NCBI GenBank assembly: GCA_947632115.1
Contig: CANROB010000006.1
Span: forward strand, 3,844 to 67,843
Length of the DNA stretch: 64,000 nt
Source: an uncultured Bacilli bacterium
Lineage (GTDB): Bacteria > Bacillota_I > Bacilli_A > RF39 > UBA660
Direction of reading: 5' to 3'
Shown here: piece after piece, positions 1-64,000 of the stretch
Numbering within the stretch: the stretch's first letter is position 1
How the letters are laid out: the number at the start of each line of letters is the position of its first letter
The notes under the pieces: generated by a model
Told to the model about the DNA's origin: nothing
The model's input: the letters and a program-made list of their open reading frames with translations, nothing else
Database searches by the model: none
Translations under genes and position numbers: made by a program

Positions 1-897
1 TGTAAAAGAAAATAAAAGATGGCTACACATCCGCATTAAACGATTATAGGTATAGTATTTGGTTTTCACAGCAAGAAGAAAATCTTCTAAAGAAGTCGCG
101 TCTAGAATTTTATCTTTTAAACGATTTTGAATACGACTATCAACGGTTTCATATTTATCTAAATTTTCTTCCGTTAAGATTTTATAACGAATATAGGGAA
201 AATAATCTTCTAAGGAAGTAGTATCTTGTAACAGAGGTAGAACCTCTTTAGGAATAGCGGAAGAAATATCTTTCTTTTCTTTTAATTCTTTTCGAATGCT
301 GGTAGCACTACTAATCGTTCCTGTTAGAAAATTACTGTGGTAATCATTCGTGCGAGAAATGGTAATAGGGGTGATATCGTAGTTGTTTTCTAGAATTTCT
401 CTAATATAAGAAAGCCCCAATAAATCATTCGGTTTGGTAATTTCTATTCCTGTTTCCTCTTTTAACGCTTTAGAAAGACTAGAAGGATAATTATTCCCTT
501 CTTCTAAGTAACTATTGAATCGTTTTTGATACTTTTTAGAAAAGAGTTGGGTTTTAGCACAAGTCGTTAGATCTTCTATAGAATTGCATTCGGATCCAAA
601 TACTAGATAAGATACTTGTAAATCATTTAGAATTTGCAAGGCACCTTTTGCAAAGATATCTGCGGATTGACTGGCAAAGACATAGGGAAGTTCAACGACT
701 AAATCGACTCCATATTGCATGGCTAAACTCGCTTTTTCCCATTTAGAAAGAAGGCTTAGTTCTCCTCTTTGTGTGACATTTCCAGACACGACTAAAATAA
801 GAGGTTCCTCGGGGAAAAGCTCTTTTACTTTTTGTAGGTGGTATACATGCCCATTATGAAAGGGATTATATTCACAGATTATTCCAACAGCGTTCAT
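1..897 (-). CDS. tmcAL: tRNA(Met) cytidine acetate ligase TmcAL (YlbM/UPF0348 family); C-terminus lies off the left edge
   Basis: Absent from the ORF track because it runs off the window. Hand translation of the minus strand from the ATG at 897 gives MNAVGIICEYNPFHNGHVYHLQKVKELF...VVSGNVTQRGE...LGLSYIREI and stays open to position 1. The EYNPFHNGH nucleotidyltransferase motif and the position next to ylbN-rpmF fit TmcAL. Confidence 0.8.
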   Translation of the reverse strand, partial: MNAVGIICEYNPFHNGHVYHLQKVKELFPEEPLILVVSGNVTQRGELSLLSKWEKASLAMQYGVDLVVELPYVFASQSADIFAKGALQILNDLQVSYLVFGSECNSIEDLTTCAKTQLFSKKYQKRFNSYLEEGNNYPSSLSKALKEETGIEITKPNDLLGLSYIREILENNYDITPITISRTNDYHSNFLTGTISSATSIRKELKEKKDISSAIPKEVLPLLQDTTSLEDYFPYIRYKILTEENLDKYETVDSRIQNRLKDKILDATSLEDFLLAVKTKYYTYNRLMRMCSHLLFSFT

Positions 898-928
898 TTA
901 ATCACCAGCTATATCATATCATATTTTC

Positions 929-957
929 TTGCATTTTTAAGATTTTTTCTGTATAAT
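929..957 (+). promoter_or_regulatory. sigma-A type promoter for ylbN-rpmF
   Basis: TTGCAT (929-934), a 17-nt spacer, then TATAAT (952-957), about 20 nt upstream of the 978 start. Confidence 0.5.
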
Positions 958-977
958 GTTCTAGTCGGGTGATATAG

Positions 978-1457
978 ATGATAATTGATTTAGCAAGACT
1001 GCGAAATAGAATCGATTCCTATGCTACGGTGGATGAGTATTATTCTTTTCCTAAGGAGGACTTAGAACATACCGGAGTTACTTCGATTGATAATGTTCAT
1101 GTAGAAGGAACCATTACTCTAGATTCGATGGATGAACTACACCTAGATTTAGTAGCAAGTGGTACCATGGTAATTCCTTGCGCTATCACTTTAAAACCGG
1201 TAGATTATCCTTTTTCAATTTCGATTCAAGGAACGTTAGAAGAATTATTAGATGAAATCACTGAAAAAACAACAAATTATCAAAATAGTCTTGATATTTT
1301 ACCAATAATATGGGAAAATATATTAATGGAAATTCCCATGCGTGTTGTAAGTGAGGATGCAAAGGATGTCGAGTTAAAAGGCGATGGCTGGAGACTTATA
1401 ACAGGTGATGAGGAAGAAGAAAATTCGGAACTATCCAAATTAAAAGATTTATTGTAA
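978..1457 (+). CDS. ylbN: YceD/YlbN DUF177 family protein (large-subunit rRNA accumulation protein)
   Basis: Acidic 159-aa ORF immediately upstream of rpmF, the conserved position of DUF177. It has an acidic C-terminal tail. Confidence 0.7.
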   Translation: MIIDLARLRNRIDSYATVDEYYSFPKEDLEHTGVTSIDNVHVEGTITLDSMDELHLDLVASGTMVIPCAITLKPVDYPFSISIQGTLEELLDEITEKTTNYQNSLDILPIIWENILMEIPMRVVSEDAKDVELKGDGWRLITGDEEEENSELSKLKDLL

Positions 1458-1475
1458 GATCGTGAGGTGAATAGG

Positions 1476-1661
1476 ATGGCTGTACCATTTAGAAAAATAA
1501 GTAATACTAGAACAAGAAAAAGAAGAACACATTATAAGATTAGCGAAAATGGAACAACAAAATGTCCAAAATGTGGCGCAGATATTAGACCACACAGAGT
1601 ATGTTTAAGTTGTGGAACATACAAAGGAAAAGAAGTTGTTAAACAAGAAGAAGAAAAATAG
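1476..1661 (+). CDS. rpmF: 50S ribosomal protein L32 (zinc-ribbon form)
   Basis: [22 protein letters not shown]-terminus and a CPKCG...CLSCG ribbon. The GAGGTG Shine-Dalgarno 7 nt upstream favours the ATG at 1476 over the track start at 1467. Confidence 0.9.
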
Positions 1662-1711
1662 TCTTCTTTTTTTTTGCTAATAATGATATACTTTTGATGT
1701 AAGGTAGTGAT

Positions 1712-3910
1712 ATGATGCTAGATGAAGAAAAAGAATTAGAAAAAACGAAAGAGTTTGTGCCTATGGATAATAAGGAAAACGAACCAATTTCAGATGATTA
1801 TTCAAAAGAGGAGGCCTCTTTAGAAAAGTTAGTAGAATCTATGGAAAAAGAAGAACAAAAAAAGGAAGAACAGGAAAAAGAAGAACGACTTGAAAGAAAA
1901 GAGGAAGATAAGGAGGATACTGCCCCTTTAGAACCAAATCCAGGAAAGAAAAAGAAAGTATTTATTTTTCTTGTTATTGCCATTTTTATGGTCATTGTGG
2001 CAGTGGTTGTTGTCTTATTTCTTCTTCTTTCCAAGCCTGATAAGAAAGAAGAGATACCAGATGAGGAACCTGAGGGTGTAGTAGAAGAAAGTAATCAAGA
2101 GATTTTTGATTCTTATGTTACGAAATTACAGGAACTAATTAATGGATACGTTTCTAGTAATACCACTCTTCCTACATACGAAGAATTATCTTCTTATGTT
2201 AAATTAGATTCTCATACCATTACTTGTGAACAAAATATTCTTTATCCAAGTGGAAATTTGTATTTGTCTCAGTGTTCTGTTGATCAATCAGAGGAAAAAT
2301 TCTCTTATGGAGAAGAAGAAAAAAAGCAAGTAACAGGAAAGGTACTTACGATTTATCACATTAAAAAGGATAATAGTGAGTATTATGGATTTGAAGCAGA
2401 AAAAGATAGTACTAGTACCAAAGTAGGAGAAATTACGTGTGCAGGGGAATCTTGTACCGGCTATGATGCCTTCTTAAATTACGCTATTATTGAAGAAGAG
2501 GGAAAAATTTCCGTTTATGATTATCAAAAAAATCAAGTAGTATTTGGCCCTACGGTAATGAGTGGGGAATATGAAGCTTTAGCTTCTAATACGACTTTAT
2601 ATGGAATTTATTGGCAGGAAAATAAAAATAATTTTATTTATAGTTTAGTCGCTAAAAAGAAAATTTCGAATATTGAAGGAGAATACCTTTATGATGAGCC
2701 ATATAAAAATGTATATCTCGCTCAAGAGTTAGGGTATGCTTGTTTTTCTTCCAAAGGAAAGACCAATGTCTTTGATGTTAAAACCGGAAAATTAGCCTTT
2801 ACAGTTCCTGGAGAAATTGTTTCTTTCTATAGAGAGGGAGATTCCCTTTATGAAGCTATTTTATCTAGTGGAGAATATATTAAAATCTATGATCAAAATG
2901 GAAAATCTTTATTTCAAGGAGAAGAATTAGATTCTTTCTTTGTCAATAAGAAAAACTTTGTAACAACTCGTGATGGGGTATTTAAAGTTTATGATCGAAA
3001 TAATAAATTACAATATACTAGTGAAAAGCAAGATACAATTGGTATCGTTATCGATGATTATGTTGTCGTAATGAATCAACAAAAGTTGCAACTTTTAGAT
3101 TACAAAGGAAATCTTGTTCATACCTTCATTGACAATTGGGATGAGGATTCTATGGTTTTTCACACGATGTTATCTGGTTGGTATGAGGATCATGGTAAAA
3201 ACGGTGTTTATCTTGTCATTCAAGACTCTAAGGTAACAAAAGAAGAAGTCAAAAAAGAAAACCCAGATATGTCTTTAGAAGACTTAAAAGAATATGATTT
3301 AGGGTATGAATACTACTATATTCCAACTACCAAAGAATCAGGTAGAATTCCTACTTATATCGGAGGATATGCTAAACCTGTTTTATACCTTTATCCAACG
3401 TTACCAACATTTGTCAATGTGACATTCCGGTATCCTGAGAGACTAACAACTACGTATCCGAAGTATCAAAATAAATGGAGTGTTTTAGCAACACCTAATG
3501 GTACGTTACTTGATCAAAAGCAAAAGTCTTACTATGCTCTTTACTGGGAAGAGAAAGGAAATCATTATGTTGATTTTAAAGAAGGGTTCTATGTAACTTC
3601 TGAAAACGCCATTGATTTCTTGGAGGAAAAACTTTCCTTAATCGGATTAAATGATCATGAGAAAAATGAATTTATTATGTATTGGTTACCAATTTTAGAG
3701 AAAAATGGACAAAGTCTTGTCTACTTCGAGTTAACAGAGGAGAGAAATGCTTATAGTCCAATTGAAATTAATCCAAAACCAGATTCTCTTCTTCGTATGG
3801 CTATTCATATCAAGAAAGTCGATTCTTATCAAAAGATAAAACAACAACGATTAAAATCTTTCCAAAGAAAAGGATTTACTGCTGTTGAGTGGGGTGGCGT
3901 TATCTACTAA
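1712..3910 (+). CDS. Membrane-anchored extracytoplasmic protein of unknown function, with an E/K-rich cytoplasmic tail and a single TM
   Basis: 732-aa ORF. Glu/Lys-rich N-terminal ~80 aa, a TM helix (VFIFLVIAIFMVIVAVVVVLFLLL), then a large beta-rich ectodomain. I recognise no catalytic motif. Confidence 0.6.
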   Translation: MMLDEEKELEKTKEFVPMDNKENEPISDDYSKEEASLEKLVESMEKEEQKKEEQEKEERLERKEEDKEDTAPLEPNPGKKKKVFIFLVIAIFMVIVAVVVVLFLLLSKPDKKEEIPDEEPEGVVEESNQEIFDSYVTKLQELINGYVSSNTTLPTYEELSSYVKLDSHTITCEQNILYPSGNLYLSQCSVDQSEEKFSYGEEEKKQVTGKVLTIYHIKKDNSEYYGFEAEKDSTSTKVGEITCAGESCTGYDAFLNYAIIEEEGKISVYDYQKNQVVFGPTVMSGEYEALASNTTLYGIYWQENKNNFIYSLVAKKKISNIEGEYLYDEPYKNVYLAQELGYACFSSKGKTNVFDVKTGKLAFTVPGEIVSFYREGDSLYEAILSSGEYIKIYDQNGKSLFQGEELDSFFVNKKNFVTTRDGVFKVYDRNNKLQYTSEKQDTIGIVIDDYVVVMNQQKLQLLDYKGNLVHTFIDNWDEDSMVFHTMLSGWYEDHGKNGVYLVIQDSKVTKEEVKKENPDMSLEDLKEYDLGYEYYYIPTTKESGRIPTYIGGYAKPVLYLYPTLPTFVNVTFRYPERLTTTYPKYQNKWSVLATPNGTLLDQKQKSYYALYWEEKGNHYVDFKEGFYVTSENAIDFLEEKLSLIGLNDHEKNEFIMYWLPILEKNGQSLVYFELTEERNAYSPIEINPKPDSLLRMAIHIKKVDSYQKIKQQRLKSFQRKGFTAVEWGGVIY

Positions 3911-3915
3911 AATGG

Positions 3916-3943
3916 TTGACTTTCCTAATAGTTATGATATAAT
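3916..3943 (+). promoter_or_regulatory. sigma-A promoter with extended -10 for the T-box leader
   Basis: TTGACT (3916-3921), a 16-nt spacer, then TGaTATAAT (3935-3943). Confidence 0.6.
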
Positions 3944-3949
3944 GTTGAT

Positions 3950-4153
3950 AGTTTTAATTGACGAGGAACAATATCAGTAGTTTTAAAGTTGGAAAAAAGA
4001 GATCTAGTGGTGGATGAAAACTAGACAAGGCTTTAAAATGAAATACCAATTGGGAGTCAAATCGTAAATCGCGTTAAGATAAAAGTGCATAAAATATTAT
4101 GAAATAGGATGGTACCGCGGGAAAACTCGTTCCTATACTCATAATATTTTTTT
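3950..4153 (+). promoter_or_regulatory. T-box leader (tRNA-sensing riboswitch) with intrinsic terminator, probably Tyr-specific
   Basis: Conserved T-box sequence AAUAGGAUGGUACCGCGGG at 4103-4121. A long terminator helix pairs 4091-4109 (AAAATATTATGA + ATAGGA) with 4131-4150 (TCCTAT..TCATAATATTTT), followed by a T-run to 4153. An AGAGA element lies near 4007. A UAC triplet at 4044-4046 sits where the specifier is expected. The UGGU bulge is compatible with an A73 tRNA. Confidence 0.75.
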
Positions 4154-4183
4154 ATGGAAAGAAATAAAAAAATAGGAGGATTT

Positions 4184-4864
4184 ATGGAATTAAATAGTTA
4201 TATTGATCATACCAATTTAAAGCCAACAGCAACTATGCGGGATATTGAAAAATTATGTGATGAGGCAAAAAAATATCATTTTGCTTCCGTGTGTGTACAT
4301 CCTTATTATGTTTCCCTTGCGCATGAACTTTTAAAGGGAAGCAATGTCGAAGTAGGGACAGTTGTGGGGTTCCCTTTAGGGGCTAATACGACGGAAACAA
4401 AGGCATTTGAGGCCATTAATGCTATAGAGGCAGGGGCTACTGAAATTGATATGGTTATTAATTTAAGTGCTCTTAAAAATAAGGATTATGATTACGTAAA
4501 AGAAGAAATAGAAGAGATTCGTGATTCGATTGATGGTCATGTTTTAAAAGTGATTATTGAAACTTGTTATTTAACGGAAGAAGAAATTGTTAAAATGACG
4601 GAAATTTGTAATGAAACATTTGTCAATTTTATTAAGACGTCAACCGGCTTTGGTATATCAGGCGCAAAAGTAGAAGATATCGAATTAATTCGGAATCATA
4701 AAAATGAGGTTTTAGAGATTAAAGCAAGTGGTGGGATTCGGAATGTTGAGGAAGCAGAAGCTATGATTGATGCAGGAGCAACTAGAATAGGAACCAGTAG
4801 TGCTTTAGAGTGGATAAATCATCATCACGAACATCATTTAGAAAATGGAAAAGAGGAGAAATAA
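4184..4864 (+). CDS. deoC: Deoxyribose-phosphate aldolase
   Basis: IDHTNLKP, the FIKTSTGF Schiff-base lysine motif and IKASGGIR. AGGAGGA Shine-Dalgarno at 4174-4180. The track start at 4154 would abut the T-box terminator T-run, so 4184 is preferred. Confidence 0.85.
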   Translation: MELNSYIDHTNLKPTATMRDIEKLCDEAKKYHFASVCVHPYYVSLAHELLKGSNVEVGTVVGFPLGANTTETKAFEAINAIEAGATEIDMVINLSALKNKDYDYVKEEIEEIRDSIDGHVLKVIIETCYLTEEEIVKMTEICNETFVNFIKTSTGFGISGAKVEDIELIRNHKNEVLEIKASGGIRNVEEAEAMIDAGATRIGTSSALEWINHHHEHHLENGKEEK

Positions 4865-4865
4865 T

Positions 4866-6089
4866 ATGACATTATTTGAAGATTTAAAATGGCGAGGACT
4901 TATCAAAGATATTAGTTCTCCAGAACTAGAAAAAAAATTAAATGAAGAAAAATTAACATTTTATATCGGAACTGATCCTACGGCAGATTCAATGCACATT
5001 GGACATTTTTCTTCCTTTTTAATTGCTACTCGTTTAGCGCGTTATGGACATCATCCTATTTTACTTGTTGGGGGAGCAACGGGATTAATAGGAGATCCAA
5101 AGCCAAGTCAAGAGCGGCAAATGATTAGTAAGGAAGAAGTTTTTAAAAATGTCGAAGGATTAACTAGACAAGCCGAAAAAATCTTTGGCTTTGAAGTTGT
5201 CAATAACTATGATTGGACTAAGGATATTACGATTCTAGATTTTTTAAGAGATTATGGAAAATATATTAATGTCAATTATATGTTGGATAAAGATATCATA
5301 AGTAGAAGATTAGATTCAGGAATTACCTTCTGTGAATTTGCGTATACCTTATTACAAGGAATGGACTTTGTTCATCTTTATGAGGATAAAGGAGTTACTC
5401 TTCAAGTTGCGGGATCTGATCAATGGGGAAACATAACAACCGGAATTGAATTAGCTAGAAAAATGAAAGATGTGGAACTTTTCGGAATGACTATGCCTCT
5501 TGTTTTAGATGCTAATGGGGTAAAATTTGGAAAAACAGAAGGCAATGCCCTATGGCTTGATAAAGAGAAAACTTCCAGTTATGAGTTATATCAATACCTT
5601 ATTAATACGAGTGATTTATGTGTGATTGACTACTTAAAGAAATTGACCTTTTTAACGAAAGAAGAAATTGAAGAAATCGAAAGAAAACATCAAGAACATC
5701 CTGAGGAGCGATTAGCGCAAAAAGCCCTTGCTCATGAGGTGATTACTTTCTTACATGGTGAGGAAGAGTATCAAAAAGCTCTTCACATCAGTGAAGTTCT
5801 CTTTAGTGGTAATATCCAAGAATTATCTTTAGAAGAAATTCGTGATGGCTTAAAAGATGTTCCTAATTTTCAGTTAAAACCAATGACATTAATCGATATG
5901 TTAGTGGAAAATGGCATTGCGAGTAGCAGAAGAGAAGCTAGAGAATTCTTAAGTGCTGGTTCTATTTCTATCAATGGAGAAAAAGTAACAGAAGAGGCTA
6001 TGATGATTGATGAAAATCTAGCCATTGAGGGAAAAGTACTCGTTGTTCGTAAAGGAAAAAAGAAATACTATATGGGAATTTTTGAATAA
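4866..6089 (+). CDS. tyrS: Tyrosine--tRNA ligase
   Basis: MTLFEDLKWRGLI N-terminus, the class I HIGH motif (SMHIGH), a KFGKT (KMSKS-like) motif and a C-terminal S4 domain. GAGGAG Shine-Dalgarno. The ATG lies 2 nt after the deoC stop. Confidence 0.95.
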   Translation: MTLFEDLKWRGLIKDISSPELEKKLNEEKLTFYIGTDPTADSMHIGHFSSFLIATRLARYGHHPILLVGGATGLIGDPKPSQERQMISKEEVFKNVEGLTRQAEKIFGFEVVNNYDWTKDITILDFLRDYGKYINVNYMLDKDIISRRLDSGITFCEFAYTLLQGMDFVHLYEDKGVTLQVAGSDQWGNITTGIELARKMKDVELFGMTMPLVLDANGVKFGKTEGNALWLDKEKTSSYELYQYLINTSDLCVIDYLKKLTFLTKEEIEEIERKHQEHPEERLAQKALAHEVITFLHGEEEYQKALHISEVLFSGNIQELSLEEIRDGLKDVPNFQLKPMTLIDMLVENGIASSRREAREFLSAGSISINGEKVTEEAMMIDENLAIEGKVLVVRKGKKKYYMGIFE

Positions 6090-6110
6090 AGCTCTAAAAG
6101 AGCTTTTTTT
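6089..6110 (+). terminator. Rho-independent terminator of deoC-tyrS
   Basis: AAGCTCT-aaa-AGAGCTT hairpin followed by T7. Confidence 0.7.
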
Positions 6111-6126
6111 AGTGCTAAAATGGGTC

Positions 6127-6151
6127 AAAAAAAAGGAATTTTAAATTCCTT
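6127..6151 (-). terminator. Rho-independent terminator of rpsD
   Basis: On the minus strand, an AAGGAATTT/AAATTCCTT hairpin followed by T8, directly after the rpsD stop. Confidence 0.7.
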
Positions 6152-6754
6152 TTATCTGTTGTAGTATTCAACGATTAATGATTCATTAATATCAGCGTTA
6201 AGTTCGCTTCTTTCAGGGTATCTTACATAAGTACCACTCATTTTATTATCATCAAAAGTTACAAAATCTACACGTCTTGTTAAGGCTTCTAAAGAAGCTT
6301 TTACTACTTTTAATTCCTTAGAATTTTCTTTAAGAGCGATAACATCACCTGGCTTACAAGTGTAAGATGGGATATTAACATTCTTTCCGTTTACAGTAAC
6401 GTGGCCATGATTTACTAATTGTCTAGCGCCTTTTCTAGTAGTAGAAAGTCCCATACGATAGCAAACGTTATCTAGACGACTCTCTAATAACTTAAGAAGG
6501 TTCTCACCATGTACACCTTTCATCTTACCAGCAAGAAGGAATGTTTTGTGGAATTGTTTCTCATTTAGTCCATACATAAATCTAACTTTTTGTTTTTCTT
6601 GTAATTGAACACCATAGTCAGATAATTTCTTTCCACGTTTATTTCCGTGTTGTCCTGGAGCATAAGGCTTTCTTCCTAATTCTTCTCCTGTTTCAAGAAT
6701 AGAAAATCCTAAACGACGTGATTTACGGTAACTAGAATCTGTGTATCTTGACAT
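6152..6754 (-). CDS. rpsD: 30S ribosomal protein S4
   Basis: [18 protein letters not shown]...[10 protein letters not shown]...S4 RNA-binding domain. The canonical MSRYT start at 6754 is preferred to the track start at 6760. Confidence 0.95.
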
Positions 6755-6913
6755 CTTCATTCTCCTTTCTAATGATGAATGAAGCCGTTTTCTCTCATAA
6801 TTAGGGTGTCTTATTTAAATATATTCACCTGCAGCTAGATTACAAATAACCCCTATAGGTAATAGACACATTAATCACTAAAAAAACACGCTGCTTTCTT
6901 CATCGCAGTTTTA

Positions 6914-6942
6914 ATTATAGTATGGATTCTAAGGAAAGTCAA
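6914..6942 (-). promoter_or_regulatory. sigma-A promoter of rpsD, followed by a ~150-nt leader
   Basis: The minus strand reads TTGACT, a 17-nt spacer, then TATAAT. A long leader precedes the RBS, as in the S4-autoregulated Bacillus rpsD. Confidence 0.6.
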
Positions 6943-7048
6943 GAAAAAAGTGGGTTCCTTTAGGAAAAATAAAAGCAAAACTCTATAAATATAGGAAATT
7001 TATCGAAAAAATAGAAAAAATATGATATACTTAATAATAGGTGATGAT

Positions 7049-8776
7049 ATGGAGAACAATTTAACATTAGTGATAGCAACTATCGTAATTGTTACCATCT
7101 TCTTAATTGTTGGTGTTATTTACTTTCTTCGTAGCAATCGCACCAAACGTATTAAAAAAATCTTAGAGAGATTGGAAATAGAAAAAAACCAAATTGATTC
7201 TTCGCCAATTGTTCCGGAATTAGCGAAGGTAGAAGCTATTTTAAATAATGAAAAATTAGAAGTCATGTATAAAGAATGGTCTAGCCGTCTTCAAAATATT
7301 AAGGATACCCAAATCCCTAAACTGACGGATATGATCTTAGATACCGAATATTCTTTGTCACAAAAAAGTTATAAGAATACTCTTTGTAAGTTAGCAAAAC
7401 TTGAAATGGAAGTTTATAAAGTAAGAACGAATTCCGAATTTTTATTAGGAGAAATTAAAGAGATTACTTCTAGTGAAGAACGAAGTAGGGAAGTAATTAC
7501 GGAATTTAAAGTTCGTTTTCGGGAATTACATCAAAAGTTTCAAAGTACGAAAAATGAATATGGACCAATGGCAGATGCAATCCAAAATCAGTTTGAAGTC
7601 ATTTCAAAAAGGTTTGAAGACTTTGAAACCATTATGGACAATAACGAATATACCGAGGTTAATGAAATTATTGGCATTATCAATGATTTACTAAAACATA
7701 TGTCAATCGTTATTGAAGAGGTTCCATCTATTGTGCTTTTAGCTTATAGTGTTCTTCCAAAGCGAATTCATGAAGTAGAAGAAGTCTATAATCGGATGGT
7801 AAAAGCAGGATATCCTCTTGATTATTTAAATGTCGAATATAATATTGATGAAGCAAATAAAAAAATTGGCGATATCATTGTTCGGGTTAAGAATTTAAAT
7901 CTAGAAGAAGGATTATTTGAATTAAAAGTATTACTAGATTATTTTGATTCTTTATTTAATGATTTTGAAAAAGAAAAAATTGCAAGAGCAACCTATGAAG
8001 ATACGAATGCAACTTTCCGCACGAAACTTTCCAAAATCAGTTCTGTTGTAGAAAACATTTTTGATCAGTTAGATGATATTAAAAACATCTATAATTTATC
8101 AGAGGAAGACATTGACGTTTTAAAAAAATTGTATGAGGATTTAAAAGAAGTAAGTGCGAATTACCAAGTACTTTTAGATCACACTTCTAATAATACGACA
8201 TTTGCTTATTCGAAACTCTTAAAAGAATTAGAAACACTTACTCTTTCCCTTGCCAAAATAGAGGATAAGTTAGATAATTCTTTAGATGCCATTGGTAGTA
8301 TGCGAGACGATGAACTTCGTGCCCGTCAACAGTTAGATGAAATTAAAGTGATTTTAAAAGATTCTAAGTTGCAGATGAGAAAATATAATCTTCCTTATAT
8401 CCCACAAAGTTATTATGTGGAATTAAAAGAAGCCATGAGTGCGATTCGGGAGATTGTAAGAGAGCTAGATAAAAAGCCAATTACGATTAGTGTGTTAAAT
8501 ACGAGAGTAGATACGGCAAGAGATCTTGTTTTAAAACTCTATACGAAAACAAAAGAACTTATCAGGATGGCTACTTTTGCGGAAACTGCTTTAGTATATA
8601 GTAACCGGTACCGTAGTAGTTATGAGGGATTAAGTAATAAATTAAATCTCTCCGAACAATTATTTTTAAAGGGAGAGTATCAAAAATCGTTAGAGCTTAC
8701 GATTAGTCTTTTAAATAAGATTGAACCAGGTGTCTACGATAAATTGATGTATTTATATAGTGGTGAAAGTAAGTAG
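7049..8776 (+). CDS. ezrA: Septation ring formation regulator EzrA
   Basis: N-terminal TM (LTLVIATIVIVTIFLIVGVIYFL), a ~540-aa coiled-coil body and a C-terminal YSNRYR patch. The neighbourhood (rpsD/tyrS/thiI) matches Bacillus. TGaTATACT at 7023-7031 overlaps the track ATG at 7022, so the ATG at 7049 with an AGGTGA Shine-Dalgarno is preferred. Confidence 0.8.
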   Translation: MENNLTLVIATIVIVTIFLIVGVIYFLRSNRTKRIKKILERLEIEKNQIDSSPIVPELAKVEAILNNEKLEVMYKEWSSRLQNIKDTQIPKLTDMILDTEYSLSQKSYKNTLCKLAKLEMEVYKVRTNSEFLLGEIKEITSSEERSREVITEFKVRFRELHQKFQSTKNEYGPMADAIQNQFEVISKRFEDFETIMDNNEYTEVNEIIGIINDLLKHMSIVIEEVPSIVLLAYSVLPKRIHEVEEVYNRMVKAGYPLDYLNVEYNIDEANKKIGDIIVRVKNLNLEEGLFELKVLLDYFDSLFNDFEKEKIARATYEDTNATFRTKLSKISSVVENIFDQLDDIKNIYNLSEEDIDVLKKLYEDLKEVSANYQVLLDHTSNNTTFAYSKLLKELETLTLSLAKIEDKLDNSLDAIGSMRDDELRARQQLDEIKVILKDSKLQMRKYNLPYIPQSYYVELKEAMSAIREIVRELDKKPITISVLNTRVDTARDLVLKLYTKTKELIRMATFAETALVYSNRYRSSYEGLSNKLNLSEQLFLKGEYQKSLELTISLLNKIEPGVYDKLMYLYSGESK

Positions 8777-8783
8777 GTGAATT

Positions 8784-10184
8784 ATGGAACCAAATGAAAA
8801 TGAATTTCACAATTCAGAACAACAATGGAATCATAGAAAAAAAAGTAGAAGAGAAAAAAGAAGAAATAAAGAAAATTCGATAGAACAAGAAATAGTAAAT
8901 ACTTCTTTAGAAGAGCCAAAACCCCCTGAAGAGAGCGTCGCTATAGCAGAATCTAGTAAAAATGAGCCCTTAGAAGAGGAGATTAAAGAAGAGGTACCAG
9001 ATACTCCCTTAGAGGAACCTAGACATGGTAAGGTAGAACTTCCTTTAGAAGATACTTCTTGTAATACTATAGAAGAGAAATTAGAAGAAAAAATAGAAGA
9101 ACCATTAAGAGAAGAAGGAAAAGCGTCTCTTAATAGTCATACAGAGACTTTAAATGATTTAGTCAAAGAAGTGCAAATCTTTTCGGATGATGATGAATTT
9201 TTCTTACCACAAAAAAAGGGAAAAGGTTGGATTTTCTTTTTCGTAATCCTTTTGGCTTTAATAGCAGGAGGACTTTGTTATTACTTCTTGGTTTATGAGA
9301 AAAAGGATACACCAGTGGAAGAGAAAAAAGAGGAAGCCCCATTAGATACGAATTATAGTTATGAGGAAAAAGAAGACTCTATTGATTTTTTAAAGGGACA
9401 AGAACTAGTAGATTCTTATCTTTGTAAAAAAACTTGTTCAGTTTATTCTTTGGGAAGATATCAATATCATAAAGATGGTGTTATTGCTCTTCAGGATGGC
9501 GAGGATATTTTCCTTTACGACTATATTCAAAAAGAAAAGATTAGTGATAACTATCTTAGCTTAAAAAATTTAGTAGAAGGAGATACAACTGTTTCTTTCC
9601 TTGCTGAAAAAGAAGAAGGATATGGCGTTATTTCTACAAAAGGAGAAGAGATTATTCCTTTTGAATATGAAGATATGGCTTATTCTTTTGGTGGCGGAGA
9701 TGTCAGTGATTATTCTTATGAAAAGAAAATCATTACAGCTAGTAAAGATGGAAAATGGGGACTTATTTCCCTAGAGGATGGGAAAGAAATTCTTCCTTTT
9801 GAATATGAAGATATTTATTATAGTGGTTATGATGCTATTGCTGTTCAAAAAGAGGGATTGTGGCATCTGTTAGATCTAGAAGGAAAAGAATTATTGAAAG
9901 ATGACTATGATATGATTATTCCTCTTAAAAGTTTTATTTTCGTTTCTAAAGATAAAAAATTTAATATCCTAAACTATGCTGGAGAAGAACAACTAAAAGA
10001 TACCATTCCTACTTATGTAAGTGGATTTAGAGGAAGAACTACTAGTCAAATTCCTACTTTTAAAATAGAAGTGGATAAGACAGTTGTTACTATCTACATT
10101 ATGGAAAACGCGGAAGATGAAAATGCTTATAGTACCTATAAATTCAACACTGTAAATGGGGAATTTACCAAAGTGATTTCCTAA
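8784..10184 (+). CDS. Membrane-anchored WG-repeat (KWG-like) protein
   Basis: E/K/P-rich N-terminal tail, a TM (WIFFFVILLALIAGGLCYYFLVY), then repeats of the type KDGKWGLISLEDGKEILPFEYEDI. Confidence 0.6.
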   Translation: MEPNENEFHNSEQQWNHRKKSRREKRRNKENSIEQEIVNTSLEEPKPPEESVAIAESSKNEPLEEEIKEEVPDTPLEEPRHGKVELPLEDTSCNTIEEKLEEKIEEPLREEGKASLNSHTETLNDLVKEVQIFSDDDEFFLPQKKGKGWIFFFVILLALIAGGLCYYFLVYEKKDTPVEEKKEEAPLDTNYSYEEKEDSIDFLKGQELVDSYLCKKTCSVYSLGRYQYHKDGVIALQDGEDIFLYDYIQKEKISDNYLSLKNLVEGDTTVSFLAEKEEGYGVISTKGEEIIPFEYEDMAYSFGGGDVSDYSYEKKIITASKDGKWGLISLEDGKEILPFEYEDIYYSGYDAIAVQKEGLWHLLDLEGKELLKDDYDMIIPLKSFIFVSKDKKFNILNYAGEEQLKDTIPTYVSGFRGRTTSQIPTFKIEVDKTVVTIYIMENAEDENAYSTYKFNTVNGEFTKVIS

Positions 10185-10186
10185 AA

Positions 10187-10209
10187 GGGCTAATTTTTAG
10201 CTCTTTTTT
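10187..10209 (+). terminator. Rho-independent terminator
   Basis: GGGCTAA-ttt-TTAGCTC hairpin (one G-U pair) followed by T6. Confidence 0.6.
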
Positions 10210-10272
10210 CTATAATCCTTTTTAGAATTTGAAAAATGTGATAAAATGATATTTGTTAATTGAGGAGTCATT

Positions 10273-11442
10273 ATGAAAAAATTATTATTAATTAAATACG
10301 GAGAACTTACTACCAAAAAAGGAAATCGAAAAACATTCATTAAGTTATTAGTAAAAAACATTCAAGCGGTTTTAGCAGATGAGGATTATCAAATTCGCTA
10401 TGACCGTGTGCGCATGTATATTGAAAGTGATTCTCTTACCACTATTCAAGAAAAACTTACAAAAGTATTTGGTATTCACAGTATAGTCGAATGCTATCAA
10501 GTAAATACTAATATGGAAGAAATCGCTTCTTCTTTAGTGACGCTTTTAAAAGATGTTTCTTTTCAAACTTTTAAAGTAGAAACGAAAAGAGCTGATAAAG
10601 ATTTTTCTATTCACAGTATGGAAGTAAGTAGAAGATTAGGAGGAGTCATTCTTAAAAATTTTCCTTGTAAGGTAGATGTTCACAATCCTGAGATGAAAAT
10701 TGAAGTAGAAATTAGAAAAGAGGGAACCTTTCTTTATGTCCGTGAGATAGCTGGTATTGGTGGTTATCCTGTTGGTATTCAAGGAAAAGGACTTTTGATG
10801 TTAAGTGGAGGAATCGATTCTCCGGTTGCTGGGTACTTATCTTTAAAAAGAGGAGTAGACCTAGAGTGCCTTTATTTTGAATCCCCACCTCATACAAGTT
10901 TAGAAGCAAAAAATAAAGTGGTGAAGTTAGCGAGCATTTTAAATGCTTATTCTGGAAATTTAAAAGTATTAGTTGTTCCTTTTACGAAATTACAAGAAGA
11001 AATTTATAAAAATGTTCCAGAAAGTTACGTTATTACGATTATGCGAAGGATGATGTACCGGATTGCTTCGAAAATAATAGAAAGGAGAAGACTAAAAGTT
11101 ATTTTTAACGGAGAATCAGTGGGTCAAGTAGCAAGTCAAACTTTAGATAGTATGCGTGTTATTAATAGTGTAACCAATATTCCTGTTATTAGACCTGTTG
11201 CCTGCATGGATAAATTAGAAATTATCGAACTTGCAAAAAAAATTGGAACGTATGAAACAAGTATTTTACCTTATGAAGATTGTTGTACGATCTTTTTACC
11301 AAAACATCCTGTTATCAATCCTGACTTAGAAAAATGTCTTTTGTATGAATCTTTCTTTGATTATGAGAGTTTGGTTGAAGAATGCGTTCAAAATATTGAA
11401 GTTATCTCTTTAAAAGAAACCAAAAAAGATGAGTTATTATAA
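10273..11442 (+). CDS. thiI: tRNA uracil 4-sulfurtransferase ThiI
   Basis: KYGELTTKKGNR N-terminus, a THUMP region and the SGGIDSPVAG PP-loop. No rhodanese domain, as in Bacillus ThiI. Confidence 0.9.
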   Translation: MKKLLLIKYGELTTKKGNRKTFIKLLVKNIQAVLADEDYQIRYDRVRMYIESDSLTTIQEKLTKVFGIHSIVECYQVNTNMEEIASSLVTLLKDVSFQTFKVETKRADKDFSIHSMEVSRRLGGVILKNFPCKVDVHNPEMKIEVEIRKEGTFLYVREIAGIGGYPVGIQGKGLLMLSGGIDSPVAGYLSLKRGVDLECLYFESPPHTSLEAKNKVVKLASILNAYSGNLKVLVVPFTKLQEEIYKNVPESYVITIMRRMMYRIASKIIERRRLKVIFNGESVGQVASQTLDSMRVINSVTNIPVIRPVACMDKLEIIELAKKIGTYETSILPYEDCCTIFLPKHPVINPDLEKCLLYESFFDYESLVEECVQNIEVISLKETKKDELL

Positions 11443-11456
11443 CCAATAATTACCAA

Positions 11457-11485
11457 GTATGAAAACCTCATTTGTACACATTCTA
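11457..11485 (+). promoter_or_regulatory. Candidate forespore (sigma-G/F type) promoter of the SASP gene
   Basis: GTATG (11457-11461), a 17-nt spacer, then CATTCTA (11479-11485). This matches the remembered GnATr-17/18-CAtnnTA consensus. AGGAGG RBS follows at 11496-11501. Confidence 0.4.
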
Positions 11486-11507
11486 TTAGTGTACAGGAGG
11501 TGAGAAT

Positions 11508-11717
11508 ATGAATAACAATAGTAATACAAATAAACTAGTTGTACCTGGTGCTAAACAAGCTATCGAAAAAATGAAATATGAAATAGCTTCTGAATTAGGT
11601 GTTGCTATGGGTCCAGATGCTTCATCAAGAGCTAATGGTTCTGTTGGTGGAGAAATCACTAAAAGATTAGTAAAAATGGGAGAGCAACAATTAGGAATGA
11701 ATAACTTCCAAAAGTAG
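11508..11717 (+). CDS. Alpha/beta-type small acid-soluble spore protein
   Basis: 69 aa with the two conserved SASP blocks [10 protein letters not shown] and GGEITKRLV. It lies next to thiI, as does Bacillus sspA. Confidence 0.9.
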
Positions 11718-11720
11718 TTA

Positions 11721-11747
11721 AAAAAAGATAGATATCTATCTTTTTTT
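11721..11747 (+). terminator. Rho-independent terminator of the SASP gene
   Basis: Perfect palindrome AGATAGAT/ATCTATCT followed by a T-run. Confidence 0.7.
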
Positions 11748-11770
11748 CTTTTTCTTTTGTTCTATTTTTC

Positions 11771-11799
11771 TTGTGAAAAGATGGGATCTATGGTATCAT
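11771..11799 (+). promoter_or_regulatory. sigma-A promoter of miaB
   Basis: TTGTGA, a 17-nt spacer, then TGgTATCAT. It lies inside the over-extended track ORF that starts at 11757. Confidence 0.55.
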
Positions 11800-11819
11800 G
11801 GAGAAGTGGAAGTGATTGT

Positions 11820-13232
11820 ATGAATTTACCAAATCTAAAAGAAGCTCAAAAAAGAACGCATAATAAAATTCCTTTTTTAGAAGAAGAATATGAAGTAAAT
11901 GATTCTTTAAAAGAATTAGGAAAAGGAAAATACTATTATATTCGTACCTATGGTTGTCAGATGAATGTCCATGACTCTGAGAATATCAAAGCCATTTTAG
12001 AGATGATGTCTTTTAAAGAAACGGATGAGTTAGAGAAGGCGGATTTTATTCTTTTAAATACTTGTGCGATTCGGGAAAATGCTCATAATAAAATGTTTGG
12101 CTTTTTAGGAAGAGTAAAGCATTTAAAAGAGGAAAAGCCAAGTATTATTACTGCTATTTGTGGTTGTATGGCCCAAGAAGAAAGCGTTGTAGATGCTCTT
12201 ATGAAAAAATATAAGTGGGTAGATATCGTTTTTGGTACCCATAATATTCATCATCTTCCTTATATCTTAGAGCGTTCTATGGCAAGACAAACACAAGAAA
12301 TTGAAGTTTTCAGTAAAGAGGGAGAAGTTATTGAAAATATTCCTGTAAAGCGGGATTCTAAATATAAAGCTTGGGTTAATATTATGTTTGGGTGTGATAA
12401 GTTCTGTACTTACTGTATTGTTCCCTATACAAGAGGAAAACAAAGAAGTAGAAAGCCTGAATGGATTGTAAAAGAAGTAGAAGATTTAGTAAAAAAGGGT
12501 TATCAAGAAGTAACCTTATTAGGTCAAAATGTAAATGCTTACGGAAAAGATTTAGAAAATCCTTGTAATATGGGAAATCTTCTAGAAATGATTGCTAAGA
12601 CAAATATTCCAAGAATTCGTTTTATGACAAGTCATCCTTGGGACTTTAATGATGAGATGATTGATGTCATTAGTAAATATGATAACATTATGCCTTATGT
12701 TCATCTTCCTTTACAAAGTGGCTCTGATCGCATTTTAAAATTAATGGGAAGAAGATATACGAAAGAAGAATATTTAAATTTAGTATCAAAATTAAAAGCG
12801 AAAATTCCTAATCTTGCCCTTACAACGGATATTATTGTAGGATTCCCAGGCGAGACAAGAGAAGATTTTGAAGAAACTTTAGATGTTGTAAAAATCTGTG
12901 AATATGATTCCGCTTTTACTTTTATCTTTTCTCCAAGAGAGGGAACACCAGCTGCGAAAATGGAAGATAAGACAACTCTAGAAGAAAAAAATGAACGGTT
13001 ACAAGAATTAAATGAACTTGTAAATGAATATGCCAATAAGAAGAATCAAGAATACTTAGGAAAAGTGGTCAAAGTTTTAATTGAAGGACCATCAGAAAAA
13101 GGAAACTTAATGGGATATACCGAGACCATGAAGTTAGTGAATGTTGATGGTAAGGAAGATTTGATTGGCAAAATTGTGGATGTAGAAATCACGAGTGTGA
13201 AGACATGGAGTTTAGATGGAAAAGTAGTGTAA
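11820..13232 (+). CDS. miaB: tRNA-i6A37 methylthiotransferase MiaB
   Basis: YYIRTYGCQMNVHDSE MTTase N-domain, the radical-SAM CDKFCTYC motif and a C-terminal TRAM domain. The ATG at 11820, downstream of the promoter, is preferred. Confidence 0.9.
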   Translation: MNLPNLKEAQKRTHNKIPFLEEEYEVNDSLKELGKGKYYYIRTYGCQMNVHDSENIKAILEMMSFKETDELEKADFILLNTCAIRENAHNKMFGFLGRVKHLKEEKPSIITAICGCMAQEESVVDALMKKYKWVDIVFGTHNIHHLPYILERSMARQTQEIEVFSKEGEVIENIPVKRDSKYKAWVNIMFGCDKFCTYCIVPYTRGKQRSRKPEWIVKEVEDLVKKGYQEVTLLGQNVNAYGKDLENPCNMGNLLEMIAKTNIPRIRFMTSHPWDFNDEMIDVISKYDNIMPYVHLPLQSGSDRILKLMGRRYTKEEYLNLVSKLKAKIPNLALTTDIIVGFPGETREDFEETLDVVKICEYDSAFTFIFSPREGTPAAKMEDKTTLEEKNERLQELNELVNEYANKKNQEYLGKVVKVLIEGPSEKGNLMGYTETMKLVNVDGKEDLIGKIVDVEITSVKTWSLDGKVV

Positions 13233-13269
13233 ACTACTTTTTTATGGTATAATGTAGTAGGAGGAATTT

Positions 13270-13995
13270 ATGAAAAAAATAAAATACTTAATCCTTTTTC
13301 TTTTTACTAGTTTTTTGATAACCGGATGTGGGAATACTAGCAAAGAAGAAGTGGAAACTGCTTTAAAAAATATGAAGGATTTAAAAAGTTCTACCGTTGA
13401 AGTAAAAACAGAAGTAGGAAGTAGTGAATATGCTATTACGACCCAAACAACGACAGATTTAATAAAAGGAGGAAATGTTTCTCATTCTACCACTAAAATG
13501 GATATTTATGGAACGATGATAGAATCTGAATCTTATACAGAAAAAGAGGGAGATACTTTATATACTTATACTTCTGATGATGGCGGAGTAACTTGGACCT
13601 ATACGGAAGAAGAGAGTAAGGATACTACAAGTGATATGGATTCTATTAATCGTTTAACGGAAAACTATAAATCGATTAAAAAAGTAAAATCTAATCGTTC
13701 GGGAGAAACAAAATATGAATTGACGATTGATAAATCTATCTTTAATGATGCTATTACTGAAAATGAAGAAGATCCTTTGGAATTAGAGAAAGATGTTATT
13801 CTTACTATCTATATTAAAAAAGGTTATATTACAACCATGGAAATGAATTTGTTAGATGTTGTAGATGCCATTAAAGAAGAAGGAATTTCCGTTTATAAGA
13901 TGACCTTTAATATTTCTAATCATAATCAAGTTGATGAAATTAAGGTTCCAGAAGAGATTAAGAAAAAGGCAACTTTAATGGAAGAGGAAGAATAA
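13270..13995 (+). CDS. Lipoprotein of unknown function
   Basis: Signal peptide with the lipobox LITGC. Thr/Glu-rich mature part. Confidence 0.65.
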   Translation: MKKIKYLILFLFTSFLITGCGNTSKEEVETALKNMKDLKSSTVEVKTEVGSSEYAITTQTTTDLIKGGNVSHSTTKMDIYGTMIESESYTEKEGDTLYTYTSDDGGVTWTYTEEESKDTTSDMDSINRLTENYKSIKKVKSNRSGETKYELTIDKSIFNDAITENEEDPLELEKDVILTIYIKKGYITTMEMNLLDVVDAIKEEGISVYKMTFNISNHNQVDEIKVPEEIKKKATLMEEEE

Positions 13996-14009
13996 TTCCT
14001 CTTCTTTTT
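13981..14009 (+). terminator. Rho-independent terminator
   Basis: GAAGAGGAA/TTCCTCTTC 9-bp stem spanning the stop codon, followed by T5. Confidence 0.75.
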
Positions 14010-14082
14010 CGTTGATGTGAAAAAATTGACTTTTTTGAAATTTTCTATATAATAAAAACCGTTTAGAGAAAAGAGGGGGATT

Positions 14083-17040
14083 ATGAAAATTTTAAAAAGA
14101 ATTGCTATCCTTTTTTTAGTCATTGTTTTCTGTTTAGAATGTCTTTTTTTAATTCATAATCATTGGTTTTCAAAAAAAGAGGAGGAACCGGCTTATTGGA
14201 GTGATGCCAATAAACCTACTTTTTATGGAACAACAGCTATTCGCGTTCCTTTAGAAACCAAAATAGATTATTTAAAAGATGCGAAATTTCGCCTTTTTGC
14301 TAAAGATAATGAAGATGGTGATTTAACCAATCAAATAAAAGCAGAGGATAATATCGATATTCACAAAACAGGAACTTATGAGATAAACTATCAAGTAACA
14401 GATAGTAATCATAATACAATTACTTTAACTGTTCCTGTTGAGGTTGTAAGTGGAACAACAGAGATTTGGATGGAAAAAACCATGTATTCTCTTCCTTCTG
14501 TTCGCCATTTGAATACATTAGGATATACACGTGGAAATAATATGGACCGGCAAATCCTAGGCCTTTTTTTAGAGGCAGGGGGAACTATTATGATGAGAAC
14601 CACTTCTGATGATATAAAGTTAGAAGTAGATTTTCAGAATAATGCTTCGTTTAAAGAATCTAAAAAAGAGATTGGTAACGACTGGGTTTCTATTAAAAAT
14701 GAATATTTCGTAAAAGATATTCATTCTACTTATTTAAGTGTTCCTACTATTAAAACACTATTTGAACAAGAAAAAGAAGTTACTTATGAAATCAAATATG
14801 ATGGAGCAGATACCAGAATTCAGTCTTTACATTATTACCATCAAGGGGATGGGGAAGACTATCAAGAAAAATTCTTAAGAGAATGGAAAGATGATAAAGA
14901 ATCTTATGCTATTCTGGATGGTGCCTCAATGATGATTTTACTTCCTTATGATGACTATCAAAAAATAGTTACCCAAGAGGAATCTTGGAAAACTTTTGAT
15001 GAATTTTTTGCTTGGTGGAATCAGGAAATGGAAGAACTAGATTCCTTAATTGGACTTTCCTATACTCCTAAAGAGTCCTATAATCAAGCTATTAAAACAA
15101 AATACTTTGTGAAAGCTGATGAAAGTGCAAACGGTGGAAATTACTATGATGGGATGGATCATATTGGAATAAGTGGGACATCTGTTGCTAGTATCTTTTC
15201 CTTATCTTGGGATAACATTCACTTAATTGCGCATGGTTATCAGGGAATATTAGGGTCTAATGAGGGAACTCTTCCTATTACTGAAGCTATTCCTAATGTT
15301 TTAAGTTATTATTTAGAAGACGTAAAAAAATCTTTTTCTTCTGAAGATTCTTGGCTGGATTTAGAGAAAAAGGAAACCGAATATAATAAGACCCGAGAAA
15401 ACGATATTTTTAAAAGTTCACAAACAGCAAAAGAAAATACCAAAGCAATGACTTATGCTTTTGTCAATCTGTTAAATTATTTTGAAGATTACGAGGAAGC
15501 TTATGCTTTTATTAATCAATACTATCGGGACTATTATGCCAAAAATGGAAAAAAATTGACTACCCAAGATGCTTGGGCATTAGCTTTAAAAGAAAAGTAT
15601 CAAGTAAATATTATTCCTTATTTTCAATCTTGGAATATAGAAGTATCAGAGGACGTAAAAGATGAGTTAATGCGTAGTAACACAACTACTCTTTTCTATA
15701 TGAAAGATATCTTAAAAGATGATGAATTAGTAGAGGAAACAAAACAAGAACTGCAAAAAGTAGGAGAATATGCTTTAGTAAACAATCAAGAATTACAAAC
15801 AAAATCTTTAAAAGGACTTGTCACTTTCCAAATAGATGCTTCTAATCTTTCTTTCCTTTTGGGAAAAAATTTCATGATTTATGATGGTATTAAAAAAATA
15901 ACTACTGTTCCTATTACCAAGTCCAAAGTATCTATTAGTCTACCAGTTGGTAGTTATAAAGTGGCACTCCCACGAGTTAATGGATTTTTTGAATATCAAC
16001 ATGAATATTTAGAAGTGACGAATAGTAATGAAAATATTCTTCCTATTCATTATGAGAAGATTGAGGATATTTCTTATGAAAATGATATTCAAGTAATCGC
16101 ACAAGGATATCAGGAAAAGTCTTTATTTGAAATAGAAAGAGAAAAGAAAAAATTAGTATTCCACTATTCTAGTAATATTACGAATAAAAAAGATACTACA
16201 GCCAATAATGGTGTTATTACACTAACTGTTTTCAATACTCAAAATAAGAAAGTATACTCTAAAAGTATTTATCGAAACAATGGATCTTATTTCAAAGAAG
16301 ATGGACTAGAAATAGAAAATGTTCCTATTGAAATAGGTTATAAGTTAAAAATTTCTTCTGATGATAAAGACTTTAATATTTCTTTTTATAGTACTCTAAC
16401 AGGAAAAGAACTTAAAAATTATGCTATGAATCAAGAAAGAACTTACCGAATTACTGAATATGGTTTGGTTCCAGAAGATTGGATGAGTGAGAAAAACAAA
16501 GTATATAAAGAATATAAATCTAGATTGGATGATTATATTGTTTCTTCTATGGAAGAACTTTCTCAACCACTTTTCTCACCAAGAAAATTGATGGCTATTA
16601 AAACTTCTATTGAAAAATTAACAAAAGAAGATCAAAAACAATATCAATCTTTATTGGATAAAATAAATCCAAAGGATACCAATAGTAACACGAATACAAA
16701 TAGTAACACAAATACGAATAGTAACACAAATACCAATAGCAACACGAATACCAATAGTAACACAAATACCAATAGTAACACAAATACGAATAGTAACACG
16801 AATACGAACAGTAACACAAATACCAATAGCAATACGAATACCAATAGCAACACAAATACGAACAGTAACACGAATACCAATAGTAATACAAATATTAATA
16901 CTAACAGTAATATTACTAGTCAAAAAAATAAGGATAATGGTACTGATATAGAAAGTAAGATTGCTATTTTTGGAATTATTGTTACAAGTGCTTTATTAAT
17001 TGTTCTCCAGTTTATTTGGGGTAAGGAAAAAAGATATTAG
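14083..17040 (+). CDS. Large surface protein: Ig-like (DUF5011-type) domain, M60/enhancin-like domain with a degenerate zinc motif, (NTNTNS)n stalk and C-terminal TM anchor
   Basis: Signal/TM at the N-terminus. DGDLTNQI...GTYEINYQVTDSNHNTITLTVPVEVV is Ig-like. WDNIHLIAHGYQG (15208-15246) aligns by eye with the M60 motif WG..HE.GH..Q but has Leu in place of the catalytic Glu. The C-terminal TM is IAIFGIIVTSALLIVLQFIW. Confidence 0.7.
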   Translation: MKILKRIAILFLVIVFCLECLFLIHNHWFSKKEEEPAYWSDANKPTFYGTTAIRVPLETKIDYLKDAKFRLFAKDNEDGDLTNQIKAEDNIDIHKTGTYEINYQVTDSNHNTITLTVPVEVVSGTTEIWMEKTMYSLPSVRHLNTLGYTRGNNMDRQILGLFLEAGGTIMMRTTSDDIKLEVDFQNNASFKESKKEIGNDWVSIKNEYFVKDIHSTYLSVPTIKTLFEQEKEVTYEIKYDGADTRIQSLHYYHQGDGEDYQEKFLREWKDDKESYAILDGASMMILLPYDDYQKIVTQEESWKTFDEFFAWWNQEMEELDSLIGLSYTPKESYNQAIKTKYFVKADESANGGNYYDGMDHIGISGTSVASIFSLSWDNIHLIAHGYQGILGSNEGTLPITEAIPNVLSYYLEDVKKSFSSEDSWLDLEKKETEYNKTRENDIFKSSQTAKENTKAMTYAFVNLLNYFEDYEEAYAFINQYYRDYYAKNGKKLTTQDAWALALKEKYQVNIIPYFQSWNIEVSEDVKDELMRSNTTTLFYMKDILKDDELVEETKQELQKVGEYALVNNQELQTKSLKGLVTFQIDASNLSFLLGKNFMIYDGIKKITTVPITKSKVSISLPVGSYKVALPRVNGFFEYQHEYLEVTNSNENILPIHYEKIEDISYENDIQVIAQGYQEKSLFEIEREKKKLVFHYSSNITNKKDTTANNGVITLTVFNTQNKKVYSKSIYRNNGSYFKEDGLEIENVPIEIGYKLKISSDDKDFNISFYSTLTGKELKNYAMNQERTYRITEYGLVPEDWMSEKNKVYKEYKSRLDDYIVSSMEELSQPLFSPRKLMAIKTSIEKLTKEDQKQYQSLLDKINPKDTNSNTNTNSNTNTNSNTNTNSNTNTNSNTNTNSNTNTNSNTNTNSNTNTNSNTNTNSNTNTNSNTNTNSNTNINTNSNITSQKNKDNGTDIESKIAIFGIIVTSALLIVLQFIWGKEKRY
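16678..16917 (+). repeat. In-frame 18-nt tandem repeat encoding about 12-13 copies of NTNTNS
   Basis: Direct reading gives acc aat agt aac acg aat ... repeated. The units differ mainly at synonymous third positions (acg/aca/acc, agt/agc). Confidence 0.9.
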
Positions 17041-17115
17041 AGGTTATTTTAATATCTTTTTTCTTTTTGGTACTTTTTTCTTACTTTCGCATACATTAAA
17101 GTGAGGAGTGATGAT

Positions 17116-17646
17116 ATGGCAGCCTATAAGGAGATTGTCACAAAAGCAATTATTGGAAAAGGAAAGAAAAGTTTTAAAGATAATTATGATTTAGAGGTAG
17201 AAGTAGAGCCATCAACAGTGCTTGGTTGTTGGGTCATTAACCATAAATTCAAAGGATATAAATCGGGAGATCAAGTAGGTGTATCTGGTAGTTATGATGT
17301 GAACATTTGGTATTCTTATGAGAATGATAGTAAAACGATGGTCGTAAATAAAAAAGTGGAATACAGTCATACTTTTAATGTTCGATTGAGAAACCAGGCA
17401 GACTTATCCGAGGATACCGATATCATTGTTAGACCATTATATCAACCAAATTGTTCTGATGTCCATATTGAGGGAAATAAGATTCATTTTACGGTAGAAA
17501 AAGAATTAGGAGTAGAAATTGTTGGAGAGACAAAGATGAAAATTGCGATAGAAGAGGATGAGGATCCTTGGGATGTAATTGAAGACGAGGTAAAAGAGGA
17601 AGATTTAAAAACAATTGATGAAGAAGTAAAAGAAGATTACTTATAG
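17116..17646 (+). CDS. cotE: Outer spore coat morphogenetic protein CotE
   Basis: MAAYKEIVTKAIIGKGKK...VLGCWVINHKF...VNIWYSY...QPNC...VVGETK plus an acidic C-terminal tail, collinear with my memory of B. subtilis CotE. GAGGAG RBS at 17103-17108. Confidence 0.85.
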   Translation: MAAYKEIVTKAIIGKGKKSFKDNYDLEVEVEPSTVLGCWVINHKFKGYKSGDQVGVSGSYDVNIWYSYENDSKTMVVNKKVEYSHTFNVRLRNQADLSEDTDIIVRPLYQPNCSDVHIEGNKIHFTVEKELGVEIVGETKMKIAIEEDEDPWDVIEDEVKEEDLKTIDEEVKEDYL

Positions 17647-17678
17647 CATGTCAACCAAAAATAGTTGACATGCTTTTT
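17646..17678 (+). terminator. Rho-independent terminator of cotE
   Basis: GCATGTCAAC/GTTGACATGC 10-bp stem followed by T5. Confidence 0.8.
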
Positions 17679-17716
17679 CTTTTATGGTATTATCTTATAG
17701 GAATGGAGGAGAAATT

Positions 17717-18001
17717 ATGGCAGTTAAATTAAGATTAAGAAGAATGGGAGCTAAGAAAAGACCTTTTTATCGTATTGTAGCAGCTGATTCAAGATTCCCA
17801 AGAGATGGAAGATTTATTGAAGAGATTGGATATTATAATCCTATTGAAACTCCAGCAGTTGTAAAAATCGATGAAGCAAAAGCACTTTCTTGGTTACAAA
17901 ATGGAGCTATTCCTTCTGATACTGTAAGAGATTTATTTAGCAAAGAAGGTATCATGAAGAAATTCCATGAATCTAAAATGACAAAGAAAGAAGAGAAATA
18001 A
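17717..18001 (+). CDS. rpsP: 30S ribosomal protein S16
   Basis: [37 protein letters not shown] TGgTATTAT promoter element sits at 17685-17693. Confidence 0.95.
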
Positions 18002-18243
18002 TGAATTTAGTAGAATTGACGGAATATTTAGTAAAAAGCATTGCGACAGATTCTGCTAGCGTAACCGTAAAGAAAAATGATGAGGATGACTCTATCATTG
18101 AGGTTACTGTTTCAGAAAGTGATTTAGGCGCTGTTATTGGAAGAGGGGGAAAGACCGCTAATGCGATTCGTACGCTTGTCCAAGCTGCTGCTTATACCAA
18201 TAATCAAGGAAGAGTAAGAATTAATATTGATGCCAAAAAGTAG
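18001..18243 (+). CDS. ylqC: KH-domain RNA-binding protein (YlqC family)
   Basis: 80 aa with the GxxG KH motif (IGRGGKTANAIR). The start overlaps the rpsP stop (TAATG), the conserved rpsP-ylqC arrangement. Confidence 0.8.
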   Translation: MNLVELTEYLVKSIATDSASVTVKKNDEDDSIIEVTVSESDLGAVIGRGGKTANAIRTLVQAAAYTNNQGRVRINIDAKK

Positions 18244-18259
18244 TATAACTACTTTTTTT
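18235..18259 (+). terminator. Rho-independent terminator
   Basis: AGTAGT-ata-ACTACT hairpin followed by T7. Confidence 0.65.
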
Positions 18260-18329
18260 GTTTTCTCTTTTCGATAAATAGGAATTATGTTATAATGTTT
18301 ATGGAATAAAATGTAGTAACGGAGGAATT

Positions 18330-19064
18330 ATGGATTATGAAGGATTAAAAATCCCCACCCATGTAGGTATTATTATGGATGGTAATGGCAGATGGGCTAA
18401 AGAAAGAGGAATGACTCGTAGTCAAGGCCATGAAGCGGGATTTGAAAATTTAAAAAAAATAAGTAAATATATTTATTCTAAGGGTATAAAAGTTTTAAGT
18501 ATTTATGCTTTTTCAACCGAAAATTTTAAAAGAAGTAAAGAAGAAGTCGATTTTTTAATGAAACTTTTTGAACATAAATTTAAAGAGTATTCCAATCAGA
18601 TGAAAGAAGATAACATTAAAGTGGTATTTTCAGGAAAAAAAGCGCATCCTCTTCCTGATGCCGTTATTGCTGTAATGAAAGAAATAGAAGAGGATACTAA
18701 GGATAAAACAGGTGGTATTTTAAATATTTGTGTGAACTATGGGGGACACTTGGAAATTGTCGAAGCTACCAAAAAAATTAGTGCTTTAGTAAGAGATGGA
18801 AAATTATCTTTAGAGGACATTACGGAAGAAAGTTTTTCGCATTATCTTTTTCAGGATTTGCCACCCATTGATTTTTTAATTCGGACAAGTGGAGAAGTAC
18901 GAATTAGCAATTTTATGTTATATCAATTAAGTTATGCAGAAATGTATTTTCCTAGTATTTATTTTCCAGCATTTGATGAGGCTTCATTTGATGATGCGAT
19001 TCTTATCTATAATAAAAGAGATCGTAGGTTTGGAGGGATAAAGGATGAAAATACGAATCATTAG
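18330..19064 (+). CDS. uppS: Isoprenyl transferase / undecaprenyl-diphosphate synthase
   Basis: IIMDGNGRWA, RTSGEVRISNF and a C-terminal RRFGG. Confidence 0.9.
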   Translation: MDYEGLKIPTHVGIIMDGNGRWAKERGMTRSQGHEAGFENLKKISKYIYSKGIKVLSIYAFSTENFKRSKEEVDFLMKLFEHKFKEYSNQMKEDNIKVVFSGKKAHPLPDAVIAVMKEIEEDTKDKTGGILNICVNYGGHLEIVEATKKISALVRDGKLSLEDITEESFSHYLFQDLPPIDFLIRTSGEVRISNFMLYQLSYAEMYFPSIYFPAFDEASFDDAILIYNKRDRRFGGIKDENTNH

Positions 19065-19845
19065 TGCGGCTGTTGCGCTTGCGATTGTGATTCCCCTTTT
19101 TATAATAGGGGGAATTCCTTATTCTTTAGGAGTAATGGTGGTTGCCATGCTTGCCTTAAAAGAATATTTGGATATGAAAGAGACAAAAAAGGAATTACCA
19201 ATGTTAATTAAGCTTTTAGCTTATTTATCGATTCCTCTTATTTTACTTACCATCACCGTAGAAGGGGCTTCTTTGATGACGATTGATTTTCGAATTCTAA
19301 GTGGCATTTTCTTGGTATTATTACTTCCTATGGTCGTATTTCATGAGAGAAAGATTTATAGTATCAATGATGCTTGCTATGTGACAGCAGGAGTTCTCTT
19401 TATTGGATTTTCAATGTCTTATTTAATAACTTATTATAATTTGAACCGTCTATTATTGATTTATCTTTTCTTAATTACTTCTATTACGGATACATATGCT
19501 CTTTTCGTTGGAAATTTAATTGGTAGGAATAAACTGTTAGAAGTTGTTTCTCCTAAAAAGACTTGGGAAGGTTTTATAGGAGGAAGTCTTGTTGGAACAT
19601 TTATCAGTGTCATGTTTTATAAGACGTTTGTTAATCCAAATGTTGTTCTTAGCAATTTAATTGTGATTACCCTTTTCTTGACTATCATTGGGCAGTTAGG
19701 AGATCTTTTCTTCTCTGCTATTAAAAGATACTATGATAAAAAGGATTTTTCGAATATCATGCCAGGACATGGGGGCATTTTGGACCGTTTAGATAGTTTT
19801 ATTTTTGTAATGTTAGCGTTTAGTTTATTTATTACGTTATTATAG
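19045..19845 (+). CDS. cdsA: Phosphatidate cytidylyltransferase
   Basis: Polytopic membrane protein with the CDS signature SAIKRYYDKKDFSNIMPGHGGILDRLDS. Confidence 0.85.
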   Translation: MKIRIISAAVALAIVIPLFIIGGIPYSLGVMVVAMLALKEYLDMKETKKELPMLIKLLAYLSIPLILLTITVEGASLMTIDFRILSGIFLVLLLPMVVFHERKIYSINDACYVTAGVLFIGFSMSYLITYYNLNRLLLIYLFLITSITDTYALFVGNLIGRNKLLEVVSPKKTWEGFIGGSLVGTFISVMFYKTFVNPNVVLSNLIVITLFLTIIGQLGDLFFSAIKRYYDKKDFSNIMPGHGGILDRLDSFIFVMLAFSLFITLL

Positions 19846-19854
19846 GAGGCAACC

Positions 19855-20931
19855 ATGACATTAATTTATTTTATCTTAATTTTAGGTGTTGTAGTATTAG
19901 TTCATGAATTTGGACACTTTATTTTTGCTAAGAAATCTGGGGTTTATGTCTACGAGTTTTCTCTTGGGATGGGACCTCGTTTACTAAAATTTAACCGAAA
20001 GAAAAAGGTCAAGGATAAAAAAGGAAAAGTTCATTATGAAAAGGATGAAACCGACTATAGTATTCGTCTTTTACCAATTGGTGGTTATGTTCAAATGGCA
20101 GGAGAAGAAGGGGAAGTAGATGAAAATATTCCAGAAGATAAACTTCTTCAATCCAAGCCTTGGATTAATCGCTTTATGACGATGGTAGCAGGGGTTATGT
20201 TTAACTTCTTGCTTGCCCTTGTTCTTCTTTTTATCATTGGTATTTGTAATGATATTAGTCTAAATAGTACGAAATTAGCGGATATTAATCAGGAACTTTA
20301 TCCAACCTTAGAAGAGGGAGACCGCATTCTAACTGTGGATGGTAAACGAATTAGAAACTATGACCGACTTGCTTTAGAACTAACGGTTCATGGGGATGAA
20401 GATTTCAAAATGAAAGTAGAACATCCATCTGGAAAAGTAGAAACCGTTACGATTACGCCAGAAGAAGTTAAGGATGAAAAAGGAAATCTCCTTGGATATG
20501 AATATGGATTTCATTTAGATGGAGATCACTACAGTCATAATTTATTAGCTTCTATTCGTTTTGCTTTTGGTAAATTCTTTAGTATGATTGAGCAGATGTT
20601 CTTTACGGTTTTCTATCTCATTACGGGAAAATTAAGTGTAAAGATGTTATCTGGTCCAGTTGGTATTTATAGTGTAGTGGGAGCCGCTAGTTCAGAAGGA
20701 TTTATGAGTATACTTTCTCTTCTTGCTATGATTAGTGTTAACGTAGGATTTATCAATTTACTTCCTTTCCCAGCCTTTGATGGTTGTCATGCATTATTTT
20801 TAATCATTGAAAAATTAAAAGGAAGTCCTGTTAATCAGAAAGTAGAAAGTACGATTCATAACATTGGATTTATTCTACTCATGATTTTAATGGTATATAT
20901 TACCTATAATGATATTTTAAGATTGTTTTAG
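19855..20931 (+). CDS. rseP: RIP site-2 metalloprotease RseP/RasP
   Basis: N-terminal HEFGH in a TM helix, an internal PDZ-like segment and a C-terminal NLLPFPAFDG motif. Confidence 0.85.
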   Translation: MTLIYFILILGVVVLVHEFGHFIFAKKSGVYVYEFSLGMGPRLLKFNRKKKVKDKKGKVHYEKDETDYSIRLLPIGGYVQMAGEEGEVDENIPEDKLLQSKPWINRFMTMVAGVMFNFLLALVLLFIIGICNDISLNSTKLADINQELYPTLEEGDRILTVDGKRIRNYDRLALELTVHGDEDFKMKVEHPSGKVETVTITPEEVKDEKGNLLGYEYGFHLDGDHYSHNLLASIRFAFGKFFSMIEQMFFTVFYLITGKLSVKMLSGPVGIYSVVGAASSEGFMSILSLLAMISVNVGFINLLPFPAFDGCHALFLIIEKLKGSPVNQKVESTIHNIGFILLMILMVYITYNDILRLF

Positions 20932-20941
20932 GCGGTGAATT

Positions 20942-21841
20942 ATGCTCAAAGTAGAACATATTACAAAATATTACGGTGATTTTAAAGCCGTAGATGATTT
21001 ATCTTTTGAGGTCAAAGAGGGAGAAATCTTTGGCCTTCTTGGTGTGAATGGCGCAGGAAAGACGACGACGTTTCGCATGATTATGGGACTACTCGATTAT
21101 CAAGATGGTTCGATTACATTAAATGGCAAAAAGATTGATTATAGCATTACCGATGAAATTGGCTTTTTAACGGAAGAAAGAAGTTTACTTACCAAGCTAA
21201 CGGTAAAAGAGCAAGCTCTTTTCTTTGGAGCCTTAAAAGGAATGAGTAACAAAGAAATTTTAAAAAGACTAGATGAGTTATTAAAGCGATTTGAAATTAC
21301 AGAGTATAAAGAGAAAAAAATTAAAGAATTATCCAAAGGAAATCAACAAAAAGTTCAATTTATCATGGCCATTTTAAATCATCCTAAGCTACTCATTTTA
21401 GATGAACCGTTCTCTGGGTTAGACCCTTTTAATATTGAATTATTTAAAGAAGAAATTCTAAGACTAGCAGGTGAGGGAAGTATGATTATTTTCTCATCTC
21501 ACCGGATGGACCATGTAGAACTTTTCTGTAAAAAATTAGTCATTTTAGTAAATGGAAAATCTGTGATTTCTGGATATATTAAAGATATCAAAAAGAATTA
21601 TCGGAAAAAGAATATTTTCATTAAGGGAGATATTCAAAAAGAAGAGTTAAAAAAAATCGGTGGTGTTTTAGAAGTTGTAGAACACGCAGATGAACTAGAG
21701 GTTAAAATTGAATCAGAGGAAATTGTCGATAAAGTTTTTGAAGCGATTAAAGAGAAGAAAAATATTACCAAATTTATGGTAGAAGAACCTTCTTTAAATG
21801 AAATCTTTGTTGCTAAAGTAGGTGAATCTTATGAGAAGTAA
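20942..21841 (+). CDS. ABC transporter ATP-binding protein (ABC-2 / NatA-like)
   Basis: Walker A GVNGAGKTT, signature LSKGNQQK and Walker B LLILDEP. Confidence 0.85.
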   Translation: MLKVEHITKYYGDFKAVDDLSFEVKEGEIFGLLGVNGAGKTTTFRMIMGLLDYQDGSITLNGKKIDYSITDEIGFLTEERSLLTKLTVKEQALFFGALKGMSNKEILKRLDELLKRFEITEYKEKKIKELSKGNQQKVQFIMAILNHPKLLILDEPFSGLDPFNIELFKEEILRLAGEGSMIIFSSHRMDHVELFCKKLVILVNGKSVISGYIKDIKKNYRKKNIFIKGDIQKEELKKIGGVLEVVEHADELEVKIESEEIVDKVFEAIKEKKNITKFMVEEPSLNEIFVAKVGESYEK

Positions 21842-23159
21842 ATTAAATTTTTTAATTGGTGTGAGTTTAGCAAGAAAGGTTAAAACCAAATGGTTTGTTG
21901 TTGCGCAAATCCTTCTTTGCCTTTTAGTTGTTGGCATGATTAATCTAGATATTCTCATTAAATCTTTTGGAGGAGATTTTGATGATGCCGTAAAAATTTA
22001 TGTTGTCGATGAAACAGAGTCCTCTTATGAAATTTTTAAAGAAGCCTTACTTTTAAATGAAAAGAATCTTTATGGCGAAGATTCCGCACTTTACGAAATT
22101 GAAAAAATTGCCAAGGTAGAAGATAAAAAAGAAGAAGTAGGCGATGAGGGTGGTATCATTGTCGATATTAAAAAATCAGAAGAAAACACCATTGAAGTAG
22201 AATTAATTTCCAAAGAAACGGTGGATACGTATGATTATTCTTTAATTAGTAGTGCCTTAAATAGTGTAAAAGTAGTCCTTGTCATGGATGATTTAGGACT
22301 TACAGCAGAAGATTATAGTAAGATTATGTCAGATGTTACCATTACCACTTCTTTAGTAAATGAAAATAATAAAACCGAAGAAGAGGGAACCGAAATGATT
22401 ATGACAACGGTTTTTCCAATCTTCATTTTACCAATTTTCGTATTATCTTTATTCCTCGTTCAAATGATTGGGGCTGAGGTAAACGATGAAAAAACGACCA
22501 AAGCAATGGAGATTATTATTTCTAATGTTTCTCCAAAAACTCACTTCTTTGCAAAAGTGATTGCTGGAAACCTATTTGTCATTGGTCAAGCAGTCCTTAC
22601 CTGTGGGTATGGTGGTTTAGGTATTTTTATCAGACACCTTTTAACCAAAGGAGGAAGTGGAGGTGCTGCTTTCTTTGATGAAATTGGACCGATGATCTCT
22701 TCTATGCTAGAAAGTTCTATTGGCGATAAGCTTGTGATTATTCTTCCTTTGGCGATTGTCCTTATCCTTCTTACTTTTGTTGCATATGCTTTATTAGCAG
22801 GAGTGTTGGCATCTATGACAACCACAACAGAAGATTATCAACAAGTTCAAGTACCGATTATGATTCTTTCTTTACTTGGCTATTATTTAGGAATTATGGC
22901 AGGGATGTTTAAAGGTTCTTTGGTAATTAAAATTTTCTCTTTTGTTCCTTTTATTTCCGCCATTTTAGCGCCTTCTTTACTGGTATTAGGGCAAATAGGA
23001 ATTTTAGAGATGATTATTTCCATTGTCATCATGTTGCTTACCAATTTCTTACTTATCAAGTATGGACTTAGAATTTATAAGGTAGGTATTTTGAATTATT
23101 CTTCTAGCGGTTTATGGAAGAAGATGGCGAAAGCTTTAAAAAATGATTCCATTAGATAG
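21831..23159 (+). CDS. ABC-2 type permease (YhaP/NatB-like)
   Basis: N-terminal TM, a large extracytoplasmic loop, then about 5 C-terminal TM helices. AGGTGA Shine-Dalgarno 7 nt before the ATG at 21831, which overlaps the ATPase gene stop. Confidence 0.7.
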   Translation: MRSKLNFLIGVSLARKVKTKWFVVAQILLCLLVVGMINLDILIKSFGGDFDDAVKIYVVDETESSYEIFKEALLLNEKNLYGEDSALYEIEKIAKVEDKKEEVGDEGGIIVDIKKSEENTIEVELISKETVDTYDYSLISSALNSVKVVLVMDDLGLTAEDYSKIMSDVTITTSLVNENNKTEEEGTEMIMTTVFPIFILPIFVLSLFLVQMIGAEVNDEKTTKAMEIIISNVSPKTHFFAKVIAGNLFVIGQAVLTCGYGGLGIFIRHLLTKGGSGGAAFFDEIGPMISSMLESSIGDKLVIILPLAIVLILLTFVAYALLAGVLASMTTTTEDYQQVQVPIMILSLLGYYLGIMAGMFKGSLVIKIFSFVPFISAILAPSLLVLGQIGILEMIISIVIMLLTNFLLIKYGLRIYKVGILNYSSSGLWKKMAKALKNDSIR

Positions 23160-23165
23160 GAGATT

Positions 23166-23450
23166 ATGATTCATAAAATAACGATGGGGAATTTAAATGA
23201 GTACCTAGATAGTAATACCCTTTTAATTGATGTACGAGACCCAGCTGAGTATCAAATTTATCATTTAGAAGGAGCTCAAAATATTCCTTATCAAGTAATC
23301 TTGGAAAAAACAAAAAGAATCCCTAAAGATACAAGGATGATTCTATACTGTTCGACTGGTAGTCGAAGTAGACTAGCCTGTAATCTTCTTCTCAGTATGG
23401 GATATACGAATCTTTACGATTTAGGGGCAGTAAGAGTTAACGAAAGTTAG
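23166..23450 (+). CDS. Single-domain rhodanese-like sulfurtransferase
   Basis: 94 aa with LIDVRDPAEY and the active-site loop CSTGSRS. Confidence 0.75.
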   Translation: MIHKITMGNLNEYLDSNTLLIDVRDPAEYQIYHLEGAQNIPYQVILEKTKRIPKDTRMILYCSTGSRSRLACNLLLSMGYTNLYDLGAVRVNES

Positions 23451-23487
23451 CTCTTTTTTCTTATTCATTAAAAAAGAGTATGATATA

Positions 23488-25821
23488 ATGGATTTGGTGA
23501 ATAGTATGGAAGAAGTTCTCATCTTAACAAATCATAGTAATAAAAAAGGATATCTAGAAGAACATAGCGACTCTTTATCTCCTAGAAAAATTATGACACT
23601 CCAAGAACTTGCGAGAAAAAAATATGGAGATTATGATGAAAGAGCTATCTATACCTTGATGAAAAGGGAACATATCTCTTATTCGATAGCTTCTCTTTAT
23701 TTAAAAAATATGGAGAATTTAAAAGAGATTCCCGATAAAAAGGTAAAATATTTAAAAGAGTTAGAATGCTTTTTAAAAGAAGAAAATCTACTTTTTTCTA
23801 ATCCCCTTTTTTCTACTTTTTTGAATCGTCAAAAAGTTTTGATTTATGGGAAAGATACGCTTTCTTTAGAAGAAAAAGACCTTCTAGAGGGAATTTCTTA
23901 TGAATTTTTAGAATCACCTATTTATGAAGAGAAAAAGCCTCTTTATGTTTTTGAAAAAGAAGAAGAGGAAATCTACTTTTTAGCGCAGTCTATTGTAAAA
24001 AAAATAAAAGAAGGAGTACCAGCTGAGAAAATAAAAGTTTTAAATGTAGATGATAATTCCCGCATGTTGATAGAAAAAATCTTTCATTGGTATCATATCC
24101 CTACATCGATTGGAATTCCAAGAAGTCTCTATGGAACGCCTTGGGTAAAGCATCTTTTATCACTCCCCCTCTCTGAAATAGAATCCGAGTTAGAAAACAT
24201 GGAAAAAACAGAGGTCGTAGAAAAAGTTACTTCTATCTTTCAGAAATATTCGACTTTACCAGATGATGAAATTACAAAGCAAATGATTGAGGAAGAATTA
24301 AAAAAGTGTACCTTAAAGAAGAACGAGGAAGGAGTAGAAGAGGGGGATATCTATACTTTATATCCTCTGGATACCATTTTATTTTTAATTGGTTGTAATC
24401 AAGGTGTTTTACCTGTCATCCATAAAGAAGAAGATTATTTTAGTGATTCTCTAAAAAAGGCTTTAGGTCGTTCTACTTCGATTGATCAAAACGAAGCAGA
24501 AAAAGAAGCACTTTCCTACTTTTTAAAACATCATAAAAATGTCATTTTAAGTTATAAAAAGAAAACATTAGAAGGAACTTTGTATCCATCCTCTTACCTA
24601 GAAGAGATAGGTATGACAACACCAGCTACCTTTACCTTTGACTACCAAGACAGTCACTTTGTCAATCAATTTCTGTTAGGAAAAATGTTAGATAATTATT
24701 ATCAATATAATATTCATGACCCTAAGTTAGAATATTTATATACAGCGTATTCTTCTCTTCCTTATGGAACTTATCAAAATCAGTATCAGAAAATCAGGAA
24801 AGAGACATTAGAAGAGGCAAGAAATAAAAAAATCTTATTATCTTATTCTAGTTTAGATACTTTTTATCGCTGTGGATTTCGTTATTATGTAGAAAAGATT
24901 TTAAAATTGAATAAAGAAGAAGATACTTTTTTACAAAATATTGGGACGCTTTACCACTATGTCTTATCCAAAGCCTTTTTAGACGATTTTGACTTTGAAA
25001 AAGAGTGGAATGCTTGCCTTCAAGAACATTCCATGGAAAAGACAAAAAAAGAGGCCTTTTTCCTTCAAAAATTAAAAGAAGAACTAAAATTTATTATCCA
25101 AGAAATAAAAAGACAATACGAGTTTATAGGTTTAAAAGAAGCTTTCTATGAAGAGGCAATTTATACGCATCCTACGGACGAAGAAAATGTTACTTTTATG
25201 GGAATTATTGATAAACTTCTTTATGATGAAAAAACGAATACTGTAGCTGTAATTGACTATAAAACGGGAAACCCTAATTTAGACCTTCGTGCTCTACCTT
25301 ACGGGTTAGAAAGTCAACTACCTATTTATTTATATTTGGTGAACCATTTTTCTAAAATAACGCATCCTGAGATTGCTGGATTTTATCTTCAAAAAATTCT
25401 TCATAATGAAATTGCTAAAGATAGAAAGAAGACATATGAAGAAAGCAAAAGAGAAAATCTTCGCCTTCAGGGCTATAGTACTAAGAATGAGGAAGTACTA
25501 TCTAGGTTTGATTCTACCTATCAAAATAGTATGGTTGTAAAAGGATTAAAAACAACCTCTAAAGGATTTAGTAGTTATAGTAAAGTATTAAGTGAAAAAG
25601 AAATGGAACATCTATTAAACATGGTAGAAGAAAACATCAAGAAAGCTATTTCGGAAATAAAAGAGGGAAATTTTACTATCAATCCCAAACGTGTTGGCTT
25701 TGATAATTTAGGGTGTGAATTTTGTCCGTATCATGATCTTTGCTATCATGTGGAGAAAGATATCATCAATTTAAAGAAATACGAAAATATAGATTTTTTA
25801 GGTGGTGAAGAAGATGCCTAA
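23488..25821 (+). CDS. addB: Helicase-nuclease AddAB/RexAB subunit B (short form)
   Basis: Immediately upstream of addA and overlapping it. The C-terminal RecB-type nuclease has IIDKL...VIDYKTG plus four Cys (FYRCG ... CEFCPYHDLC), typical of the AddB Fe-S nuclease. No Walker A seen. An alternative start at 23506 is possible because TGaTATAAT (23481-23489) overlaps the ATG at 23488. Confidence 0.75.
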   Translation: MDLVNSMEEVLILTNHSNKKGYLEEHSDSLSPRKIMTLQELARKKYGDYDERAIYTLMKREHISYSIASLYLKNMENLKEIPDKKVKYLKELECFLKEENLLFSNPLFSTFLNRQKVLIYGKDTLSLEEKDLLEGISYEFLESPIYEEKKPLYVFEKEEEEIYFLAQSIVKKIKEGVPAEKIKVLNVDDNSRMLIEKIFHWYHIPTSIGIPRSLYGTPWVKHLLSLPLSEIESELENMEKTEVVEKVTSIFQKYSTLPDDEITKQMIEEELKKCTLKKNEEGVEEGDIYTLYPLDTILFLIGCNQGVLPVIHKEEDYFSDSLKKALGRSTSIDQNEAEKEALSYFLKHHKNVILSYKKKTLEGTLYPSSYLEEIGMTTPATFTFDYQDSHFVNQFLLGKMLDNYYQYNIHDPKLEYLYTAYSSLPYGTYQNQYQKIRKETLEEARNKKILLSYSSLDTFYRCGFRYYVEKILKLNKEEDTFLQNIGTLYHYVLSKAFLDDFDFEKEWNACLQEHSMEKTKKEAFFLQKLKEELKFIIQEIKRQYEFIGLKEAFYEEAIYTHPTDEENVTFMGIIDKLLYDEKTNTVAVIDYKTGNPNLDLRALPYGLESQLPIYLYLVNHFSKITHPEIAGFYLQKILHNEIAKDRKKTYEESKRENLRLQGYSTKNEEVLSRFDSTYQNSMVVKGLKTTSKGFSSYSKVLSEKEMEHLLNMVEENIKKAISEIKEGNFTINPKRVGFDNLGCEFCPYHDLCYHVEKDIINLKKYENIDFLGGEEDA

Positions 25822-28800
25822 ATGGACCAAAGAGCAAGAAGAAGCCATTTACCGGAAAGGTGAAAATATTATCGTGAGTGCAGGAGCAGGATCTGGAAAA
25901 ACCGCTGTTTTAACGGCTAGAGTGATTGAAAAATTAAAATCAGGAACCCATATTTATGAACTTTTGATTTTAACTTTCACCAAAGCTGCCGCTTCTGAAA
26001 TGAAAGAGCGTATCCGCAAATCTATTGAGGAAATTCCTGCTTTAAAAGAAGAACTAAAATATCTAGATAGTGCTTATATTACTACCTTTGATAGCTATTC
26101 TTTATCCGTTTTAAAAAAATATCATTATGTTTTAGGTCTTGATAAAGAGATTGGAATTACAGAAAGTTCTCTTCTAGAGATGAAAAAAAGAGAACTATTA
26201 GAAGAAGTTTTTGAAGAACTTTATGAAGAAGAAAATCAAGCATTTGAGAAATTGATTTCCTCTTTTATGGTAAAAGATGATGAGTCCTTAAAGAAGTCTT
26301 TATTAGAGATGATTAAAAAGTTAGAACTTCGCTATGGGGTAGAGGACTATTTAGATAGTTACTTAGATACGTATTATGAAGAAGAAAAAGTGTATTTCCT
26401 CCTTCAATTATATGATTCCCTAGTACGGGAGAAACTAGAAGAAATAGAGTCGATGCAAAATGAGTTAGAAAAATATGTAGAGCCATCTTATACTAAAAAA
26501 TTAGAAGATTATTTTCAAGTGATTTTTTCTTGGAAAGATTATGATTCCTTAAAATCTGCTTTACAGGAAAAGATGCCAATGCTTCCTCGTAATAGTGAAG
26601 AAGAGATAAAAAAGAAAAAGACGGAACTATCTGGTCTTTTAGGTTCTCTAGATGACTTATTAGTCTATGGTAATCCAGAAGATATGAAAAAAGATTATCT
26701 AAAAACAAAGGATACCGTAGAGGTCATTCTTACCATTTTAAAACGCTATTTTAAAAAGATGAATACGTTTAAAAAGGAAAATGCTTTCTATGAATTTAGT
26801 GATATTGCTCATTTTGCGATTACCCTTTTAAAAGAAAATGAATCTATTCGAGAAGAAATTAAAAATTCTTTTGAAGAAATTTTAGTAGATGAATACCAAG
26901 ATACGAATGACCTACAAGAGACATTTATTTCTTATATTGCTAAAAATAATGTGTATATGGTGGGAGATGTAAAACAATCCATTTATCGGTTTCGGAATGC
27001 TAATCCTCATATTTTTCGAAAGAAATATAATGATTATCAGAATCATATGGGAGGCGCGAAAATCGATTTACTTTCTAACTTCCGTTCTAGAAGAGAAGTA
27101 TTAGAAGATATTAACCAAATCTTTTGTCAGATTATGGATGATGAGGTAGGGGGAGCAGATTACGAGGAGACTCATCAGATGATTTTTGGACTTACCGATT
27201 ATGAAGAAAAGGGGGCTACTAGTTCTGCTAAAAGTGAAATCTGGCAGTATATTCCTATTGACCAAGACGGATTTAAAAAAGAAGAGGTAGAAGCGTTCTT
27301 AGTTGCTCGCGATATCGAAAAGAAAGTAAAAGAGGGGTATCTTGTCTATGATAAAGATAGTAAAGAATTAAGACCCGCCACTTACCAGGATTTTGTCATT
27401 TTAATGGACCGCTCTACGCAATTTGATCTCTACCGGAAAATTTTTGAATATTTAAATGTTCCTTTAACCGTATATCGGGATGAGCGATTAGAAGAAGGGG
27501 AAGACTTATCTTTAATTAAGAATTTAATTGATTTTGTAATTCATATTTATGAAAAGAAAATCGATATCTCCTTCGAATATGATTTTGTCAGTATCGCAAG
27601 AAGTTTTTTGTACCGCATGGAGGAAGAAGAAATCCTTAAAATAAAAATGGCAAAAAGATATCAAGAAACGCCTATTTATCAAGATCTAGAAAAAGTATCT
27701 TACTTGCTAGAAGAACAAGATATTTATCATTTGTTATTGAATATTTTAGGTGCCACTTCTTTTTATCAAAAGTCAATTACGTCTTCGATGATTGAAATGC
27801 GAGAAGTACGGATGCGAAAAACCTTGGAACTTGCTCATAACTTAGACAAAAGCGGATATTCTATCTATCAATTTAAAGATTACTTAGAAACCTTATTAGA
27901 AGATGGATATAGTATTCGTTATAAGACAAATACAGATGCTGGAAATAGAGTAAAAATCATGACGATTCATACTTCTAAGGGATTAGAATATCCAGTTTGT
28001 TATTTTACGGGATTATATAACCGTTTCAATATTCAAGAGATTAAAGATAAATTTTTATATCAAGAAGCCTATGGCTTTGTTGTTCCTTTTTTCGATGAGG
28101 GAATTTCTGAAACTTTTGTAAAAGAATTAGTAAAAGAATCCTATTTGAAAGAAGAAGTATCTGAAAAAATTCGCCTTTTTTATGTCGCATTAACTAGAGC
28201 CCGGGAAAAAATGATTTTCCTTCTTCCTTATGAAGAAATAGATTGGAAAGAAAAAGAGTTAATATCTTCTGTTACCCGTAAAAAGTTTCGCAATTTTGCT
28301 TCCTTTTTAAATGCTTTAGGTGGTAATATTCAAGATCAATATTCTCGTTTAGAATTAGATAAAAATGATTTTACGAAAGCCTATCTTTTTCCAAAAGAAA
28401 TTACAAAGCAAAGATTTTCTTCTTCTGAAGTACTTACAGTTGAAGAATTAAAAGAGGAAGATAAAAAACTAGAAGCTAAACATTTTTCAAAAACTTCTAC
28501 TCATTTTCCAACCAAAGAAGAAAAAGAGAATATGCGTTTCGGTACTTTAGTACATGAATTTTTAGAATACCTAGATTTTAAAAATCCTAATTTAGAGGAA
28601 ATTCAAGATACTTTTCTAAGAAAGAAAATAGAAGCCTTTTTGAATCATCCATTATTAAAAGAAAAAGAGTCTGCAACGATTTATAAAGAACATGAATTCT
28701 CTTACCAGGATGGAAAAGTAGAATATCATGGAATCATTGACTGTATGTTAGAGTATCCAGATCATATTGATTTAATTGATTATAAATTAAAGCATGTTGA

Positions 28801-28921
28801 AGACTCTGCTTATCAAGAACAATTACATGGGTATCAAACGTATTTAGAAAAAATTACTAAAAAGAAAGTCAATTTATATTTGTATTCTATTTTAGATAGT
28901 AAAATAGAACCGATTTTCTAG
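25814..28921 (+). CDS. addA: ATP-dependent helicase/nuclease subunit A
   Basis: MPKWTKEQEEAI, Walker A AGAGSGKT, UvrD-family motifs (VDEYQDTN, MTIHTSKGLEYP) and a C-terminal nuclease GIIDCM...LIDYK. Confidence 0.9.
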   Translation: MPKWTKEQEEAIYRKGENIIVSAGAGSGKTAVLTARVIEKLKSGTHIYELLILTFTKAAASEMKERIRKSIEEIPALKEELKYLDSAYITTFDSYSLSVLKKYHYVLGLDKEIGITESSLLEMKKRELLEEVFEELYEEENQAFEKLISSFMVKDDESLKKSLLEMIKKLELRYGVEDYLDSYLDTYYEEEKVYFLLQLYDSLVREKLEEIESMQNELEKYVEPSYTKKLEDYFQVIFSWKDYDSLKSALQEKMPMLPRNSEEEIKKKKTELSGLLGSLDDLLVYGNPEDMKKDYLKTKDTVEVILTILKRYFKKMNTFKKENAFYEFSDIAHFAITLLKENESIREEIKNSFEEILVDEYQDTNDLQETFISYIAKNNVYMVGDVKQSIYRFRNANPHIFRKKYNDYQNHMGGAKIDLLSNFRSRREVLEDINQIFCQIMDDEVGGADYEETHQMIFGLTDYEEKGATSSAKSEIWQYIPIDQDGFKKEEVEAFLVARDIEKKVKEGYLVYDKDSKELRPATYQDFVILMDRSTQFDLYRKIFEYLNVPLTVYRDERLEEGEDLSLIKNLIDFVIHIYEKKIDISFEYDFVSIARSFLYRMEEEEILKIKMAKRYQETPIYQDLEKVSYLLEEQDIYHLLLNILGATSFYQKSITSSMIEMREVRMRKTLELAHNLDKSGYSIYQFKDYLETLLEDGYSIRYKTNTDAGNRVKIMTIHTSKGLEYPVCYFTGLYNRFNIQEIKDKFLYQEAYGFVVPFFDEGISETFVKELVKESYLKEEVSEKIRLFYVALTRAREKMIFLLPYEEIDWKEKELISSVTRKKFRNFASFLNALGGNIQDQYSRLELDKNDFTKAYLFPKEITKQRFSSSEVLTVEELKEEDKKLEAKHFSKTSTHFPTKEEKENMRFGTLVHEFLEYLDFKNPNLEEIQDTFLRKKIEAFLNHPLLKEKESATIYKEHEFSYQDGKVEYHGIIDCMLEYPDHIDLIDYKLKHVEDSAYQEQLHGYQTYLEKITKKKVNLYLYSILDSKIEPIF

Positions 28922-28965
28922 TATAAATTTCTTCTTTTAGGAAATTCTAATAACGAGGTGGATAT

Positions 28966-29403
28966 ATGAATGTCAATCAAGAGTTATTAGAATATATTTA
29001 TCAATCTAGTGAAATGGGAGTCGTTTCTCTTACTAATTTATTAAAAGATTTAAATGATAAAGAGAATAAACTAAAACCCGTTATTAGTGATGAATTAAGT
29101 TTCTATGAAAAGTATCAAAAGAAAAGTAAAAAACTCTTACAGGAAGAAAAGATTGAAATCAAAGAAAATTCGATGATGACCAAAATGATGTCAAAAATGG
29201 GAATTTCAAAGGAAGTAAAAAGTGACAACAGTGATGCATCGGTTGCGCATATGTTAATAGAAGGACTTACGATGGGCGTAGTTGACATGGAAAGTAAAAT
29301 CAAAAACTATGAGAAAGATGCCGATAAAAAAATTTTAAAACTTGCTTCTGATTATTTAAAATTTCAACAGGAAGAGATTGAAAAACTAAAAAAATATCTA
29401 TAA
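28966..29403 (+). CDS. Hypothetical helical protein
   Basis: 145-aa ORF with a GAGGTGGA RBS, predicted all-helical. I recognise no motif. Confidence 0.5.
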   Translation: MNVNQELLEYIYQSSEMGVVSLTNLLKDLNDKENKLKPVISDELSFYEKYQKKSKKLLQEEKIEIKENSMMTKMMSKMGISKEVKSDNSDASVAHMLIEGLTMGVVDMESKIKNYEKDADKKILKLASDYLKFQQEEIEKLKKYL

Positions 29404-29404
29404 A

Positions 29405-29430
29405 AAAGAAAGTTTTCAGCTTTCTTTTTT
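29405..29430 (+). terminator. Rho-independent terminator
   Basis: AAAGAAAG-ttttcag-CTTTCTTT hairpin running into a T-run. Confidence 0.7.
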
Positions 29431-29498
29431 CATGTGTTCCTAACCCGCACGCACTTTTTAGAAGTTTTTATGGTATAGTGAATTTAGGAGGGAAAACC

Positions 29499-30308
29499 AT
29501 GGATAAAGAAAAAATGGGATTGTTTATTGCAGAACTTAGAAAGGAAAAAGGATTAACACAAGAAGAACTGGCTCAACAGTTTTATGTAGACCGCGCAACG
29601 ATTTCAAAATGGGAAAAAGGATATTATATTCCTACTCCTGAAATGTTGTTAGAATTGAGTAACTTTTTTGGGATTACAGTGAATGAAATTCTTTTAGGAG
29701 AAAAGAAATCTGAGACGAATCAAGATGAAGTCAATAAAGTGACGGTTGAAATTTTGAAAAACCGGGATCAGAAAATAAAGAAAATTAGTTGGGTTAGTAT
29801 CTCTATTATCCTTCTTTTGATGATGGTAGGAGTAGGAACTTGTCTATTCTTCAAATTAGAATCTGACCGAAAACTAGCAGAAACCAAAAATTGGCTTCCA
29901 ACTTTGCGAGAAGGAGATGTTCCTTATTATTTAAAAAAGGATGATTTAGCCAATGATTTTACAAAGGAACATTTTCAAGCAGAAGATAAAGTAGATATTT
30001 ATATCAAAGGGGATTCTGTTCCACTAGAATATCAAGAAGAACCATTTATTACTAATATTGTCTTGAAGAGATTTACCAAAGAAAATGGTAAGTTAGAAAA
30101 AGAAGCTTCTGATTTCTTATATGTCTATTTTGGAATTGATAGTGAAGTCCAAAATTATTTAAAGAAATTTACCTATTTAAGTCAAAATACTTTTGAGGAC
30201 GCTAAATTCTATTTTGTAAAAAACAATTCCACTGATAGTAAATGTGAAGTCAATGCAAAACTAAAAAAACTACTAGATGAACAAATTGTCCAAGTAGAGG
30301 TTTCTTAA
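29499..30308 (+). CDS. XRE-family HTH protein with a TM helix and an extracytoplasmic domain
   Basis: FIAELRKEKGLTQEELAQQFYVDRATISKWEKG HTH motif and the TM helix ISWVSISIILLLMMVGVGTCLFF. AGGAGG 8 nt before the ATG at 29499. Confidence 0.75.
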   Translation: MDKEKMGLFIAELRKEKGLTQEELAQQFYVDRATISKWEKGYYIPTPEMLLELSNFFGITVNEILLGEKKSETNQDEVNKVTVEILKNRDQKIKKISWVSISIILLLMMVGVGTCLFFKLESDRKLAETKNWLPTLREGDVPYYLKKDDLANDFTKEHFQAEDKVDIYIKGDSVPLEYQEEPFITNIVLKRFTKENGKLEKEASDFLYVYFGIDSEVQNYLKKFTYLSQNTFEDAKFYFVKNNSTDSKCEVNAKLKKLLDEQIVQVEVS

Positions 30309-30311
30309 ACC

Positions 30312-30352
30312 AAAAAAAACAGAGAATGTTACCGTATTCTCTGTTTCTTTAT
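30312..30352. terminator. Bidirectional terminator between convergent genes
   Basis: ACAGAGAAT/ATTCTCTGT 9-bp stem flanked by A8 on one side and a T-rich run on the other. Confidence 0.65.
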
Positions 30353-31398
30353 TTTTTAATTAGAATAGCTAAATCATTTTTAGCAGTACTCATTCCATAA
30401 CCTGAATGATTGGTAGCTATTTCTTTGATTTCAAATTCTTTTTTTAAATCTTGTAAAAGATAATGGTAAGAAACATTTTGACCTGTCCAACCAGTAAAAT
30501 ATTTCTCTAACATATCAAGACCACTTAAGATATCTGAACTAGGTGCCCAACCATTAGGATCACTTTTTAGTTTTTCCTCAATAAAGGTATCTACTTCTTC
30601 ATCATATCGACAAAGATAAGCACCCATCATTATCCCGTGCTCTTTTAGTCTAGGAAGTAATACTTGTTTGATAAAAGTAGTATACTTTTTAGCGTTTTCC
30701 CGGCTTACTTCTTCTCCAAAATTTAAATACTCATAAATATTGGATAAGATGATACTATCATAATTCACTCCTTCTGGAAGCGTTTTTCCTAGGTCATAGA
30801 AATCACTTTCGATAAAATGCCAGTTTGCCTCTCGTACTCGTTTTTGGGTTTGATAATAAGTTTCATTATTGCGGTAATACCCATTAACGACTTGGGCAAG
30901 TTTTCCATGCTTCTTAGGAGAGCGGAATAACTCTTCTGATAAATAGTATGCATTATAACGAAAATATTCATATAAAATATCCCAAAAAAGACGAATCGGA
31001 AGAGCAAGTTCTTTTTGTACTTTTTGATAAAGACGATATTCCATGATATTTCCATTATTTTCAGCAATCATAAAATCTAGAAAATCTCTTCGACGGAGAG
31101 TTGCAAGCGCAACTCTTTTAAGTTCTAGAAAATAGATGTCCGCTTTATTGATATCAAAAAAATAAACATCTTTCGCGCCCTTTAAAGTAGCGGCAATTCC
31201 TTGATCAGCAGAAGCGCCAATTGTAAGAGTGGTATCAAAGGAAGAGGACATTTCTTCCGTATATGTCTTTACATCTTCTGTTGTGATATTGTAAAGACGG
31301 CAGTACCTTCCAAACTCACTATCCCAACCATCTCTTACGCCCTGAATCATCATAAGGGCATCTTTTTTTGCCTCTATCATATTTGGTAAAGTGATCAT
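30349..31398 (-). CDS. DUF3419 (BtaA-like, SAM-dependent methyltransferase fold) family protein
   Basis: TLTIGASADQGIAATLKGAKDVYFFDINKADIYFLELKRVALATLRRRDFLDFM matches the pattern I remember for DUF3419 (I.SaGdn...vDlN..Q..LleLK). Confidence 0.55.
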   Translation of the reverse strand: MITLPNMIEAKKDALMMIQGVRDGWDSEFGRYCRLYNITTEDVKTYTEEMSSSFDTTLTIGASADQGIAATLKGAKDVYFFDINKADIYFLELKRVALATLRRRDFLDFMIAENNGNIMEYRLYQKVQKELALPIRLFWDILYEYFRYNAYYLSEELFRSPKKHGKLAQVVNGYYRNNETYYQTQKRVREANWHFIESDFYDLGKTLPEGVNYDSIILSNIYEYLNFGEEVSRENAKKYTTFIKQVLLPRLKEHGIMMGAYLCRYDEEVDTFIEEKLKSDPNGWAPSSDILSGLDMLEKYFTGWTGQNVSYHYLLQDLKKEFEIKEIATNHSGYGMSTAKNDLAILIKK

Positions 31399-31490
31399 GT
31401 TCTACCCCCCCTAAAACTGCGGATTATTATAATAAGTTTTCTTCCAAAAGTCAAATGTTATGGTATAATAATTTTAGAAAGGGGATTCTT

Positions 31491-32168
31491 ATGATTAAAA
31501 CCAAAAAACAAGGATCTTTGATTATTATTTCTGGTACAACCTGTGCGGGAAAGGGAACGGTTATTAAAAAATTATTAGAACGTCATAACGATATTGTGTT
31601 ATCGATATCTTATACTTCTCGTCCAAAGCGGGAAAGTGAAGTAGATGGCGTTGATTATTATTTTGTGACAGAAGAAGAGTTTGAAAAGAAAATCGCTAAT
31701 GATGATTTTTTGGAATACGCGAAAGTACAATATGGAGCTTACTATGGAACACCAAAAGCGGAGATTATCAAGCAATTAGATACAGGAAAAGATGTCATCT
31801 TAGAAATCGATGTACAAGGTGCGAAACAAATTAAAGAAAAATTTCCAGAAACCATTTTAATCTTTATTATGGCTCCTAGTATGGAAGAAGTAAAAAGAAG
31901 AATTGAAATGCGAGGAGATGAAAATCAGGAACAGATTATCTCTCGCTTTAAAAGGGCTTATCAGGAGATTAATCAGTATACGAATTATAACTATGTCGTT
32001 GTCAATGACGACCTAAAGGAGTCTGTTGATAAAGTAGAAGCAATTTTAGTAAGTGAGAAACTCAGAGTAGATCGTATTGAAGAACTCTCTTTAGAAAATG
32101 AAGAAGAGATGATTCACGAACTTTTAATGGAAAAAGATTTTCCAAATGAACATATACAAATTCAATAA
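31491..32168 (+). CDS. gmk: Guanylate kinase-like protein
   Basis: P-loop SGTTCAGKGT, YTSRPKRESEVDGVDYYFV (the GMP-binding S.T.R..R..E..G.dY.F pattern) and FLEYAKVQYGAYYGT. AAAGGGGA RBS. TGgTATAAT at 31461-31469 lies inside the track ORF that starts at 31455. Confidence 0.75.
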   Translation: MIKTKKQGSLIIISGTTCAGKGTVIKKLLERHNDIVLSISYTSRPKRESEVDGVDYYFVTEEEFEKKIANDDFLEYAKVQYGAYYGTPKAEIIKQLDTGKDVILEIDVQGAKQIKEKFPETILIFIMAPSMEEVKRRIEMRGDENQEQIISRFKRAYQEINQYTNYNYVVVNDDLKESVDKVEAILVSEKLRVDRIEELSLENEEEMIHELLMEKDFPNEHIQIQ

Positions 32169-32181
32169 AAAGGAGTAGTTT

Positions 32182-34044
32182 ATGGTATTTAAGTGTAAGA
32201 TGTGTGGGGGAGATATTGAACTAGTAGAGGGTACAAATACGGGTAAGTGTTTGTATTGTAAAAGCACAATGACTCTACCTACTGTAGAGGATGAAAGAAT
32301 TCTAAACTTATACAATCGAGCAAATGATTTACGACTAGAAAATGAGTTTGATAAAGCTTATGCAACGTATGAATCTATTTTGGAGTTAGATAATGAACAA
32401 GTAGAGGCTCATTGGGGATTAATCTTATGTAAATATGGAGTAGAGTATGTAGATGACCCTAAGACTAAAAAGAAAATTCCTACTTGCCATAGGACCAATT
32501 ATGAATCTATTTTCGATGATGTTCATTACAAAGTAGTAAAAGAAAAATCTTATGGCGAAGCTTTGAAACTCTATGAAAAAGAAGCGAAAAAGATTCAAGA
32601 TATTCAAAAAGGAATTCTAGAGATTTCCTCTAAGGAAGAGCCTTATGATATCTTTATCTGTTATAAGGAGACGGATAATAATGGAGAAAGAACCCATGAT
32701 AGCGTTATGGCAGAAGATATCTATGAAGCCTTAACAAAAGAAGGGTATAAAGTTTTCTTCTCTAGAATTACCCTAGAAGATAAATTAGGAACAGAATACG
32801 AACCTTATATCTTCTCTGCTTTAAATAGTGCGAAAGTGATGTTGGTTGTTGGAACATCTTCTGAAAACTTAGAGGCAGTATGGGTAAAAAATGAGTGGAG
32901 TCGTTATTTAGACTTTATGAAAAAGGATAAATCGAAAACGCTTATTCCTGTTTATAGTAAAATGGATGCTTATAAACTTCCAGAAAGTTTTGCGATGTTG
33001 CAAGCTCAAAATATGGATAAAGTAGGGGCAATGCAAGATCTTGTTCGTGGTATTAAAAAGATTATGAATGCCAAAAAAGAAACTAAATCATCCAATGTCA
33101 CGGAAGAGATGTATCACCAGTTTAAAGAGCGTATGGAAGATGAAGAAAGCTCTGTGATTGGAAATGAAAAGCGATATGCTACCAATGTTTTAAAGGAAAA
33201 AATAGGAAAAGGGTTTATTGGAATTACTTTATTAGTATCTTTCCTAATGGCAATTTGGATGGCAGGATTTTTAGCTTCCTATACAATATCTAATTCAGTA
33301 GGATCCTTCCGATATAGTGACGTTTTGGCATATACTTTTCGGGAGAGGGCTAGTCTCATTCAGATAACTGTTGGATTTATTACTTTAATTTCCTTTTTTA
33401 TAGGGCTTTTATCTAGAAAGATGAATAAGGTATCTAAAATTTTATATCTCGTTAATTTTGCTTTAGAAGGTTATTTTTTATTTTTGATTCATTCTTGTGG
33501 ATTTAAGTCAAGTGCTTACATTTTGATTTTAGTTGGTCTTAATTTAATTTTATTCTTATTAAGACCAAGATGGCAGTTATCGACTAATATGTTGATGTTG
33601 AATAAGAAGAATAAGGAAATGCAAGAAGAGAAAAATAGAAAGTTAAAAGAAAAATTTGTCGAAAAAGAAAAGTTTGCCATTCACCCTATATTTTATGGAG
33701 TAGCATTCATTCTACTACTCTTCATTGGCTTTCAGTTAATAAGACCTGTTCCTATTCAATCCAATAAGAGAAATTCAAAGATAGATCAGATTAAAGTTCT
33801 TGAACAAATGGATTTATATGAAAATACACAAGATAGTTGGAGACATTCCGTAGCTACTTTATTTCCTGGAGAAATTTATGATGTGATTAGTACACGTATT
33901 GACGAGGATGGGTATCAACGGTCAATAGAAATTCAAACGAGTTTAGGAGTTCATGGCTATATCGCATCTCAATATAGTTCCTGTGTTAACGGAGAATGTG
34001 AGTATAGTGATGACCGTTTTCAAATTTTACCTAAAGAAGAGTAA
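32182..34044 (+). CDS. Zn-ribbon / TIR domain / 5-TM / C-terminal SH3b-like membrane protein (paralog 1)
   Basis: CKMCGG...CLYCKS ribbon. TIR-like core at residues ~155-290: YDIFICYKETD, KVFFSR, VMLVVGTSS, WVKNEWSRYL. Five hydrophobic helices between residues ~345 and 525. The C-terminal IYDVIS...GVHGYIASQY is SH3b-like. Confidence 0.8.
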   Translation: MVFKCKMCGGDIELVEGTNTGKCLYCKSTMTLPTVEDERILNLYNRANDLRLENEFDKAYATYESILELDNEQVEAHWGLILCKYGVEYVDDPKTKKKIPTCHRTNYESIFDDVHYKVVKEKSYGEALKLYEKEAKKIQDIQKGILEISSKEEPYDIFICYKETDNNGERTHDSVMAEDIYEALTKEGYKVFFSRITLEDKLGTEYEPYIFSALNSAKVMLVVGTSSENLEAVWVKNEWSRYLDFMKKDKSKTLIPVYSKMDAYKLPESFAMLQAQNMDKVGAMQDLVRGIKKIMNAKKETKSSNVTEEMYHQFKERMEDEESSVIGNEKRYATNVLKEKIGKGFIGITLLVSFLMAIWMAGFLASYTISNSVGSFRYSDVLAYTFRERASLIQITVGFITLISFFIGLLSRKMNKVSKILYLVNFALEGYFLFLIHSCGFKSSAYILILVGLNLILFLLRPRWQLSTNMLMLNKKNKEMQEEKNRKLKEKFVEKEKFAIHPIFYGVAFILLLFIGFQLIRPVPIQSNKRNSKIDQIKVLEQMDLYENTQDSWRHSVATLFPGEIYDVISTRIDEDGYQRSIEIQTSLGVHGYIASQYSSCVNGECEYSDDRFQILPKEE

Positions 34045-34056
34045 GAGGAGTAGTTT

Positions 34057-36150
34057 ATGATATTGAAGTGTAAGATGTGTGGGGGAGATATTGAACCGAT
34101 AGAAGGAACGAATACCGGTAAGTGTATCTACTGTAAAAGTGTTATGACACTTCCCTCATTAGAAGATGAAAAAATAGTAAATTTATATAATCGTGCGAAT
34201 AAATTGCGATTAGATAATGAGTTTGATAAAGCTTATGAAATCTATGAATCCATTTTAAAAATGGATGAAGAACAAGTAGAAGCCCACTGGGGATTAGTCC
34301 TTTGTAAGTATGGAATTGAATATGTAGATGATCCTAGAACTAAGAAAAAAGTACCTACTTGTCATCGTGCCAATTATGAATCTGTTTTAGTCAATTCTGA
34401 TTATCTTTTTGTTAAAGAACATTCTTATGGTGAGGCATTAAAGTTATATGAAGAAGAAGCTAAATATATTCAAAAGGTTCAAAAAAGAATCTTAGATATT
34501 TCATCCAAAGAAGAACCTTATGATATCTTTATCTGTTATAAGGAAACTGATAGTGATGGAGAAAGAACAAAAGATAGTGTGCTTGCGCAAGATATTTATC
34601 AGGCTTTAACAAAAGAAGGATATAAGGTTTTCTTTTCAAGAATTACCTTAGAAGATAAACTAGGAACAGAATATGAACCTTATATCTTCTCAGCTTTAAA
34701 TAGTGCGAAAGTAATGTTGGTGGTTGGAACGTCTTCTGAAAATTTAGAGGCAGTGTGGGTAAAAAATGAGTGGAGCCGTTACTTAAGCTTCATGAAAGAG
34801 GATACTTCTAAATCTTTAGTACCTGTTTATAGTAACATGGATGCTTATGAACTTCCTGAGGCATTTTCAATGTTACAAGCCCAAAATATGGATAAAGTAG
34901 GGGCAATGCAGGACCTTGTTCGTGGTATCGAAAAGTTGATGTCTTCTACCAAAACAAAGAAGAAACAGTCTTTAGATAAGAAGACAACAAAGCAAGTTCA
35001 AGAAGTATTAGAAGGAATCACTAGTTTAGGAAATAATCGATATGAGGTTACGATTGTAAAGGAAAAAAGAGCGACTTGGTATTATGTTTTTGTTATCGTA
35101 GTAGTTTCTATTTTCTTGTTTAATAGTTTGCTTGCTGTAGCTGGAGGAAATGGCGGATTTTCCATTGGACTTTCAGATACTCAGGAAATGTTATTCAATA
35201 TTTTAGTTGGAAGTAGGAGTTTAAATTACGTTTCTGATGGATTAGTAGCTTTACAATTTTTAATTTGTGTTACGATGGTTGTTTCCGGATTCCTTAAGAT
35301 GCGTACGCGTAAACTAGTTCGTATCTCTAATTATGTAATGCTTGGTACTTTTCTTTTAGAATTTATTTTAATAGAAATTTCTATGAAATACTTCGCTATC
35401 CCTTGTATCCTTTATTGGTTTACGGTTTCTTTATCTTTTATTCTCTTTTTGGTCAATCCTTCTTGGAATCTAGATACTAGTACGAAAACGATTGTTGAAG
35501 GAGAAGAAAAAGACAAATTATTAGTAAAAAATAAAGCGATTCGGGAGAATTTTACGAAAAAAGATAAATTTCCTCTTCTAAAAAAGTGCTTTATTCTTGG
35601 AATGGTGTTGTGTATTGTTATTTATGGAGGGACATTCTTCCATACGATTTTATCTAAATATGGAAATGCTCGTGATGAATCTAAGGCCCAGATGGAAATT
35701 GTTTCTTCCTATATGGCTGTAAGAGATGACTATAATCAGGTCGTAGGAATTGCGAAAAAAGGGGAAATTTATACGATTTTATCCATTTCCTATGATCGCT
35801 CTGAGTCATGTTTTGAAATCGAACAAAGTAATCACGTGAAAGGAACTATTTGTGGAAGTGCAGCAAGCTTTAAAATGTTAGCTGGACAGGGAAATGAAAG
35901 AGATACCTCTTTAAGACAATTAGAGGTTACTTATGATTTTATTCGCATTCGAGGAGAAAGTTCTATTTATGGCGATATTTTAGGACAGGTTTCTGAAGGA
36001 GAAATTTATACGATTTTAGAAGATAAAAAACAGTATGATGGAACACACTGGTATAAAATTAAAACAAATTATGGTTTAACAGGATATATTTATTCTGGAG
36101 ATGATGGTGAGTATGTAAAAGTATTAGAGCCAGAGAAAGGAGAAAAGTAA
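34057..36150 (+). CDS. Zn-ribbon / TIR domain / 5-TM / two C-terminal SH3b-like modules (paralog 2)
   Basis: Same N-terminal ~300 aa as paralog 1, including an identical 56-aa stretch. Divergent TM block. The C-terminus has two SH3b-like units (GEIYTILS...VKGTICGS and GEIYTILE...GLTGYIYS). Confidence 0.8.
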   Translation: MILKCKMCGGDIEPIEGTNTGKCIYCKSVMTLPSLEDEKIVNLYNRANKLRLDNEFDKAYEIYESILKMDEEQVEAHWGLVLCKYGIEYVDDPRTKKKVPTCHRANYESVLVNSDYLFVKEHSYGEALKLYEEEAKYIQKVQKRILDISSKEEPYDIFICYKETDSDGERTKDSVLAQDIYQALTKEGYKVFFSRITLEDKLGTEYEPYIFSALNSAKVMLVVGTSSENLEAVWVKNEWSRYLSFMKEDTSKSLVPVYSNMDAYELPEAFSMLQAQNMDKVGAMQDLVRGIEKLMSSTKTKKKQSLDKKTTKQVQEVLEGITSLGNNRYEVTIVKEKRATWYYVFVIVVVSIFLFNSLLAVAGGNGGFSIGLSDTQEMLFNILVGSRSLNYVSDGLVALQFLICVTMVVSGFLKMRTRKLVRISNYVMLGTFLLEFILIEISMKYFAIPCILYWFTVSLSFILFLVNPSWNLDTSTKTIVEGEEKDKLLVKNKAIRENFTKKDKFPLLKKCFILGMVLCIVIYGGTFFHTILSKYGNARDESKAQMEIVSSYMAVRDDYNQVVGIAKKGEIYTILSISYDRSESCFEIEQSNHVKGTICGSAASFKMLAGQGNERDTSLRQLEVTYDFIRIRGESSIYGDILGQVSEGEIYTILEDKKQYDGTHWYKIKTNYGLTGYIYSGDDGEYVKVLEPEKGEK

Positions 36151-36151
36151 T

Positions 36152-37294
36152 ATGGCATTATTCGAGGTAATCAAAAAAGAAAAAGATGATGATAATTTTA
36201 TATGGCGATATCCCAATACAAAATTTAATACGAGTTCACAATTAATTGTTCATGAAGGACAAGAAGCTATCTTTTTTAGCAATGGAAAAGCATTAGATTT
36301 ATTTGGACCTGGTAAATATACGCTAGAGACTAATAACATTCCTTTGCTTCGAAAAGTAATCGAGATTCCAACTGGTGGAAAAAGTCCTTTCCAATGTGAA
36401 GTATACTTTGTGGATAAAGTGGAAAAATCTATGCGTTGGGGAACGAAGAGTCGGTTAGAGTTTTTAGAGCCAAAATATCAATTTCCAATTTCTATTGGAG
36501 CCTGTGGCGAGATGCGTTTTATCATTGAAGATTCTAGAAAAATCTTGTTAAAACTAGTTGGTGTGAAAAAACAATTAGATAGTGAAAATATCGATGATTT
36601 CTTTGAGTCACAAATTTTAATGAAAGTTAAAAATTACATGGCTCAAATTATTACCGAAGAGAAGATTAGTATTTTTGAAATTGATCAACAACTAGAAAAG
36701 TTTAGTGAAGAACTAAAGAAAAAACTAGAAGCTGATTTCCAAGAGTTTGGAATTAAATTAAATAAATTCTTTGTCACAACGATTGCGAAACCAGAAGATG
36801 ATAAACGCTATCTAGAATTTAAAGAATTATACTTTAAACAATCCGTTGCTCTAGCAGAGGCTGAATTAAAGCAAAAGTTAGAGTTGATTGAGGAAGATAC
36901 AAAAGCGAAAAAGGTAGTGATGTCTTCTCAAGCGGAAGCTACGAAACGGAGTCAAGAAGGTTATACTTATCAAGAAGAGAAAGCTTATCAGATAGGTCAA
37001 AAAGTAGCGGAAAATCAAGCAGTTGGTCAATTTACTAATGTGGGTGTTGGCCTTGGAATGATTAGTGGCATGGGAGGAACCATCAGCAATCAAGTTAGTA
37101 AAGAAGTAACGGGTGCTTTTGCAACTCTTAACAATGTCGTTTGTCCAAATTGTCACAAGGAATTAGAAAAAGATACTGCTTTTTGTAAATATTGTGGTAC
37201 GAAGATTGTGACCGAAAAATATTGTGGAAAATGTGGAGCAAGCCTTTCAGCAGATGCTGCCTTTTGTTCTCACTGTGGGGAAAGGATAGGTTAA
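36152..37294 (+). CDS. SPFH/Band-7 domain protein with two C-terminal zinc ribbons (COG4260, YdjI-like)
   Basis: MALFEVIKKE...FIWRYP...LIVHEGQEAIFF.NGK N-terminus, typical of the YdjI/virion-core-like SPFH family. A coiled-coil follows, then CPNCHKE..CKYCG and CGKCGAS..CSHCG. The start is 1 nt after the upstream stop. Confidence 0.75.
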   Translation: MALFEVIKKEKDDDNFIWRYPNTKFNTSSQLIVHEGQEAIFFSNGKALDLFGPGKYTLETNNIPLLRKVIEIPTGGKSPFQCEVYFVDKVEKSMRWGTKSRLEFLEPKYQFPISIGACGEMRFIIEDSRKILLKLVGVKKQLDSENIDDFFESQILMKVKNYMAQIITEEKISIFEIDQQLEKFSEELKKKLEADFQEFGIKLNKFFVTTIAKPEDDKRYLEFKELYFKQSVALAEAELKQKLELIEEDTKAKKVVMSSQAEATKRSQEGYTYQEEKAYQIGQKVAENQAVGQFTNVGVGLGMISGMGGTISNQVSKEVTGAFATLNNVVCPNCHKELEKDTAFCKYCGTKIVTEKYCGKCGASLSADAAFCSHCGERIG

Positions 37295-37295
37295 T

Positions 37296-38573
37296 ATGAA
37301 AAATAAAAAATTAATCCTCTTATCAAGTGTTGTTATCTTTGCTATTACGCTACTGATTTTGTTTGTCCTACCATACGAAGGAAAGAATTTTAAAATTATT
37401 ACATCAAGGGATAGTGATGCTTACCAATATGCGAAAAAAGAATCCATCCAAGTAGAAGAGGTTGCTGATTCAGAAAAAGATTTTTATACGGAAAAGAAAG
37501 AAAACTTTTCTTATGATCGCTATCAAGAGGGGATTGTCATTACCGGCTATCAAGGAAAGAGCAAGGAATTAGTAATTCCTAAAATGATTGATGGAAAGTT
37601 TGTTCTTGCTATTCAAAAAGATGCTTTCAAAAACGATGAAAATTTAACCAAAGTCATTTTTCCAAAAACGTTATTGATGATTGAAAAAGAAGATTATAAA
37701 GAAATAGAAATTGCTTGTTATCGCTCTAGTCTTTGTAATGAATTAAAAGAAGATGATGATTTTAAAGTAACGGTTTTAAGTGATTCTGATACATATTCTT
37801 TTACAGATTCTTCTTTAACTTTTGAATATAATATTGGAGATTCTATTGAAATTGTAAAATATACAGGTTCTTCTTTAGATATTGTTATTCCAGAAACGAT
37901 TAATGGTTATGAAGTAACAGAGGTTCACTTAACCGTAGAGAAAGATTTAAATAGTATTTATTTACCAAAAACAGTAACCAATATGAGTCTTCAATACGCT
38001 GAAAAAGTTTATCCTAGTACTTTTTGGTTTACAGTAGTAATGACATTCATTAGTTTACTTCTCTTTATTGGGGTAATGATTTCTGCATCTTTAAAAGATA
38101 AGAAAGATATCTTCTATCAAGCTCCTATTATGATGATTTCTTATCTTTACTTAATTGGTATTTATGGTTACTCTATTTATGCAAATGTGACAAACCAAAA
38201 TATGAAAACGGTGATTTTGGTTCAAGTAATAGTCGCGCTTCTTTATCTAGTTTTAGCGATGTTCTTATTAGCTAGTAAAAAACGAATTAGAGATTATGAT
38301 GAAAAAATCGCTAAAAGTACCTCTTATATCCAAGATACGTTAGAATTATTGGAAGAGATAGATTTATCCAATTATGAGGAAGAGATTAAAAGAGAAGTAG
38401 AAGAGGTAAAAGAACTTATTCGCTACTCAGATCCTGTTACAAGTCCAAAAACAGAGGATATGGAACAACAAATTCAAAAAATGATTCAAGAGTGTGGAAA
38501 CGAAAAAGAGGATTGGGAAAAAGTCAAAGCGACGATTAAAAAGAGAAATCGTATATGTAAGGAAAGTAAATAA
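37296..38573 (+). CDS. BspA-type leucine-rich-repeat membrane protein with a cytoplasmic coiled-coil tail
   Basis: N-terminal anchor. LRR_5-like units (LVIPKMIDGKFVLAIQKDAFKN..NLTKVIFPKTL; LDIVIPETINGYEVTEV). Three further TM helices and a helical acidic C-terminus. The start is 1 nt after the upstream stop. Confidence 0.65.
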   Translation: MKNKKLILLSSVVIFAITLLILFVLPYEGKNFKIITSRDSDAYQYAKKESIQVEEVADSEKDFYTEKKENFSYDRYQEGIVITGYQGKSKELVIPKMIDGKFVLAIQKDAFKNDENLTKVIFPKTLLMIEKEDYKEIEIACYRSSLCNELKEDDDFKVTVLSDSDTYSFTDSSLTFEYNIGDSIEIVKYTGSSLDIVIPETINGYEVTEVHLTVEKDLNSIYLPKTVTNMSLQYAEKVYPSTFWFTVVMTFISLLLFIGVMISASLKDKKDIFYQAPIMMISYLYLIGIYGYSIYANVTNQNMKTVILVQVIVALLYLVLAMFLLASKKRIRDYDEKIAKSTSYIQDTLELLEEIDLSNYEEEIKREVEEVKELIRYSDPVTSPKTEDMEQQIQKMIQECGNEKEDWEKVKATIKKRNRICKESK

Positions 38574-38598
38574 AGTATATTTTCGAATATACTTTTTT
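38573..38598 (+). terminator. Rho-independent terminator closing the TIR operon
   Basis: AAGTATATT-ttcg-AATATACTT 9-bp stem followed by T6. Confidence 0.8.
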
Positions 38599-38643
38599 CT
38601 TTTCTTTCTTTAGGAATTGATATATAATGAAAATGGTGATTCT

Positions 38644-39243
38644 ATGGGAAAGAAATATGATAGTTTAAATCGCCTTCGTGAAGCGGGTATTAATGTTCAT
38701 GAATATCAAAGCCTTTCTTCTTTAGAAGAATTAGAAGAGTATGCTCATCAAAATCTTAGTTTTTCGATTCGCTTTGATCGAGATACCAATTATCATCAAC
38801 TTCCTTTTTATACGTATGATGAAATCAATTTTTCTCTTGAGGAAAGAGAAGCATATTTAAAGAGAATAGCAGAAGAAGCTGCTTCTTTAGACTGTACGAT
38901 GTTAGTATCGAATGGACATCAGTATGATGCAATAGAGCGTTGTAATTTTGTGATGAGAATAGAAAGTGATTCTTCTTTTTTGTTAGAATATGGTACAACG
39001 AAAGTACCTCTACGCAATATGTATGAATATCCAACTTCTATTATCCGTGGGACGTTAAGTGATGAGGTCAAAAATATGGATTGGATAAATAAAGAAAAGA
39101 ATGATTTAACGGTTAAGGAAGTAGAAGAAATTTTATCTTGGGTGATGAGACTTCAAATCAAGAATAAGACGATTGAAGGAACGTTATACGAAAAACCAGT
39201 AGGGGTAAAAAAAGAAAAAATTGTCTGCTGGCAGATTGACTAG
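38644..39243 (+). CDS. Hypothetical protein
   Basis: A promoter-like TTGATATATAAT at 38617-38628 overlaps the track start, so the ATG at 38644 with a GGTGA Shine-Dalgarno is preferred. No motif recognised. Confidence 0.5.
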   Translation: MGKKYDSLNRLREAGINVHEYQSLSSLEELEEYAHQNLSFSIRFDRDTNYHQLPFYTYDEINFSLEEREAYLKRIAEEAASLDCTMLVSNGHQYDAIERCNFVMRIESDSSFLLEYGTTKVPLRNMYEYPTSIIRGTLSDEVKNMDWINKEKNDLTVKEVEEILSWVMRLQIKNKTIEGTLYEKPVGVKKEKIVCWQID

Positions 39244-39256
39244 AAAGAGGGATTGT

Positions 39257-39652
39257 GTGAAGTTTGAAAAGTCCTGTGGGGCGGTTGTTTTTGATGAGGA
39301 AAAGGTTTTAGTGGTAAAACATCAAGCAGGCCATATTGATTTTCCAAAAGGTCATATGGAAGAAGGGGAAACCGAAGAAGAAACTGCTATCCGAGAGGTC
39401 AAAGAAGAAACCAATATCGATATTACTTTAGAGAATGCCAAATGTTCGATTCACTATTTACCAAAACCTGGTGTTCAAAAAGAAGTCGTTTTCTTTTTAG
39501 CCTATAAAAAATCGGGAACTATTCGTCCTCAATTAGAGGAAGTAAAAGAAGTTTCTTGGGTTAACTGTGATGAAGTGATGAATATTCTTACTTTTGATAC
39601 AGCAAGAGAAGTATTTCAAAAAATGTTACAAGAAAAAACTGCTAATCATTAG
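39257..39652 (+). CDS. NUDIX hydrolase
   Basis: Nudix box GHMEEGETEEETAIREVKEETNI. GTG start at 39257 after an AGAGGGA Shine-Dalgarno. Confidence 0.75.
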   Translation: MKFEKSCGAVVFDEEKVLVVKHQAGHIDFPKGHMEEGETEEETAIREVKEETNIDITLENAKCSIHYLPKPGVQKEVVFFLAYKKSGTIRPQLEEVKEVSWVNCDEVMNILTFDTAREVFQKMLQEKTANH

Positions 39653-39657
39653 CAGTT

Positions 39658-41532
39658 TTATTTTGATATCATATCTACAATGAGAGAACTTATCTCGGCA
39701 GGATTTTCTAGCGTTAATCCCTCAATTAAACGAGCTTGTGCATAAAGAATTTGAGCATACTTAGAAACTTCTTCCGGATTTTCTTTATAAAGACTCTTTA
39801 ATTTTTTAGCAATAGGGTGAGAATCATTGATCTCCATAATCGCACTTGCCTTTACTTTTTCTTCCGTTGGCATCGCACTCATAATTTTTTCCATTTCCAT
39901 AGAAACAGGACCTTCCGTTGTAAGACAAACTGGGTGATTCTTTAATCGGTTAGTGAAACGGACATCAGTTACTTTTTCTTTTAAAGCATCTTTCATGCTG
40001 GTGAGAAGGTCTTTATTAGACTCATTTTCTTTCTTGATAGATTCTTTTTCTTCTTCGGTATCCAAATCAAGAGATTCGGATGCAACATTCATAAATTCTT
40101 TACCATCATAGTTCATCAATGTTTGAATGACAAACTCATCGGTATAATCGGTTAAGTAAAGGATTTCGTATCCTTTTTCTTTTACTTTTTCTACTTGTGG
40201 GAGAAGATCGATTTTATCAACAGATTCTCCTGCGGCATAATAAATCTTATCTTGACCTTCTAACATATTGGCAACATATTCTTTAAAGGTAATCATCTTT
40301 TTCTCTTTAGAAGAGTAGAAAATCATTAAATCTTGTAAGACATCTTTATGAATACCAAATTCGTTATAAATGCCAAATTTTAACTGCATTCCGAAAGCTT
40401 TAAAGAATTTTTCATAATCTTCCCTTTTTTCTGCTAGCATGTCCTCTAGTTCTTTTTTCACTTTCTTTTCAATATTCTTTTCAATTAACTTTAATTGTCT
40501 ATCTTGTTGAAGCATTTCTCTTGAAATATTTAGGGAAAGATCACTACTATCTACTAATCCTTTGACAAAGCTAAAATAGTCAGGTAAGAGATCTGCACAT
40601 TTTTCCATGATTAGAACGCCATTAGAGTAAAGTTCTAATCCTTTTTCATATTCCTTCGTATAGAAATCATAAGGAGCATGAGATGGAATATAAAGAAGAG
40701 CGGTATAACTTACATTTCCCTCAACGCTTGTATGAATGGTTTTCATAGCGTCTTCATAATCAAAGAATTTTTCATGATAGAAGTTTTGATATTCTTCTTC
40801 TTTGATTTCCTTTTTGTCTTTTTTCCAAAGAGGAATCATACTATTTAAGGTTTCTATCTCTTTATGAGTCTCTTCTTTATCATCTTCGGTATGGATATGT
40901 TCTACTTCCATTTTAATAGGGTAGCGGATATAATCAGAATATTTCTTGACAATTCTTTCAATATTGTTCGTATCTAAATACTCACTATATTTTTCTTCTT
41001 CTGTATCTTCTTTTATCTTTAAAGTAATGGTTGTTCCAACGGAATCTCTTTCACTTTTCTCAATACTATATCCGTCAGCTCCACTAGATTCCCAAGTAAA
41101 GGCATCTTTAGAATCAATAGAGCGGCTTGTTACGGTAATGGTATCACTTACCATAAAGGCAGAGTAGAAACCAACACCAAATTGACCAATAATGTTGATG
41201 GCATCTTCCTTCTTTAAATTTTCTTTGAAGTCTAAAGAACCACTTCTAGCAATGGTTCCTAGGTTATTCTCTAATTCTTCCTCGGTCATTCCACAACCGT
41301 TATCAGAAATGGTAAGAGTTCTAGTCTCTTTATCAAGTGCGATTTCAATTTGAAATTCTTCGCGGTCAATATTTACTTTTTTATCGGTTAAAGACCGGTA
41401 GTAGAGTTTATCAATGGCGTCAGAAGCATTAGAAATTAACTCTCTTAAGAAGATTTCTTTATTGGTATAAATCGAATTAATCATTAAATCTAGTAATTTT
41501 TTAGATTCTGCTTTAAATTGCTTTTTCTTCAT
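39658..41532 (-). CDS. htpG: Molecular chaperone HtpG (Hsp90)
   Basis: FKAESKKLLDLMINSIYTNKEIFLRELISNASDAIDKL and GQFGVGFYSAFMV. The canonical start MKKKQF at 41532 is preferred; the track ORF extends to 41601, across the CIRCE site. Confidence 0.9.
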   Translation of the reverse strand: MKKKQFKAESKKLLDLMINSIYTNKEIFLRELISNASDAIDKLYYRSLTDKKVNIDREEFQIEIALDKETRTLTISDNGCGMTEEELENNLGTIARSGSLDFKENLKKEDAINIIGQFGVGFYSAFMVSDTITVTSRSIDSKDAFTWESSGADGYSIEKSERDSVGTTITLKIKEDTEEEKYSEYLDTNNIERIVKKYSDYIRYPIKMEVEHIHTEDDKEETHKEIETLNSMIPLWKKDKKEIKEEEYQNFYHEKFFDYEDAMKTIHTSVEGNVSYTALLYIPSHAPYDFYTKEYEKGLELYSNGVLIMEKCADLLPDYFSFVKGLVDSSDLSLNISREMLQQDRQLKLIEKNIEKKVKKELEDMLAEKREDYEKFFKAFGMQLKFGIYNEFGIHKDVLQDLMIFYSSKEKKMITFKEYVANMLEGQDKIYYAAGESVDKIDLLPQVEKVKEKGYEILYLTDYTDEFVIQTLMNYDGKEFMNVASESLDLDTEEEKESIKKENESNKDLLTSMKDALKEKVTDVRFTNRLKNHPVCLTTEGPVSMEMEKIMSAMPTEEKVKASAIMEINDSHPIAKKLKSLYKENPEEVSKYAQILYAQARLIEGLTLENPAEISSLIVDMISK

Positions 41533-41587
41533 GAAAAAAGCCTTCTTTCTAGTTGACTTATCAACAATACACATCTTACCACTATCT

Positions 41588-41614
41588 TTAGCACTTGTCA
41601 AGAATGAGTGCTAA
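41588..41614. promoter_or_regulatory. CIRCE (HrcA operator) upstream of htpG
   Basis: TTAGCACTT-N9-GAGTGCTAA, against the consensus TTAGCACTC-N9-GAGTGCTAA (17 of 18 positions). It lies 56 nt upstream of the htpG start. Confidence 0.8.
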
Positions 41615-41711
41615 AGAAATAATGACTAGTTTTTAAAAAGAAGAAAAGGCTCGCTTTCTCCTAAAATTTATGTTATAATGAGTTTAATAATAGGGTAGAA
41701 GGGAAGAAGAG

Positions 41712-43871
41712 ATGAATAATACGAATAACAATACAAATATTGTTGGATATAATCCCCAAACGGGCGAGCCTATTTATGGAACCCCACAACCTCCTTATGG
41801 GACTCAACCGGTAGGAAATACAGTAGTTCCTCCTCCACAAAACGGTATGGGAGTGTCTCCTTATCCAAATAATGTTTATGGCGGGAATGTACCCAATCAA
41901 CCATATGGGTATAATCCTATGGCAAGTCCTAAAAAAGGAAAAACATGGTTAGTTATATTGCTTATTATAGTGGCTTTTGTAATCGCTATGGTAGCAGTTT
42001 TTGTTGGGATTACTTTAGGAAAGAATAAAGAGAAGAATGTATCAAGAACACTTATGATTTATATGGTAGGTGCGAATCTTGAGTCTGAATCTGGGATTGC
42101 AACAGCTGATTTAGAGGCCATTGATTTTGCGAAGATGCAAAATGAATATGTCAATGTTGTTTTAATTGCTGGAGGATCTTCACAATGGTATAATGACTAC
42201 GTTTCTAAATCAGAGACTTCTATTTATGAACTTACTTCTAATGGTTATAAAAAAGTAAAACAACAAGAACAACAAAATATGGGGGATGCTAAAGTATTGA
42301 GTGATTTCCTCAATTATGCTTATGATCATTATCCAGCAGATGAATACGATTTATTATTCTGGAACCACGGATCTGGTATTGGTGGTGGAGAAGTAGATGA
42401 AATCTATAATGATGGCCTTTCTCTTCCAGAATATGCAGAAGGCCTAAGAAAATCACCTTTTGGTGATGATAAAAAATTAGAAACCATTATTTTTAGAACC
42501 TGTATGAATGGTTCTTTGGAAATGGCTAGTTTCTTAAAAGATTATGCTAATTACCTCGTTGCTTCTGAGGAAATTACGATTGGAATGAATATTTTTGATG
42601 TCCTAGATTTTGTAAACGATATTTTACCAACCGATAATGGATATGATGTTGGATTAAAATTTATTAATCGATATAAAGAGCAGGTAGGGGAAATTAAAGA
42701 CTTCTATGCGGAGAAAAATCACTATGATTATATTTATACTACGTATTCTATTACGGATTTAAGTAAAGTAGTAAATCTAGAAGAGAAGGTAAATGACTTT
42801 TTCACATCTATTAAACCTTCTAACAATTATAATACGATTGCTAAAGTAAGAAGTAATTTATATCAATATGCTTATAATAATTCTGGAGAAGCCTACTTTG
42901 ATATGGTAGATTTATACCATCTTGTGGATGGCCTAAAAGAATTAGAACCTGAAAAAGCTAAGGCTGTCTTAGATAGTCTAGAAGAGACAGTTCTTTATAA
43001 TTATGCTACGAATGATTCTTCTAGAGGAATGAGTATTTTCTTCCCATTTAATGGAAAGAAATTAGAACAGCAATATCAATTATCTCTTTATGAAGAATTT
43101 GATTCTTTGCATGGATATCGAGAATTTATTAAAAAGTTCTATCAGTTAAATAATGAAACAACTGGAAACAAAAATTTTTATACACAAACGGAAGTAGAAT
43201 TAGGAAAAGAAACAGAAGATGCTGACTTCCTATTACTTCTTACCGATGACGAAAAAGAAGAATATGCAAAAGCAGAATATATTGTCTTTAAAAAAGAAGA
43301 AAATGGATATTTCCAACCTCTTTATCGAGGAAAAAATGTTACTTTAGATGGAAATAATTTAAAAGCAAATATTAAAAATAGACAGTTAAAAGTTATTACC
43401 GATGATGGAAATACCTATACTTTGTTACTAATTGAGCAAGAGGAAACGGAAGAATATATTACTTATACGACCAATGTTATTTTGGAGGACTTTAGTGGTG
43501 AAGAGTTCTCAGATTGGAAGATGGATAATGCTATTATGACTTTGATTTATGATAAAAATACAAAGAAAGTCAGCATTGGAAGTCTTATGTTGAGTAATGA
43601 AGATGATTCTCTTCCTAGCAATATCATGGTCAATTTAGAAGATTATACGACGGTTGCTTTTGCTAATAGCAAATATAAAATATTAGATGAAAATGGAAAT
43701 TATACGCAGAATTGGGAAGGTAATGGAGTCTTAGAAGGTATTGAGGAAAAAGTAGGAAGTTTCCACTTTGAACTAGCGGATTCGGAAGATTATAGTGACT
43801 ATTATGGTATCTTTGTAATATGGGATACCCACAATCAAATTTATTATTCAAAACCTGTAAAAATGAATTAA
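41712..43871 (+). CDS. Clostripain-like (peptidase C11 family) membrane-anchored cysteine peptidase
   Basis: N/P/Q/G/Y-rich cytoplasmic tail, a TM helix, then TLMIYMVGANLESE, LLFWNHGSG (His) and IIFRTCMNGSLE (Cys), which resemble the C11 blocks. Confidence 0.7.
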   Translation: MNNTNNNTNIVGYNPQTGEPIYGTPQPPYGTQPVGNTVVPPPQNGMGVSPYPNNVYGGNVPNQPYGYNPMASPKKGKTWLVILLIIVAFVIAMVAVFVGITLGKNKEKNVSRTLMIYMVGANLESESGIATADLEAIDFAKMQNEYVNVVLIAGGSSQWYNDYVSKSETSIYELTSNGYKKVKQQEQQNMGDAKVLSDFLNYAYDHYPADEYDLLFWNHGSGIGGGEVDEIYNDGLSLPEYAEGLRKSPFGDDKKLETIIFRTCMNGSLEMASFLKDYANYLVASEEITIGMNIFDVLDFVNDILPTDNGYDVGLKFINRYKEQVGEIKDFYAEKNHYDYIYTTYSITDLSKVVNLEEKVNDFFTSIKPSNNYNTIAKVRSNLYQYAYNNSGEAYFDMVDLYHLVDGLKELEPEKAKAVLDSLEETVLYNYATNDSSRGMSIFFPFNGKKLEQQYQLSLYEEFDSLHGYREFIKKFYQLNNETTGNKNFYTQTEVELGKETEDADFLLLLTDDEKEEYAKAEYIVFKKEENGYFQPLYRGKNVTLDGNNLKANIKNRQLKVITDDGNTYTLLLIEQEETEEYITYTTNVILEDFSGEEFSDWKMDNAIMTLIYDKNTKKVSIGSLMLSNEDDSLPSNIMVNLEDYTTVAFANSKYKILDENGNYTQNWEGNGVLEGIEEKVGSFHFELADSEDYSDYYGIFVIWDTHNQIYYSKPVKMN

Positions 43872-43883
43872 GGAGGAATTTTT

Positions 43884-44963
43884 ATGAATGGAAATAATTA
43901 TAATTCAATGAATAATGGGGGAATGAATCCCCAACAACCAAATGGTATGCCAGTACAACCACAGCAACCTATGGGTGTACCGGTACAACCACAACAACCA
44001 GTAACACCTATGGCACAACCTGTACCAGAGATGCCAAATGCGTCTGTACCAATTGGAGAACCAGCACCTGAACCAGTGCCAGCTCCAGCTGTTGAGAATC
44101 CTACGGACGGTAGTGCTCCTGCACCTGCTACACCTACTACACCAGCTGCACCTACTACTCCGGCTCCAGTTCAACCAACACCCGTTCCTAATCCAACACC
44201 AGTAGTTCCACAACCAATGCCAGCTATGCCACAACCATATGGACAACCTGCGGGACAAATATCTATGATACCTTATCCAAATCAAATAGCTGGACAAAAT
44301 CCTAAATCAAATCATAAAAAATTTATTATAGCAGGAATTGTGGTAGCCTTAGTTGTTGTCATTGCTATTGTTCTTGCTGTGGTATTTTTAGGAAAAGATA
44401 AGAAGGAAAAACCAAAGACTTCTAATGAATATGAAGAAAGCGGAAGTAATTCTAATAGTAGTTCTAATGTTGAAGAACCTGTTGATGACAATACGATTAC
44501 CTTTGGTGGCCTTAAATTCCAAAAGGTAGATGGATATACATATTCTGTTGATGATAATATTTTAGTCATTCAAGGAGCAACAAAACAATTCCACATTGCT
44601 CTTATTGATGGTTCTTTCCAAACTTGGACGTCAAATGTTTCAAAACTTCAAAGTGATTTGACGAAAGTAGGTGCGATTGCTACTTATCCAATCCAAGGGT
44701 ACTATGATGGTAAATATATGTTAACTTCTACGTTACAGAAAGATTCATTGACTATGATGTATGCCATAACACAAAGCCCTTATACAGATTATTGCTTTGA
44801 AATAGCTGCTGTTAATGCAGCAAGCACTACGGCAGATTATAATCTTTATAACGATGCTGTTAAATTTCTTGATGGCATAGTAGAAGAAGGAGAAACCTCT
44901 CCAACCACGAAGGATACAAATTCTTTCTTTGCAGTACCAATTGAAAGTCAAGGAAATGTATAG
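43884..44963 (+). CDS. Membrane-anchored protein with a Pro/Gln-rich tail; function unknown
   Basis: About 130 aa of PQQP/PxP low complexity, a TM (FIIAGIVVALVVVIAIVLAVVFL), then a ~190-aa ectodomain. Confidence 0.6.
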   Translation: MNGNNYNSMNNGGMNPQQPNGMPVQPQQPMGVPVQPQQPVTPMAQPVPEMPNASVPIGEPAPEPVPAPAVENPTDGSAPAPATPTTPAAPTTPAPVQPTPVPNPTPVVPQPMPAMPQPYGQPAGQISMIPYPNQIAGQNPKSNHKKFIIAGIVVALVVVIAIVLAVVFLGKDKKEKPKTSNEYEESGSNSNSSSNVEEPVDDNTITFGGLKFQKVDGYTYSVDDNILVIQGATKQFHIALIDGSFQTWTSNVSKLQSDLTKVGAIATYPIQGYYDGKYMLTSTLQKDSLTMMYAITQSPYTDYCFEIAAVNAASTTADYNLYNDAVKFLDGIVEEGETSPTTKDTNSFFAVPIESQGNV

Positions 44964-44977
44964 AGCATTTCCTTTTT
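44952..44977 (+). terminator. Rho-independent terminator
   Basis: GGAAATG/CATTTCC stem followed by T5. Confidence 0.7.
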
Positions 44978-45016
44978 ATTTACACCTATGATATAATGAA
45001 CAAAGAAGGTGAACAT

Positions 45017-45403
45017 ATGCGTTTTGAAGATACGGTTATTTTAAAAAAAGAAGCTTCTTGTGTTTATTCAACATTAATTGGAAATACGTGGAGAAGCAAT
45101 GTTAAGACGATAAAAGAAGTAGATGATAAACATTTTATAGAATATACCCGTAAGGATTATCCAACCTTTTATACAGTGATTAAGAAAGAAAAAGATAAAT
45201 TATACTGTGTTGAGGTGAATAATAATAAACTAGAGGGGAGTATTACTTATCAGTTAAATCCAAAAGAGAGTGAAACTGAGATTTCAATTACTTTAACGAT
45301 TCAAGTTATCCATGATAAAAGTCCTTTTCTAAAAAGAAAGTTAAAAAAATCATGGCAAACTCTTTTAGAGGATTTAAAACGTTTAGATTCCCCTAATTTG
45401 TAA
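45017..45403 (+). CDS. Hypothetical small protein
   Basis: TGaTATAAT at 44989-44997 overlaps the track ATG at 44996. The ATG at 45017 follows a GGTGA Shine-Dalgarno. Confidence 0.5.
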   Translation: MRFEDTVILKKEASCVYSTLIGNTWRSNVKTIKEVDDKHFIEYTRKDYPTFYTVIKKEKDKLYCVEVNNNKLEGSITYQLNPKESETEISITLTIQVIHDKSPFLKRKLKKSWQTLLEDLKRLDSPNL

Positions 45404-45447
45404 TTTTATTTTATGTTTAGTATACTTAAATAAGATCGAGGTGTGAG

Positions 45448-48057
45448 ATGAATTATTATAGCTCTTCTAAAGAACAAGTAATGGAAGAATTAAAAACGAG
45501 TGAGCAGGGACTTCTTAAGAGTGAAGCCCAGATTCGATTAGAAAAATACGGAAAAAATGAATTGCCGTCTGCTAAAAAAGATAGTCTTTTAAAGCTATTC
45601 TTTTCGCAATTTGAAAATCCAATTGAAATTATTTTAGTTGTTACCGTTATTCTTTCTTTTGTGGCAAAAGAGGTTGTCGATGCGGTTGCCCTTATTTTTA
45701 TCATTTTAGTGGATGTTATTTTGGGTACAGTAGAAGAATGGCAAGCTAGAAAAGATGCCGAAAGCCTTATTAATATGATTAAAGTAATGGCTAAAGTTGT
45801 ACGGGATGGAAAAGAGATGAATATTGATTCAAGTGAAATTGTCGTAGGGGATATTATTTTACTTGAAAGCGGTGATAAGATTAGTGCGGATGCTAGAATT
45901 TTAGAATGTCATAATTTCCAAGTCGATGAATCTGCTTTAACAGGAGAAAGTGTTGGTGTTGTAAAGACAAGTGAAACACTAGATTTGGATATTTCTTTAG
46001 CAGATCAAAAGAATATGGTCTTTGCTGGAACTTCTGTTATTACTGGTCGGGCGAGGGCAGTGGTTGTTGCTACTGCGATTCAAACCGAAATTGGACATAT
46101 TGCTGATAAAGTAACCAATACGAAAGAAGAAAAATCACCTCTTACGATTCGTATTGAAAAGTTTTCAAAACAAATTAGTATAATCATTATCATTGTTGCT
46201 ATTATTACAGCCGGGGTATTAATTGCTAAAGACTATCCTATTAATACCATTTTCTTAAGTGTAATTGCTCTTTCGGTATCTGCCATGCCTGAGGGTCTTC
46301 CTCTAGCGCTTACGATGGCTTTGACGATTGCTTCTAAACGGATGGCTAAGAAAAATGTGATTGTAAAAAAATTAAATTCTGTTGAATCCCTAGGAAGTTG
46401 TACTGTTATTGCATCAGATAAAACAGGTACACTTACCGTTAATGAACAAACGGCAAAAGAAATTCTTTTACCGGATGGAAGTTCCTTTGAAATTACAGGA
46501 ACTGGTTATAATGATATGGGAGAAGTACGTGCAAGAGGAGAGTCTGATATCTTGCGTGCCAAAGAAATTGCTCTTCTTGGTAAATTAAATAACGAGGCAC
46601 ACCTAGAGAAAAAAGGGGAAGAGTGGAACTTTTTTGGAGATTCTATCGATATTGCTTTTTTAAGTTTAGCGTATAAGATGAACATAGAAGAGGATTATCC
46701 GATAGTAGAGAGAATTCCTTATGAATCAGAAAATCAATACTCTGCTGTTTTCTATGAAAAAGAAGGGGAACTTTACTGTACAGTCAAAGGTTCTTTAGAG
46801 AAGATTATGTCTTTTTCCAAGGAAGATGAAAATCTTATTAGACAAAATGAAGAATTAACTTCTAAAGGATACCGGGTGATTGCCCTTGCCAATGGCAAGG
46901 TAGCTGGTATGAAAAAAGAAGATATTAGTGGCCTTTCTTTTTGTGGGATGGTAGCTTTCATTGACCCTATTCGGGAAGAGGTAAAAGATTCTTTAATTGA
47001 ATGCAAGGAAGCTGGTATTAAAGTTGTTATGATTACAGGAGATCACCCACTTACAGCTTATGCCATTGCAAAAGACCTAGGTCTTTGTGTGAACCAAGAA
47101 GAAGTGGCTACTGGTAAGGAAGTTTCTTATTACCGTGAAAAAGGAGAAGAAGCCTTTGATCAGTTTATTCGAAAGATTAGAGTTTTTGCCCGGGTAACAC
47201 CAATGGATAAACTAGATATCGTAACCTCTTTTAAAAGGCAAGGAGAATTTGTGGCTGTTACGGGGGATGGGGTAAATGATGCTCCCGCTATTAAAGCTGC
47301 TAATATTGGAATCGCGATGGGTAGTGGAACAGATGTTGCTAAAGAAACTGCTTCCATGATTGTTTCTGATGACAACTTTACTTCCATCGTTTCTGGAGTC
47401 AAAGAAGGAAGAACCGCTTATAGTAATATTCGTAAAATTACCTTATTCTTACTAGGATGTGGATTTGCAGAAGTTTGTTTCTTCTTACTTTCTATTGCTT
47501 TTGGTTATGATATCCCACTTGTTGCTATCCAACTTCTATGGTTAAATATTGTAACAGATGGACTACAAGATATTGCCTTATCTTTTGAGAAGAGTGAGGC
47601 TAGTATTATGAGGGAAAAGCCAAGAAATACGAAAGAGTCTTTATTCTCAAAAGACTTAATGATAGAAGTTTTAATCCTAGGAGTTACCATTAGTGCTGTT
47701 GTGTTTGGGGTATGGAAATATATGATGGATAAGGATGTAGATATCATCGTTGCCCGTTCTGTTATTATGATGCTTATGGTATTTATTCAAAATATTGATG
47801 TTTTAAACTGTCGTAGTGAGAAAAGATCTGTCTTTAAAGAAACACTTTTAGATAACCCACTTGTGATTTTTACGATAGTAGGATCGATTGGCTTACAAAT
47901 TTTAATGGCAGAAATTCCTTTCACGGCAACCTTCCTAAAAGTAGAACCATTATCTTTAGGAACAATTGGTATCTTATTTCTATTATCTTTTAGTGTCATC
48001 ATGGTTTTTGAAATTTATAAAGTGATTTATCGCTTTCGAAAAAAGGAAACTTCTTAG
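45448..48057 (+). CDS. Cation-translocating P-type ATPase (type II, Ca2+-like)
   Basis: Phosphorylation site IASDKTGTLT, plus TGES, MITGDHP and TGDGVNDAPAIKAANIGIAMG. About 10 TM helices. Confidence 0.9.
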   Translation: MNYYSSSKEQVMEELKTSEQGLLKSEAQIRLEKYGKNELPSAKKDSLLKLFFSQFENPIEIILVVTVILSFVAKEVVDAVALIFIILVDVILGTVEEWQARKDAESLINMIKVMAKVVRDGKEMNIDSSEIVVGDIILLESGDKISADARILECHNFQVDESALTGESVGVVKTSETLDLDISLADQKNMVFAGTSVITGRARAVVVATAIQTEIGHIADKVTNTKEEKSPLTIRIEKFSKQISIIIIIVAIITAGVLIAKDYPINTIFLSVIALSVSAMPEGLPLALTMALTIASKRMAKKNVIVKKLNSVESLGSCTVIASDKTGTLTVNEQTAKEILLPDGSSFEITGTGYNDMGEVRARGESDILRAKEIALLGKLNNEAHLEKKGEEWNFFGDSIDIAFLSLAYKMNIEEDYPIVERIPYESENQYSAVFYEKEGELYCTVKGSLEKIMSFSKEDENLIRQNEELTSKGYRVIALANGKVAGMKKEDISGLSFCGMVAFIDPIREEVKDSLIECKEAGIKVVMITGDHPLTAYAIAKDLGLCVNQEEVATGKEVSYYREKGEEAFDQFIRKIRVFARVTPMDKLDIVTSFKRQGEFVAVTGDGVNDAPAIKAANIGIAMGSGTDVAKETASMIVSDDNFTSIVSGVKEGRTAYSNIRKITLFLLGCGFAEVCFFLLSIAFGYDIPLVAIQLLWLNIVTDGLQDIALSFEKSEASIMREKPRNTKESLFSKDLMIEVLILGVTISAVVFGVWKYMMDKDVDIIVARSVIMMLMVFIQNIDVLNCRSEKRSVFKETLLDNPLVIFTIVGSIGLQILMAEIPFTATFLKVEPLSLGTIGILFLLSFSVIMVFEIYKVIYRFRKKETS

Positions 48058-48109
48058 TTTCTTTTTTCTTGAAGAATATGATAAAATAAGAGTAAGAAAG
48101 TAGGGGAAA

Positions 48110-48478
48110 ATGAGTGAGATAGATAATATAGATGTTCTTTTAGAGGCATTACAAAAATCCAAATTTAGAAGCCGTTTTACCTTAAAGCAAAAAGAAAAAG
48201 ACTATATCACGGAAAAAGGGATGGATACAATTCAAAGACATGCTATGGACTTTGTAGAAACACGTCTTAGTTTAATTGATCCTAATAAAGATGGGAAACA
48301 AACCCCTATGCGGGGACATCCTGTTTTTATTGCCCAACACGCAACTGCAACCTGTTGTCGGGGATGCCTTATGAAATGGCATCATATTCCGAAAGGAAGA
48401 GAGTTATCACTAGAAGAAAAAAAGTATATTGTTTGTGTGATTATGAGATGGATAGAAAAGGAGTATCGAAATGTTTAA
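48110..48478 (+). CDS. DUF4186 family protein
   Basis: SKFRSRFTLKQKEKDYI...GHPVFIAQHATATCCRGCLMKWH matches the DUF4186 pattern as I remember it. Confidence 0.6.
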   Translation: MSEIDNIDVLLEALQKSKFRSRFTLKQKEKDYITEKGMDTIQRHAMDFVETRLSLIDPNKDGKQTPMRGHPVFIAQHATATCCRGCLMKWHHIPKGRELSLEEKKYIVCVIMRWIEKEYRNV

Positions 48479-49064
48479 ATATGTTGTACCTACGATAGAA
48501 TATAAAGAAAAAGCTCTAGAATATATTCAAGAGTTTTATCAGTATCATTCTCCTATTAATGGAGTAGGCGGATTACATAAATATTTGGAAGATTATGAAG
48601 GATGGTTAAAGAAACTAGAGGAAGATAAAAATCCAACTGTTAGTGAGAACCATGTTCCTGCTCAAACCTTCTTTCTTGTTAGAGAAGAAGATAATCGTAT
48701 TGTGGGTATGAGCAATATTCGTCTTGCTTTAAATGAGCGATTAAAACAATATGGTGGACATATTGGGTATTCTATTCGGCCAACTGAACGAGGTAAGGGA
48801 TATAATAAAATCAATCTCTATCTCGGACTAAAGGTATGTAAGGAACATGGAATTGAAGAAGCATTCCTTGACTGTGATAAAGAGAATTTAGCTTCTGCCA
48901 GGACGATGATAGCGTTAGGCGGAAATTTTGTTCGGGAATATTATCATGAACCCACTAAGAAAATCATTCAAGATTACTTGATTCCTGTTCAAGAATCATT
49001 AAACAAATACCAGGATCTTTATGAACCTATGATTTCTAAAGAGGAAAAACAAACTGTAAAGTAA
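48471..49064 (+). CDS. GNAT family N-acetyltransferase
   Basis: IVGMSNIRL...GHIGYSIRPTERGKGY acetyl-CoA-binding motif. It overlaps the upstream gene by 8 nt. Confidence 0.75.
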   Translation: MFKYVVPTIEYKEKALEYIQEFYQYHSPINGVGGLHKYLEDYEGWLKKLEEDKNPTVSENHVPAQTFFLVREEDNRIVGMSNIRLALNERLKQYGGHIGYSIRPTERGKGYNKINLYLGLKVCKEHGIEEAFLDCDKENLASARTMIALGGNFVREYYHEPTKKIIQDYLIPVQESLNKYQDLYEPMISKEEKQTVK

Positions 49065-49133
49065 ACTGTAATTTTGCTACATGGATTAGAAAACATGCTA
49101 TAATAAAACTAGTATACTAGGAAGAGGAGAAAA

Positions 49134-50366
49134 ATGAAAAAAAGATTTCCATTTATTGTTTTAATAGTGATTGTTTTAGTGCTTTTTACAGGGTGTGGTA
49201 AAAAGAAAAAAGAAATAGAAAATTCGGGACCTATAGTAATTGATGTTGCTAGGATAGCTGATTTTCAAGATGGTATAGCAGTAGTATCTAAGGGGACTAC
49301 TTATTATGTGATTGATACAAATTTAAAAGTGCTATTTGAAAGTAATCATAAACTTACCTATATAGGTGGTTATGCCTTAGTAGATGATTTAGAAAATCGT
49401 AAAGAGCATTCTATTATAAATGTAAAAGGAGAGGAAGTATTTACTTATACCGATAGTGATTATCAAAAAATCACCTTACTAGATAATGGCTATATGATTA
49501 CAGAACGTAAGGATGATACTTGGGATTCCTCAAAAATGGTCTATGGTATTTATAATCTAGCTGATAAAAATTTTGTTCTAGAAGAGAGTGCAGAGAATTA
49601 TAGTGGCATGGCTTCTTTTGGAAAAAATATGGTGAAATTAAATGCAGAGGGAACAAAGTTTTTCAATACGAAGACAAATCAAACGATTACTTATAAACAA
49701 GCAGTGACTAGTCCTTTTCAAGATGGATATTCTGTTAGTCTTGCAGTAGTAAAAAATAAACCATATTTAGATATTTTTACGGAAAATGGTGAGTATCAAA
49801 GAGTTGCTCTTCCTTTTACAGATACCGAAGATAGTTTAAAAACAAGAACAGGTAGTTATGCTTTTATTCAAAGTTGTAATGCTGAAAAATCTTGTCAAAG
49901 TGCCATTGTCAATCTAGCAACCAAAGAAATTACCAATTTAAAAAATCAATATCATTATGTTCAAAACCAGGTTACTTTTGAAGAGGGTGGCTATGCACTC
50001 CTTGTATTCACTAATGAAGGAGGAACTTATTACTATACAGTTGTGGATGGAAAAGGAACGCAACAATTTGAGCCAGTGAAAAGTAGTCCAGAAAACCGTT
50101 ATTTAAGTTCTTATGATGCTAAAGCCCCTAAAATTGTAGATGGTAAATTGTATGAGGGAGGCTATATGATTGCCTACCAAGACGGAACGTATCGATTATT
50201 AGATAAAGGAAATAATGAGATAACCATTGCTTCTGAATATGAGACATTTGAAGGAATAACGGGAGGATATTTAAAAGTAAAAGCAAAAGAACCAGGACGT
50301 GCCCTCCACTACTATTATAAAAACCTAAAAGGAGAAATTGCCGAGGTTACAAAAGATGCTCAATAA
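49134..50366 (+). CDS. Lipoprotein with WG-like beta repeats
   Basis: Lipobox LFTGC and repeated F.DG.A.V... units. Confidence 0.6.
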   Translation: MKKRFPFIVLIVIVLVLFTGCGKKKKEIENSGPIVIDVARIADFQDGIAVVSKGTTYYVIDTNLKVLFESNHKLTYIGGYALVDDLENRKEHSIINVKGEEVFTYTDSDYQKITLLDNGYMITERKDDTWDSSKMVYGIYNLADKNFVLEESAENYSGMASFGKNMVKLNAEGTKFFNTKTNQTITYKQAVTSPFQDGYSVSLAVVKNKPYLDIFTENGEYQRVALPFTDTEDSLKTRTGSYAFIQSCNAEKSCQSAIVNLATKEITNLKNQYHYVQNQVTFEEGGYALLVFTNEGGTYYYTVVDGKGTQQFEPVKSSPENRYLSSYDAKAPKIVDGKLYEGGYMIAYQDGTYRLLDKGNNEITIASEYETFEGITGGYLKVKAKEPGRALHYYYKNLKGEIAEVTKDAQ

Positions 50367-50380
50367 AAGGCATCTTTTTT
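50351..50380 (+). terminator. Rho-independent terminator
   Basis: AAGATGC/GCATCTT stem followed by a T-run. Confidence 0.6.
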
Positions 50381-50440
50381 AGGATTCAAAATCATGGTAT
50401 AATATTTTTACCATTCATAACGCAAAATAGGAGGTATAAC

Positions 50441-51517
50441 ATGAAGTATCTTGGTAGTCAGGAAAGAGAAACTAATCGATTAGTATTAAAGCCCCAAACG
50501 ATGGAAGAACAAAAATACTTGTGGGAAGTTTTAATGATACCGGAAGTAAATCGTTATTTTTTAACGGTTCCACCCAAATTAAGAGATAAATTACGTGATT
50601 GGAAGAAGCAAGAAACTTATTATCAAGAGGATATGAAACATGCTTTTGATAAAGATGTCTTTCGTTGGAGTATTTTCTTAAAAGAAACAGGAGAATGTAT
50701 CGGAAGATTATCTTGTCAAGAAAATGGGGAAGGAATTGAAGACCCTAGTATTCGAGATGTTGGATGGTTAATTGATCCTAGGTATCAAGGAAAAGGATAT
50801 GGAACAGAAGCGGCCTATGCTATGATAGATTATATGTTTTGTGAAGTAGGCATTTCAGAGATTCGAACAGGAGCGGCAATTTTGAATCCCGCTTCTTGGA
50901 AAATTATGGAAAAACTAGGATTTATAAGACAACAAGAGACGAAATGGATTCAATATACTTTCCTAGATGCCCCTGTTGAAGATTATTGCTATCACATCAC
51001 CAAAGAAGAGTGGTTAAAGAAAAAGGAAAATCTCTCATGTGATAAATCTTTTAAGAAAAAGCGTAGAGTGACTCACGCTAATGCTACTGTTTGTTATTTA
51101 AAAAAAGATAATCAAGTATTAATGATAAAATTTTCAAAAAAATGGGGACAAGTATATGCCCCACCAGGAGGAAAGTTTGAAACAGGAGAATCTCCATTAG
51201 ATTGTATCTTAAGAGAGTTTTACGAAGAAACAGGATTAACCTTAATTCATCCGAAATTGCAAGGAATCTCTTATTGGAAAGATTCTTCAGAGGGAATCAT
51301 CTTTGTGTATACGGCTTCTGATTTTAAAGGGGTTTTAAAAACGGTATCCAAAGAAGGAAGATTAGAGTGGATTTCATTAGAAGATTTATCCAAAATAAAA
51401 CAATTTGATCAAAATCAAAAATTCACGCCTTATTTATTTCAAAAGAAATTATTTGAAGGAAAATTTTTGCTAGATGATTCTTGTAATGTTTTAGAATATG
51501 AAATTAGAAATATGTAG
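50441..51517 (+). CDS. GNAT acetyltransferase (RimJ/RimL-like) fused to a NUDIX hydrolase
   Basis: N-terminal half has QGKGYGTEA. C-terminal half has the Nudix box GGKFETGESPLDCILREFYEETGL. Confidence 0.75.
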   Translation: MKYLGSQERETNRLVLKPQTMEEQKYLWEVLMIPEVNRYFLTVPPKLRDKLRDWKKQETYYQEDMKHAFDKDVFRWSIFLKETGECIGRLSCQENGEGIEDPSIRDVGWLIDPRYQGKGYGTEAAYAMIDYMFCEVGISEIRTGAAILNPASWKIMEKLGFIRQQETKWIQYTFLDAPVEDYCYHITKEEWLKKKENLSCDKSFKKKRRVTHANATVCYLKKDNQVLMIKFSKKWGQVYAPPGGKFETGESPLDCILREFYEETGLTLIHPKLQGISYWKDSSEGIIFVYTASDFKGVLKTVSKEGRLEWISLEDLSKIKQFDQNQKFTPYLFQKKLFEGKFLLDDSCNVLEYEIRNM

Positions 51518-51525
51518 GAGAGAGT

Positions 51526-51822
51526 ATGCAAATCATAGAATTACAAAATTTTATCAAAGAAAAAGATTATAAGCCTGAATTAAAAGAAAAATATTTTATG
51601 AAACTTGTTGAAGAGGTTGGAGAGTTATCTGAAGTTATTCGAAAAGAGAAAAGAATGAATCATCATGATATTAAAGGATCTATTGAGGAAGAACTTTATG
51701 ATGTACTTTACTATGTATGTGCTTTAGCGAATTGTTATGATATAGATTTAGAAGAATGTCATAAATTAAAGTCTGAAGTAAATGAACGGAAGTGGTATTC
51801 TAATGAAAACAATCATGGTTGA
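51526..51822 (+). CDS. MazG-like nucleotide pyrophosphohydrolase
   Basis: 98 aa with the EEVGELSE and EELYDVLYY metal-binding helices. Confidence 0.7.
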   Translation: MQIIELQNFIKEKDYKPELKEKYFMKLVEEVGELSEVIRKEKRMNHHDIKGSIEEELYDVLYYVCALANCYDIDLEECHKLKSEVNERKWYSNENNHG

Positions 51823-52372
51823 TATGGATGATGTTATCACGTATGGAAATTTTTCTAAAATATTAGAAGATTATTTAGGATATGTTCCAGATTATGATCG
51901 TATTAAAAGTTATTACATTCAAGATATATTAGGAGATAAAAAAGCAGATTTTTTTAGTAAGTTTAAAGATATGGACATGTATGACCATGCTACTTTATTA
52001 CCAGATTGCTATGATGTTTTAAAGGAACTAAGTGCCTATTATAAGATTTATATATGTACAGACTATATTTGGCGAGAAATTGTTGAATATGCTGGAAATA
52101 ATCTTAAAAATAAATATCGTTTTCTCTATGAAAAATTGGATTTTATAGAACCTAAAAACTATATATTTACGGCAGATAAATCGGTTGTTCATTGTGATAT
52201 TAAAATAGATGATAAAGTAAGTAATATTGAAGGAGCAGAAACAAAATTATTATTTACAGCTTGGCACAATAAGGATTTAACTGAAGAAGAATTAAAACAA
52301 AAGAATATTATTAGAGTGAATAATTGGAAAGAAATTAAGAAGGTCTTATTAGAGGATAATAAATCATTTTAA
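51803..52372 (+). CDS. 5'(3')-deoxyribonucleotidase-like HAD phosphatase
   Basis: MKTIMVDMDDVI (DxDxV motif I). Size and layout fit the NT5C family. It overlaps the MazG gene by 20 nt. Confidence 0.6.
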   Translation: MKTIMVDMDDVITYGNFSKILEDYLGYVPDYDRIKSYYIQDILGDKKADFFSKFKDMDMYDHATLLPDCYDVLKELSAYYKIYICTDYIWREIVEYAGNNLKNKYRFLYEKLDFIEPKNYIFTADKSVVHCDIKIDDKVSNIEGAETKLLFTAWHNKDLTEEELKQKNIIRVNNWKEIKKVLLEDNKSF

Positions 52373-52381
52373 TATTAAAAT

Positions 52382-52410
52382 TTGTGAAGAAGACAATTTT
52401 ATGATATAGT
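52382..52410 (+). promoter_or_regulatory. sigma-A promoter of ndk
   Basis: TTGTGA, a 17-nt spacer, then TGaTATAGT. Confidence 0.55.
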
Positions 52411-52456
52411 AGGCAGTATTCAAGGACTTATATGGTGATAAGAGAGTAGGATAAGT

Positions 52457-52933
52457 ATGGAATACACATTTGTTATGATTAGACCTGGCGCTATTAGAAG
52501 AAAAAAGTTGGATTTTATTCTCTATAGAATTGCAGAAATTGGATTAAATGTAGAATATTGTGAATATAAGATGTTAACTCCTGAGTTTATATATGAACAT
52601 TATGCCCATTTGTTAGATGAGTCTATCCCACGAGATGTATTTGATAGAACTATGGCTGAAAATCTTTCCGGACAAGTAATCGGCATGATTGTAAGTGGTG
52701 AGAATGCTGTTTTAAAAATGAGGGAACTGATTGGTCCAAGCAATGTCAAAAAAGCAATCGAAGAGTATCCTGATTCTATTAGGGCACTAGGGGATCCAAA
52801 TAACAATCCTGATAATCTTATTCATGCTTCTGATAGTGTAGAAAGTGCTACTAAAGAAATAGAAAGATTCTTTAATATAGATATAAAAGATAACAAACAA
52901 AAGTTTTTACAACCAAAAAGTATCAAGAAATAA
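52457..52933 (+). CDS. ndk: Nucleoside-diphosphate kinase (divergent)
   Basis: YTFVMIRPGAI and the catalytic-His block NLIHASDS. The N-terminal motif deviates from the usual KPDGV. Confidence 0.75.
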   Translation: MEYTFVMIRPGAIRRKKLDFILYRIAEIGLNVEYCEYKMLTPEFIYEHYAHLLDESIPRDVFDRTMAENLSGQVIGMIVSGENAVLKMRELIGPSNVKKAIEEYPDSIRALGDPNNNPDNLIHASDSVESATKEIERFFNIDIKDNKQKFLQPKSIKK

Positions 52934-53100
52934 ATAAAAAAACTTACAAACTAAAAAAATTGTAGGTTTTTTTATGGTTGCATAGAAAAAATTTATACAA
53001 TCTATTTTACACTTTTTTCTATTATTTTTTGAATATCCAATATTTTCCATTAAAAACAAGGATTGGTATGATAAAATAAGGATAGAAAGGTAGAGTGTTT

Positions 53101-53595
53101 ATGAAAAGAAAATTATGGATTTTTAGTTTATTAATAGGTATTTTATGTTTATGTGGATGTGAAAGTAGTGAAAAGGATAGAGACAAAATTTTAGCAGCTT
53201 TAAAAAAAGATAAAATTATATCAAGTAGTATGGAACAAATGGATATTGAATCCTATAGCTTTTGGCCCATGGAATGGTGTGAAACACAAAATTATTATAT
53301 TTACAAAGATAAAGATTCCAAAATGATTGCTATTCGATACCAAAAAAATAATAATTCTAAAGAGGATGGATATAATCATTTAGTAACGATTTATTATGAT
53401 GTAACTATCAATGATGATGTCAATCGTATCAGTTCTGAGGATGCTACATGTGAAAATGGTTATTATAAATATGAAAATGGTGAATATACCGATGAAGGTA
53501 AATATCAATGGAAATCATCTACTGACTATCATGCCATTGAAAAATCATCCTTTTTTAAAGGAAAATACTATTCTATAGAATTGGCAGACTCATAA
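53101..53595 (+). CDS. Lipoprotein of unknown function
   Basis: Lipobox LCLCGC. The ATG at 53101 follows a GAAAGG RBS. Confidence 0.6.
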   Translation: MKRKLWIFSLLIGILCLCGCESSEKDRDKILAALKKDKIISSSMEQMDIESYSFWPMEWCETQNYYIYKDKDSKMIAIRYQKNNNSKEDGYNHLVTIYYDVTINDDVNRISSEDATCENGYYKYENGEYTDEGKYQWKSSTDYHAIEKSSFFKGKYYSIELADS

Positions 53596-53665
53596 AATAT
53601 TGTTCATAAAAGGGATTTAAAAAAGAGTAAATCCTTTTTAAAATAGAAAAAGAGGAGGTAATGGT

Positions 53666-54229
53666 ATGTATTGTAAAAATTGTGGTGCTAGTGTTATGGG
53701 AAATGACCAGTTTTGTAAAAATTGTGGTTTGCCAATAGGTTTAAAAGATATGCCAAAGGATGGAAATACTACTGGATTACAAAATTCTCTTGAGAACACT
53801 ATATCAGAAGAAAATGATTTTAGTGAAAGATTTATAAAAGCCTATATGGGTTCTAAAGCGGATCAGATGTATGAAAGTGTAAAAAATGGTGGAGTAAATA
53901 TCTGGGGTGTGCTTTTTGGAATTGGTTATTTTGCCTATCGAAAAATGTATTTTGTTTCTGTATTGATTTTTATCATTGGTAGCATAATAAGTTCTATCGT
54001 TCCATCTATTGGGAGTTATGTTGGAATGATGATTGGATTGATGTTTTGTCCATTATATAGATGGGATATAACTAGAAAATTAAGAAAGATAAAAAGGGAA
54101 AATCCAACCGCTAATGAAGCACAATTATTAGAAATGGCAAAAAATAAGGGTGGAACTTCCTTAATAGGGGCAGTCTTGTTCTTTTCTATTTATATTATGG
54201 TAGTTGTGTTGGCATTTTATTTAGGGTAA
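53666..54229 (+). CDS. Zinc-ribbon plus DUF2628-like membrane protein
   Basis: MYCKNCGAS...FCKNCG ribbon, then NIWGVLFGIGYFAYRKMY and two further TM helices. Confidence 0.6.
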   Translation: MYCKNCGASVMGNDQFCKNCGLPIGLKDMPKDGNTTGLQNSLENTISEENDFSERFIKAYMGSKADQMYESVKNGGVNIWGVLFGIGYFAYRKMYFVSVLIFIIGSIISSIVPSIGSYVGMMIGLMFCPLYRWDITRKLRKIKRENPTANEAQLLEMAKNKGGTSLIGAVLFFSIYIMVVVLAFYLG

Positions 54230-54240
54230 GGTGAGGTAGT

Positions 54241-55185
54241 ATGGATTATAATGAATTAAATAAATATGTTGGAAAAAGTAAAGTTGCAAAATTTTTGGGA
54301 TTGTTTTTCTTGTTAGGTGCTATTTTAGTTGGTACTGTTACAACAATATCCTATATAGATTGGAAAACAAAAGAATCCAATTATATCAAAGAATATGCTT
54401 ATAGCGATTCTGGAATGTTATCTTATGAGAATAAGGGAGAGCAAGTTTATGTTGAAAAACTTTACAATACAGATAATGAAATCATAGAATTAGATATTCC
54501 TGATAAAAGAACCGTTATTCTCTATTGTAGTAAAAAGAATTCCCGTGAATGTATTTATTTTGATCTTGATAACACGGTGGATCAAAGTAAATTAAATCCC
54601 ATTATGGCAATTTTTATTACATTGCTTTTAGCGTGCCTTGCTACCTTTTGTCTTTCCAAAAAACGTGTTCGTAAAATCGTAAAAAATAGTGATAATGGGG
54701 AAGAATATGAACAAGGAACTTCCTTATCTAGTATCTATTTATTTTATGTTTTCCTTTTCGCAATGGGAGTAGGGGTTTTAAGCTTTTTATTATATCAAAA
54801 AATAAATTATCTTCGCTTAAAAGATGATAATCATATTGTAACGGCAACCATTTATTCAGAGATTTATAATAAAGGTGCTGATGACAATCACTATAAACCT
54901 GTTGCTTATTATTATGTCGATAATCAAAGATATATCTATGTTAGTGATATATATGAAGATGGAAATTTAAATGAGAATTTAGGAAAATCTTTTGAATTAT
55001 ATTATGATAAAAATAACCCTAATAAGGTTTCTAGCAAAGAAAATTCGGTTAATATAACTTTGTTAATTGTTGGAATATGTTTTACAGCATTTACATTCCC
55101 ATTTGTATTTTTTAAGAAAAAAATAGAAAAATCTATGGATAAAAATAGGACAAAAGTTAGAAAGGAACAAGAGTGGAAGATTTAA
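54241..55185 (+). CDS. DUF3592-like membrane protein
   Basis: TM helices flank beta segments of the type ATIYSEIYNKG...YKPVAYYYVDNQRYIYVS. Confidence 0.5.
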   Translation: MDYNELNKYVGKSKVAKFLGLFFLLGAILVGTVTTISYIDWKTKESNYIKEYAYSDSGMLSYENKGEQVYVEKLYNTDNEIIELDIPDKRTVILYCSKKNSRECIYFDLDNTVDQSKLNPIMAIFITLLLACLATFCLSKKRVRKIVKNSDNGEEYEQGTSLSSIYLFYVFLFAMGVGVLSFLLYQKINYLRLKDDNHIVTATIYSEIYNKGADDNHYKPVAYYYVDNQRYIYVSDIYEDGNLNENLGKSFELYYDKNNPNKVSSKENSVNITLLIVGICFTAFTFPFVFFKKKIEKSMDKNRTKVRKEQEWKI

Positions 55186-55356
55186 GGTAATGATTTTTTA
55201 GTAAAGAATTATGCAACTAGAAATCTTTGCAAAATGATAACTAGGAGGTATTAAACGGTAATTTAGGTAGTATTTTTGGAACTTCTATGGAAGAAAAAGA
55301 AGATGCCATGAGTGGTGGAATCATTGATATGGAGTATAAATGACTAGGTAAAAATA

Positions 55357-55385
55357 TTGAATTTTCATACACTTTATGGTAATAT
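55357..55385 (+). promoter_or_regulatory. sigma-A promoter of the radical-SAM gene
   Basis: TTGAAT, a 17-nt spacer, then TGgTAATAT. Confidence 0.55.
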
Positions 55386-55409
55386 ATTGGTCATTTCTAA
55401 GGTGATTCT

Positions 55410-56534
55410 ATGATGAAAATTTTTATAGTATCGGAAAATTCTTGCAATCTAAATTATCAACAGGATTATATTTATAGTCAGTTATCCGAATTTTTTGAAA
55501 TTACTTCCGATGTGAAAGAAGCCGATGCCATTGTCATTTCTGCAACATGCTGTTGTACACAATATAATTTACAATATACGATGAATTATATTGCGTGGAT
55601 TTTAAAGAATAAAAAGATAGAAGCTAAAACGTATTTAACCGGTTGTATTACAAGAACGTTTAAAGATAATGCTTTATTATTAGAAATGAAAAAATGGCTT
55701 CAGGATAATATCGATTTCATTATTCCCCAAAATCAGCCTAACTTATTATTAAAATTGATTGATTTAGAACACTTTCATGATCTAGATAGTAATGAATTTG
55801 GCGGAGTGAATGAAATAGGGAATGACTCAGCCGAACTTTATATTGTGAATGGTTGTTTAAATAATTGCTCTTTTTGTAAAGTCACTTTTCAAGCATATCC
55901 CCTAAAAAGTGTTGAACTTAGTGCCATTAAGGAAGCAATAGATCTTTTGGATGAAGATAAATGTTCACAAATTCTTTTAAAAGGGACGAATATTTGCCAA
56001 TATGGTTTAGATATTTATCATGAATATAGACTTCCCGAAGTAATTTCTTATTTAGAAAACAAAGAAAATATAAAAAAGGTAACCCTAGTGGGATTTTCCT
56101 TTAAAGATGCTATCAAACATGATTTTGAAAGCGTTATAGCAAATAGTAGCAAGGTATCGCAATTATGTGGTTCTTTAGAATCTGGTAGTGATAGAATATT
56201 GGAATTGATGAGAAAAGGTTTTACGAGTGAAGAAATTATCAGTTTTGTTCAAAATATTCGGAAAGGAAACGATAAAAGTTTACGATTAAATATTATTTCT
56301 GGTTTTCCAACAGAGACCCTTGAAGATGTAAAACAAACGCTAGAGGTATTAAAACAGTTAGACCCTTCTATAGTAGAGATTTGTAGATATACAAATTCTA
56401 TTTTTGTCGATTCTAGTGTCTACGATCAATTGACTCCTTCTGAAATACAAAACCATACACGAATTTATTCTAAAACATTGCAAAAAAGAAATGTAAGAGT
56501 GAATATTGTAGGAGAGGGCTACCAGTATCATTAA
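55410..56534 (+). CDS. Radical-SAM methylthiotransferase-family paralog lacking a TRAM domain
   Basis: N-terminal MTTase-type Cys triad (ENSCNL, ATCCCT, LTGC) and the radical-SAM motif GCLNNCSFC. It ends shortly after the radical-SAM core. Confidence 0.7.
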   Translation: MMKIFIVSENSCNLNYQQDYIYSQLSEFFEITSDVKEADAIVISATCCCTQYNLQYTMNYIAWILKNKKIEAKTYLTGCITRTFKDNALLLEMKKWLQDNIDFIIPQNQPNLLLKLIDLEHFHDLDSNEFGGVNEIGNDSAELYIVNGCLNNCSFCKVTFQAYPLKSVELSAIKEAIDLLDEDKCSQILLKGTNICQYGLDIYHEYRLPEVISYLENKENIKKVTLVGFSFKDAIKHDFESVIANSSKVSQLCGSLESGSDRILELMRKGFTSEEIISFVQNIRKGNDKSLRLNIISGFPTETLEDVKQTLEVLKQLDPSIVEICRYTNSIFVDSSVYDQLTPSEIQNHTRIYSKTLQKRNVRVNIVGEGYQYH

Positions 56535-56657
56535 AACTTCTCCGTAGGACAATAGGTTATTGTGAAGTAGATAAAAAATTTTTAGATTATATTGAAACAA
56601 TATTACTGTAAGAGTATATTGTTTTTTTATTAATATTTTTAACTGTTTTTCTGAAAT

Positions 56658-56681
56658 AAAAAAACGAACCAAAATGGTTCG
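56658..56681 (-). terminator. Rho-independent terminator of tRNA-Gly(CCC)
   Basis: Minus strand: CGAACC-atttt-GGTTCG followed by T7, 11 nt after the tRNA CCA end. Confidence 0.7.
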
Positions 56682-56692
56682 AATGGATTCCA

Positions 56693-56766
56693 TGGAGCAG
56701 ATAGCGAGAATCGAACTCGTAACTTAAGCTTGGGAAGCTTATATTTTGCCATTAAACTATATCTGC
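56693..56766 (-). tRNA. tRNA-Gly (anticodon CCC)
   Basis: The 74-nt reverse complement GCAGATATAGTTTAATGGCAAAATATAAGCTTCCCAAGCTTAAGTTACGAGTTCGATTCTCGCTATCTGCTCCA folds by hand. It has a 7-bp acceptor stem, a D-arm with GG, the anticodon loop TTCCCAA, the T-loop TTCGATT, discriminator U and an encoded CCA. Confidence 0.85.
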
Positions 56767-56850
56767 ATTCATTTTTCTGATGAAAAAGTCTAATAATAAT
56801 ATACCATTATTTTGATATTTGTTAAATAGCAAATTGATATTTTTGTAATT
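56693..56850. repeat. Direct repeat copy A (tRNA plus 84 nt of its 5' flank)
   Basis: Near-identical to 57499-57652. Weaker similarity extends left through the terminator (56658-56692 versus 57463-57498). Confidence 0.85.
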
Positions 56851-56941
56851 TTCAATATAAAAATATAGATTTTATGTATAAGTAACCTGGTATCACCAAT
56901 AATTACGATTTGATATATAAAATATAATCTCTAACCGTATT

Positions 56942-57382
56942 TTGGTTCACAATGTTCCATATGTTTCGGAAAAAGCAACGTTTTGTGGTAAAATTCTTAT
57001 TAGAAATGGATGTGTTGATGTGAATAACAGACTTAAAACTTGGCATTTTGGAATTGATAACGATGAATTAGTAAACTTAGTATTATCTGACAAAAAAACG
57101 GCGACAACTTCATTGTATGATGTAGATGATATTCCCGTTGTAGGTGACGAATCAATACTAATTTTTGATAATGGAAAACATGCTTGTGTAACTGAAACAA
57201 AAAAAGTAATAATAACTGAATTTAAAAATATTAGTGAAGAACTATCTATGTTGGAAGGGGAAGGAACTTACGAAGAATGGAAAAAGTCTCATATCGAATA
57301 TTTTAAAACTATAAATCCAAACTTTAATGATAATACAAAAGTAATATTTGAAATATTTGAGGTAAAAGAAAAATTTTGTTGA
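56942..57382 (+). CDS. ASCH (PUA-like) domain protein
   Basis: TWHFGIDNDELVNLVLSDKKTATTS...MLEGEGTYEEWKKSHIEYF matches the COG4405-type ASCH pattern. There is no in-frame ATG near the N-terminus, so a TTG start at 56942 is assumed, and no clear RBS. Confidence 0.6.
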   Translation: MVHNVPYVSEKATFCGKILIRNGCVDVNNRLKTWHFGIDNDELVNLVLSDKKTATTSLYDVDDIPVVGDESILIFDNGKHACVTETKKVIITEFKNISEELSMLEGEGTYEEWKKSHIEYFKTINPNFNDNTKVIFEIFEVKEKFC

Positions 57383-57498
57383 ATGTTGTTTAGATATTAC
57401 CGATAAAAATAAAAAATATTATCAATGTATTCGACCATTTTTCGATTTTATCTTTTGGTATAAAAAAATCGGACTAAAAAGTTCGACTAAAATACAAA

Positions 57499-57571
57499 TG
57501 GAGAAGATAGCGAGAATCGAACTCGTAACTTAAGCTTGGAAGCTTATATTTTGCTATTAAACTATATCTGT
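57499..57571 (-). pseudogene. Decayed copy of tRNA-Gly(CCC)
   Basis: 73 nt. Relative to copy A it has a 1-nt deletion in the anticodon loop (TTCCAA, 6 nt), loss of the D-loop GG (AATAGCA), and substitutions on both strands of the acceptor stem (positions 1 and 69). Confidence 0.75.
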
Positions 57572-57652
57572 ATTCATTTTTCTGATGAAAAAGCCTAATA
57601 ATATACCATTATTTTGATATTTGTTAAATAGTAAATTGATGTTTTTGTAATT
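57499..57652. repeat. Direct repeat copy B
   Basis: Aligns to 56693-56850 with a handful of substitutions, the 1-nt anticodon-loop deletion and a 3-nt deletion (taataataat versus taataat). Confidence 0.85.
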
Positions 57653-57845
57653 ACTTAATCTTCTTTTATAACGCTATAATCAGATGTAACATTAGCGATT
57701 ATTTCATCTTCACAATTATCATGTTTGAAATATGCTAAAATGCTATTTCTAGATATTCTTGCTTCATATTTATTAGTCACCAATTAAAAAATATAAAAAG
57801 GAAATTGCATTTTTATCGATAATATTAATAGTAAGAGGTGATAAG

Positions 57846-58610
57846 ATGAGCGAAATGAACGGATTTGATAATGAATTTGCTTTCGTTTTAGCATTAAATA
57901 ATAAAACAATTAAAGAATTAACTCCTATATGTAGAGATTTAATAGAAACCATTTTTCCTGATGAAAATGAAAATTCAATCATAAAATGTTGGCTTAATCA
58001 TTTCAAACAAAAATCTGATATTTTCGTTAAAATAAATAATAAAACGAAAGGTATTAGTATTAAAAAGGGAATGAAAAATTCTGTCCATGTTGAACCGATT
58101 TCAGAATTTATTAGTTTTCTAATAAATAATCATATACCACGGGATAGTATAATAGAGTATTTAAAATTTCACTATGCCGATGGAACAACTAACGGTAAGG
58201 GATTAAAAAGAATATCTATGGAAGAATATAAAGTTCAAAACCAAGATAAAATTGATAAGATAAATAGAGAAATCAATAATGAACAATTATTAATAAAAGC
58301 TATTGATAGGTTTATCATCAAAGGGAATAATTCGCTTTTTCCCATCTCTGCCTTGATTTATGGGGAAGTAGATGACTTTATCTTTATAACGAAAGAAGAT
58401 ATTAGGAATATTATTCTAAGAAAAAAGGATGACTATTCATCCACTGTTCATTTTAGTGTGCTTACTGTCCAACCTAAAAATAGATGCTTAAATTATAATA
58501 CTAAATATGAGAAAGATAGGTTTTGTGTACAAGTAAAATGGTATAATCTTTTTGATGATATCATTGAAAATATGTATTTAAAGGAACAAAGTAAAAAGGA
58601 AGTATTCTAG
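57846..58610 (+). CDS. Putative type II restriction endonuclease, MspI/HinP1I-like fold, with no adjacent methyltransferase
   Basis: NGFDNEF..., KSDIFVKI...GISIKKG..NSVHVE (a D...S-x-K PD-(D/E)xK-like core) and C-terminal LTVQPK...VQVKW resemble, from memory, HinP1I blocks (DGFKNEK; SDINVQV...IQVKLVSN; VTIQRKG...LQFKI). AGAGGTGA RBS. Confidence 0.45.
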   Translation: MSEMNGFDNEFAFVLALNNKTIKELTPICRDLIETIFPDENENSIIKCWLNHFKQKSDIFVKINNKTKGISIKKGMKNSVHVEPISEFISFLINNHIPRDSIIEYLKFHYADGTTNGKGLKRISMEEYKVQNQDKIDKINREINNEQLLIKAIDRFIIKGNNSLFPISALIYGEVDDFIFITKEDIRNIILRKKDDYSSTVHFSVLTVQPKNRCLNYNTKYEKDRFCVQVKWYNLFDDIIENMYLKEQSKKEVF

Positions 58611-58635
58611 ATACTTCCTCGCTGATAACGTGGGT

Positions 58636-58665
58636 AAAAAAAACTAGTCTTTGATAAGGACTAGT
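58636..58665 (-). terminator. Stranded terminator of the disrupted tRNA-Gly locus
   Basis: Minus strand: ACTAGTC-cttatcaaa-GACTAGT followed by T8. It lies 14 nt downstream (in the tRNA sense) of the tRNA 3' fragment. Confidence 0.6.
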
Positions 58666-58679
58666 CTGTCTATTAAAAA

Positions 58680-58697
58680 TGGAGCGGGTGATGGGAG
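58680..58697 (-). other. 18-nt 3'-terminal fragment of a tRNA-Gly (…CTCCCATCACCCGCTCCA): putative attL core of the prophage
   Basis: The reverse complement ends in TCACCCGCTCCA, which matches the acceptor/CCA end of Firmicute tRNA-Gly(UCC) as I remember it. Similarity to a tRNA stops abruptly at 58698. Confidence 0.6.
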
Positions 58698-58727
58698 TAA
58701 TCACCTATAATAATCTAGAAAGGATAA

Positions 58728-58901
58728 ATGTACTTTGTAGCTTATGATTTATATGATAATATAGTTGCTTATTTTGATGATCTTGATGAATTATCTTCTT
58801 TCGTTAGACGTAGAAAAAAACAACTTAAGTATAAATTTAAAACGCAAAATGTAGTAATTATTGAATCAAAACCCATTTTAAAAATTTACAAATTTTCATG
58901 A
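58728..58901 (+). CDS. Small phage ORF (57 aa, below the track threshold)
   Basis: Hand translation gives MYFVAYDLYDNIVAYFDDLDELSSFVRRRKKQLKYKFKTQNVVIIESKPILKIYKFS. GAAAGGA RBS. A terminator follows. Confidence 0.4.
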   Translation: MYFVAYDLYDNIVAYFDDLDELSSFVRRRKKQLKYKFKTQNVVIIESKPILKIYKFS

Positions 58902-58922
58902 GAGGTCACACCTCTCATTTTT
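58900..58922 (+). terminator. Rho-independent terminator
   Basis: GAGAGG-tcaca-CCTCTC followed by ATTTTT. Confidence 0.7.
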
Positions 58923-58958
58923 GTATGCTAGTATTTTTTATAAGAAAGGAGTTTAAGT

Positions 58959-59261
58959 ATGGAAGAGAAAATTAGTGTAAAAGTTTTAAGCGGATGGCAA
59001 AGTACTAAAAAGAATTGCTGTGGAATTACTTATTTGCTAGCAGGAATTCAAGATGCCGAAAATCGCAAAGGTTTAGAGATATTAGAATGTTTTTATGAAG
59101 AAACTACAATTCCTTTTCAAAAACTTAAGGCTGATGATTTAGATAAGAAAGTTTTTTCTGCTATCGTTTCTTGGAAAGAAAATAAATTTGATCCTAGTAA
59201 AGCAGATAAATATATCGTAGGTCTTGCCGATGATAAAGGCGAAATTATTTGGTCTTTATAA
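58959..59261 (+). CDS. Phage protein, 100 aa, soluble; possible ssDNA-binding (gene V-like) role from position and size only
   Basis: AAGGAG RBS. No TM helix. It sits directly upstream of the coat-like gene. Confidence 0.5.
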   Translation: MEEKISVKVLSGWQSTKKNCCGITYLLAGIQDAENRKGLEILECFYEETTIPFQKLKADDLDKKVFSAIVSWKENKFDPSKADKYIVGLADDKGEIIWSL

Positions 59262-59284
59262 AATAAAAGAATAAAAAATTGTAT

Positions 59285-59333
59285 AAAACACATGCAACGA
59301 ATCACACCTTACCTTTCTTTCTGCATGTGTTTT
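59285..59333. repeat. Perfect 12-bp inverted repeat with a 25-nt loop
   Basis: AAAACACATGCA (59285-59296) pairs with TGCATGTGTTTT (59322-59333). Confidence 0.8.
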
Positions 59334-59358
59334 AGATAAATGAAAGGGGGTCCCTAGT

Positions 59359-59544
59359 GTGGAAAGTGAAGCTTTAACATTATCTGCGTATTTAGAGAAT
59401 GGATCTTCTGTTGTTACTTGGGTTATGAAACAAGCTACTACTATAGCGAATTTTATGACTAGTAATCCAGTTGCACTTACATTCTTAATTTTAGGAGTTA
59501 TCGCTATTGTAGTATCTATTACAAAGAGATTCTTCAGAGTTTAA
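59359..59544 (+). CDS. Candidate major coat protein
   Basis: 61 aa with an acidic N-terminus (ESEALTLSAYLENG), a hydrophobic helix (PVALTFLILGVIAIVVSI) and a basic C-terminus (TKRFFRV), the classic inovirus pVIII layout. GTG start after a GGGGGT RBS. Confidence 0.55.
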   Translation: MESEALTLSAYLENGSSVVTWVMKQATTIANFMTSNPVALTFLILGVIAIVVSITKRFFRV

Positions 59545-59609
59545 TTTGTAGAGAAAAAGAGATACTCAATATTTCTTTTTCTCTTCTTTTTTTATCGAGG
59601 TGCTTTTTT

Positions 59610-59807
59610 ATGGTTTATTTTATTTTAGGATTTTCTATAGCTTTGAATTTAATTTTTATAATTTTAGGAATATTTGTTATAAGATTTTATTTTTCACAAA
59701 AAACAAAGAATAATTCTATTGAAGATTTAATTGAAGGAGTAGGAAAAATTATGAAAGATGATTCGATTGTAGATGAAAATATGGCAAAGGATTTTTTTTA
59801 TAAATGA
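59610..59807 (+). CDS. Small phage membrane protein
   Basis: 65 aa with an N-terminal TM helix. Its stop overlaps the next start (ATGA). Confidence 0.45.
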   Translation: MVYFILGFSIALNLIFIILGIFVIRFYFSQKTKNNSIEDLIEGVGKIMKDDSIVDENMAKDFFYK

Positions 59808-61591
59808 TGTTATTTTATAAATTAAAAAGGTCTTGTCATTTTTTTATTAATAATTTTTTCTATTTTTTAGTTTTTATTCTAGGATTTTTTCTTGGTTTTA
59901 TTGGAAAGAATATTCTACCGCAAGTATTAGCTTTAGAAATGGATCCATCTAGTTGTGAATATGGTAGTAGAACTTGTTTTTCTATGCCTACTAGTGATTA
60001 TAGTCATATTCCATCTGCATATGGAACTCATCAAGTTTTAGAACGTTTAGAACTTATTAAAGAATTACTAGATGAATCTATTCCTGAGGGTTACGGTTAT
60101 ACAATTTATATGGTTTCTGCACTTAATGATTCGATGGATCATTTTTCTAGAGATTGGACTTCTTATCTTGGTGTTATTAAGTATAAAATTTCCGACTATT
60201 TACCTCGTTCTGAGTATGATGCTTTGTCTCTTGATGAGAGACATGGACATTTTACAATGTCTGTAATTGATTCTTATAGGACTGGTGATCAAGATTTTTT
60301 TGAATATTCTAATTTTTATTCTTATTCTACCAGTGTTAGTTCAAATCCGTCTTATACTGGTTGGTTTTTGACTACTTCGTTAGATCAATTTAAAGAGAAA
60401 GCTTTATCCAGTTTTTCTAATCTTCCTGATTGGAATTTTAAAAACAATTCAACTAGTAGTGGTGTTGGAACTAAATATTTAAGAAGTAATACTTATTTTG
60501 ATTTTTTCTTATATTATTCGTCTGTTGATATAGAGTATTATCATACGAATGATGATTCTCCTCACTTTTATTTTAATAATAAAATTTATGATACAGGTGA
60601 TTTATGGCCATCTTATTATGGTTTCGCAGAAGATAATAAGAGTTTTTTAGAAGATTTAACTTATACCTGTAGCATTAAACCGTTTATCTTATCCGAAAAG
60701 AATGATTCCGAATCGGACTATCAAAAAGTGGAGACTTATGGTTCTAATATATATTTTGATTATGATCTTCCAGATTCGGTTTGGCCATATTTATTTAATT
60801 TTTATAATTATTATCGAGCTAGTGATTATAAAGAACTTGTTTATGGATCTTATATGGATTCTTGGAATCCATTCCTGTGGTATAGTCAGCAGGATGATTC
60901 CGCTTCTCATATTTATAAAGTTCCTGTTACTTTATTGACTTTAGAGAGAAAGCAAGAATTCTTTTTAGGATTTTCTAGAGTTTGGGAATTACACGATGAA
61001 GATTATACTCAGTTGAAAGATTTTCAAGAATGGAAGCCGACTGTTCGTGATAAATATTTTTTAGCTTTTATAAAATATTTAGATGATGATTTTGATATGA
61101 GTTTAAGAGAATTTAATTCTATGCGTTATAACACTTTAGATTCGCTTTTGAAGTCGTATTATTCTTCTACTACTAATAATTTTGTAAATGCTTCTTATCA
61201 AGTTATTGATTCAACTATTAAGGCAGATTATTTAAAATTTTTATTGACTGTTTATAATGATGATAATTTTAAAGAAGAGATTTGCTTTTATTATGATGAA
61301 GATAATTTAACTTTGACTTATGCTGAATTTAGTGGTGCTGGCACTCTTCAAGGTTGTGCATGGACTAATGGTCAATATCAATGTTTTGAAACGGATATTG
61401 ATTTCTATACTTCATATGATCTTAATAATTTTTCTATTTTTGATGAATTACGAGATGCTTTATCTTATTTATCAAGTTTAGTTGATTCTATTTGGAATGC
61501 TCTACCTGAGTTTATGAAGTTAACTTTTATTACTATTTTTGTTATTACAATAATTTTTATCATATTAAGGATGGTAGGTTGGTATGGATAG
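59804..61591 (+). CDS. pIII-like minor coat / adsorption protein candidate
   Basis: 595 aa. N-terminal signal-like helix ending QVLA-LE and a C-terminal anchor (LTFITIFVITIIFIILRMVGW). The body is rich in aromatic, Asp and Ser residues. It is the largest gene of the module and sits after the coat gene, as in Ff phages. Confidence 0.6.
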   Translation: MMLFYKLKRSCHFFINNFFYFLVFILGFFLGFIGKNILPQVLALEMDPSSCEYGSRTCFSMPTSDYSHIPSAYGTHQVLERLELIKELLDESIPEGYGYTIYMVSALNDSMDHFSRDWTSYLGVIKYKISDYLPRSEYDALSLDERHGHFTMSVIDSYRTGDQDFFEYSNFYSYSTSVSSNPSYTGWFLTTSLDQFKEKALSSFSNLPDWNFKNNSTSSGVGTKYLRSNTYFDFFLYYSSVDIEYYHTNDDSPHFYFNNKIYDTGDLWPSYYGFAEDNKSFLEDLTYTCSIKPFILSEKNDSESDYQKVETYGSNIYFDYDLPDSVWPYLFNFYNYYRASDYKELVYGSYMDSWNPFLWYSQQDDSASHIYKVPVTLLTLERKQEFFLGFSRVWELHDEDYTQLKDFQEWKPTVRDKYFLAFIKYLDDDFDMSLREFNSMRYNTLDSLLKSYYSSTTNNFVNASYQVIDSTIKADYLKFLLTVYNDDNFKEEICFYYDEDNLTLTYAEFSGAGTLQGCAWTNGQYQCFETDIDFYTSYDLNNFSIFDELRDALSYLSSLVDSIWNALPEFMKLTFITIFVITIIFIILRMVGWYG

Positions 61592-61796
61592 TTTTTCTAC
61601 AGTTATCGAGAGTGTAAAGACATTATTTGAATTAATTGTTGATTCGATTAGTAATTTTGTTGATTTTGCTTCGAATATATTTACTACAATTCAATCTTTG
61701 TTCTTTATATTTCCATATGAGGTTCGACCTATTTTAGTATCTTTTTTATCGATTGCAGTTTTTTATTTAATTTATAAATTGATTCGAGGTGCTTAG
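61584..61796 (+). CDS. Small phage membrane protein (pVI-like position)
   Basis: 70 aa with two hydrophobic segments. It overlaps the upstream gene by 8 nt. Confidence 0.5.
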   Translation: MDSFSTVIESVKTLFELIVDSISNFVDFASNIFTTIQSLFFIFPYEVRPILVSFLSIAVFYLIYKLIRGA

Positions 61797-62069
61797 ATGT
61801 TTCTTTCTTGTTTTAAATTTATTTGTTCAATTATTGGTGAATGGTTAGATTTTTTGTTTACCATAACTTTGGATTCTTCTACTAGTGTTACATGGGGAAT
61901 GTTATTTATAGCTATTGTTTTTGTAATTGTTTGTTTGAAACTTTTATTTGAAGGTATTTACAATGCTACTGGTGAAGATGATTACGGACTTAAGTATATT
62001 CCAAAGCATTCTTATAGGCCTAAGCATGAGAAAGACGTTTATTCTCCTCGTAATTATGGAAGGAAGTAG
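61797..62069 (+). CDS. Small phage membrane protein
   Basis: 90 aa with a TM helix (MLFIAIVFVIVCLKLLF) and a basic C-terminus. It starts the nucleotide after the upstream stop. Confidence 0.5.
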   Translation: MFLSCFKFICSIIGEWLDFLFTITLDSSTSVTWGMLFIAIVFVIVCLKLLFEGIYNATGEDDYGLKYIPKHSYRPKHEKDVYSPRNYGRK

Positions 62070-62073
62070 TTTT

Positions 62074-62304
62074 ATGGATAAATTAATGTTAGAAAGACTT
62101 CTTACTTTTGAAAAGTTAGAAAGTTATAATCCTTTAGAAGTTTATAATACTGTAAAGTTTTCCGGTGTTTTATCCGGAGAACAATTGTCAGTTTATGCTC
62201 CAGATTTTAGAAATTTTTATGAATTAGGAAAATTTTATAATGTAGAATTGATTGAGCATGATCTTTATGGAAATTTTTTGGATATTCAAGAGGTGATTAA
62301 TTAA
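62074..62304 (+). CDS. Small phage protein (76 aa, soluble)
   Basis: The ATG at 62074 follows a GGAAGGAAG RBS. The track ORF 61948-62304 is the same frame over-extended into the previous gene. Confidence 0.45.
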   Translation: MDKLMLERLLTFEKLESYNPLEVYNTVKFSGVLSGEQLSVYAPDFRNFYELGKFYNVELIEHDLYGNFLDIQEVIN

Positions 62305-62459
62305 TGGAAACATATTATGAGATGGCTCAGCAGTTATTTGGTAGTGTTCCTGTTGGTTGTGAATTTATTTATTTGATACTTGCTTTTTTCCTTTTTTTAG
62401 CATCTATTTTTATTATTGTTTTTCCAGCTATATTCGTATTTAAGTTGGTGAGCAAATGA
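62304..62459 (+). CDS. Small phage membrane protein (51 aa, below the track threshold)
   Basis: Hand translation gives METYYEMAQQLFGSVPVGCEFIYLILAFFLFLASIFIIVFPAIFVFKLVSK. TAATG overlap upstream and ATGA overlap downstream. Confidence 0.4.
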   Translation: METYYEMAQQLFGSVPVGCEFIYLILAFFLFLASIFIIVFPAIFVFKLVSK

Positions 62460-62674
62460 AAAATGTAAGTTTTGTTCCTTTTCTTATTAGTATTGATCAA
62501 TTTAAAGTTATTTTAGATGAAGTTATTTCTTTAAGCAGTTTAGATTTGGTTTATTCTAATGATGTGTTATTGATTTTATATTTTATTTATTTAGGGATGT
62601 TTTTGTTTTGCGTTGTTACATTTATAAGATTTGTTTATAAGTTTATAGTTATATTTTTAGATAAGGTGATTTAA
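62456..62674 (+). CDS. Small phage membrane protein
   Basis: 72 aa with a TM helix (LLILYFIYLGMFLFCVVTFIRFV). Confidence 0.45.
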   Translation: MKNVSFVPFLISIDQFKVILDEVISLSSLDLVYSNDVLLILYFIYLGMFLFCVVTFIRFVYKFIVIFLDKVI

Positions 62675-62854
62675 TTGAATAGAAATATTAAAAGAATTTG
62701 TATTGAAGTTATGAAAGATTTAGATATTATTCCGACTGATTCATTAATTAGAGATTTTAGAAGAACACTAGATTTTAAAACGTTTTATAGTGATAAGGTT
62801 ATTAGAGCCATGGCTAGATGTTATTTTTCGAGGTTAGTAGAAGATGAGTCTTAA
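62675..62854 (+). CDS. Small phage ORF (59 aa, TTG start, below the track threshold)
   Basis: AAGGTGA Shine-Dalgarno 5 nt upstream of the TTG at 62675. It translates to (M)NRNIKRICIEVMKDLDIIPTDSLIRDFRRTLDFKTFYSDKVIRAMARCYFSRLVEDES and overlaps the Zot-like gene by 11 nt. Confidence 0.35.
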   Translation: MNRNIKRICIEVMKDLDIIPTDSLIRDFRRTLDFKTFYSDKVIRAMARCYFSRLVEDES

Positions 62855-63644
62855 GTCTTTATGCGGTATTCCTGGATGTGGAAAGACATTTAGTCTTACT
62901 TATTTAGCTGTTAAGCATTATAAAAGGCAGAATTCATTCTTTTATTGTATGCGTAGAAAATTAAAAGGCCAACCTTGGCATGTAAATAATGTATATACTA
63001 GCTATCCAGTTCTTTTAGATAAAAAGAAGAAGATTTATAGTAGAAAGATTCATATTGATGATTTAAAAAATCAATGGTCGTTTGAGTCTCACGCATTTAT
63101 GGGATTTGATGAACCACAACTTGATTATGATTCTATTTCTGATACGTTTTTATTTCCTCGTGCTATTGGTATGACCTTACAAGCTCATAGGCATTTTGGT
63201 ATTGATGATATAGTATTCGCAACTCAACACCCGAACCGTTTGATCGTGTATGAAAAAAATATTATGAATGAATATTATAAAATCATGAAGAAAATTAAGT
63301 TTCCATTTTTACCTTGGGGAATAATTTTTATGCGTAAATGTTATGAAATAGAAGATTATACCTATATTACGACTAGATCTAAGACTAAAAGGCAAGAATG
63401 TTCTATTAGTAGATCTATTAAATTCTTTAATTTTAAAAAGATAGGTAGTAGTTATGATTCTACTTATTTGCGTCCTTTAAATATAGATAAACCTAAATTG
63501 GATAAAGGAACTTATAATTCTTTGATTATGCCTAAAGATACATGCGCTATTTTAAATCAAAAATTTCTAGATCATCAAGATGGTGAAAAAGTTGGAAAAA
63601 AATCGAAAAAAACAGAACCTACAACTTTTGCGCGAGCGTTTTAG
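62844..63644 (+). CDS. Zot / pI-like P-loop assembly ATPase
   Basis: Walker A at the extreme N-terminus (LCGIPGCGKTFS) and Walker B FMGFDEPQ. Its position after the small membrane-protein genes fits inovirus gene I. Confidence 0.65.
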   Translation: MSLKSLCGIPGCGKTFSLTYLAVKHYKRQNSFFYCMRRKLKGQPWHVNNVYTSYPVLLDKKKKIYSRKIHIDDLKNQWSFESHAFMGFDEPQLDYDSISDTFLFPRAIGMTLQAHRHFGIDDIVFATQHPNRLIVYEKNIMNEYYKIMKKIKFPFLPWGIIFMRKCYEIEDYTYITTRSKTKRQECSISRSIKFFNFKKIGSSYDSTYLRPLNIDKPKLDKGTYNSLIMPKDTCAILNQKFLDHQDGEKVGKKSKKTEPTTFARAF

Positions 63645-63692
63645 CGCCGCGCATAAAGTTGTATTGGTACCCCCCATACTAATAGGGGGGTA
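63629..63692. other. Two GC-rich hairpins between the zot-like and rep genes (candidate origin, packaging signal or terminator)
   Basis: The first is TGCGCG-a-GCG-ttttag-CGC-CGCGCA (63629-63653). The second is TACCCCCC-atactaata-GGGGGGTA (63668-63692). Both are striking in this AT-rich sequence. Confidence 0.7.
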
Positions 63693-63719
63693 ATAAATAC
63701 ATAAAAAGAGGTGTTTCGC

Positions 63720-64000
63720 TTGGAAAAACAAGACCAAACTCGATATTTACTCCTAGATTGGTTCCAATTCACTATTTTGGACGATGTAGACGAGCTACAT
63801 TTACATCAATTTATCTTTAATTTAGTTACTGAATTTTTTGGTATTAAGCAAGAAGATCTTACGCTTGTTCAATCTGGCTTGAATGGTTATAAAATGCATT
63901 ATGAATTTCGAAATATTGAAATACATTTTCATCCGGCATATTTAAATAAAGGAATTAATTTTTTATTACGTGGTCAAGGATGTCGTGATTTTGAAGATTT
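63720..64000 (+). CDS. Rolling-circle replication initiator, Rep_trans family (RstA-like); N-terminal part only
   Basis: TTG start 6 nt after an AGAGGTG Shine-Dalgarno. The translation (M)EKQDQTRYLLLDWFQFTILD...GYKMHYEFRNIEIHFHP...GINFLLRGQGCRDFED matches the N-terminal blocks of Rep_trans (DW..FT; G...SGQGCR..E). Open to the window end. Confidence 0.7.
   Translation, partial: MEKQDQTRYLLLDWFQFTILDDVDELHLHQFIFNLVTEFFGIKQEDLTLVQSGLNGYKMHYEFRNIEIHFHPAYLNKGINFLLRGQGCRDFED

Follow-up and report, generated by a model that had tools for sequence, protein, structure and literature searches.

The four genes at positions 32182 to 38573 of the window (the whole stretch of DNA analysed, 64,000 nucleotides from an uncultured Bacilli bacterium) belong to a module that is widespread in gut Firmicutes. 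Its members are between one and four TIR "sensor" proteins, a scaffold protein of flotillin type and a small membrane protein with four helices. This apparently undescribed module may be a membrane-organised TIR surveillance system, probably of an immune kind. In the reading preferred here, which is given a probability of about 40%, it would be a three-component membrane-associated system in which an array of sensors, carried on a platform of the SPFH and four-TM proteins, cleaves NAD+ as part of an anti-phage or other conflict response.

Locus organization and conserved linkage

Recomputation of the open reading frames returned exactly the positions and spacing that had been claimed: genes 1 to 4 occupy 32182-34044, 34057-36150, 36152-37294 and 37296-38573, all on the + strand (as are all features given below), with spacers of 12, 1 and 1 nt and a strong Shine-Dalgarno site before each gene. 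The proposal of a four-gene operon agrees with this tight same-strand spacing, but the guanylate kinase gene gmk (31491-32168, likely true start ATG 31491; Pfam Guanylate_kin, 169.8 bits) probably joins as a fifth gene. Since gmk ends 13 nt upstream of gene 1, no terminator lies between them and gmk has its own extended -10 promoter, co-transcription in a five-gene unit is probable in this genome. The probable promoter (31442-31469; TTCCAA - 16 nt - TGgTATAAT) was read from the sequence and is absent from the + strand list of a consensus scan. Only the closest relatives, L008 and L009, share the upstream position of gmk, which lies outside the conserved module.

The "strong" terminator described after gene 4 proved weak: the putative intrinsic terminator at 38573-38612 consists of a 10-bp hairpin rich in AT (RNAfold, -6.4 kcal/mol) with a T-rich run behind it, and was missed by the consensus terminator scan. 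The absence of an internal terminator was upheld except for one weak terminator-like site within gene 2 (35623-35644), which is at chance level, such sites numbering 7 in the scan against 4.5 +/- 2 expected. As had been noted, the surroundings are of a housekeeping type (AddAB-like nuclease/helicase, ABC transporter, HtpG, NUDIX, P-type ATPase), with no integrase among the neighbours scanned and no GC anomaly. Several neighbours, gmk and NUDIX among them, are clearly passengers with no relation to the module.

The ZnR-TIR head, comprising a zinc ribbon (ZnR), a TPR-like linker and a TIR domain, was found in at least 581 species genomes. In 58 of 78 species loci the ZnR-TIR gene has an SPFH gene no more than 5 kb away, and the figure is 29 of 36 where 5 kb or more of flank is available to each side; an HMM of the gene-4 core matches 52 of the 58 SPFH loci. 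When metagenomes were scanned reciprocally with the gene-4 core as seed, SPFH lay upstream in 49 of 51 cases, and among loci flanked by 3 kb or more on each side SPFH was present in 37/37 and TIR in 33/37, the four TIR-less loci looking truncated. The order is TIR(n), SPFH, gene-4 core in Bacilli and mostly SPFH, gene-4 core, TIR(n) in Clostridia. The co-occurrence that the original prediction had proposed to look for across genomes is therefore strongly conserved, in hundreds of species and despite these changes of order. The predicted four-gene set stands as regards linkage, but the conserved unit has three components, namely TIR sensor(s), the SPFH-ZnR protein and the 4-TM/helical-tail core, and the number of TIR genes varies.

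That only chance or local synteny has placed the four genes side by side, and that they form no functional unit, is extremely improbable. The passengers mentioned above are what such a reading would expect, but the linkage of the three families spans two bacterial classes, differing gene orders and unrelated flanks, and is recovered with either seed (TIR or 4-TM); the 1-nt intergenic gaps, each with a ribosome-binding site, also argue against it. The conservation data in effect refute chance adjacency.

Sensor-TIR proteins

Genes 1 and 2 encode sensor-TIR paralogues of 620 and 697 aa, respectively. The product of gene 1 contains a CxxC...CxxC zinc ribbon (aa 5-26, 32194-32259), in which C8, C23 and C26 are invariant; C5 shows no exception in 24 homologues and is retained by 90% or more of 76. 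A TPR-like linker leads to the TIR domain (aa 155-296, 32644-33069), which is followed by a membrane block (33202-33747), where a cytoplasmic loop rich in Lys (aa 460-501) separates the first four TM helices from the fifth, and by an outward, extracytoplasmic beta-rich module (33748-34041; AF2 strands at aa 536-616). Hydropathy, AF2 models and loop charge agree on five TM helices in each of the two proteins; pLDDT was 83.7 for the gene 1 model. Gene 2 has its TIR domain at 34519-34944 and ends with two SH3b-like modules, the C-terminal one a Pfam SH3_3 domain (aa 630-681, 35944-36099; 33.5 bits against a cut-off of 27). The architecture given in the original prediction thus holds for the zinc ribbon, linker, TIR domain, five TM helices and the SH3_3 domain of gene 2, but no Pfam SH3 match was obtained in gene 1. 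The gene 1 module has its homologue in the first of the two ecto modules of gene 2, PF08239 is present in most full-length homologues of gene 1, and homology to SH3_3-bearing relatives together with the beta-rich model suggests that this module is SH3b-like.

The TIR assignment was borne out by both profile and structure searches. Pfam TIR_2 (PF13676, gathering cut-off 28 bits) matched aa 157-277 with 43.6 bits in gene 1 and 40.6 bits in gene 2, and the best Foldseek matches of the gene 1 model were the TIRs of SARM1, SPARTA, AbTir, MyD88 and SNC1, all with probability 1.00 (TMt 0.66-0.70 for SARM1 and 0.76, rmsd 3.3, for AbTir). Matches to solved TIRs were weak at the sequence level (E 0.03-0.26), with an identity of only 12-19%. 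Within the domain lies the motif W234-V-K-N-E238 of gene 1 (32881-32895; WxxxE at 34756-34770 in gene 2), whose W and E do not vary across 76 sequences of the Bacilli clade and 10 from Clostridia. In alignments with the plant SNC1 and L6 TIRs, E238 falls on the Glu of their WCxxEL motif. In AbTir, WxxxE is needed for NADase and cADPR activity (PMC10641520). The TIRs of genes 1 and 2 thus carry a catalytic-type WxxxE motif, which suggests NADase activity and makes Glu238, as had been put forward, a candidate catalytic residue.

Conservation is concentrated in the cytoplasmic head. Genes 1 and 2 are 87% identical in the TIR and 75% in the ZnR-linker, against 25-28% in the TM block and ectodomain (25-30% over everything outside the head), and the head remains about 60% identical between Bacilli and Clostridia. 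The C-terminal domains of 108 paralogues include TPR (27), SH3_3 (23), RCC1 (20), DUF6273 (15), LRR_5 (7) and LRR_8 (5); in other sensor-TIR proteins WG repeats, TPR-TM-DUF6273, RCC1 propellers, LRR_5 and further types take the place of the C-terminal half found here, with its five TM helices and SH3b-like modules. Some of these swapped sensor parts face the outside of the cell and some the inside, and many Clostridial TIR paralogues lack any predicted TM helix but do possess TPR, RCC1, WG or DUF6273 domains. Loci have one to four TIR paralogues, and the window differs from a 96%-identical relative by one TIR paralogue gained or lost; the breakpoint of this change falls within the conserved 5' region. 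A near-invariant head joined to a hypervariable C-terminal half is a pattern resembling that of immune receptors.

SPFH and four-TM partner proteins

Gene 3 was correctly predicted to encode a YdjI-like SPFH/Band-7 protein with two C-terminal zinc ribbons. The 380-aa product carries a Band_7_1 domain (36200-36814; PF13421, 134.9 bits against a cut-off of 24), a Gly/Met-rich linker (37019-37132) and two Zn ribbons (aa 328-379, 37133-37288; Pfam Zn_Ribbon_1 and DZR). It has no predicted TM helix and no hydrophobic segment and is thus soluble by hydropathy, so that it shows all the features of YdjI-type SPFH proteins: Band_7_1, no TM helix, a low-complexity linker and a C-terminal Zn ribbon. Zn-ribbon arrays are found in all SPFH partners of the module.

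Gene 4 (425 aa) begins with an N-terminal anchor, followed by a TpLRR/BspA-like ectodomain (37380-38015), three TM helices (38016-38279) and a cytoplasmic helical tail (38280-38570) with a near-invariant RYSDP motif (38421-38435). The arrangement of one plus three TM helices is consistent among hydropathy, loop charge and the AF2 model (pLDDT 86.2). The anchor, helices and tail of the original prediction are retained, but its LRR ectodomain is only TpLRR-like: LRR_5 scored 14.8 bits, under the Pfam cut-off of 27.7, and the sole confident Foldseek match was TpLRR of T. pallidum (6mlx; E 4.6e-4, probability 1.00, TM-score ~0.3). A profile of this ectodomain gave 8-35 repeated matches in giant proteins of 1000-8000 aa, and also matched LRR_5-annotated proteins. 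Among known pore or effector folds, Foldseek found none resembling the TM bundle and tail.

Both kinds of ectodomain, the LRR-like one of gene 4 and the SH3b type, are restricted to this Bacilli clade, and Clostridial gene-4 homologues have no ectodomain at all. Sensing of the envelope, as the original prediction had it, is thus plausible for this window but lineage-specific and not the universal theme of the family, because the ectodomains are clade-specific, Clostridial gene 4 has none and many TIR paralogues lack TM helices.

Relation to known systems and proposed mechanism

No paper describing the module was found in the literature. PADLOC matched it only with RT-TIR_XII and PDC-S66 (E about 3e-4), the NCBIfam model Thoeris_type3_ThcB4 gave 18.8-21.4 bits against a cut-off of 220, and no PADLOC or NCBIfam model covers the module beyond these weak TIR-level matches; the expectation that no known system would be called was thus confirmed in the PADLOC check. 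The partners of Thoeris, CBASS, SPARTA and TIR-STING, said to be missing, were indeed not found in the operon or its immediate neighbours. CBASS, SPARTA and TIR-STING membership was rejected on the failure to find a CD-NTase cyclase, a short Argonaute or STING there, and Thoeris membership on the missed ThsB/ThcB-type cut-off and the lack of an adjacent signal-binding effector domain.

In Thoeris, a single effector gene is accompanied by one thsB gene or by several. The module, with one to four TIR genes beside an invariant partner pair, recalls this layout, and Thoeris (ThsB with a ThsA-type effector, and newer types) also shares with it a TIR with WxxxE, variable TIR paralogues beside conserved partner(s) and a plausible logic from sensor through NAD+ chemistry to growth arrest. 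A Thoeris-like variant, in which the TIRs would both sense and make a cADPR-type or related NAD-derived signal and the SPFH/4-TM pair would be the effector, perhaps a signal-gated membrane channel or disruptor with the SPFH protein regulating the 4-TM protein, is nevertheless judged unlikely. The 4-TM protein accompanies SPFH in 37/37 loci, as expected of an essential output module, the tryptophan of WxxxE has been tied to cADPR-isomer production (PMC10641520), and in a survey by the Sorek laboratory (preprint 10.64898/2025.12.03.692087) many of the Thoeris effectors reported are TM proteins or domains of unknown function. Against this, no SLOG, Macro, SAVED, STING or similar signal-binding domain and no SIR2-type toxic domain was found in genes 3 and 4 with Pfam, PADLOC and NCBIfam, the NCBIfam Thoeris scores are far below cut-off, and the gene-4 bundle and tail match no known pore or effector fold. 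Typical ThsB proteins are small, whereas the TIR proteins of the module are large fusions with a ZnR-linker head and swappable sensors, many of them membrane-spanning; its partners are SPFH-ZnR and 4-TM/helical-tail proteins, and it lies mostly outside obvious defence islands.

The PspA-YdjGHI system of B. subtilis provides a different comparison. Like the module, it includes a TM-less Band_7_1 SPFH protein that has a low-complexity linker and one or more C-terminal Zn ribbons, and the adjacent genes code for membrane proteins, one of them with an N-terminal Zn ribbon. YdjI, a soluble SPFH protein with a Zn finger, depends for its membrane localization on two neighbouring membrane proteins, YdjH and YdjG, the latter with a Zn ribbon at its start (PMC8581546; PMC11237479); it acts in the sigma-W/PspA envelope stress response, and in stressed cells wall synthesis becomes deregulated when ydjG or ydjH is deleted (PMC8581546). 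The module may, on this basis, be a housekeeping complex for envelope homeostasis or stress, of a YdjI/Psp-like membrane-maintenance kind rather than immunity, with TIR heads as oligomerisation scaffolds or local NAD-linked regulators and SH3b/LRR modules monitoring wall integrity during growth; this is regarded as rather unlikely. In keeping with it, gene 3 shares its Pfam family and architecture with YdjI, the window context is of a housekeeping type, the module adjoins hrcA-grpE-dnaK or polysaccharide deacetylases in other Bacilli, and it is nearly missing from viral contigs (1 match in 2.9 million). The cytoplasmic head is under strong purifying selection, its identity of about 60% between the two classes being unusually high for an immune protein, and even a MAG chromosome as small as 1.52 Mb keeps the module; these features, like the context, count against an immune reading. 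The catalytic WxxxE, in contrast, is invariant and would be needless for a pure scaffold, entire sensor domains are exchanged, many of them lying on the cytoplasmic side, and paralogue number differs between near-identical genomes. Defence-type genes are moreover inserted within modules, including FRG, SIR2_2/AbiH-like, HEPN, DUF4760, PDC-S15 and PDC-S31. Flanking genes, sampled with no background comparison, include AbiLi (5e-84), AriA and PDC-S02, and defence-type neighbours occur at some loci only. No PspA-like gene was found near any of 166 loci, nor any PspA-like match in 2.19 Mb of loci plus the window, a weak test made with an approximate query sequence; a TPM-domain YdjH or NTF2-like YdjG was not among the Pfam matches on module genes. 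The partners in the module carry instead TIR domains and a distinct 4-TM/RYSDP protein.

In the preferred three-component reading, component A would comprise one to four sensor-TIR paralogues sharing the cytoplasmic ZnR/TPR-like linker/TIR head (genes 1 and 2 here), component B the soluble YdjI-type SPFH protein with its Gly/Met-rich linker and C-terminal Zn-ribbon arrays (gene 3), and component C the four-TM protein with its cytoplasmic helical RYSDP tail (gene 4 core), to which this clade would have added the TpLRR-like ectodomain. By analogy with YdjI and its partners YdjG and YdjH, B and C may form a sub-membrane platform; their role is assigned by analogy because neither has a known effector or signal-binding domain. 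The ZnR-linker heads of the TIR sensors would dock onto this platform, and a ligand bound to the variable sensor domain, in this window likely a cell-wall or surface signal read by the SH3b and LRR modules, would alter TIR-TIR packing. The altered packing would turn on NAD+ cleavage at Glu238, leading to NAD+ depletion and growth arrest, and the system would most likely serve an anti-phage or other conflict response.

Such activation through oligomerisation would also be expected from the solved TIR NADases (SARM1, AbTir, SPARTA TIR-APAZ and plant TNL TIRs), which resemble the module TIRs in fold (TMt 0.66-0.76), in the C-helix WxxxE and in being fused or coupled to a sensor. The module differs from them in sequence, as noted above, in having no ARM/SAM, Argonaute or NB-ARC partner, and in its unique ZnR and TPR-like head and SPFH/4-TM partnership. 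Animal Toll-like/IL-1 receptors offer an architectural analogy only, with an extracellular binder (SH3b here, LRR_5 or DUF6273 in relatives), TM helix or helices and a cytoplasmic TIR. There is no homology beyond the TIR and there are no MyD88-type adaptors; the polarity is reversed in the module, with an N-terminal TIR inside and a C-terminal sensor outside, and its TIR keeps an intact catalytic motif and is not adaptor-only. A matching membrane layout is that of the GAP1-N2 GTPase conflict systems, in which the enzyme is a GTPase and not a TIR and the partners are GAP1, FNIII, tubulin and vWA, with no SPFH protein. Their N-terminal Zn ribbons, enzymatic domain, four plus one TM helices and peptidoglycan-binding SH3b past the last TM helix (Kaur et al., 2020, eLife; PMC7159879) form the same layout as in genes 1 and 2.

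Organisation and domain content of the module in the window

The module consists of four plus-strand genes, gene 1 (32182-34044), gene 2 (34057-36150), gene 3 (36152-37294) and gene 4 (37296-38573), separated by gaps of 12, 1 and 1 nt, each preceded by a strong Shine-Dalgarno sequence and lying in a region of flat GC content (0.32-0.33); positions, strand and gaps are exactly those of the original prediction. The four-gene operon proposed there, closed by a strong terminator at 38573-38598, stands as to spacing and strand, but the supposed terminator is a weak, AT-rich hairpin (-6.4 kcal/mol) that was not called by a consensus terminator scan. In addition, the transcription unit of this genome probably comprises five genes, because the guanylate kinase gene gmk ends 13 nt upstream of gene 1, is not separated from it by a terminator, and carries its own extended -10 promoter (31442-31469, plus strand, TTCCAA-16-TGgTATAAT). 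The ATG at 31455, listed as the gmk start among the ORFs, falls within this promoter, and the true start is probably the ATG at 31491, which has a AGAAAGGGG ribosome-binding site. The genes around the module are housekeeping genes, as had been read from the sequence.

Most of the predicted domains were recovered with Pfam profiles. TIR_2 was found in gene 1 (43.6 bits) and gene 2 (40.6 bits) against a cut-off of 28, SH3_3 in gene 2 (33.5 bits), and Band_7_1 (134.9 bits) with two C-terminal Zn ribbons in gene 3. The SH3-like module of gene 1, which we infer, has no Pfam call, and the LRR_5 match of gene 4, the sole profile match of that protein, lies below threshold. Hydropathy, AF2 models and loop charges agree on the predicted topologies: in the proteins of genes 1 and 2 the N-terminus is inside, a Lys-rich cytoplasmic loop separates the first four TM helices from the fifth, and the C-terminus is outside; the gene 4 protein runs from a single anchor through an ectodomain to three TM helices and ends in a helical tail in the cytoplasm.

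The AF2 model of gene 1 (mean pLDDT 83.7, built on a 76-sequence alignment) has solved TIR domains as its best matches, all with probability 1.00: SARM1 (TMt 0.66-0.70), AbTir with an NAD analogue (TMt 0.76, rmsd 3.3 Å), SPARTA TIR-APAZ, MyD88 and SNC1. Glu238 is the last residue of the motif W234-V-K-N-E238, which is invariant in 76 Bacilli-clade and 10 Clostridial homologues; in AbTir, the C-helix WxxxE (W204/E208) is needed for NADase activity and cADPR production (PMC10641520). With a TIR-only profile the motif aligns with WCxxEL of two plant TIRs, SNC1 and L6, the E-values being weak (0.03-0.26). These PDB TIR alignments were obtained with that profile alone, the head alone and the full-length profile having returned just a TPR-like motif and weak SH3b matches in the PDB sequence search, where gene 3 had no sequence-level relative. 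Profile scores, predicted structure and motif conservation support the TIR fold foreseen for genes 1 and 2, together with its catalytic signature.

Co-inheritance of the TIR, SPFH and four-TM families

Full-length homologues of the TIR genes are numerous and unnamed, the public records calling the proteins 'TIR domain-containing protein' or 'hypothetical'. The head of these proteins, that is, the Zn ribbon, linker and TIR domain, occurs in at least 581 species in a scan of one genome per species. Carriers among the matches listed are uncultured gut Bacilli and many Clostridia (Lachnospiraceae, Oscillospiraceae, Ruminococcus, Acutalibacteraceae, Christensenellales, Blautia, Lacrimispora and Pseudoflavonifractor), with single MAGs labelled Holophagales and Gastranaerophilaceae. 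Cultured carriers include Pseudoflavonifractor capillosus An827, Eubacterium sp. MSJ-21, a Blautia sp. and Lachnospiraceae NE2001, and Lacrimispora sp. AGF001 has a compact module of three genes (locus L052; SPFH 380 aa, 4-TM 229 aa, TIR 552 aa). Three diverged contexts with unrelated flanks share the arrangement of one to three TIR genes, a Band_7_1 gene and a gene for a 300-413 aa protein without a Pfam match.

The original prediction had linked the Zn-ribbon-TIR genes with the SPFH and gene-4 families, and this was borne out from both directions. An SPFH gene lies within 5 kb of the TIR head in 58 of the 78 best loci, and in 29 of the 36 among them whose flanks extend for 5 kb or more on each side; the iterated HMM of the gene-4 core matches 52 of the 58 SPFH loci. 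In Bacilli the order is TIR(n), SPFH, gene-4-like; Clostridia mostly have SPFH, gene-4-like, TIR(n), so the linkage has survived rearrangement. The reciprocal test was seeded in metagenome contigs from a closer subset of the gene-4 core alignment. Total match counts for the gene-4 family were unusable, because the LRR-like ectodomain matches thousands of giant repeat proteins. SPFH is directly upstream of the core in 49 of 51 metagenome loci, and where at least 3 kb is available on both sides, all 37 loci have SPFH and 33 of the 37 have a ZnR-TIR gene; the four loci without a TIR gene start with truncated RCC1- or TPR-type ORFs resembling cut TIR genes. The linkage data from both seeds exclude chance adjacency: the three families are co-inherited. 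An undescribed TIR module with an SPFH scaffold and membrane partners, as first proposed, is well supported computationally; its unit has three components, one of them the TIR sensors, whose number varies.

Scanned against PADLOC and NCBIfam models, the four proteins gave weak TIR-level matches alone, in line with the expectation that no known system would be called, and membership in Thoeris, CBASS, SPARTA and retron-TIR systems was rejected on these scans. The SPFH protein of the module is soluble and YdjI-like. YdjI of B. subtilis, an SPFH protein that has a Zn finger but lacks a TM helix, gets to the membrane solely via the adjacent membrane proteins YdjG and YdjH and, once there, recruits PspA (PMC8581546; PMC11237479); the N-terminus of YdjG, translated from a published primer, reads MIISYKCPNC, a Zn-ribbon start. 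The module differs from the YdjGHI system in that the pspA and TPM components were not detected with it, the search for a PspA partner nearby being a weak test with an approximate query. GAP1-N2 GTPases (Kaur et al. 2020, PMC7159879) resemble the module in layout, with a ZnR, an enzyme, 4+1 TM helices and SH3b, but their enzyme and partners are different. Full-text literature searches found no description of a TIR-SPFH module, and the systematic TIR survey of 2025 (Sorek) says nothing of SPFH, zinc ribbons or SH3 in its main text. The module is thus of a known kind, a TIR-based sensor system; what is new is the obligatory SPFH/4-TM partnership and the partly extracellular sensors.

Conserved heads, swapped sensor halves and a proposed mechanism

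The head (aa 1-296) is strongly constrained while the sensor halves are swapped. Genes 1 and 2 are 75% identical in the ZnR-linker and 87% in the TIR domain, against 25-30% in the TM block and ectodomain, and Bacilli and Clostridia still share about 60% identity in the head. In a 24-homologue alignment both CxxC pairs, C83 and C102-H103 are invariant, and H77 is near-invariant; the larger alignment of 76 sequences has C5 and C83 in at least 90% of its members, not in all. C83, C102-H103 and H77 may form a second metal site around a beta-hairpin predicted in the linker (gene 1 aa 77-103; window 32182-32643).

The C-terminal halves of 108 paralogues carry TPR (27), SH3_3 (23), RCC1-like propellers (20), DUF6273 (15), LRR_5 (7) or LRR_8 (5), with single cases of WG and RHS repeats. 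Many Clostridial paralogues are single-pass proteins in the order TIR, TPR, TM, DUF6273, which places DUF6273 outside; others, for which no TM helix is predicted, bear DUF6273, RCC1 or WG repeats, and soluble and single-pass TIR genes are often paired at one Clostridial locus. SPFH partners all end with a Gly/Met-rich linker and an array of one to at least six Zn ribbons, and at least four Clostridial ones (at loci L113, L116, L134 and L136 from other genomes) have N-terminal Zn ribbons as well. Within Clostridial arrays the repeats are near-identical (WDCxCGQxGxxGxFCxNCGAKKP), e.g. at L045:15658-17664 and L056:493-2502, and copy number differs widely between species. The gene-4 core comprises four TM helices and a helical tail, with a near-invariant [KR]YSDP and a C-terminal (K/E)RN..CK..K. 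Clostridial homologues, of about 230 aa, consist of this core alone, and the LRR-like ectodomain is an addition in the Bacilli clade. The sole confident structural match of the ectodomain is TpLRR, and its profile matched repeat after repeat in giant proteins (1000-8000 aa), which is consistent with a repeat unit of the BspA/TpLRR class. Envelope sensing, the role originally suggested, is accordingly plausible for this lineage but is not universal in the family, where many TIR paralogues have no predicted TM helix and Clostridial gene 4 has no ectodomain.

In the proposed mechanism, a platform beneath the membrane would be built from the SPFH protein and the 4-TM protein, the conserved ZnR-linker heads would dock onto it, and ligand binding by the sensor half would alter TIR packing and switch on NAD+ cleavage. 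The sensors in the window would be the SH3b modules, a class that binds peptidoglycan in lysostaphin-type enzymes. The TIR proteins themselves would then be the effectors, through NAD+ depletion, a reading to which a probability of roughly 0.4 is given; it is favoured on the ground that these proteins, as is the case for SARM1, SPARTA and TIR-NLR proteins, are large fusions with sensor domains.

Animals, plants and bacteria all use TIR domains in innate immunity, and to our knowledge the bacterial TIR systems characterised to date are cytoplasmic. Here a catalytically competent-looking TIR is borne by proteins with sensor halves that are exchanged in the manner of immune-receptor domains, many of them projecting outside the cell. 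If functional as proposed, the module would represent a membrane-organised, possibly surface-sensing branch of bacterial TIR biology, a concrete client for SPFH/YdjI-type scaffolds, a prokaryotic analogue of receptor-TIR signalling platforms, and a common unannotated system of human and animal gut commensals. A broader and rather unlikely extension is that gut Firmicutes possess a bacterial counterpart of the Toll-like-receptor platform, a new class of TIR immunity or surveillance: interchangeable SH3b, LRR, DUF6273, RCC1 and TPR sensors, outside or in the cytoplasm, would form a TIR receptor array whose Zn-ribbon heads dock on a flotillin-like SPFH cage and its 4-TM partner, and TIR domains clustered by ligand would yield an NAD-derived output gating the membrane partner. 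On that reading, defence-island searches would have missed the system because of its core-genome contexts.

Copy-number change and genomic neighbours

Loci carry one to four TIR paralogues. L008, the nearest relative of the window (a rabbit-gut 'uncultured Bacilli' MAG), is 96.2% identical at the DNA level across genes 1-4, yet its locus contains one more TIR paralogue, of 710 aa, between gmk and gene 1, with the breakpoint in the conserved 5' region (about 900 nt) of the TIR genes (window 32149-38600 compared with L008:9968-16419, and 29001-33059 with L008:4645-8705). The alignment suggests copy-number change through unequal recombination or gene conversion between tandem TIR paralogues. A variable TIR gene number beside an invariant partner also favours a Thoeris-like scheme, in which the SPFH/4-TM pair is a signal-gated membrane effector; the pair has no known signal-binding domain, however, and this scheme is judged improbable. 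L008 further differs by a 431-aa minus-strand ORF (L008:16449-17741) between the gene-4 homologue and the downstream region, which is absent from the window, where 38583-38639 matches L008 17826-17882; this ORF may be a mobile element.

Genes found inside modules elsewhere encode FRG, SIR2_2/AbiH-like, HEPN-domain and DUF4760 proteins, as well as proteins matching PDC-S15 and PDC-S31, which are candidate single-gene defences. DUF2971 proteins account for 4 of 30 scanned intramodule genes (loci L032-L085) and may be a facultative fourth component. Strong matches in 113 flanking proteins include AbiLi (4, best 5e-84), AriA (4), mad3 (6) and PDC-S02 (2); taken as raw counts, these neighbours are suggestive of a link to defence. 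Such insertions into the module, together with the invariant catalytic motif, the swapping of sensors and the flux in TIR copy number, argue against a non-immune, YdjI/Psp-like role in envelope homeostasis, to which the housekeeping contexts, the strong conservation and the retention of the module in a 1.52-Mb genome would otherwise point; such a role is considered unlikely, and TIR proteins acting as NAD+-depleting effectors remain the preferred reading.

Several neighbours were rejected as parts of the system. Just downstream of the module (38617-39652), a NUDIX hydrolase gene (Pfam 71 bits) shares 23 nt with a 208-aa ORF that matches no family; the two adjoin the module at no other locus, and NUDIX was discarded as an ADPR-related partner. 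More generally, gmk, NUDIX, the 208-aa ORF, DUF3419 and HTH are kept in the nearest relatives alone or nowhere, gmk probably being a co-transcribed passenger. A phage-borne element was likewise rejected, a single relative having been found in 2.9 million viral contigs, with an SPFH gene on the same contig. In this case (L086, IMGVR_UViG_3300023505_000289) the ZnR-TIR and SPFH genes (8001-8891 and 12263-12943) lie near the end of a 42.5-kb contig, which may represent host DNA next to a prophage or, alternatively, a rare copy that was mobilised.

At three Clostridial loci a 625-642 aa protein is encoded between the SPFH and 4-TM genes (L113:3506-5383, L116:3506-5383 and L045:17643-19568). This protein does not resemble the TIR head, and Pfam finds nothing in the L045 copy; the L113 and L116 copies begin with a CxxC...CxxC Zn ribbon, and the protein may be an alternative, TIR-less client of the same SPFH/4-TM platform. 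Either synteny or a functional connection with wall modification may underlie two contexts among the Bacilli flanks compared (L001/L026, L021, L022, L025 and L031): polysaccharide deacetylase genes (Polysacc_deac_1) flank the module on both sides in one sub-clade, and in another the module lies directly upstream of hrcA-grpE-dnaK.

Follow-up and report, generated by a model that had tools for sequence, protein, structure and literature searches.

As described in the available text of one study, the membrane component of the GAP1-N2 GTPase conflict systems carries N-terminal zinc ribbons, an enzymatic domain, four transmembrane (TM) segments and a C-terminal TM (PMC7159879). SH3, PEGA or other wall-binding domains lie beyond its last TM (Kaur et al. 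2020, PMC7159879). A GTPase serves as the enzymatic domain in these systems, whose partners are GAP1, tubulin, vWA or HSP70 proteins. A second relative is the PspA-SamGHI (YdjGHI) system of Bacillus subtilis. The accessible parts of two papers describe YdjI/SamI as an SPFH protein (Band_7_1 type) that has zinc ribbons at its C terminus (PMC11237479) and is recruited by membrane proteins (PMC13713150). Enzymatic TIR domains form a third point of comparison, represented by SARM1, AbTir, plant RUN1/L7, SPARTA TIR-APAZ and Thoeris ThsB.

The locus and its partners

We analysed a 64,000-nucleotide stretch of DNA from an uncultured Bacilli bacterium (the window). It contains two tandem TIR genes, T1 and T2, within a cassette that also encodes an SPFH protein (S) and a membrane protein (M).

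31455..32168, + strand: gmk (guanylate kinase; Pfam Guanylate_kin, E 6e-50), a housekeeping gene and left border of the cassette
32169..38616, + strand: T1-T2-S-M cassette between gmk and orf208, an insertion of 6.4 kb
32182..34044, + strand: T1 (paralog 1, c1 type), ORF of 620 aa
34057..36150, + strand: T2 (paralog 2, c2 type), ORF of 697 aa
36152..37294, + strand: S, soluble SPFH (Band_7_1) protein with a C-terminal double zinc ribbon
37296..38573, + strand: M, membrane protein

The intergenic gaps along gmk, T1, T2, S and M measured 13, 12, 1 and 1 nt. Each of 20 genomes from the genus gave a strong gmk match, and one of them a weak second match as well. The cassette itself occurred in 2 of the 19 other genomes, and in two genus mates without it (G009 and G016) the orf208 homologue abutted gmk, which marks the empty site. 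No relative turned up among 50,697 phage records and 72,556 plasmid records, so the mobility of the cassette is suggested solely by its patchy distribution and the empty sites.

The association with S and M extended well beyond this genome. S adjoined T in 55 of 80 loci and M was present in 54, always directly after S, while any other gene cluster was found at six of the 80 loci at most. Both were present in 27 of the 34 loci flanked by at least 4 kb on each side. In the T loci surveyed the three genes shared one strand, in the order S-M-T or T-S-M. The S protein matched Pfam Band_7_1 (E 3.8e-39), with Zn_Ribbon_1, DZR and related families at residues 329-379, and no TM segment was seen in its hydropathy profile. 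M is a 4-TM gene whose conserved core is predicted to comprise the TM helices and a cytoplasmic helical tail with an RYSDP motif; in this lineage it carries an extra outer N-terminal part of 213 aa. Five M proteins scanned at E <= 1 showed no TPM family, and no Pfam family above cut-off.

As in PspA-SamGHI, so far as the accessible text describes that system, a soluble Band_7_1/zinc-ribbon SPFH gene adjoins genes for membrane proteins, and one membrane partner has N-terminal zinc ribbons (YdjG in B. subtilis, the T proteins here). In contrast, the cassette has no pspA, the scan of M showed no TPM domain as in a YdjH-type partner, and the zinc-ribbon membrane partner bears TIR and SH3b modules. 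PspA is the partner of the related SPFH protein in B. subtilis, and PspA_IM30 (PF04012) was not found in the source genome (95.8% complete). With GAP1-N2 systems the T proteins share the membrane chassis, whereas TIR, S and M do not belong to them in the available description (PMC7159879).

Known TIR defence systems were also compared. The cassette holds no ThsA-type, SAVED, STING or Argonaute partner, and PADLOC found no Thoeris effector (ThsA-type SIR2/SLOG or Macro/TM) in the neighbouring genes scanned. NCBIfam Thoeris and retron-TIR models scored 18-25 bits against cut-offs of 220-600, with ThcB4 at 18.8-21.4 against 220. We therefore rejected membership in Thoeris, given the missing ThsA-type neighbour and the low ThcB4 score. 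PADLOC gave T1 and T2 only weak TIR-level matches, to RT-TIR_XII and PDC-S66 (E 3e-4 to 5e-4); no model spanned the whole T protein, and Rst_2TM_1TM_TIR was not among the matches. S and M matched none of 5027 PADLOC models at E <= 0.01. A published description of this very large TIR membrane family was sought in the literature and not found.

Predicted architecture of the TIR proteins

AlphaFold2 models (pLDDT 81.4 for T1 and 86.4 for T2), together with hydropathy and Pfam, predict the same order of parts in both proteins: a zinc ribbon, TPR-like helices, the TIR domain, a disordered linker, four TM, a basic loop, a fifth TM and one or more outer modules. The first three make up an N module of about 300 residues that is predicted to be cytoplasmic. 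Neither protein has a signal peptide.

32650..33069, + strand: TIR domain of T1, residues 157-296 (Pfam, alignment, AlphaFold2 model)
32893..32895, + strand: E238 codon of T1, in WVKNEW
33208..33741, + strand: membrane chassis of T1, residues 343-520 (TM1-4, juxtamembrane strand, basic helix, TM5; AlphaFold2, hydropathy)
33787..34029, + strand: the one outer module of T1, residues 536-616, rich in beta strands; called SH3b-like from family homology only
35074..35652, + strand: membrane chassis of T2, residues 340-532 (AlphaFold2, hydropathy)
35689..36126, + strand: two outer SH3b modules of T2, residues 545-607 and 621-690 (model, SH3_3, 4krt)

The zinc ribbon retained three invariant cysteines and one near-invariant one. 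Pfam TIR_2 (PF13676, cut-off 28) matched T1 with 43.6 bits (residues 157-275) and T2 with 40.6 bits. In Foldseek searches with the AlphaFold2 models, the TIR fold resembled AbTir (7uxu; TMt 0.75, rmsd 3.4-3.5) and SARM1 (TMt 0.69-0.72), and that of T2 resembled MAL and MyD88 as well. The WVKNEW segment (W234, V235, K236, N237, E238 and W239) was the same in every aligned sequence (66 of 66 and 64 of 64), and E238 lies at the start of a predicted helix (233-248, alpha-C). We take W-x-x-x-E to be the motif of the catalytic glutamate in NADase TIR domains, which makes E238 the putative catalytic residue. This assignment is based on the motif and the helix position; PDB sequence searches aligned no TIR chain. 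T1 and T2 thus share with enzymatic TIR proteins the TIR_2 match, the fold and W-x-x-x-E at the predicted start of alpha-C. They differ in that a zinc ribbon and TPR-like helices come before the TIR, and a five-TM chassis and outer SH3b modules after it.

The sequence-only reading had noted that the TM blocks differ. Both proteins nevertheless keep one layout of four TM, a basic loop, a fifth TM and the outer part; in T2 two basic loops (414-422 and 467-504) are predicted to lie on the cytoplasmic side. It had also assigned one SH3b-like module to T1 and two to T2. The count agreed with the beta modules of the models, but Pfam SH3_3 (PF08239, cut-off 27) matched only T2 residues 630-681 (33.5 bits), with no match in the first T2 module or the T1 module. 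The T2 model matched the tandem SH3 domains of the endolysin 4krt (Foldseek, E 2.7e-7), while no SH3 chain was among the Foldseek matches listed for T1. Over 71 aa the T1 module was 25% identical to the second T2 module, a weak match (pairwise E 4e-5).

The layout follows a logic like that of animal Toll-like and IL-1 receptors, in which an external binding domain is linked across the membrane to an internal TIR domain and several paralogs vary in their outer parts. The T proteins differ in that they have five TM where the receptors have one, SH3b modules in place of LRR or Ig domains, and a TIR that is N-terminal and probably enzymatic. There is no homology beyond the TIR fold, and the likeness is one of analogy. 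Membership in the animal Toll-like receptors was rejected, as the T proteins have no LRR ectodomain, five predicted TM and the TIR in the N-terminal half.

SH3b modules typically bind the cell wall. This would suit a module for envelope homeostasis or stress signalling, akin in logic to B. subtilis SamGHI and not immune, in which the TIR serves assembly and is not an NADase. The outer-domain dN/dS, which stays below 1, and the failure of S and M to match any known defence model in PADLOC also fit such a role. So do, in the accessible text of the two papers, the Band_7_1 and C-terminal zinc-ribbon architecture that S shares with YdjI/SamI (PMC11237479) and the recruitment of YdjI/SamI by membrane proteins (PMC13713150). 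However, a cassette carried by so few genomes of the genus, with clean empty sites, is ill-suited to a core envelope function, and a TIR used for assembly alone would not need a glutamate motif invariant in 66 of 66 sequences. The missing PspA and the free swapping of outer domains across the family also speak against it. We consider this explanation rather doubtful.

Constraint, age and exchange of the two halves

The T1 and T2 genes were said to share their start context and about 300 N-terminal residues. Indeed, 13 bases through the ATG (GGAGTAGTTTATG) are identical, and residues 1-296 are 81% identical. Beyond residue 297, identity fell to 27% in a pairwise MAFFT alignment and to 21% in a 210-sequence alignment. 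The C halves had been described as impossible to align by eye; BLASTP nevertheless aligned the proteins continuously up to T1 residue 600 (51% identity over 622 columns), and they are therefore alignable, though weakly.

Within the shared part, a block of 56 identical residues with 15 nucleotide differences, all synonymous, had been described, and we reproduced it exactly.

32743..32910, + strand: 56-codon block of T1, residues 188-243, protein identical to the T2 block
34618..34785, + strand: 56-codon block of T2, residues 188-243, protein identical to the T1 block
34732..34740, + strand: micro gene-conversion tract, T2 codons 226-228 (TCT TCT GAA, T1 type)

The 15 differences comprised 13 third positions and two Leu first positions. 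By Nei-Gojobori counting, 0 of 132.7 non-synonymous and 15 of 35.3 synonymous sites differed. The block pS of 0.425 was below the saturation expectation of 0.74 +/- 0.10 calculated from the codon usage of the window, and none of 1000 simulations gave a value that low.

The whole N half showed dN 0.115 and dS 0.97 between T1 and T2 (dN/dS 0.12, Nei-Gojobori), and the TIR (residues 151-290) a dN/dS of 0.08 (Nei-Gojobori). A value near 1 in the TIR half had been named as the outcome that would speak against purifying selection, and the observed value is far from it. In six ortholog pairs, the N half had a dN/dS of 0.02-0.07, TM1-4 had 0.22-0.52 and the outer part 0.03-0.39. Relative to synonymous differences, non-synonymous ones were fewer in the N half in all six pairs (p < 0.001 in five). 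The proposed strong constraint on the N half of both copies is thus borne out. The chassis and outer modules evolve 5-10 times faster than the N module in amino acids and are still under purifying selection; with outer dN/dS below 1, the data at this resolution give no hint of an arms race. In the T1 chassis, the G000 (source genome) and G001 copies differed with a dS of 0.54-0.61, against 0.12-0.13 in the flanking parts.

The contrast between a frozen effector and a diverged sensor is real, but it belongs to the family and not to this pair. When 72 family members were compared in all pairs, the N halves had a median identity of 74% and the C halves one of 29%, and T1 compared with its orthologs gave N/C identities of 99/85, 96/80, 95/76 and 88/41%. 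The N module was 56-63% identical across bacterial classes, had 3938 representatives at E <= 1e-30 among 1.84 billion, and was invariably N-terminal in host proteins of 432-1643 aa. The C-terminal domains of 46 relatives were DUF6273 (30), RCC1 (3), Flg_new (1) and SH3_3 (1), with TIR/TPR families only in 11.

The duplication is old, as had been supposed: pS was 0.54-0.65 between paralogs, against 0.11-0.50 for orthologs of one and the same copy type across four genomes, where both the c1 and the c2 type were retained in unchanged order. The stable ortholog groups, the high paralog pS and the low N-half dN/dS would all follow from a single old tandem duplication, after which purifying selection kept the effector half and the sensor halves drifted, with neither recombination nor conversion. 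The histories of the two halves do not agree with this. In the N tree, the 11 copies of the local lineage formed one clade (SH-aLRT 91, below the star threshold), while in the C tree the T1 and T2 groups fell on opposite sides of the deepest starred split. In AU tests, the C-half data rejected the N-half clade of 11 local copies (p-AU 8.3e-10), and the N-half data rejected the deep C-half grouping (p-AU 7e-24). The homologue phylogeny that had been suggested recovered c1 and c2 as stable ortholog groups in four genomes, but gave the N and C halves different histories. The C half of T1 was 34-41% identical to proteins of other lineages and 21% to that of T2, and the C half of T2 was closer to P0124 (47%) than to that of T1. 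Between G001_c0 and L028_c2, identity per 20 columns dropped sharply from 80-100% to 10-25% at about residue 300. The single-duplication model taken alone is disfavoured, and we regard it as unlikely.

Since each half rejects the grouping of the other, either the modules were exchanged or the N halves were homogenised long ago. Tree conflict and the identity cliff indicate that chassis and outer modules have been exchanged between genes, apparently through recombination at the linker, so that in the pair a lineage-specific N module would be joined to two C modules that differ deeply. The clustering of the local copies in the N tree could also owe something to a common amino-acid composition, as the lineage is AT-rich.

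Recent gene conversion had been dismissed. This holds for wholesale conversion, as the within-genome c1-c2 pS (0.54, 0.62, 0.62 and 0.63) was about that of between-genome pairs (0.57-0.65), but not for the short tract at T2 codons 226-228. There, 5 of 9 bases differed from the G001 ortholog and all five were the T1 bases, while three other c2 orthologs read AGT GCA/GCG/ACC GAG. This micro-conversion tract supplies the last residue of the 56/56 identity. The tract invites the explanation that repeated conversion between tandem copies mainly keeps the N halves alike, with protein selection secondary. The window pair does have the lowest c1-c2 pS, there are 27 sites at which the two window copies agree and those of G001 differ, against 8 of the reverse kind, and the N halves cluster by lineage. 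However, dS between the N halves is about 1, and in G001, G015 and L009 the copies within a genome (0.62-0.63) were no closer than those between genomes. Orthologs in separate genomes cannot convert each other, yet their N halves show dN/dS of 0.02-0.07, and the N module remains well conserved across bacterial classes. Such concerted evolution is highly improbable as the main cause.

A possible role in surface sensing

The proposal that the TIR proteins are host-directed factors is scarcely credible. Tcp-type bacterial TIR proteins are reported to interfere with animal TLR signalling, the family is carried by gut bacteria and the fold resembles MAL and MyD88. Here, however, the TIR is predicted on the cytoplasmic side of five TM helices, no signal peptide is present, the N terminus is a zinc ribbon, and the neighbouring genes for an SPFH scaffold and a 4-TM protein suggest that the proteins act within the bacterial cell.

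Taken together, T1 and T2 are probably two long-kept members of a tandem TIR array, carried in the T1-T2-S-M insertion, whose halves have been exchanged and which may serve as surface-sensing receptors. They might act as TIR NADases on an SPFH scaffold. The outer SH3b modules would report a cell-wall or surface event through the chassis. The TIR domains would then associate on a platform that S, the soluble SPFH/zinc-ribbon protein, forms with the membrane protein M, and could cleave NAD+ or make a nucleotide signal for a defence or envelope-alarm response.

The two proteins had been proposed to be paired receptors with different specificities. This remains putative and is compatible with the architecture, in which a near-frozen TIR half is predicted inside the cell and a fast-changing, swappable, cell-wall-binding half outside. 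Tandem copies with different outer halves may thus widen the range of what is sensed.

The tandem pair and its predicted architecture

The window carries two adjoining genes for TIR membrane proteins, paralog 1 (T1) and paralog 2 (T2). They are followed by an SPFH/zinc-ribbon gene (S) and a membrane-protein gene (M), and the four form a cassette inserted between gmk and orf208.

32182-34044, + strand: T1, ORF of 620 aa
34057-36150, + strand: T2, ORF of 697 aa, adjoining T1
36152-37294, + strand: S, SPFH protein (Band_7_1), soluble, carrying a double zinc ribbon
37296-38573, + strand: M, membrane protein for which no Pfam family passed the cut-off

The sequence-only reading had described a common start context and about 300 shared N-terminal residues, and both were confirmed: GGAGTAGTTT lies upstream of T1 and of T2, each starting with ATG, and residues 1-296 (the N half) are 81% identical. 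The 56-residue string described as identical in both copies occupies residues 188-243 in each, and its coding stretches (32743-32910 and 34618-34785) indeed differ at 15 bases, all 15 synonymous. Beyond residue 296, identity falls to 27% in a pairwise alignment and 21% in a 210-sequence alignment. The C halves, which had been called unalignable by eye, are thus strongly diverged, but BLASTP still produced a continuous alignment as far as T1 residue 600.

In Pfam, T1 and T2 each matched TIR_2, and T2 also matched SH3_3. The AlphaFold2 models (pLDDT 86.4 for T2 and 81.4 for T1) had a common layout, predicted as follows.

T2 residues 11-31: zinc ribbon
T2 residues 38-84: TPR-like helices
T2 residues 87-102: hairpin
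T2, up to residue 151: long helices
T2 residues 157-300: TIR
T2, C-terminal to the TIR: low-confidence linker
T2 residues 321-338: beta hairpin
T2 residues 340-465: four TM helices
T2 residues 469-481: strand with the invariant Trp470
T2 residues 482-497: basic helix
T2 residues 509-532: fifth TM helix
T2 residues 545-607 and 621-690: two outer beta modules
T1 residues 536-616: outer module, only one

The contrast of one outer module with two held in the models, but Pfam assigned SH3_3 in T2 only. By Foldseek, the TIR part resembles AbTir and SARM1, and the T2 outer part resembles a Clostridium phage endolysin in its tandem SH3 domains. The predicted topology has the N terminus inside the cell and the C terminus outside, in keeping with a cysteine-rich N terminus and with basic loops at 414-422 and 467-504. 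The motif WVKNEW was invariant in all 66 sequences compared; its glutamate, E238, we take to be the catalytic glutamate of the TIR motif, and the strongly conserved TIR module behind the membrane chassis is probably catalytic. No TIR chain was matched in PDB sequence searches with the N half (phmmer) or the N-module alignment (hmmsearch); the matches obtained were TPR-like only, around residues 43-83 (E 0.003-0.02). Family-wide, Cys102 is invariant and His77, Cys83 and His103 nearly so. These residues flank the predicted hairpin 87-102 and may form a second metal site beside the N-terminal zinc ribbon (residues 77-103; 32410-32490 in T1 and 34285-34365 in T2).

Selection, age and exchange of modules

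The strong constraint proposed for the N half of both copies was borne out. Between the paralogs, the Nei-Gojobori method gave dN 0.115, dS 0.97 and dN/dS 0.12 for the N half, and dN/dS 0.08 for the TIR region, values not near 1; the 56-residue block had dN 0 and dS 0.63. The corresponding C-half value of 0.67 was dropped as a measure, since synonymous sites there are near saturation (pS 0.625, with 0.73 +/- 0.04 expected at saturation from the codon usage of the window) and the two halves align weakly. The comparison was therefore moved to ortholog pairs, drawn from the tandem genes of G001, G015 and the MAG behind L009, with a more distant pair in L028. Across six such pairs, dN/dS was 0.02-0.07 in the N half, 0.22-0.52 in TM1-4 and 0.20-0.39 in the outer part, apart from the G001 copy of T2, which is nearly identical and gave 0.03. 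The C-half surplus of non-synonymous change was significant in five of the six. These values show that purifying selection acts on both halves, 5-10 times more strongly on the N half; the six pairs gave no sign of gene-wide positive selection in T1 or T2.

The duplication is old, as the sequence-only reading had held, and precedes the split of these species. N-half pS between the T1 type (c1) and the T2 type (c2) was 0.54 for the window pair; such pairs gave 0.62-0.63 inside the three other genomes and 0.57-0.65 when taken from different genomes, compared with 0.11-0.50 between same-type orthologs. The c1-c2 values also argue against any large recent homogenization, so the earlier denial of recent gene conversion stands for wholesale events. 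It does not extend to a very short tract in T2. Set against G001, the window copies agree where the G001 copies differ at 27 sites (the reverse occurs at 8), and seven of the 27 fall within gene nt 676-696. Codons 226-228 of T2 read TCT TCT GAA, as in all c1 copies, while the c2 orthologs have AGT GCA GAG, AGT GCG GAG or AGT ACC GAG. To judge from these codons, this is a short conversion tract of c1 type. It turns residue 227 into Ser, and for this reason the block is identical at 56/56 residues in the window, compared with 55/56 in G001 and 54/56 in G015.

The contrast between the halves is not special to this pair. Searches with T1 and T2 returned at least about 8000 relatives each, and the N half alone matched 3938 cluster representatives (50% clustering) at E <= 1e-30. 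Among the 150 matches listed, in proteins of 432-1643 aa, the N module is N-terminal, beginning at residue 383 in one of them (P0349). Over all pairs of 72 non-redundant relatives, a biased sample made up of the nearest relatives of T1 and T2, the N half had a median identity of 74% and the C half one of 29%.

The trees of the two halves disagree. The N-half phylogeny placed the 11 copies of this Bacilli lineage in one clade (SH-aLRT 91) comprising three paralog groups, c1, c2 and c0, the last found in G001 and L028. The C-half tree joined the T1 group to proteins from other lineages in a clade of 18 rows, and put the T2 group across the deepest starred branch from it, beside the G001 c0 copy and the relative P0124. 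AU tests rejected the N-half grouping on C-half data (p 8.3e-10, log-likelihood difference 474) and the C-half grouping on N-half data (p 7e-24, difference 430; LG+G4). Moreover, the c0 copy of G001 and the c2 copy of L028 are 80-100% identical per 20 columns until about residue 300 and 10-25% identical right after. The discordant trees, the AU rejections and this drop in identity argue that C modules were swapped between genes at the linker. Homogenization of the N modules in an ancestor, in place of such an exchange, is the less likely account. Under C-module exchange, constraint and drift alone do not account for the contrast, and the pair would illustrate repertoire building by linker recombination, beyond mere drift after duplication. 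A further imported tract is suggested by the T1 TM region, where dS between the window genome and G001 is 0.54-0.61, far above the 0.12-0.13 of its flanks. Overall, the sequence-only reading was right about the strong constraint, the old pair and the lack of wholesale recent conversion, but it missed the family-wide pattern, the module exchange and the micro-conversion.

Near the cassette, a DUF3419 gene (30349-31398, - strand) encodes a protein only 79% identical between the window genome and G001, against 96-100% for the neighbouring HTH, gmk, S and M genes; a second recombined tract may lie here.

The cassette and its genomic context

The gaps from gmk through T1, T2 and S to M are 13, 12, 1 and 1 nt. 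No terminator-like site was found on the + strand from gmk to the end of M, except a weak one within T2 at 35623. A promoter scan was uninformative (39 promoter-like sites, 45 expected). ORF clustering over 80 loci, the window and 79 others taken from public genomes, placed S beside T in 55 loci and M in 54, with any other cluster in at most 6. Where at least 4 kb was available on each side (34 loci), S occurred in 29 and S with M in 27. The three genes are co-directional, with M directly after S, in the order S-M-T or T-S-M. At least two N modules were present in 18 of the 79 public loci.

The cassette is accessory: apart from the window genome, it was found in 2 of the 19 other genomes examined in the genus and in none of 41 further relatives; in G009 and G016, two genus mates, an orf208 homologue directly follows gmk. 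The N module had no match at E <= 1e-5 in phage or plasmid collections. Complex prediction for S (380 aa) with T2 residues 1-300 scored 0.00 in two runs without controls, a result neutral on contact.

Several other features of these loci were observed. G017, the closest genus mate without the cassette, has at the same site, between gmk and the orf208 homologue, a 319-aa ORF (L087:8591-9550, - strand). Two 4-TM blocks make up this ORF; they resemble TM1-4 of the T1 chassis, with 29% identity over 92 aa. A P-K-W motif similar to the invariant Trp region closes the ORF, which has no TIR or SH3b part and may represent a remnant or a chassis gene standing on its own. M of this lineage has 425 aa, the usual M about 235. 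Its extra outer N-terminal part of 213 aa has a faint BspA-type LRR likeness (LRR_5, E 0.028), and the helical tail at the end of the conserved core is cytoplasmic and carries an R-Y-S-D-P motif and a basic Cys-containing C terminus. The window genome has a second Band_7_1 (SPFH) gene (G000:C2:67144-67785, 63 bits, in a 447-aa open frame) without a T-like neighbour, the N-module search of the genome having returned T1 and T2 alone.

Stop codon usage was also considered. The 43 window ORFs of at least 150 aa that end in a stop use TAA 28 times, TAG 15 times and TGA never, and hardly anything was gained by reading TGA as sense. As to possible TGA recoding, the in-frame TGA of the G001 gmk lies upstream of the likely start, and prfB is present, its homologue in the window genome having one TAG within the match. 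In another Bacilli MAG, a lone T gene (L011:8001-10226) has an in-frame TAA at codon 36, where relatives have Glu or Asp, in a frame otherwise open over 742 codons; sequencing error, recent pseudogenization and read-through are all candidate explanations.

Known systems and possible function

PADLOC and NCBIfam gave weak TIR-level matches at most. S has the same architecture as B. subtilis YdjI/SamI, described as SPFH plus zinc ribbon (PMC11237479) and as recruited by membrane proteins (PMC13713150); unlike the B. subtilis system, no PspA was found in the window genome. The chassis of T1 and T2 recurs in GTPases that, according to Kaur et al. 2020 (PMC7159879), have N-terminal zinc ribbons, 4+1 TM helices and SH3-type domains beyond; the enzyme differs, a GTPase there and a TIR here. 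We found neither the TIR-SH3b family nor the TIR-SPFH cassette described in the open-access articles searched, passages of PMC7075850 included.

The outer domain varies across the family. The C-terminal domain in 46 relatives was DUF6273 in 30, RCC1 in three, Flg_new in one and SH3_3 in one, and 11 had TIR/TPR families only. No other outer domain is as common as DUF6273 in the wider family, where it was seen in T genes of Clostridia loci L012-L069. DUF6273 is reportedly linked to hypervariable phage receptor-binding proteins targeted by diversity-generating retroelements.

We infer that the T proteins are TIR receptors arrayed on an SPFH platform, where they would sense the cell surface. A speculative and rather doubtful extension likens the T-S-M cassette to Toll-like receptor signalling, of which it would be the counterpart in bacteria. 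In that reading, the outer domains would be interchangeable, SH3b in this pair and DUF6273, RCC1 or others in relatives, and would detect surface events such as phage contact or wall damage. The receptors would relay the signal inwards to their enzymatic TIR domains, which would assemble on the flotillin-like SPFH protein, and tandem paralogs arising from module exchange would provide a specificity repertoire. To our knowledge, bacterial TIR systems sense infection inside the cell.

Taken together, the family, widespread in gut Firmicutes as its 3938 representatives indicate, pairs a strongly conserved, probably catalytic TIR module with exchangeable outer binding domains on the far side of a membrane chassis, and an SPFH gene accompanies it in most fully flanked loci. 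The pair is a clean natural experiment: T1 and T2 share one inner module, differ in their outer modules and have orthologs in three further genomes. If the inferred function is true, the family would represent a branch of TIR immunity that senses at the cell surface, or else an envelope alarm built on TIR.

Follow-up and report, generated by a model that had tools for sequence, protein, structure and literature searches.

Inovirus prophages of Gram-positive spore formers were catalogued in 2019, with Zot/pI as the hallmark gene of inoviruses (PMC6813254), and in 2023 the secretion of inovirus particles by Enterocloster was demonstrated (PMC10061712). The prophages of Enterocloster and Hungatella, both anaerobic Gram-positive gut spore formers, are 6.5-8.5 kb long, are flanked by direct repeats and carry a pI/Zot homologue together with 10-16 short ORFs (Microbiome 2023, PMC10061712). 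Inovirus prophages are already known from gut Clostridia, and circular genomes from faecal viromes; the rarity of Gram-positive inoviruses assumed in the original prediction for the present locus is an outdated view (PMC6813254, PMC10061712). Rep_trans initiators nick within the loop of a conserved stem-loop (PMC4797284), and the pT181-type nick site lies in the loop of the conserved stem-loop ICRII (PMC4797284, PMC5775427).

We have analysed a stretch of 64,000 nucleotides (the window) from an uncultured Bacilli bacterium. Its last 5.3 kb is the left two-thirds of a prophage, and we consider it very probable that positions 58680-64000 are the left part of an inovirus-like prophage (Tubulavirales) integrated in a spore-forming Firmicute of low GC content. 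The complete element is expected, by analogy with its relatives, to measure ~8-11 kb. The gene content comprises a Zot/pI-family ATPase, syntenic small single-TM proteins, a large signal-plus-anchor protein and a Rep with Rol_Rep_N. The inovirus interpretation, which was also the original one, is supported by the ATPase family, the synteny, the complete relatives and the tRNA-Gly stub at the left boundary. The features are collected in Table 1.

Table 1. Features of the prophage and of its left flank (window positions)
Feature	Position	Strand	Remarks
Left junction and ~5.3 kb of element	58680-64000		12 complete + strand genes, 2 GC-rich hairpins, 5' part of Rep
Host-side stem-loop	58643..58665	-	immediately 3' of tRNA stub; ACTAGTCC...GGACTAGT
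attL core, 17 nt	58680..58696	-	tRNA-Gly 3' end; reverse complement TCCCATCACCCGCTCCA
p57, small soluble basic protein	58728..58901	+	first gene after att; clade-wide
p100, soluble, 100 aa	58959..59261	+	no TM
p61, candidate major coat protein (pVIII-like)	59359..59544	+	61 aa, one TM helix
Terminator-like hairpin	59550..59584	+	directly after p61; 15-bp stem, T-rich tail
p65, small membrane protein	59610..59807	+	N-terminal TM, residues 1-30; ATGA overlap with p595
p595, pIII-like	59804..61591	+	N-terminal signal-like helix, C-terminal anchor
p70, small membrane protein	61584..61796	+	C-terminal TM
p90, small membrane protein	61797..62069	+	TM at 26-58
p82, soluble accessory gene, 82 aa	62056..62304	+	no TM; called in metagenome copies L001 and L006
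p51, small membrane protein	62304..62459	+	TM at 11-51
p72, small membrane protein	62456..62674	+	TM at 34-69
p59, small soluble protein	62675..62854	+	11-nt overlap with Zot start
Zot/pI-like morphogenesis ATPase, 266 aa	62844..63644	+	no transmembrane segment
GC-rich hairpin 1	63630..63652	+	overlaps Zot stop codon
Composite hairpin 2	63661..63700	+	outer stem GTATT/AATAC, inner stem C6/G6, loop ATACTAATA
Rep (rolling-circle initiator), 5' end	63720..64000	+	93 codons; runs off window

Layout and left boundary of the element

A check of the sequence confirmed that every called gene from 58728 to the window edge is on the + strand, and that the genes do overlap as reported (ATGA at 59804 and 62456, 8 nt at 61584, TAATG at 62304 and 11 nt at 62844); a further one, of 14 nt at 62056, had been missed. 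It should be noted that the shared orientation is not distinctive, as 37 of the 41 large host ORFs upstream are likewise on the + strand. The element is set apart by gene size, by the overlaps and by a switch in AT skew at ~59250, where values near +0.05 give way to values of -0.15 to -0.30. A TM helix had been claimed for seven of ten proteins below 100 aa; our recount gives six of nine (p61, p65, p70, p90, p51 and p72), the soluble 100-aa protein being exactly 100 aa long.

The start of the element at 58698, directly after a tRNA-Gly 3'-end stub at 58680-58696, was borne out, and so was the left boundary that this stub implies. The 17-nt stub occurs once in the window, where 0.02 chance matches are expected. 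An identical stub stands at the left end of the related element L008, next to an unrelated host flank, and a 28-nt equivalent is found in the attP of bajarodino virus 49, downstream of its integrase. On the host side the A-run of the stem-loop on the + strand is a T-run on the - strand, and we read this structure as the terminator that originally belonged to the targeted tRNA-Gly gene and stayed behind at attL. The same arrangement of hairpin and stub is present at attL of L009 and L008. A tRNA-Gly(CCC) is duplicated nearby, one copy being degenerate. The prediction of a spore-forming host is supported by a CotE gene at 17101-17646 (Pfam 5.5e-50), and the host further has EzrA, a Gram-positive AddAB and a T-box, at a GC content of ~28%.

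Within the window we found no second att copy TGGAGCGGGTGATGGGA, no recombinase and no catalytic Rep domain, and none of the database copies reaches past ~63675. The metagenome copies L006 and L007 are in the integrated state, and no contig with the attP junction of the window element was seen among the metagenome copies.

The coat-like region and the small proteins

The first gene, p57, has homologues at the same position in many relatives (L003, L004, L008, L009, L033 and L035-L037) and no match in Pfam or PHROG. It is possibly a regulator or a recombination directionality factor, and it is followed by a terminator-like hairpin at 58898-58918. Homologues of p100 are found only in L008 (43%) and P0026 (92%), with no family match (Pfam, PHROG) and no PDB match, and its single-sequence AF2 model is unusable (pLDDT 37); its position makes p100 a candidate ssDNA-binding (pV-like) protein.

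In p61 we recovered the acidic N-terminal residues, the single hydrophobic helix (32-61, Kyte-Doolittle) and the basic tail, KRFFRV, described before. The protein, preceded by the RBS AAAGGGGG, is conserved in L008, L009 and L013 at 54-75%, and its counterparts in L033, L037 and Dulem virus 59 can be aligned with it, showing the common pattern TLS...P-TM-KRFFR. The hairpin after p61 parallels the terminator after gene VIII in the Ff phages. The next gene product, p65, is a candidate minor coat or assembly protein.

The 595-aa protein does have the two hydrophobic segments attributed to it, at 11-41 (N-terminal) and 566-595 (C-terminal). Full-length homologues lie at the same position in L013, L009, L010 and L008 with an identity of only 28-34%, reaching 48% in the last 50 aa, and no match was obtained in the phage collection, PDB, Pfam or PHROGs. 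We take p595 as a candidate adsorption or end-cap protein. For p61, p595 and p100 the roles given are candidate assignments that rely on protein size, membrane topology and gene position; homology to characterised proteins plays no part in them.

Among the small proteins that follow, p70 has homologues in L008, L009 and L013 at 34-42%. Homologues of p90 are at 41-54%. Both p51 and p72 are highly conserved: p51 is 62-76% identical to its relatives, a level equal to that of Zot itself, and p72 60-63%. This pair are candidate membrane parts of the assembly machine. No counterpart of p82, an additional gene specific to the window element which the original prediction had not listed, and no conservation of p59 was found among the relatives compared.

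The Zot/pI-like ATPase

The P-loop was found where it had been placed, GIPGCGKT at residues 8-15, with a DE Walker B at 89-90. In the Zot HMM search that had been proposed, 18 of 27 clade members match Pfam Zot (best 4.7e-10), but the window protein itself, at 18.7 bits, stays just below the gathering score of 20.3 bits. Against PHROG 197 (Zot-like) the window protein gives 4e-4, and against the ZOT protein of Dulem virus 59 it shows 39% identity over 86% of the protein (E 8e-42). The clade profile finds PDB entry 2r2a, the N-domain of Neisseria Zot, at 1e-5. With the AF2 model (pLDDT 80) the top Foldseek matches are 2r2a and Inoviridae Zot proteins at 5e-9 to 4e-5, with low TM-scores of 0.29-0.49; profile and fold searches alike rank 2r2a first. 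Three lines, the family profile, the PDB profile search and the predicted fold, assign the P-loop protein to the Zot/pI family. The maximum 19-residue hydropathy is 0.98, and the absence of a transmembrane segment is an unusual trait of this pI clade. No Pfam match to coupling-protein or T4SS families was obtained.

The hairpins and the initiator

The two GC-rich hairpins reported earlier (63630-63652 and 63667-63691) are confirmed, folding as DNA at -21.6 kcal/mol with z = -4.84 and none of 200 shuffles as good. Candidate functions for hairpin 1, which in L008 is replaced by a different hairpin, are terminator, packaging signal or minus-strand origin. The C6-TACTAATA-G6 hairpin sits between Zot and Rep. 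The hairpin 2 motif is found between Zot and a Rep_trans-type Rep in L002, L008 (variant), L059, L063 and L064, and also in L044, whose contig stops before the Rep gene; it was found in no relative with Rep_OBD or Rep_1. The outer stem covaries, and over 57 nt this region shares 84% identity with L008, as against 72-74% for the coding DNA on its flanks. Hairpin 2 is probably the double-strand origin, with the putative nick site of Rep in its loop.

Rep starts at a TTG preceded by the RBS AGAGGTG. The Rep_trans initiator originally proposed was found in part: the final ORF contains Rol_Rep_N (Pfam E 3.7e-10), and the catalytic domain lies outside the window. We infer that the protein has a Rep_trans domain because its L008 homologue, 47% identical, carries Rol_Rep_N and Rep_trans.

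Relatives and alternative explanations

Nine related loci contain complete prophages of 7.8-9.0 kb with direct repeats of 17-22 bp at their ends. An intact tRNA on the minus strand (Arg, Gly-GCC, Gly-TCC, His or Glu) provides the right-hand repeat with its 3' end, and a tyrosine integrase (Pfam Phage_integrase) lies next to this tRNA. The order p57, p61, p595, p70, p90, p51, p72, Zot is syntenic in L008-L013. In L008, the closest relative, there is no integrase within 3 kb of Rep, an HTH/SocA_Panacea gene being present instead, and no second att copy is visible on its contig. More distant Rep_trans-type relatives have an HTH/rve-like transposase gene in place of the tyrosine integrase. Because L008 and the other Rep_trans-type relatives are without a tyrosine integrase, the type of recombinase of the window element is uncertain. 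Relatives exchange Rep_trans for Rep_OBD or Rep_1 and keep the structural module.

It is unlikely that the element is a defective or truncated inovirus remnant, in which the right end (Rep catalytic domain, recombinase and attR) would be lost or rearranged so that neither excision nor particle production could take place. None of the 12 complete genes is broken, and they agree with their homologues over the whole length. The RBSs and the translational coupling have been retained, the conserved origin hairpin shows no damage, the Rep ORF continues without interruption up to the window edge, and the source contig of 69,253 bp leaves room for the missing 2.5-5 kb. These observations weigh against the single att copy visible in the window, the same lack of a visible integrase and second att copy on the L008 contig, the integrated state of the metagenome copies found, and the signs of earlier rearrangement nearby in the tRNA-Gly(CCC) duplication with its degenerate copy.

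An integrated rolling-circle plasmid, with unrelated membrane-protein cargo and a coincidental resemblance to phage, is very improbable. The initiator families Rep_trans, Rep_OBD and Rep_1 are classic for plasmids and the origin hairpin is plasmid-like, but it is the supposed cargo that the clade conserves and Rep that it exchanges, the cargo includes the inovirus hallmark gene Zot/pI (PMC6813254), and a search of 72,556 plasmids gave no match. This last result also speaks against an integrative mobilisable or conjugative element, in which Rep_trans would serve as relaxase (MOBT type) and the P-loop protein as coupling ATPase, with the membrane proteins forming a minimal transfer apparatus. 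Two reports (PMC9371924, PMC6499999) place Rep_trans-family relaxases in Firmicute elements of the ICESt3/Tn916/ICEBs1 type, and ICEs and IMEs, too, typically integrate at a tRNA. Yet the ATPase matches Zot/pI and not the FtsK/TcpA/VirD4-type families, the complete relatives are small and carry no VirB4-like or other conjugation gene, the swapping of Rep_trans leaves the structural module in place, and relatives were recovered from virus preparations as 5.3-7.1 kb circles. We hold such an element to be extremely improbable.

A possible life cycle

For an inovirus-like prophage the following cycle can be proposed. A site-specific recombinase encoded past the window, a tyrosine integrase in most relatives, would excise the element between two tRNA-derived core copies. 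The Rep_trans initiator would then nick the + strand within the loop (ATACTAATA) that the C6/G6 stem closes, leading to rolling-circle synthesis of ssDNA, which a small soluble protein, possibly p100, would handle. At the membrane this protein would be replaced by the p61 coat, oriented with the acidic N-terminus outside and the basic KRFFRV tail on the DNA, and the Zot-like ATPase would power extrusion. As the ATPase has no membrane anchor of its own, the likeliest tethers would be p51 and p72, which are strongly conserved and encoded just upstream. The ends of the filament may be formed by p595 and small membrane proteins. A secretin would be unnecessary because the host has no outer membrane.

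Comparison with known systems

The pT181/pC221 plasmids (RepC/RepD, Rep_trans) share with the window a Rol_Rep_N initiator and a GC-stemmed hairpin with an A/T-rich loop adjoining rep, which fits the ICRII rule for the nick site (PMC4797284, PMC5775427). The pT181 loop, which we take to be TACTCT/AATAG, is close to the window loop ATACTAATAG, and we use this as a lead only. In contrast to these plasmids the module here belongs to a phage genome; an ICRIII-like specificity repeat was not identified, and the catalytic domain of Rep with its active-site tyrosine lies beyond the window.

Ff (M13/fd/f1) and CTXphi have the same order of Rep, small soluble protein, coat and terminator, large signal-plus-anchor protein, small membrane proteins, pI/Zot ATPase and hairpin intergenic region, and they share rolling-circle replication and an N-terminal Walker A in the ATPase. 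Unlike them the window element lacks a pIV secretin, as a monoderm host would lead one to expect, its ATPase has no counterpart of the C-terminal part of pI (transmembrane and periplasmic), its Rep is of the pT181 (Rep_trans) type and not of the gpII type, and it is integrated at a tRNA, not at dif via XerCD. Only pI shows detectable sequence similarity to the window proteins.

The Enterocloster/Hungatella prophages, compared by description only, resemble the window element. The phage collection gave just four weak-to-moderate Zot matches, none from Enterocloster, and the window element is therefore probably of a different lineage. The host also differs, with ~28% GC and with EzrA and CotE encoded.

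Dulem virus 59 (PP511793.1) and bajarodino virus 49 (PQ006130.1) are circular 'Inoviridae sp.' genomes with matching attP from lemur and rodent faecal viromes (filtered faeces, RCA-amplified, circularity called by terminal redundancy). Both exist as free circles (5.3-7.1 kb), unlike the integrated window element, they have a Rep_OBD/RepB-type initiator in place of Rep_trans, and their large structural protein has no detectable similarity to p595. Their order is Zot, Rep, integrase, attP, p57 homologue, small proteins and large protein. Like the window element they code on a single strand throughout, their attP mimics a tRNA 3' end, and the p57 homologue is the first gene after it.

Gene content and organization of the element

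The operational criteria for inovirus-like phages (Tubulavirales) were taken from Roux et al. (2019; PMC6813254). Predicted proteins are named by their length in amino acids, and positions of the features in the window are collected in the table. Nine of the 13 genes of the element in the window code for fewer than 100 aa, and only the Zot/pI ATPase and Rep could be assigned with Pfam or PHROG. The gene overlaps listed in the original prediction are exact when checked in the sequence. It ascribed transmembrane helices to seven of ten small proteins; in a Kyte-Doolittle scan the count is six of the nine proteins below 100 aa, each with one hydrophobic helix. These six proteins of 51-90 aa fit the inovirus criterion of short (30-90 aa) single-transmembrane proteins around pI. 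The AT skew is slightly positive up to about 59250, where it drops to values of -0.15 to -0.30, and the GC content stays at the 26-30% of the host. The presence of genes on the plus strand only was rejected as evidence for a prophage; 37 of the 41 large upstream host ORFs are also on this strand, and co-orientation is therefore uninformative.

Features of the prophage and of the neighbouring host DNA (window positions)
Feature	Position	Description	Basis
T-box leader	3955-4137	upstream of DeoC-like gene and tyrS	Rfam, 97.9 bits
DeoC-like gene and tyrS	4154-6089
TIR_2 region	32182-37294	pair of neighbouring large proteins (620 and 697 aa) with TIR_2 domains; SH3 domain in the second
tRNA-Gly(CCC) block, first copy	56692-56850	about 160 bp, tRNA and upstream region
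ASCH-domain gene	56942-57382	flanked by the tRNA-Gly(CCC) duplicates
tRNA-Gly(CCC) block, second copy	57498-57652	one anticodon-loop base lost	ARAGORN call tRNA-???
254-aa ORF	57846-58610	between degenerate tRNA copy and attL	PADLOC Type II restriction-enzyme model, 2.7e-14
attL stub	58680-58696	left end of element
Gene series, plus strand	58728 to window edge	p57, p100, p61, p65, p595, p70, p90, p51, p72, p59, 266-aa P-loop protein, ORF running off the end	ORF listing
p82, additional 82-aa gene	62056-62304		gene calls on identical metagenome contigs
Zot/pI ATPase, 266 aa	62844-63644
Hairpin 1	63630-63652	between Zot and Rep
Hairpin 2	63661-63700	between Zot and Rep; C6/G6

The Zot/pI ATPase

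Taken by itself the 266-aa P-loop protein is a borderline case, since it scores 18.7 bits against Pfam Zot (cut-off 20.3); it matches the PHROG family "Zot-like toxin" at 4e-4. An alignment was made of a clade of 27 homologues, 25 from a set of 5.8 billion proteins and two from circular virome genomes, those of Dulem virus 59 and bajarodino virus 49. Pfam Zot is matched by 18 of the 27 (best 4.7e-10), and the clade profile finds 2r2a in the PDB at 1e-5. An AlphaFold model on the clade alignment (pLDDT 80) has a compact soluble domain and a disordered tail. In a Foldseek search with this model the top PDB entry was again 2r2a, the N-terminal domain of Neisseria Zot, and in BFVD Zonular occludens toxin proteins of Inoviridae came at ranks 2, 5 and 8, with a protein of Acholeplasma phage MV-L51 also appearing; the TM-scores are low (0.29-0.49) and the resemblance is therefore at the family level and not a close match. 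The motifs Walker A (G8-T15) and Walker B (D89 E90) do not vary in the alignment. Together these matches uphold the Zot/pI identity proposed for the protein. When 1.84 billion representatives were searched in full with HMMER, homologues were found in only 60 clusters (50% identity) at E <= 1e-3; judged from these sequence comparisons the clade is small and divergent.

No transmembrane segment was found in the ATPase, the maximal 19-residue Kyte-Doolittle score being 0.98, and the maximum is below 1.3 in 25 of the 27 clade members. One member, P0024, carries an insertion of about 100 aa which contains hydrophobic helices.

Candidate structural proteins

The p61 protein has the size of a major coat protein, a single helix and a basic tail, a pattern which is conserved across the clade. 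Its gene has a strong ribosome-binding site and a terminator-like hairpin directly 3' of it; gene VIII of Ff likewise has a terminator immediately after it. We infer that p61 is a candidate major coat protein. The p595 protein begins with a signal-like region, in which VLA/LE is a possible cleavage site, and has a hydrophobic segment at each terminus, the C-terminal one an anchor. It is the least conserved protein of the element, with 28-34% identity to its relatives and 48% at the C-terminus, a pattern such as would be expected of a receptor-binding end protein. It had no match in 50,697 phage records, and neither p595 nor p100 had a sequence match in the PDB. For p100, which may be a candidate for the ssDNA-binding protein, there is one close homologue only, and a single-sequence AF2 model reached a pLDDT of 37; PADLOC gave no matches for p82 and p100. 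The small proteins p51 and p72, at 60-76% identity to their relatives, are as conserved as the ATPase.

Replication module and probable origin

The last ORF matches the N-terminal domain Rol_Rep_N in Pfam at 3.7e-10. The catalytic domain of the predicted Rep_trans initiator, which would carry the active-site tyrosine, lies outside the window; a protein of the closest relative (L008), 47% identical to the Rep fragment, has both Rol_Rep_N and Rep_trans.

Hairpin 2 has the structure TACCCCCC-ATACTAATA-GGGGGGTA within an outer GTATT/AATAC stem, and its loop ATACTAATA belongs to a C6/G6 hairpin 29 nt upstream of the Rep start. The motif C5-6...TACTAATA...G6 occupies the corresponding position in L002, L008 (one loop change), L044, L059, L063 and L064, all with a Rep of the Rep_trans type save L044, in which the contig ends before the Rep gene; it is in no locus with Rep_OBD or Rep_1. 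The outer stem covaries (GTATT/AATAC versus GTCATT/AATGAC), and between the window and L008 the hairpin region is 84% identical, which is above the neighbouring coding DNA. In the pT181 family, Rep_trans initiators make their nick within a conserved stem-loop, in its loop, beside a specificity repeat (PMC4797284, PMC5775427), and because of this hairpin 2 is read as a probable double-strand origin with a predicted nick in the loop.

Across the clade the Rep gene is of the Rep_trans, the Rep_OBD/RepB or the Rep_1 type, and more distant relatives with a Rep_trans-type Rep have an HTH/rve-like gene in place of the tyrosine integrase. Among inovirus genes, those for replication and integration are exchanged most (PMC6813254), and the swaps in the clade fit this pattern. 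It should be noted that the gene downstream of Rep in L057, L060, L065, L066, L068 and L069 codes for about 350-384 aa with HTH_28 and mostly HTH_32 too, with a weak rve_3 match also in L057 and L066; the domains suggest an integration module of the transposase type in these loci.

Left boundary and the missing right end

The attL stub reads TGGAGCGGGTGATGGGA, the reverse complement of the final 17 nt of a tRNA-Gly, with one mismatch to the tRNA-Gly(TCC) of the related locus L066. It occurs once in the window, where 0.02 chance matches are expected. Directly on its host side, at the expected place of the tRNA terminator, lies a stem-loop that has a T-run when read on the minus strand. In L008 the identical 17-mer stands at the left end of the element after a different hairpin, the host flank is unrelated, and homology with the window begins at the stub. 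In both circular virome genomes the corresponding attP lies between the integrase gene and the p57 homologue; that of bajarodino virus 49 consists of 28 nt of the T-arm and acceptor strand of a tRNA-Gly, after which comes the same TCTAGAAAGG ribosome-binding region that the window has. The att criterion asks for direct repeats of 10 bp or more that lie in a tRNA or by an integrase, or else for a circular contig; the window holds one copy of the repeat, and the second would lie beyond its end.

Neither an integrase nor the intact tRNA is in the window. A tyrosine recombinase beside an intact tRNA is present in L009, L032, L033, L035-L038 and L049; in L008 an integrase is not seen within 3 kb of Rep, and an HTH/SocA_Panacea gene is found there instead. 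Exact-protein look-ups of Zot, p595 and p100 gave short metagenome contigs only, none of which reaches further than about 63675, a point within the C6/G6 hairpin. The metagenome contigs also lack an exact match to a 30-mer taken at the end of the window, and no homologue of the 93-aa Rep fragment was found among the 5.8 billion proteins. A scan of species-representative genomes gave a single 4.1-kb MAG contig at 56% identity and no more, and neither the protein nor the clade alignment gave a match when scanned against IMG/VR. In the collections searched there is no sequence of the element past about 63675. The size of the element and its recombinase are therefore predictions, because the rest of Rep, any recombinase and attR lie beyond the window and no copy extends there.

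Independent assemblies of the same element (L001, L005 and L006) break within the prophage, one of them at about 63675 inside the C6/G6 hairpin, which hints that assembly at this point was disrupted by the hairpin or by a change in coverage. Samples with the assemblies ERZ27249088, ERZ27249097 and ERZ27249309 carry the element.

Relatives

A tblastn search of every window protein against the fetched loci found p57, p61, p595, p70, p90, p51, p72 and Zot in the same order in L008 and L009-L013, and a metagenome scan with the clade alignment gave 59 further loci, many from human-gut assemblies. Nine fetched related loci hold a complete element, in which a direct repeat of 17-22 bp flanks 7.8-9.0 kb with a single-strand gene orientation throughout. 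The right copy of the repeat forms the 3' terminus of a tRNA gene that is intact and lies on the minus strand (Arg-TCT, Gly-GCC, Gly-TCC, His or Glu), and the tRNA is adjoined by a Pfam Phage_integrase gene of about 300-324 aa. The genomes of Dulem virus 59 (7,104 bp) and bajarodino virus 49 (5,351 bp) have the same architecture closed into a circle. The Dulem genomes come from filtered faecal homogenates and rolling-circle amplification, with completeness called by terminal redundancy (PMC11281440). Recovery of relatives as circles in this way lends only indirect support to a circular ssDNA genome that would be packaged in a filament and leave the cell without lysis.

The 7.7-kb locus L013 had no terminal overlap when checked for circularity. 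At 7166-7259, just past its last small gene, ARAGORN reports a "tRNA-Stop (tta)" of 94 nt whose variable arm is long; this may be a suppressor-like tRNA, or a degenerate one, at the boundary of the element. Cargo is seen between Zot or Rep and the integrase of relatives: an N6_N4 DNA methyltransferase in L038 (5867-6604) and in L008 (12596-13567) an HTH/MqsA-like protein with a SocA_Panacea domain, an antitoxin-type gene.

Alternative readings

An ICE/IME with a MOBT relaxase, in which the P-loop protein would be the coupling protein, was rejected. The 266-aa protein has no Pfam match to families of the FtsK, TcpA, TraG or VirD4 type, and neither a coupling protein of the FtsK/TcpA/VirD4 type nor VirB4 or a T4SS is found by Pfam among the 13 proteins of the element in the window. 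Conjugation genes are also absent from the complete relatives, in which 7.8-9.0 kb leaves no room for them. The reading as an integrated rolling-circle plasmid was considered and rejected as well. That the inovirus-like prophage is a defective remnant we hold to be quite improbable, since all the visible genes and cis elements look intact.

Host and neighbouring features

The window codes for CotE (5.5e-50), EzrA, AddAB of the Gram-positive type and HtpG and has the T-box leader upstream of tyrS. From these encoded markers the host is a low-GC, spore-forming Firmicute; the original prediction had a spore-forming Gram-positive host.

The two tRNA-Gly(CCC) blocks, 805 bp apart, are 95-98% identical, and the arrangement may have been left behind by an earlier insertion or duplication event at a tRNA. 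The 254-aa ORF next to attL has no Pfam match, and no methyltransferase gene is evident adjacent to it. Far upstream, an SPFH/Band-7 protein that has zinc ribbons comes after the pair of TIR_2 proteins, together with two unannotated genes; the PADLOC matches in this region are weak only (RT-TIR_XII and PDC-S66, about 3e-4), and it may be an uncharacterised defence island.

Comparison with known systems

The finding of an inovirus prophage is correct and well delimited, and the kind of element is already known: thousands of inovirus-like sequences have been catalogued, including prophages with tRNA att sites and lineages from monoderm hosts (PMC6813254), secretion has been demonstrated for prophages (6.5-8.5 kb) of Enterocloster and Hungatella, two spore-forming genera of the gut (PMC10061712), and members of the same clade are already deposited as Inoviridae. 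Filamentous prophages from Gram-positive hosts are still few, and the element adds to them a well-delimited case in which attL and a probable origin are defined. Its clade holds both complete prophages and free circular genomes, and within this one structural lineage the replication module is exchanged among three unrelated families of rolling-circle initiators, the integration module between tyrosine integrases and rve-type transposases, and the target among at least five tRNAs.

According to Roux et al. (PMC6813254) pI proteins typically have a C-terminal transmembrane domain and in an atypical 30% an N-terminal one; such a domain is typical of the family and not strictly defining. The ATPase of the present clade differs from both types in having neither. 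A speculative model, to which we give little credence at present, is that in this clade of monoderm inoviruses a membrane-free pI/Zot ATPase works with a membrane half of the extrusion machine encoded separately by p51 and p72, a split and secretin-free arrangement unlike the two pI types so far described. The anchor-less ATPase and its conserved small membrane neighbours offer a handle on how a filament, with no secretin, passes through one membrane and a thick wall. The element leaves current understanding unchanged, and a pI ATPase without a transmembrane segment is the one departure from the known systems worth following up.
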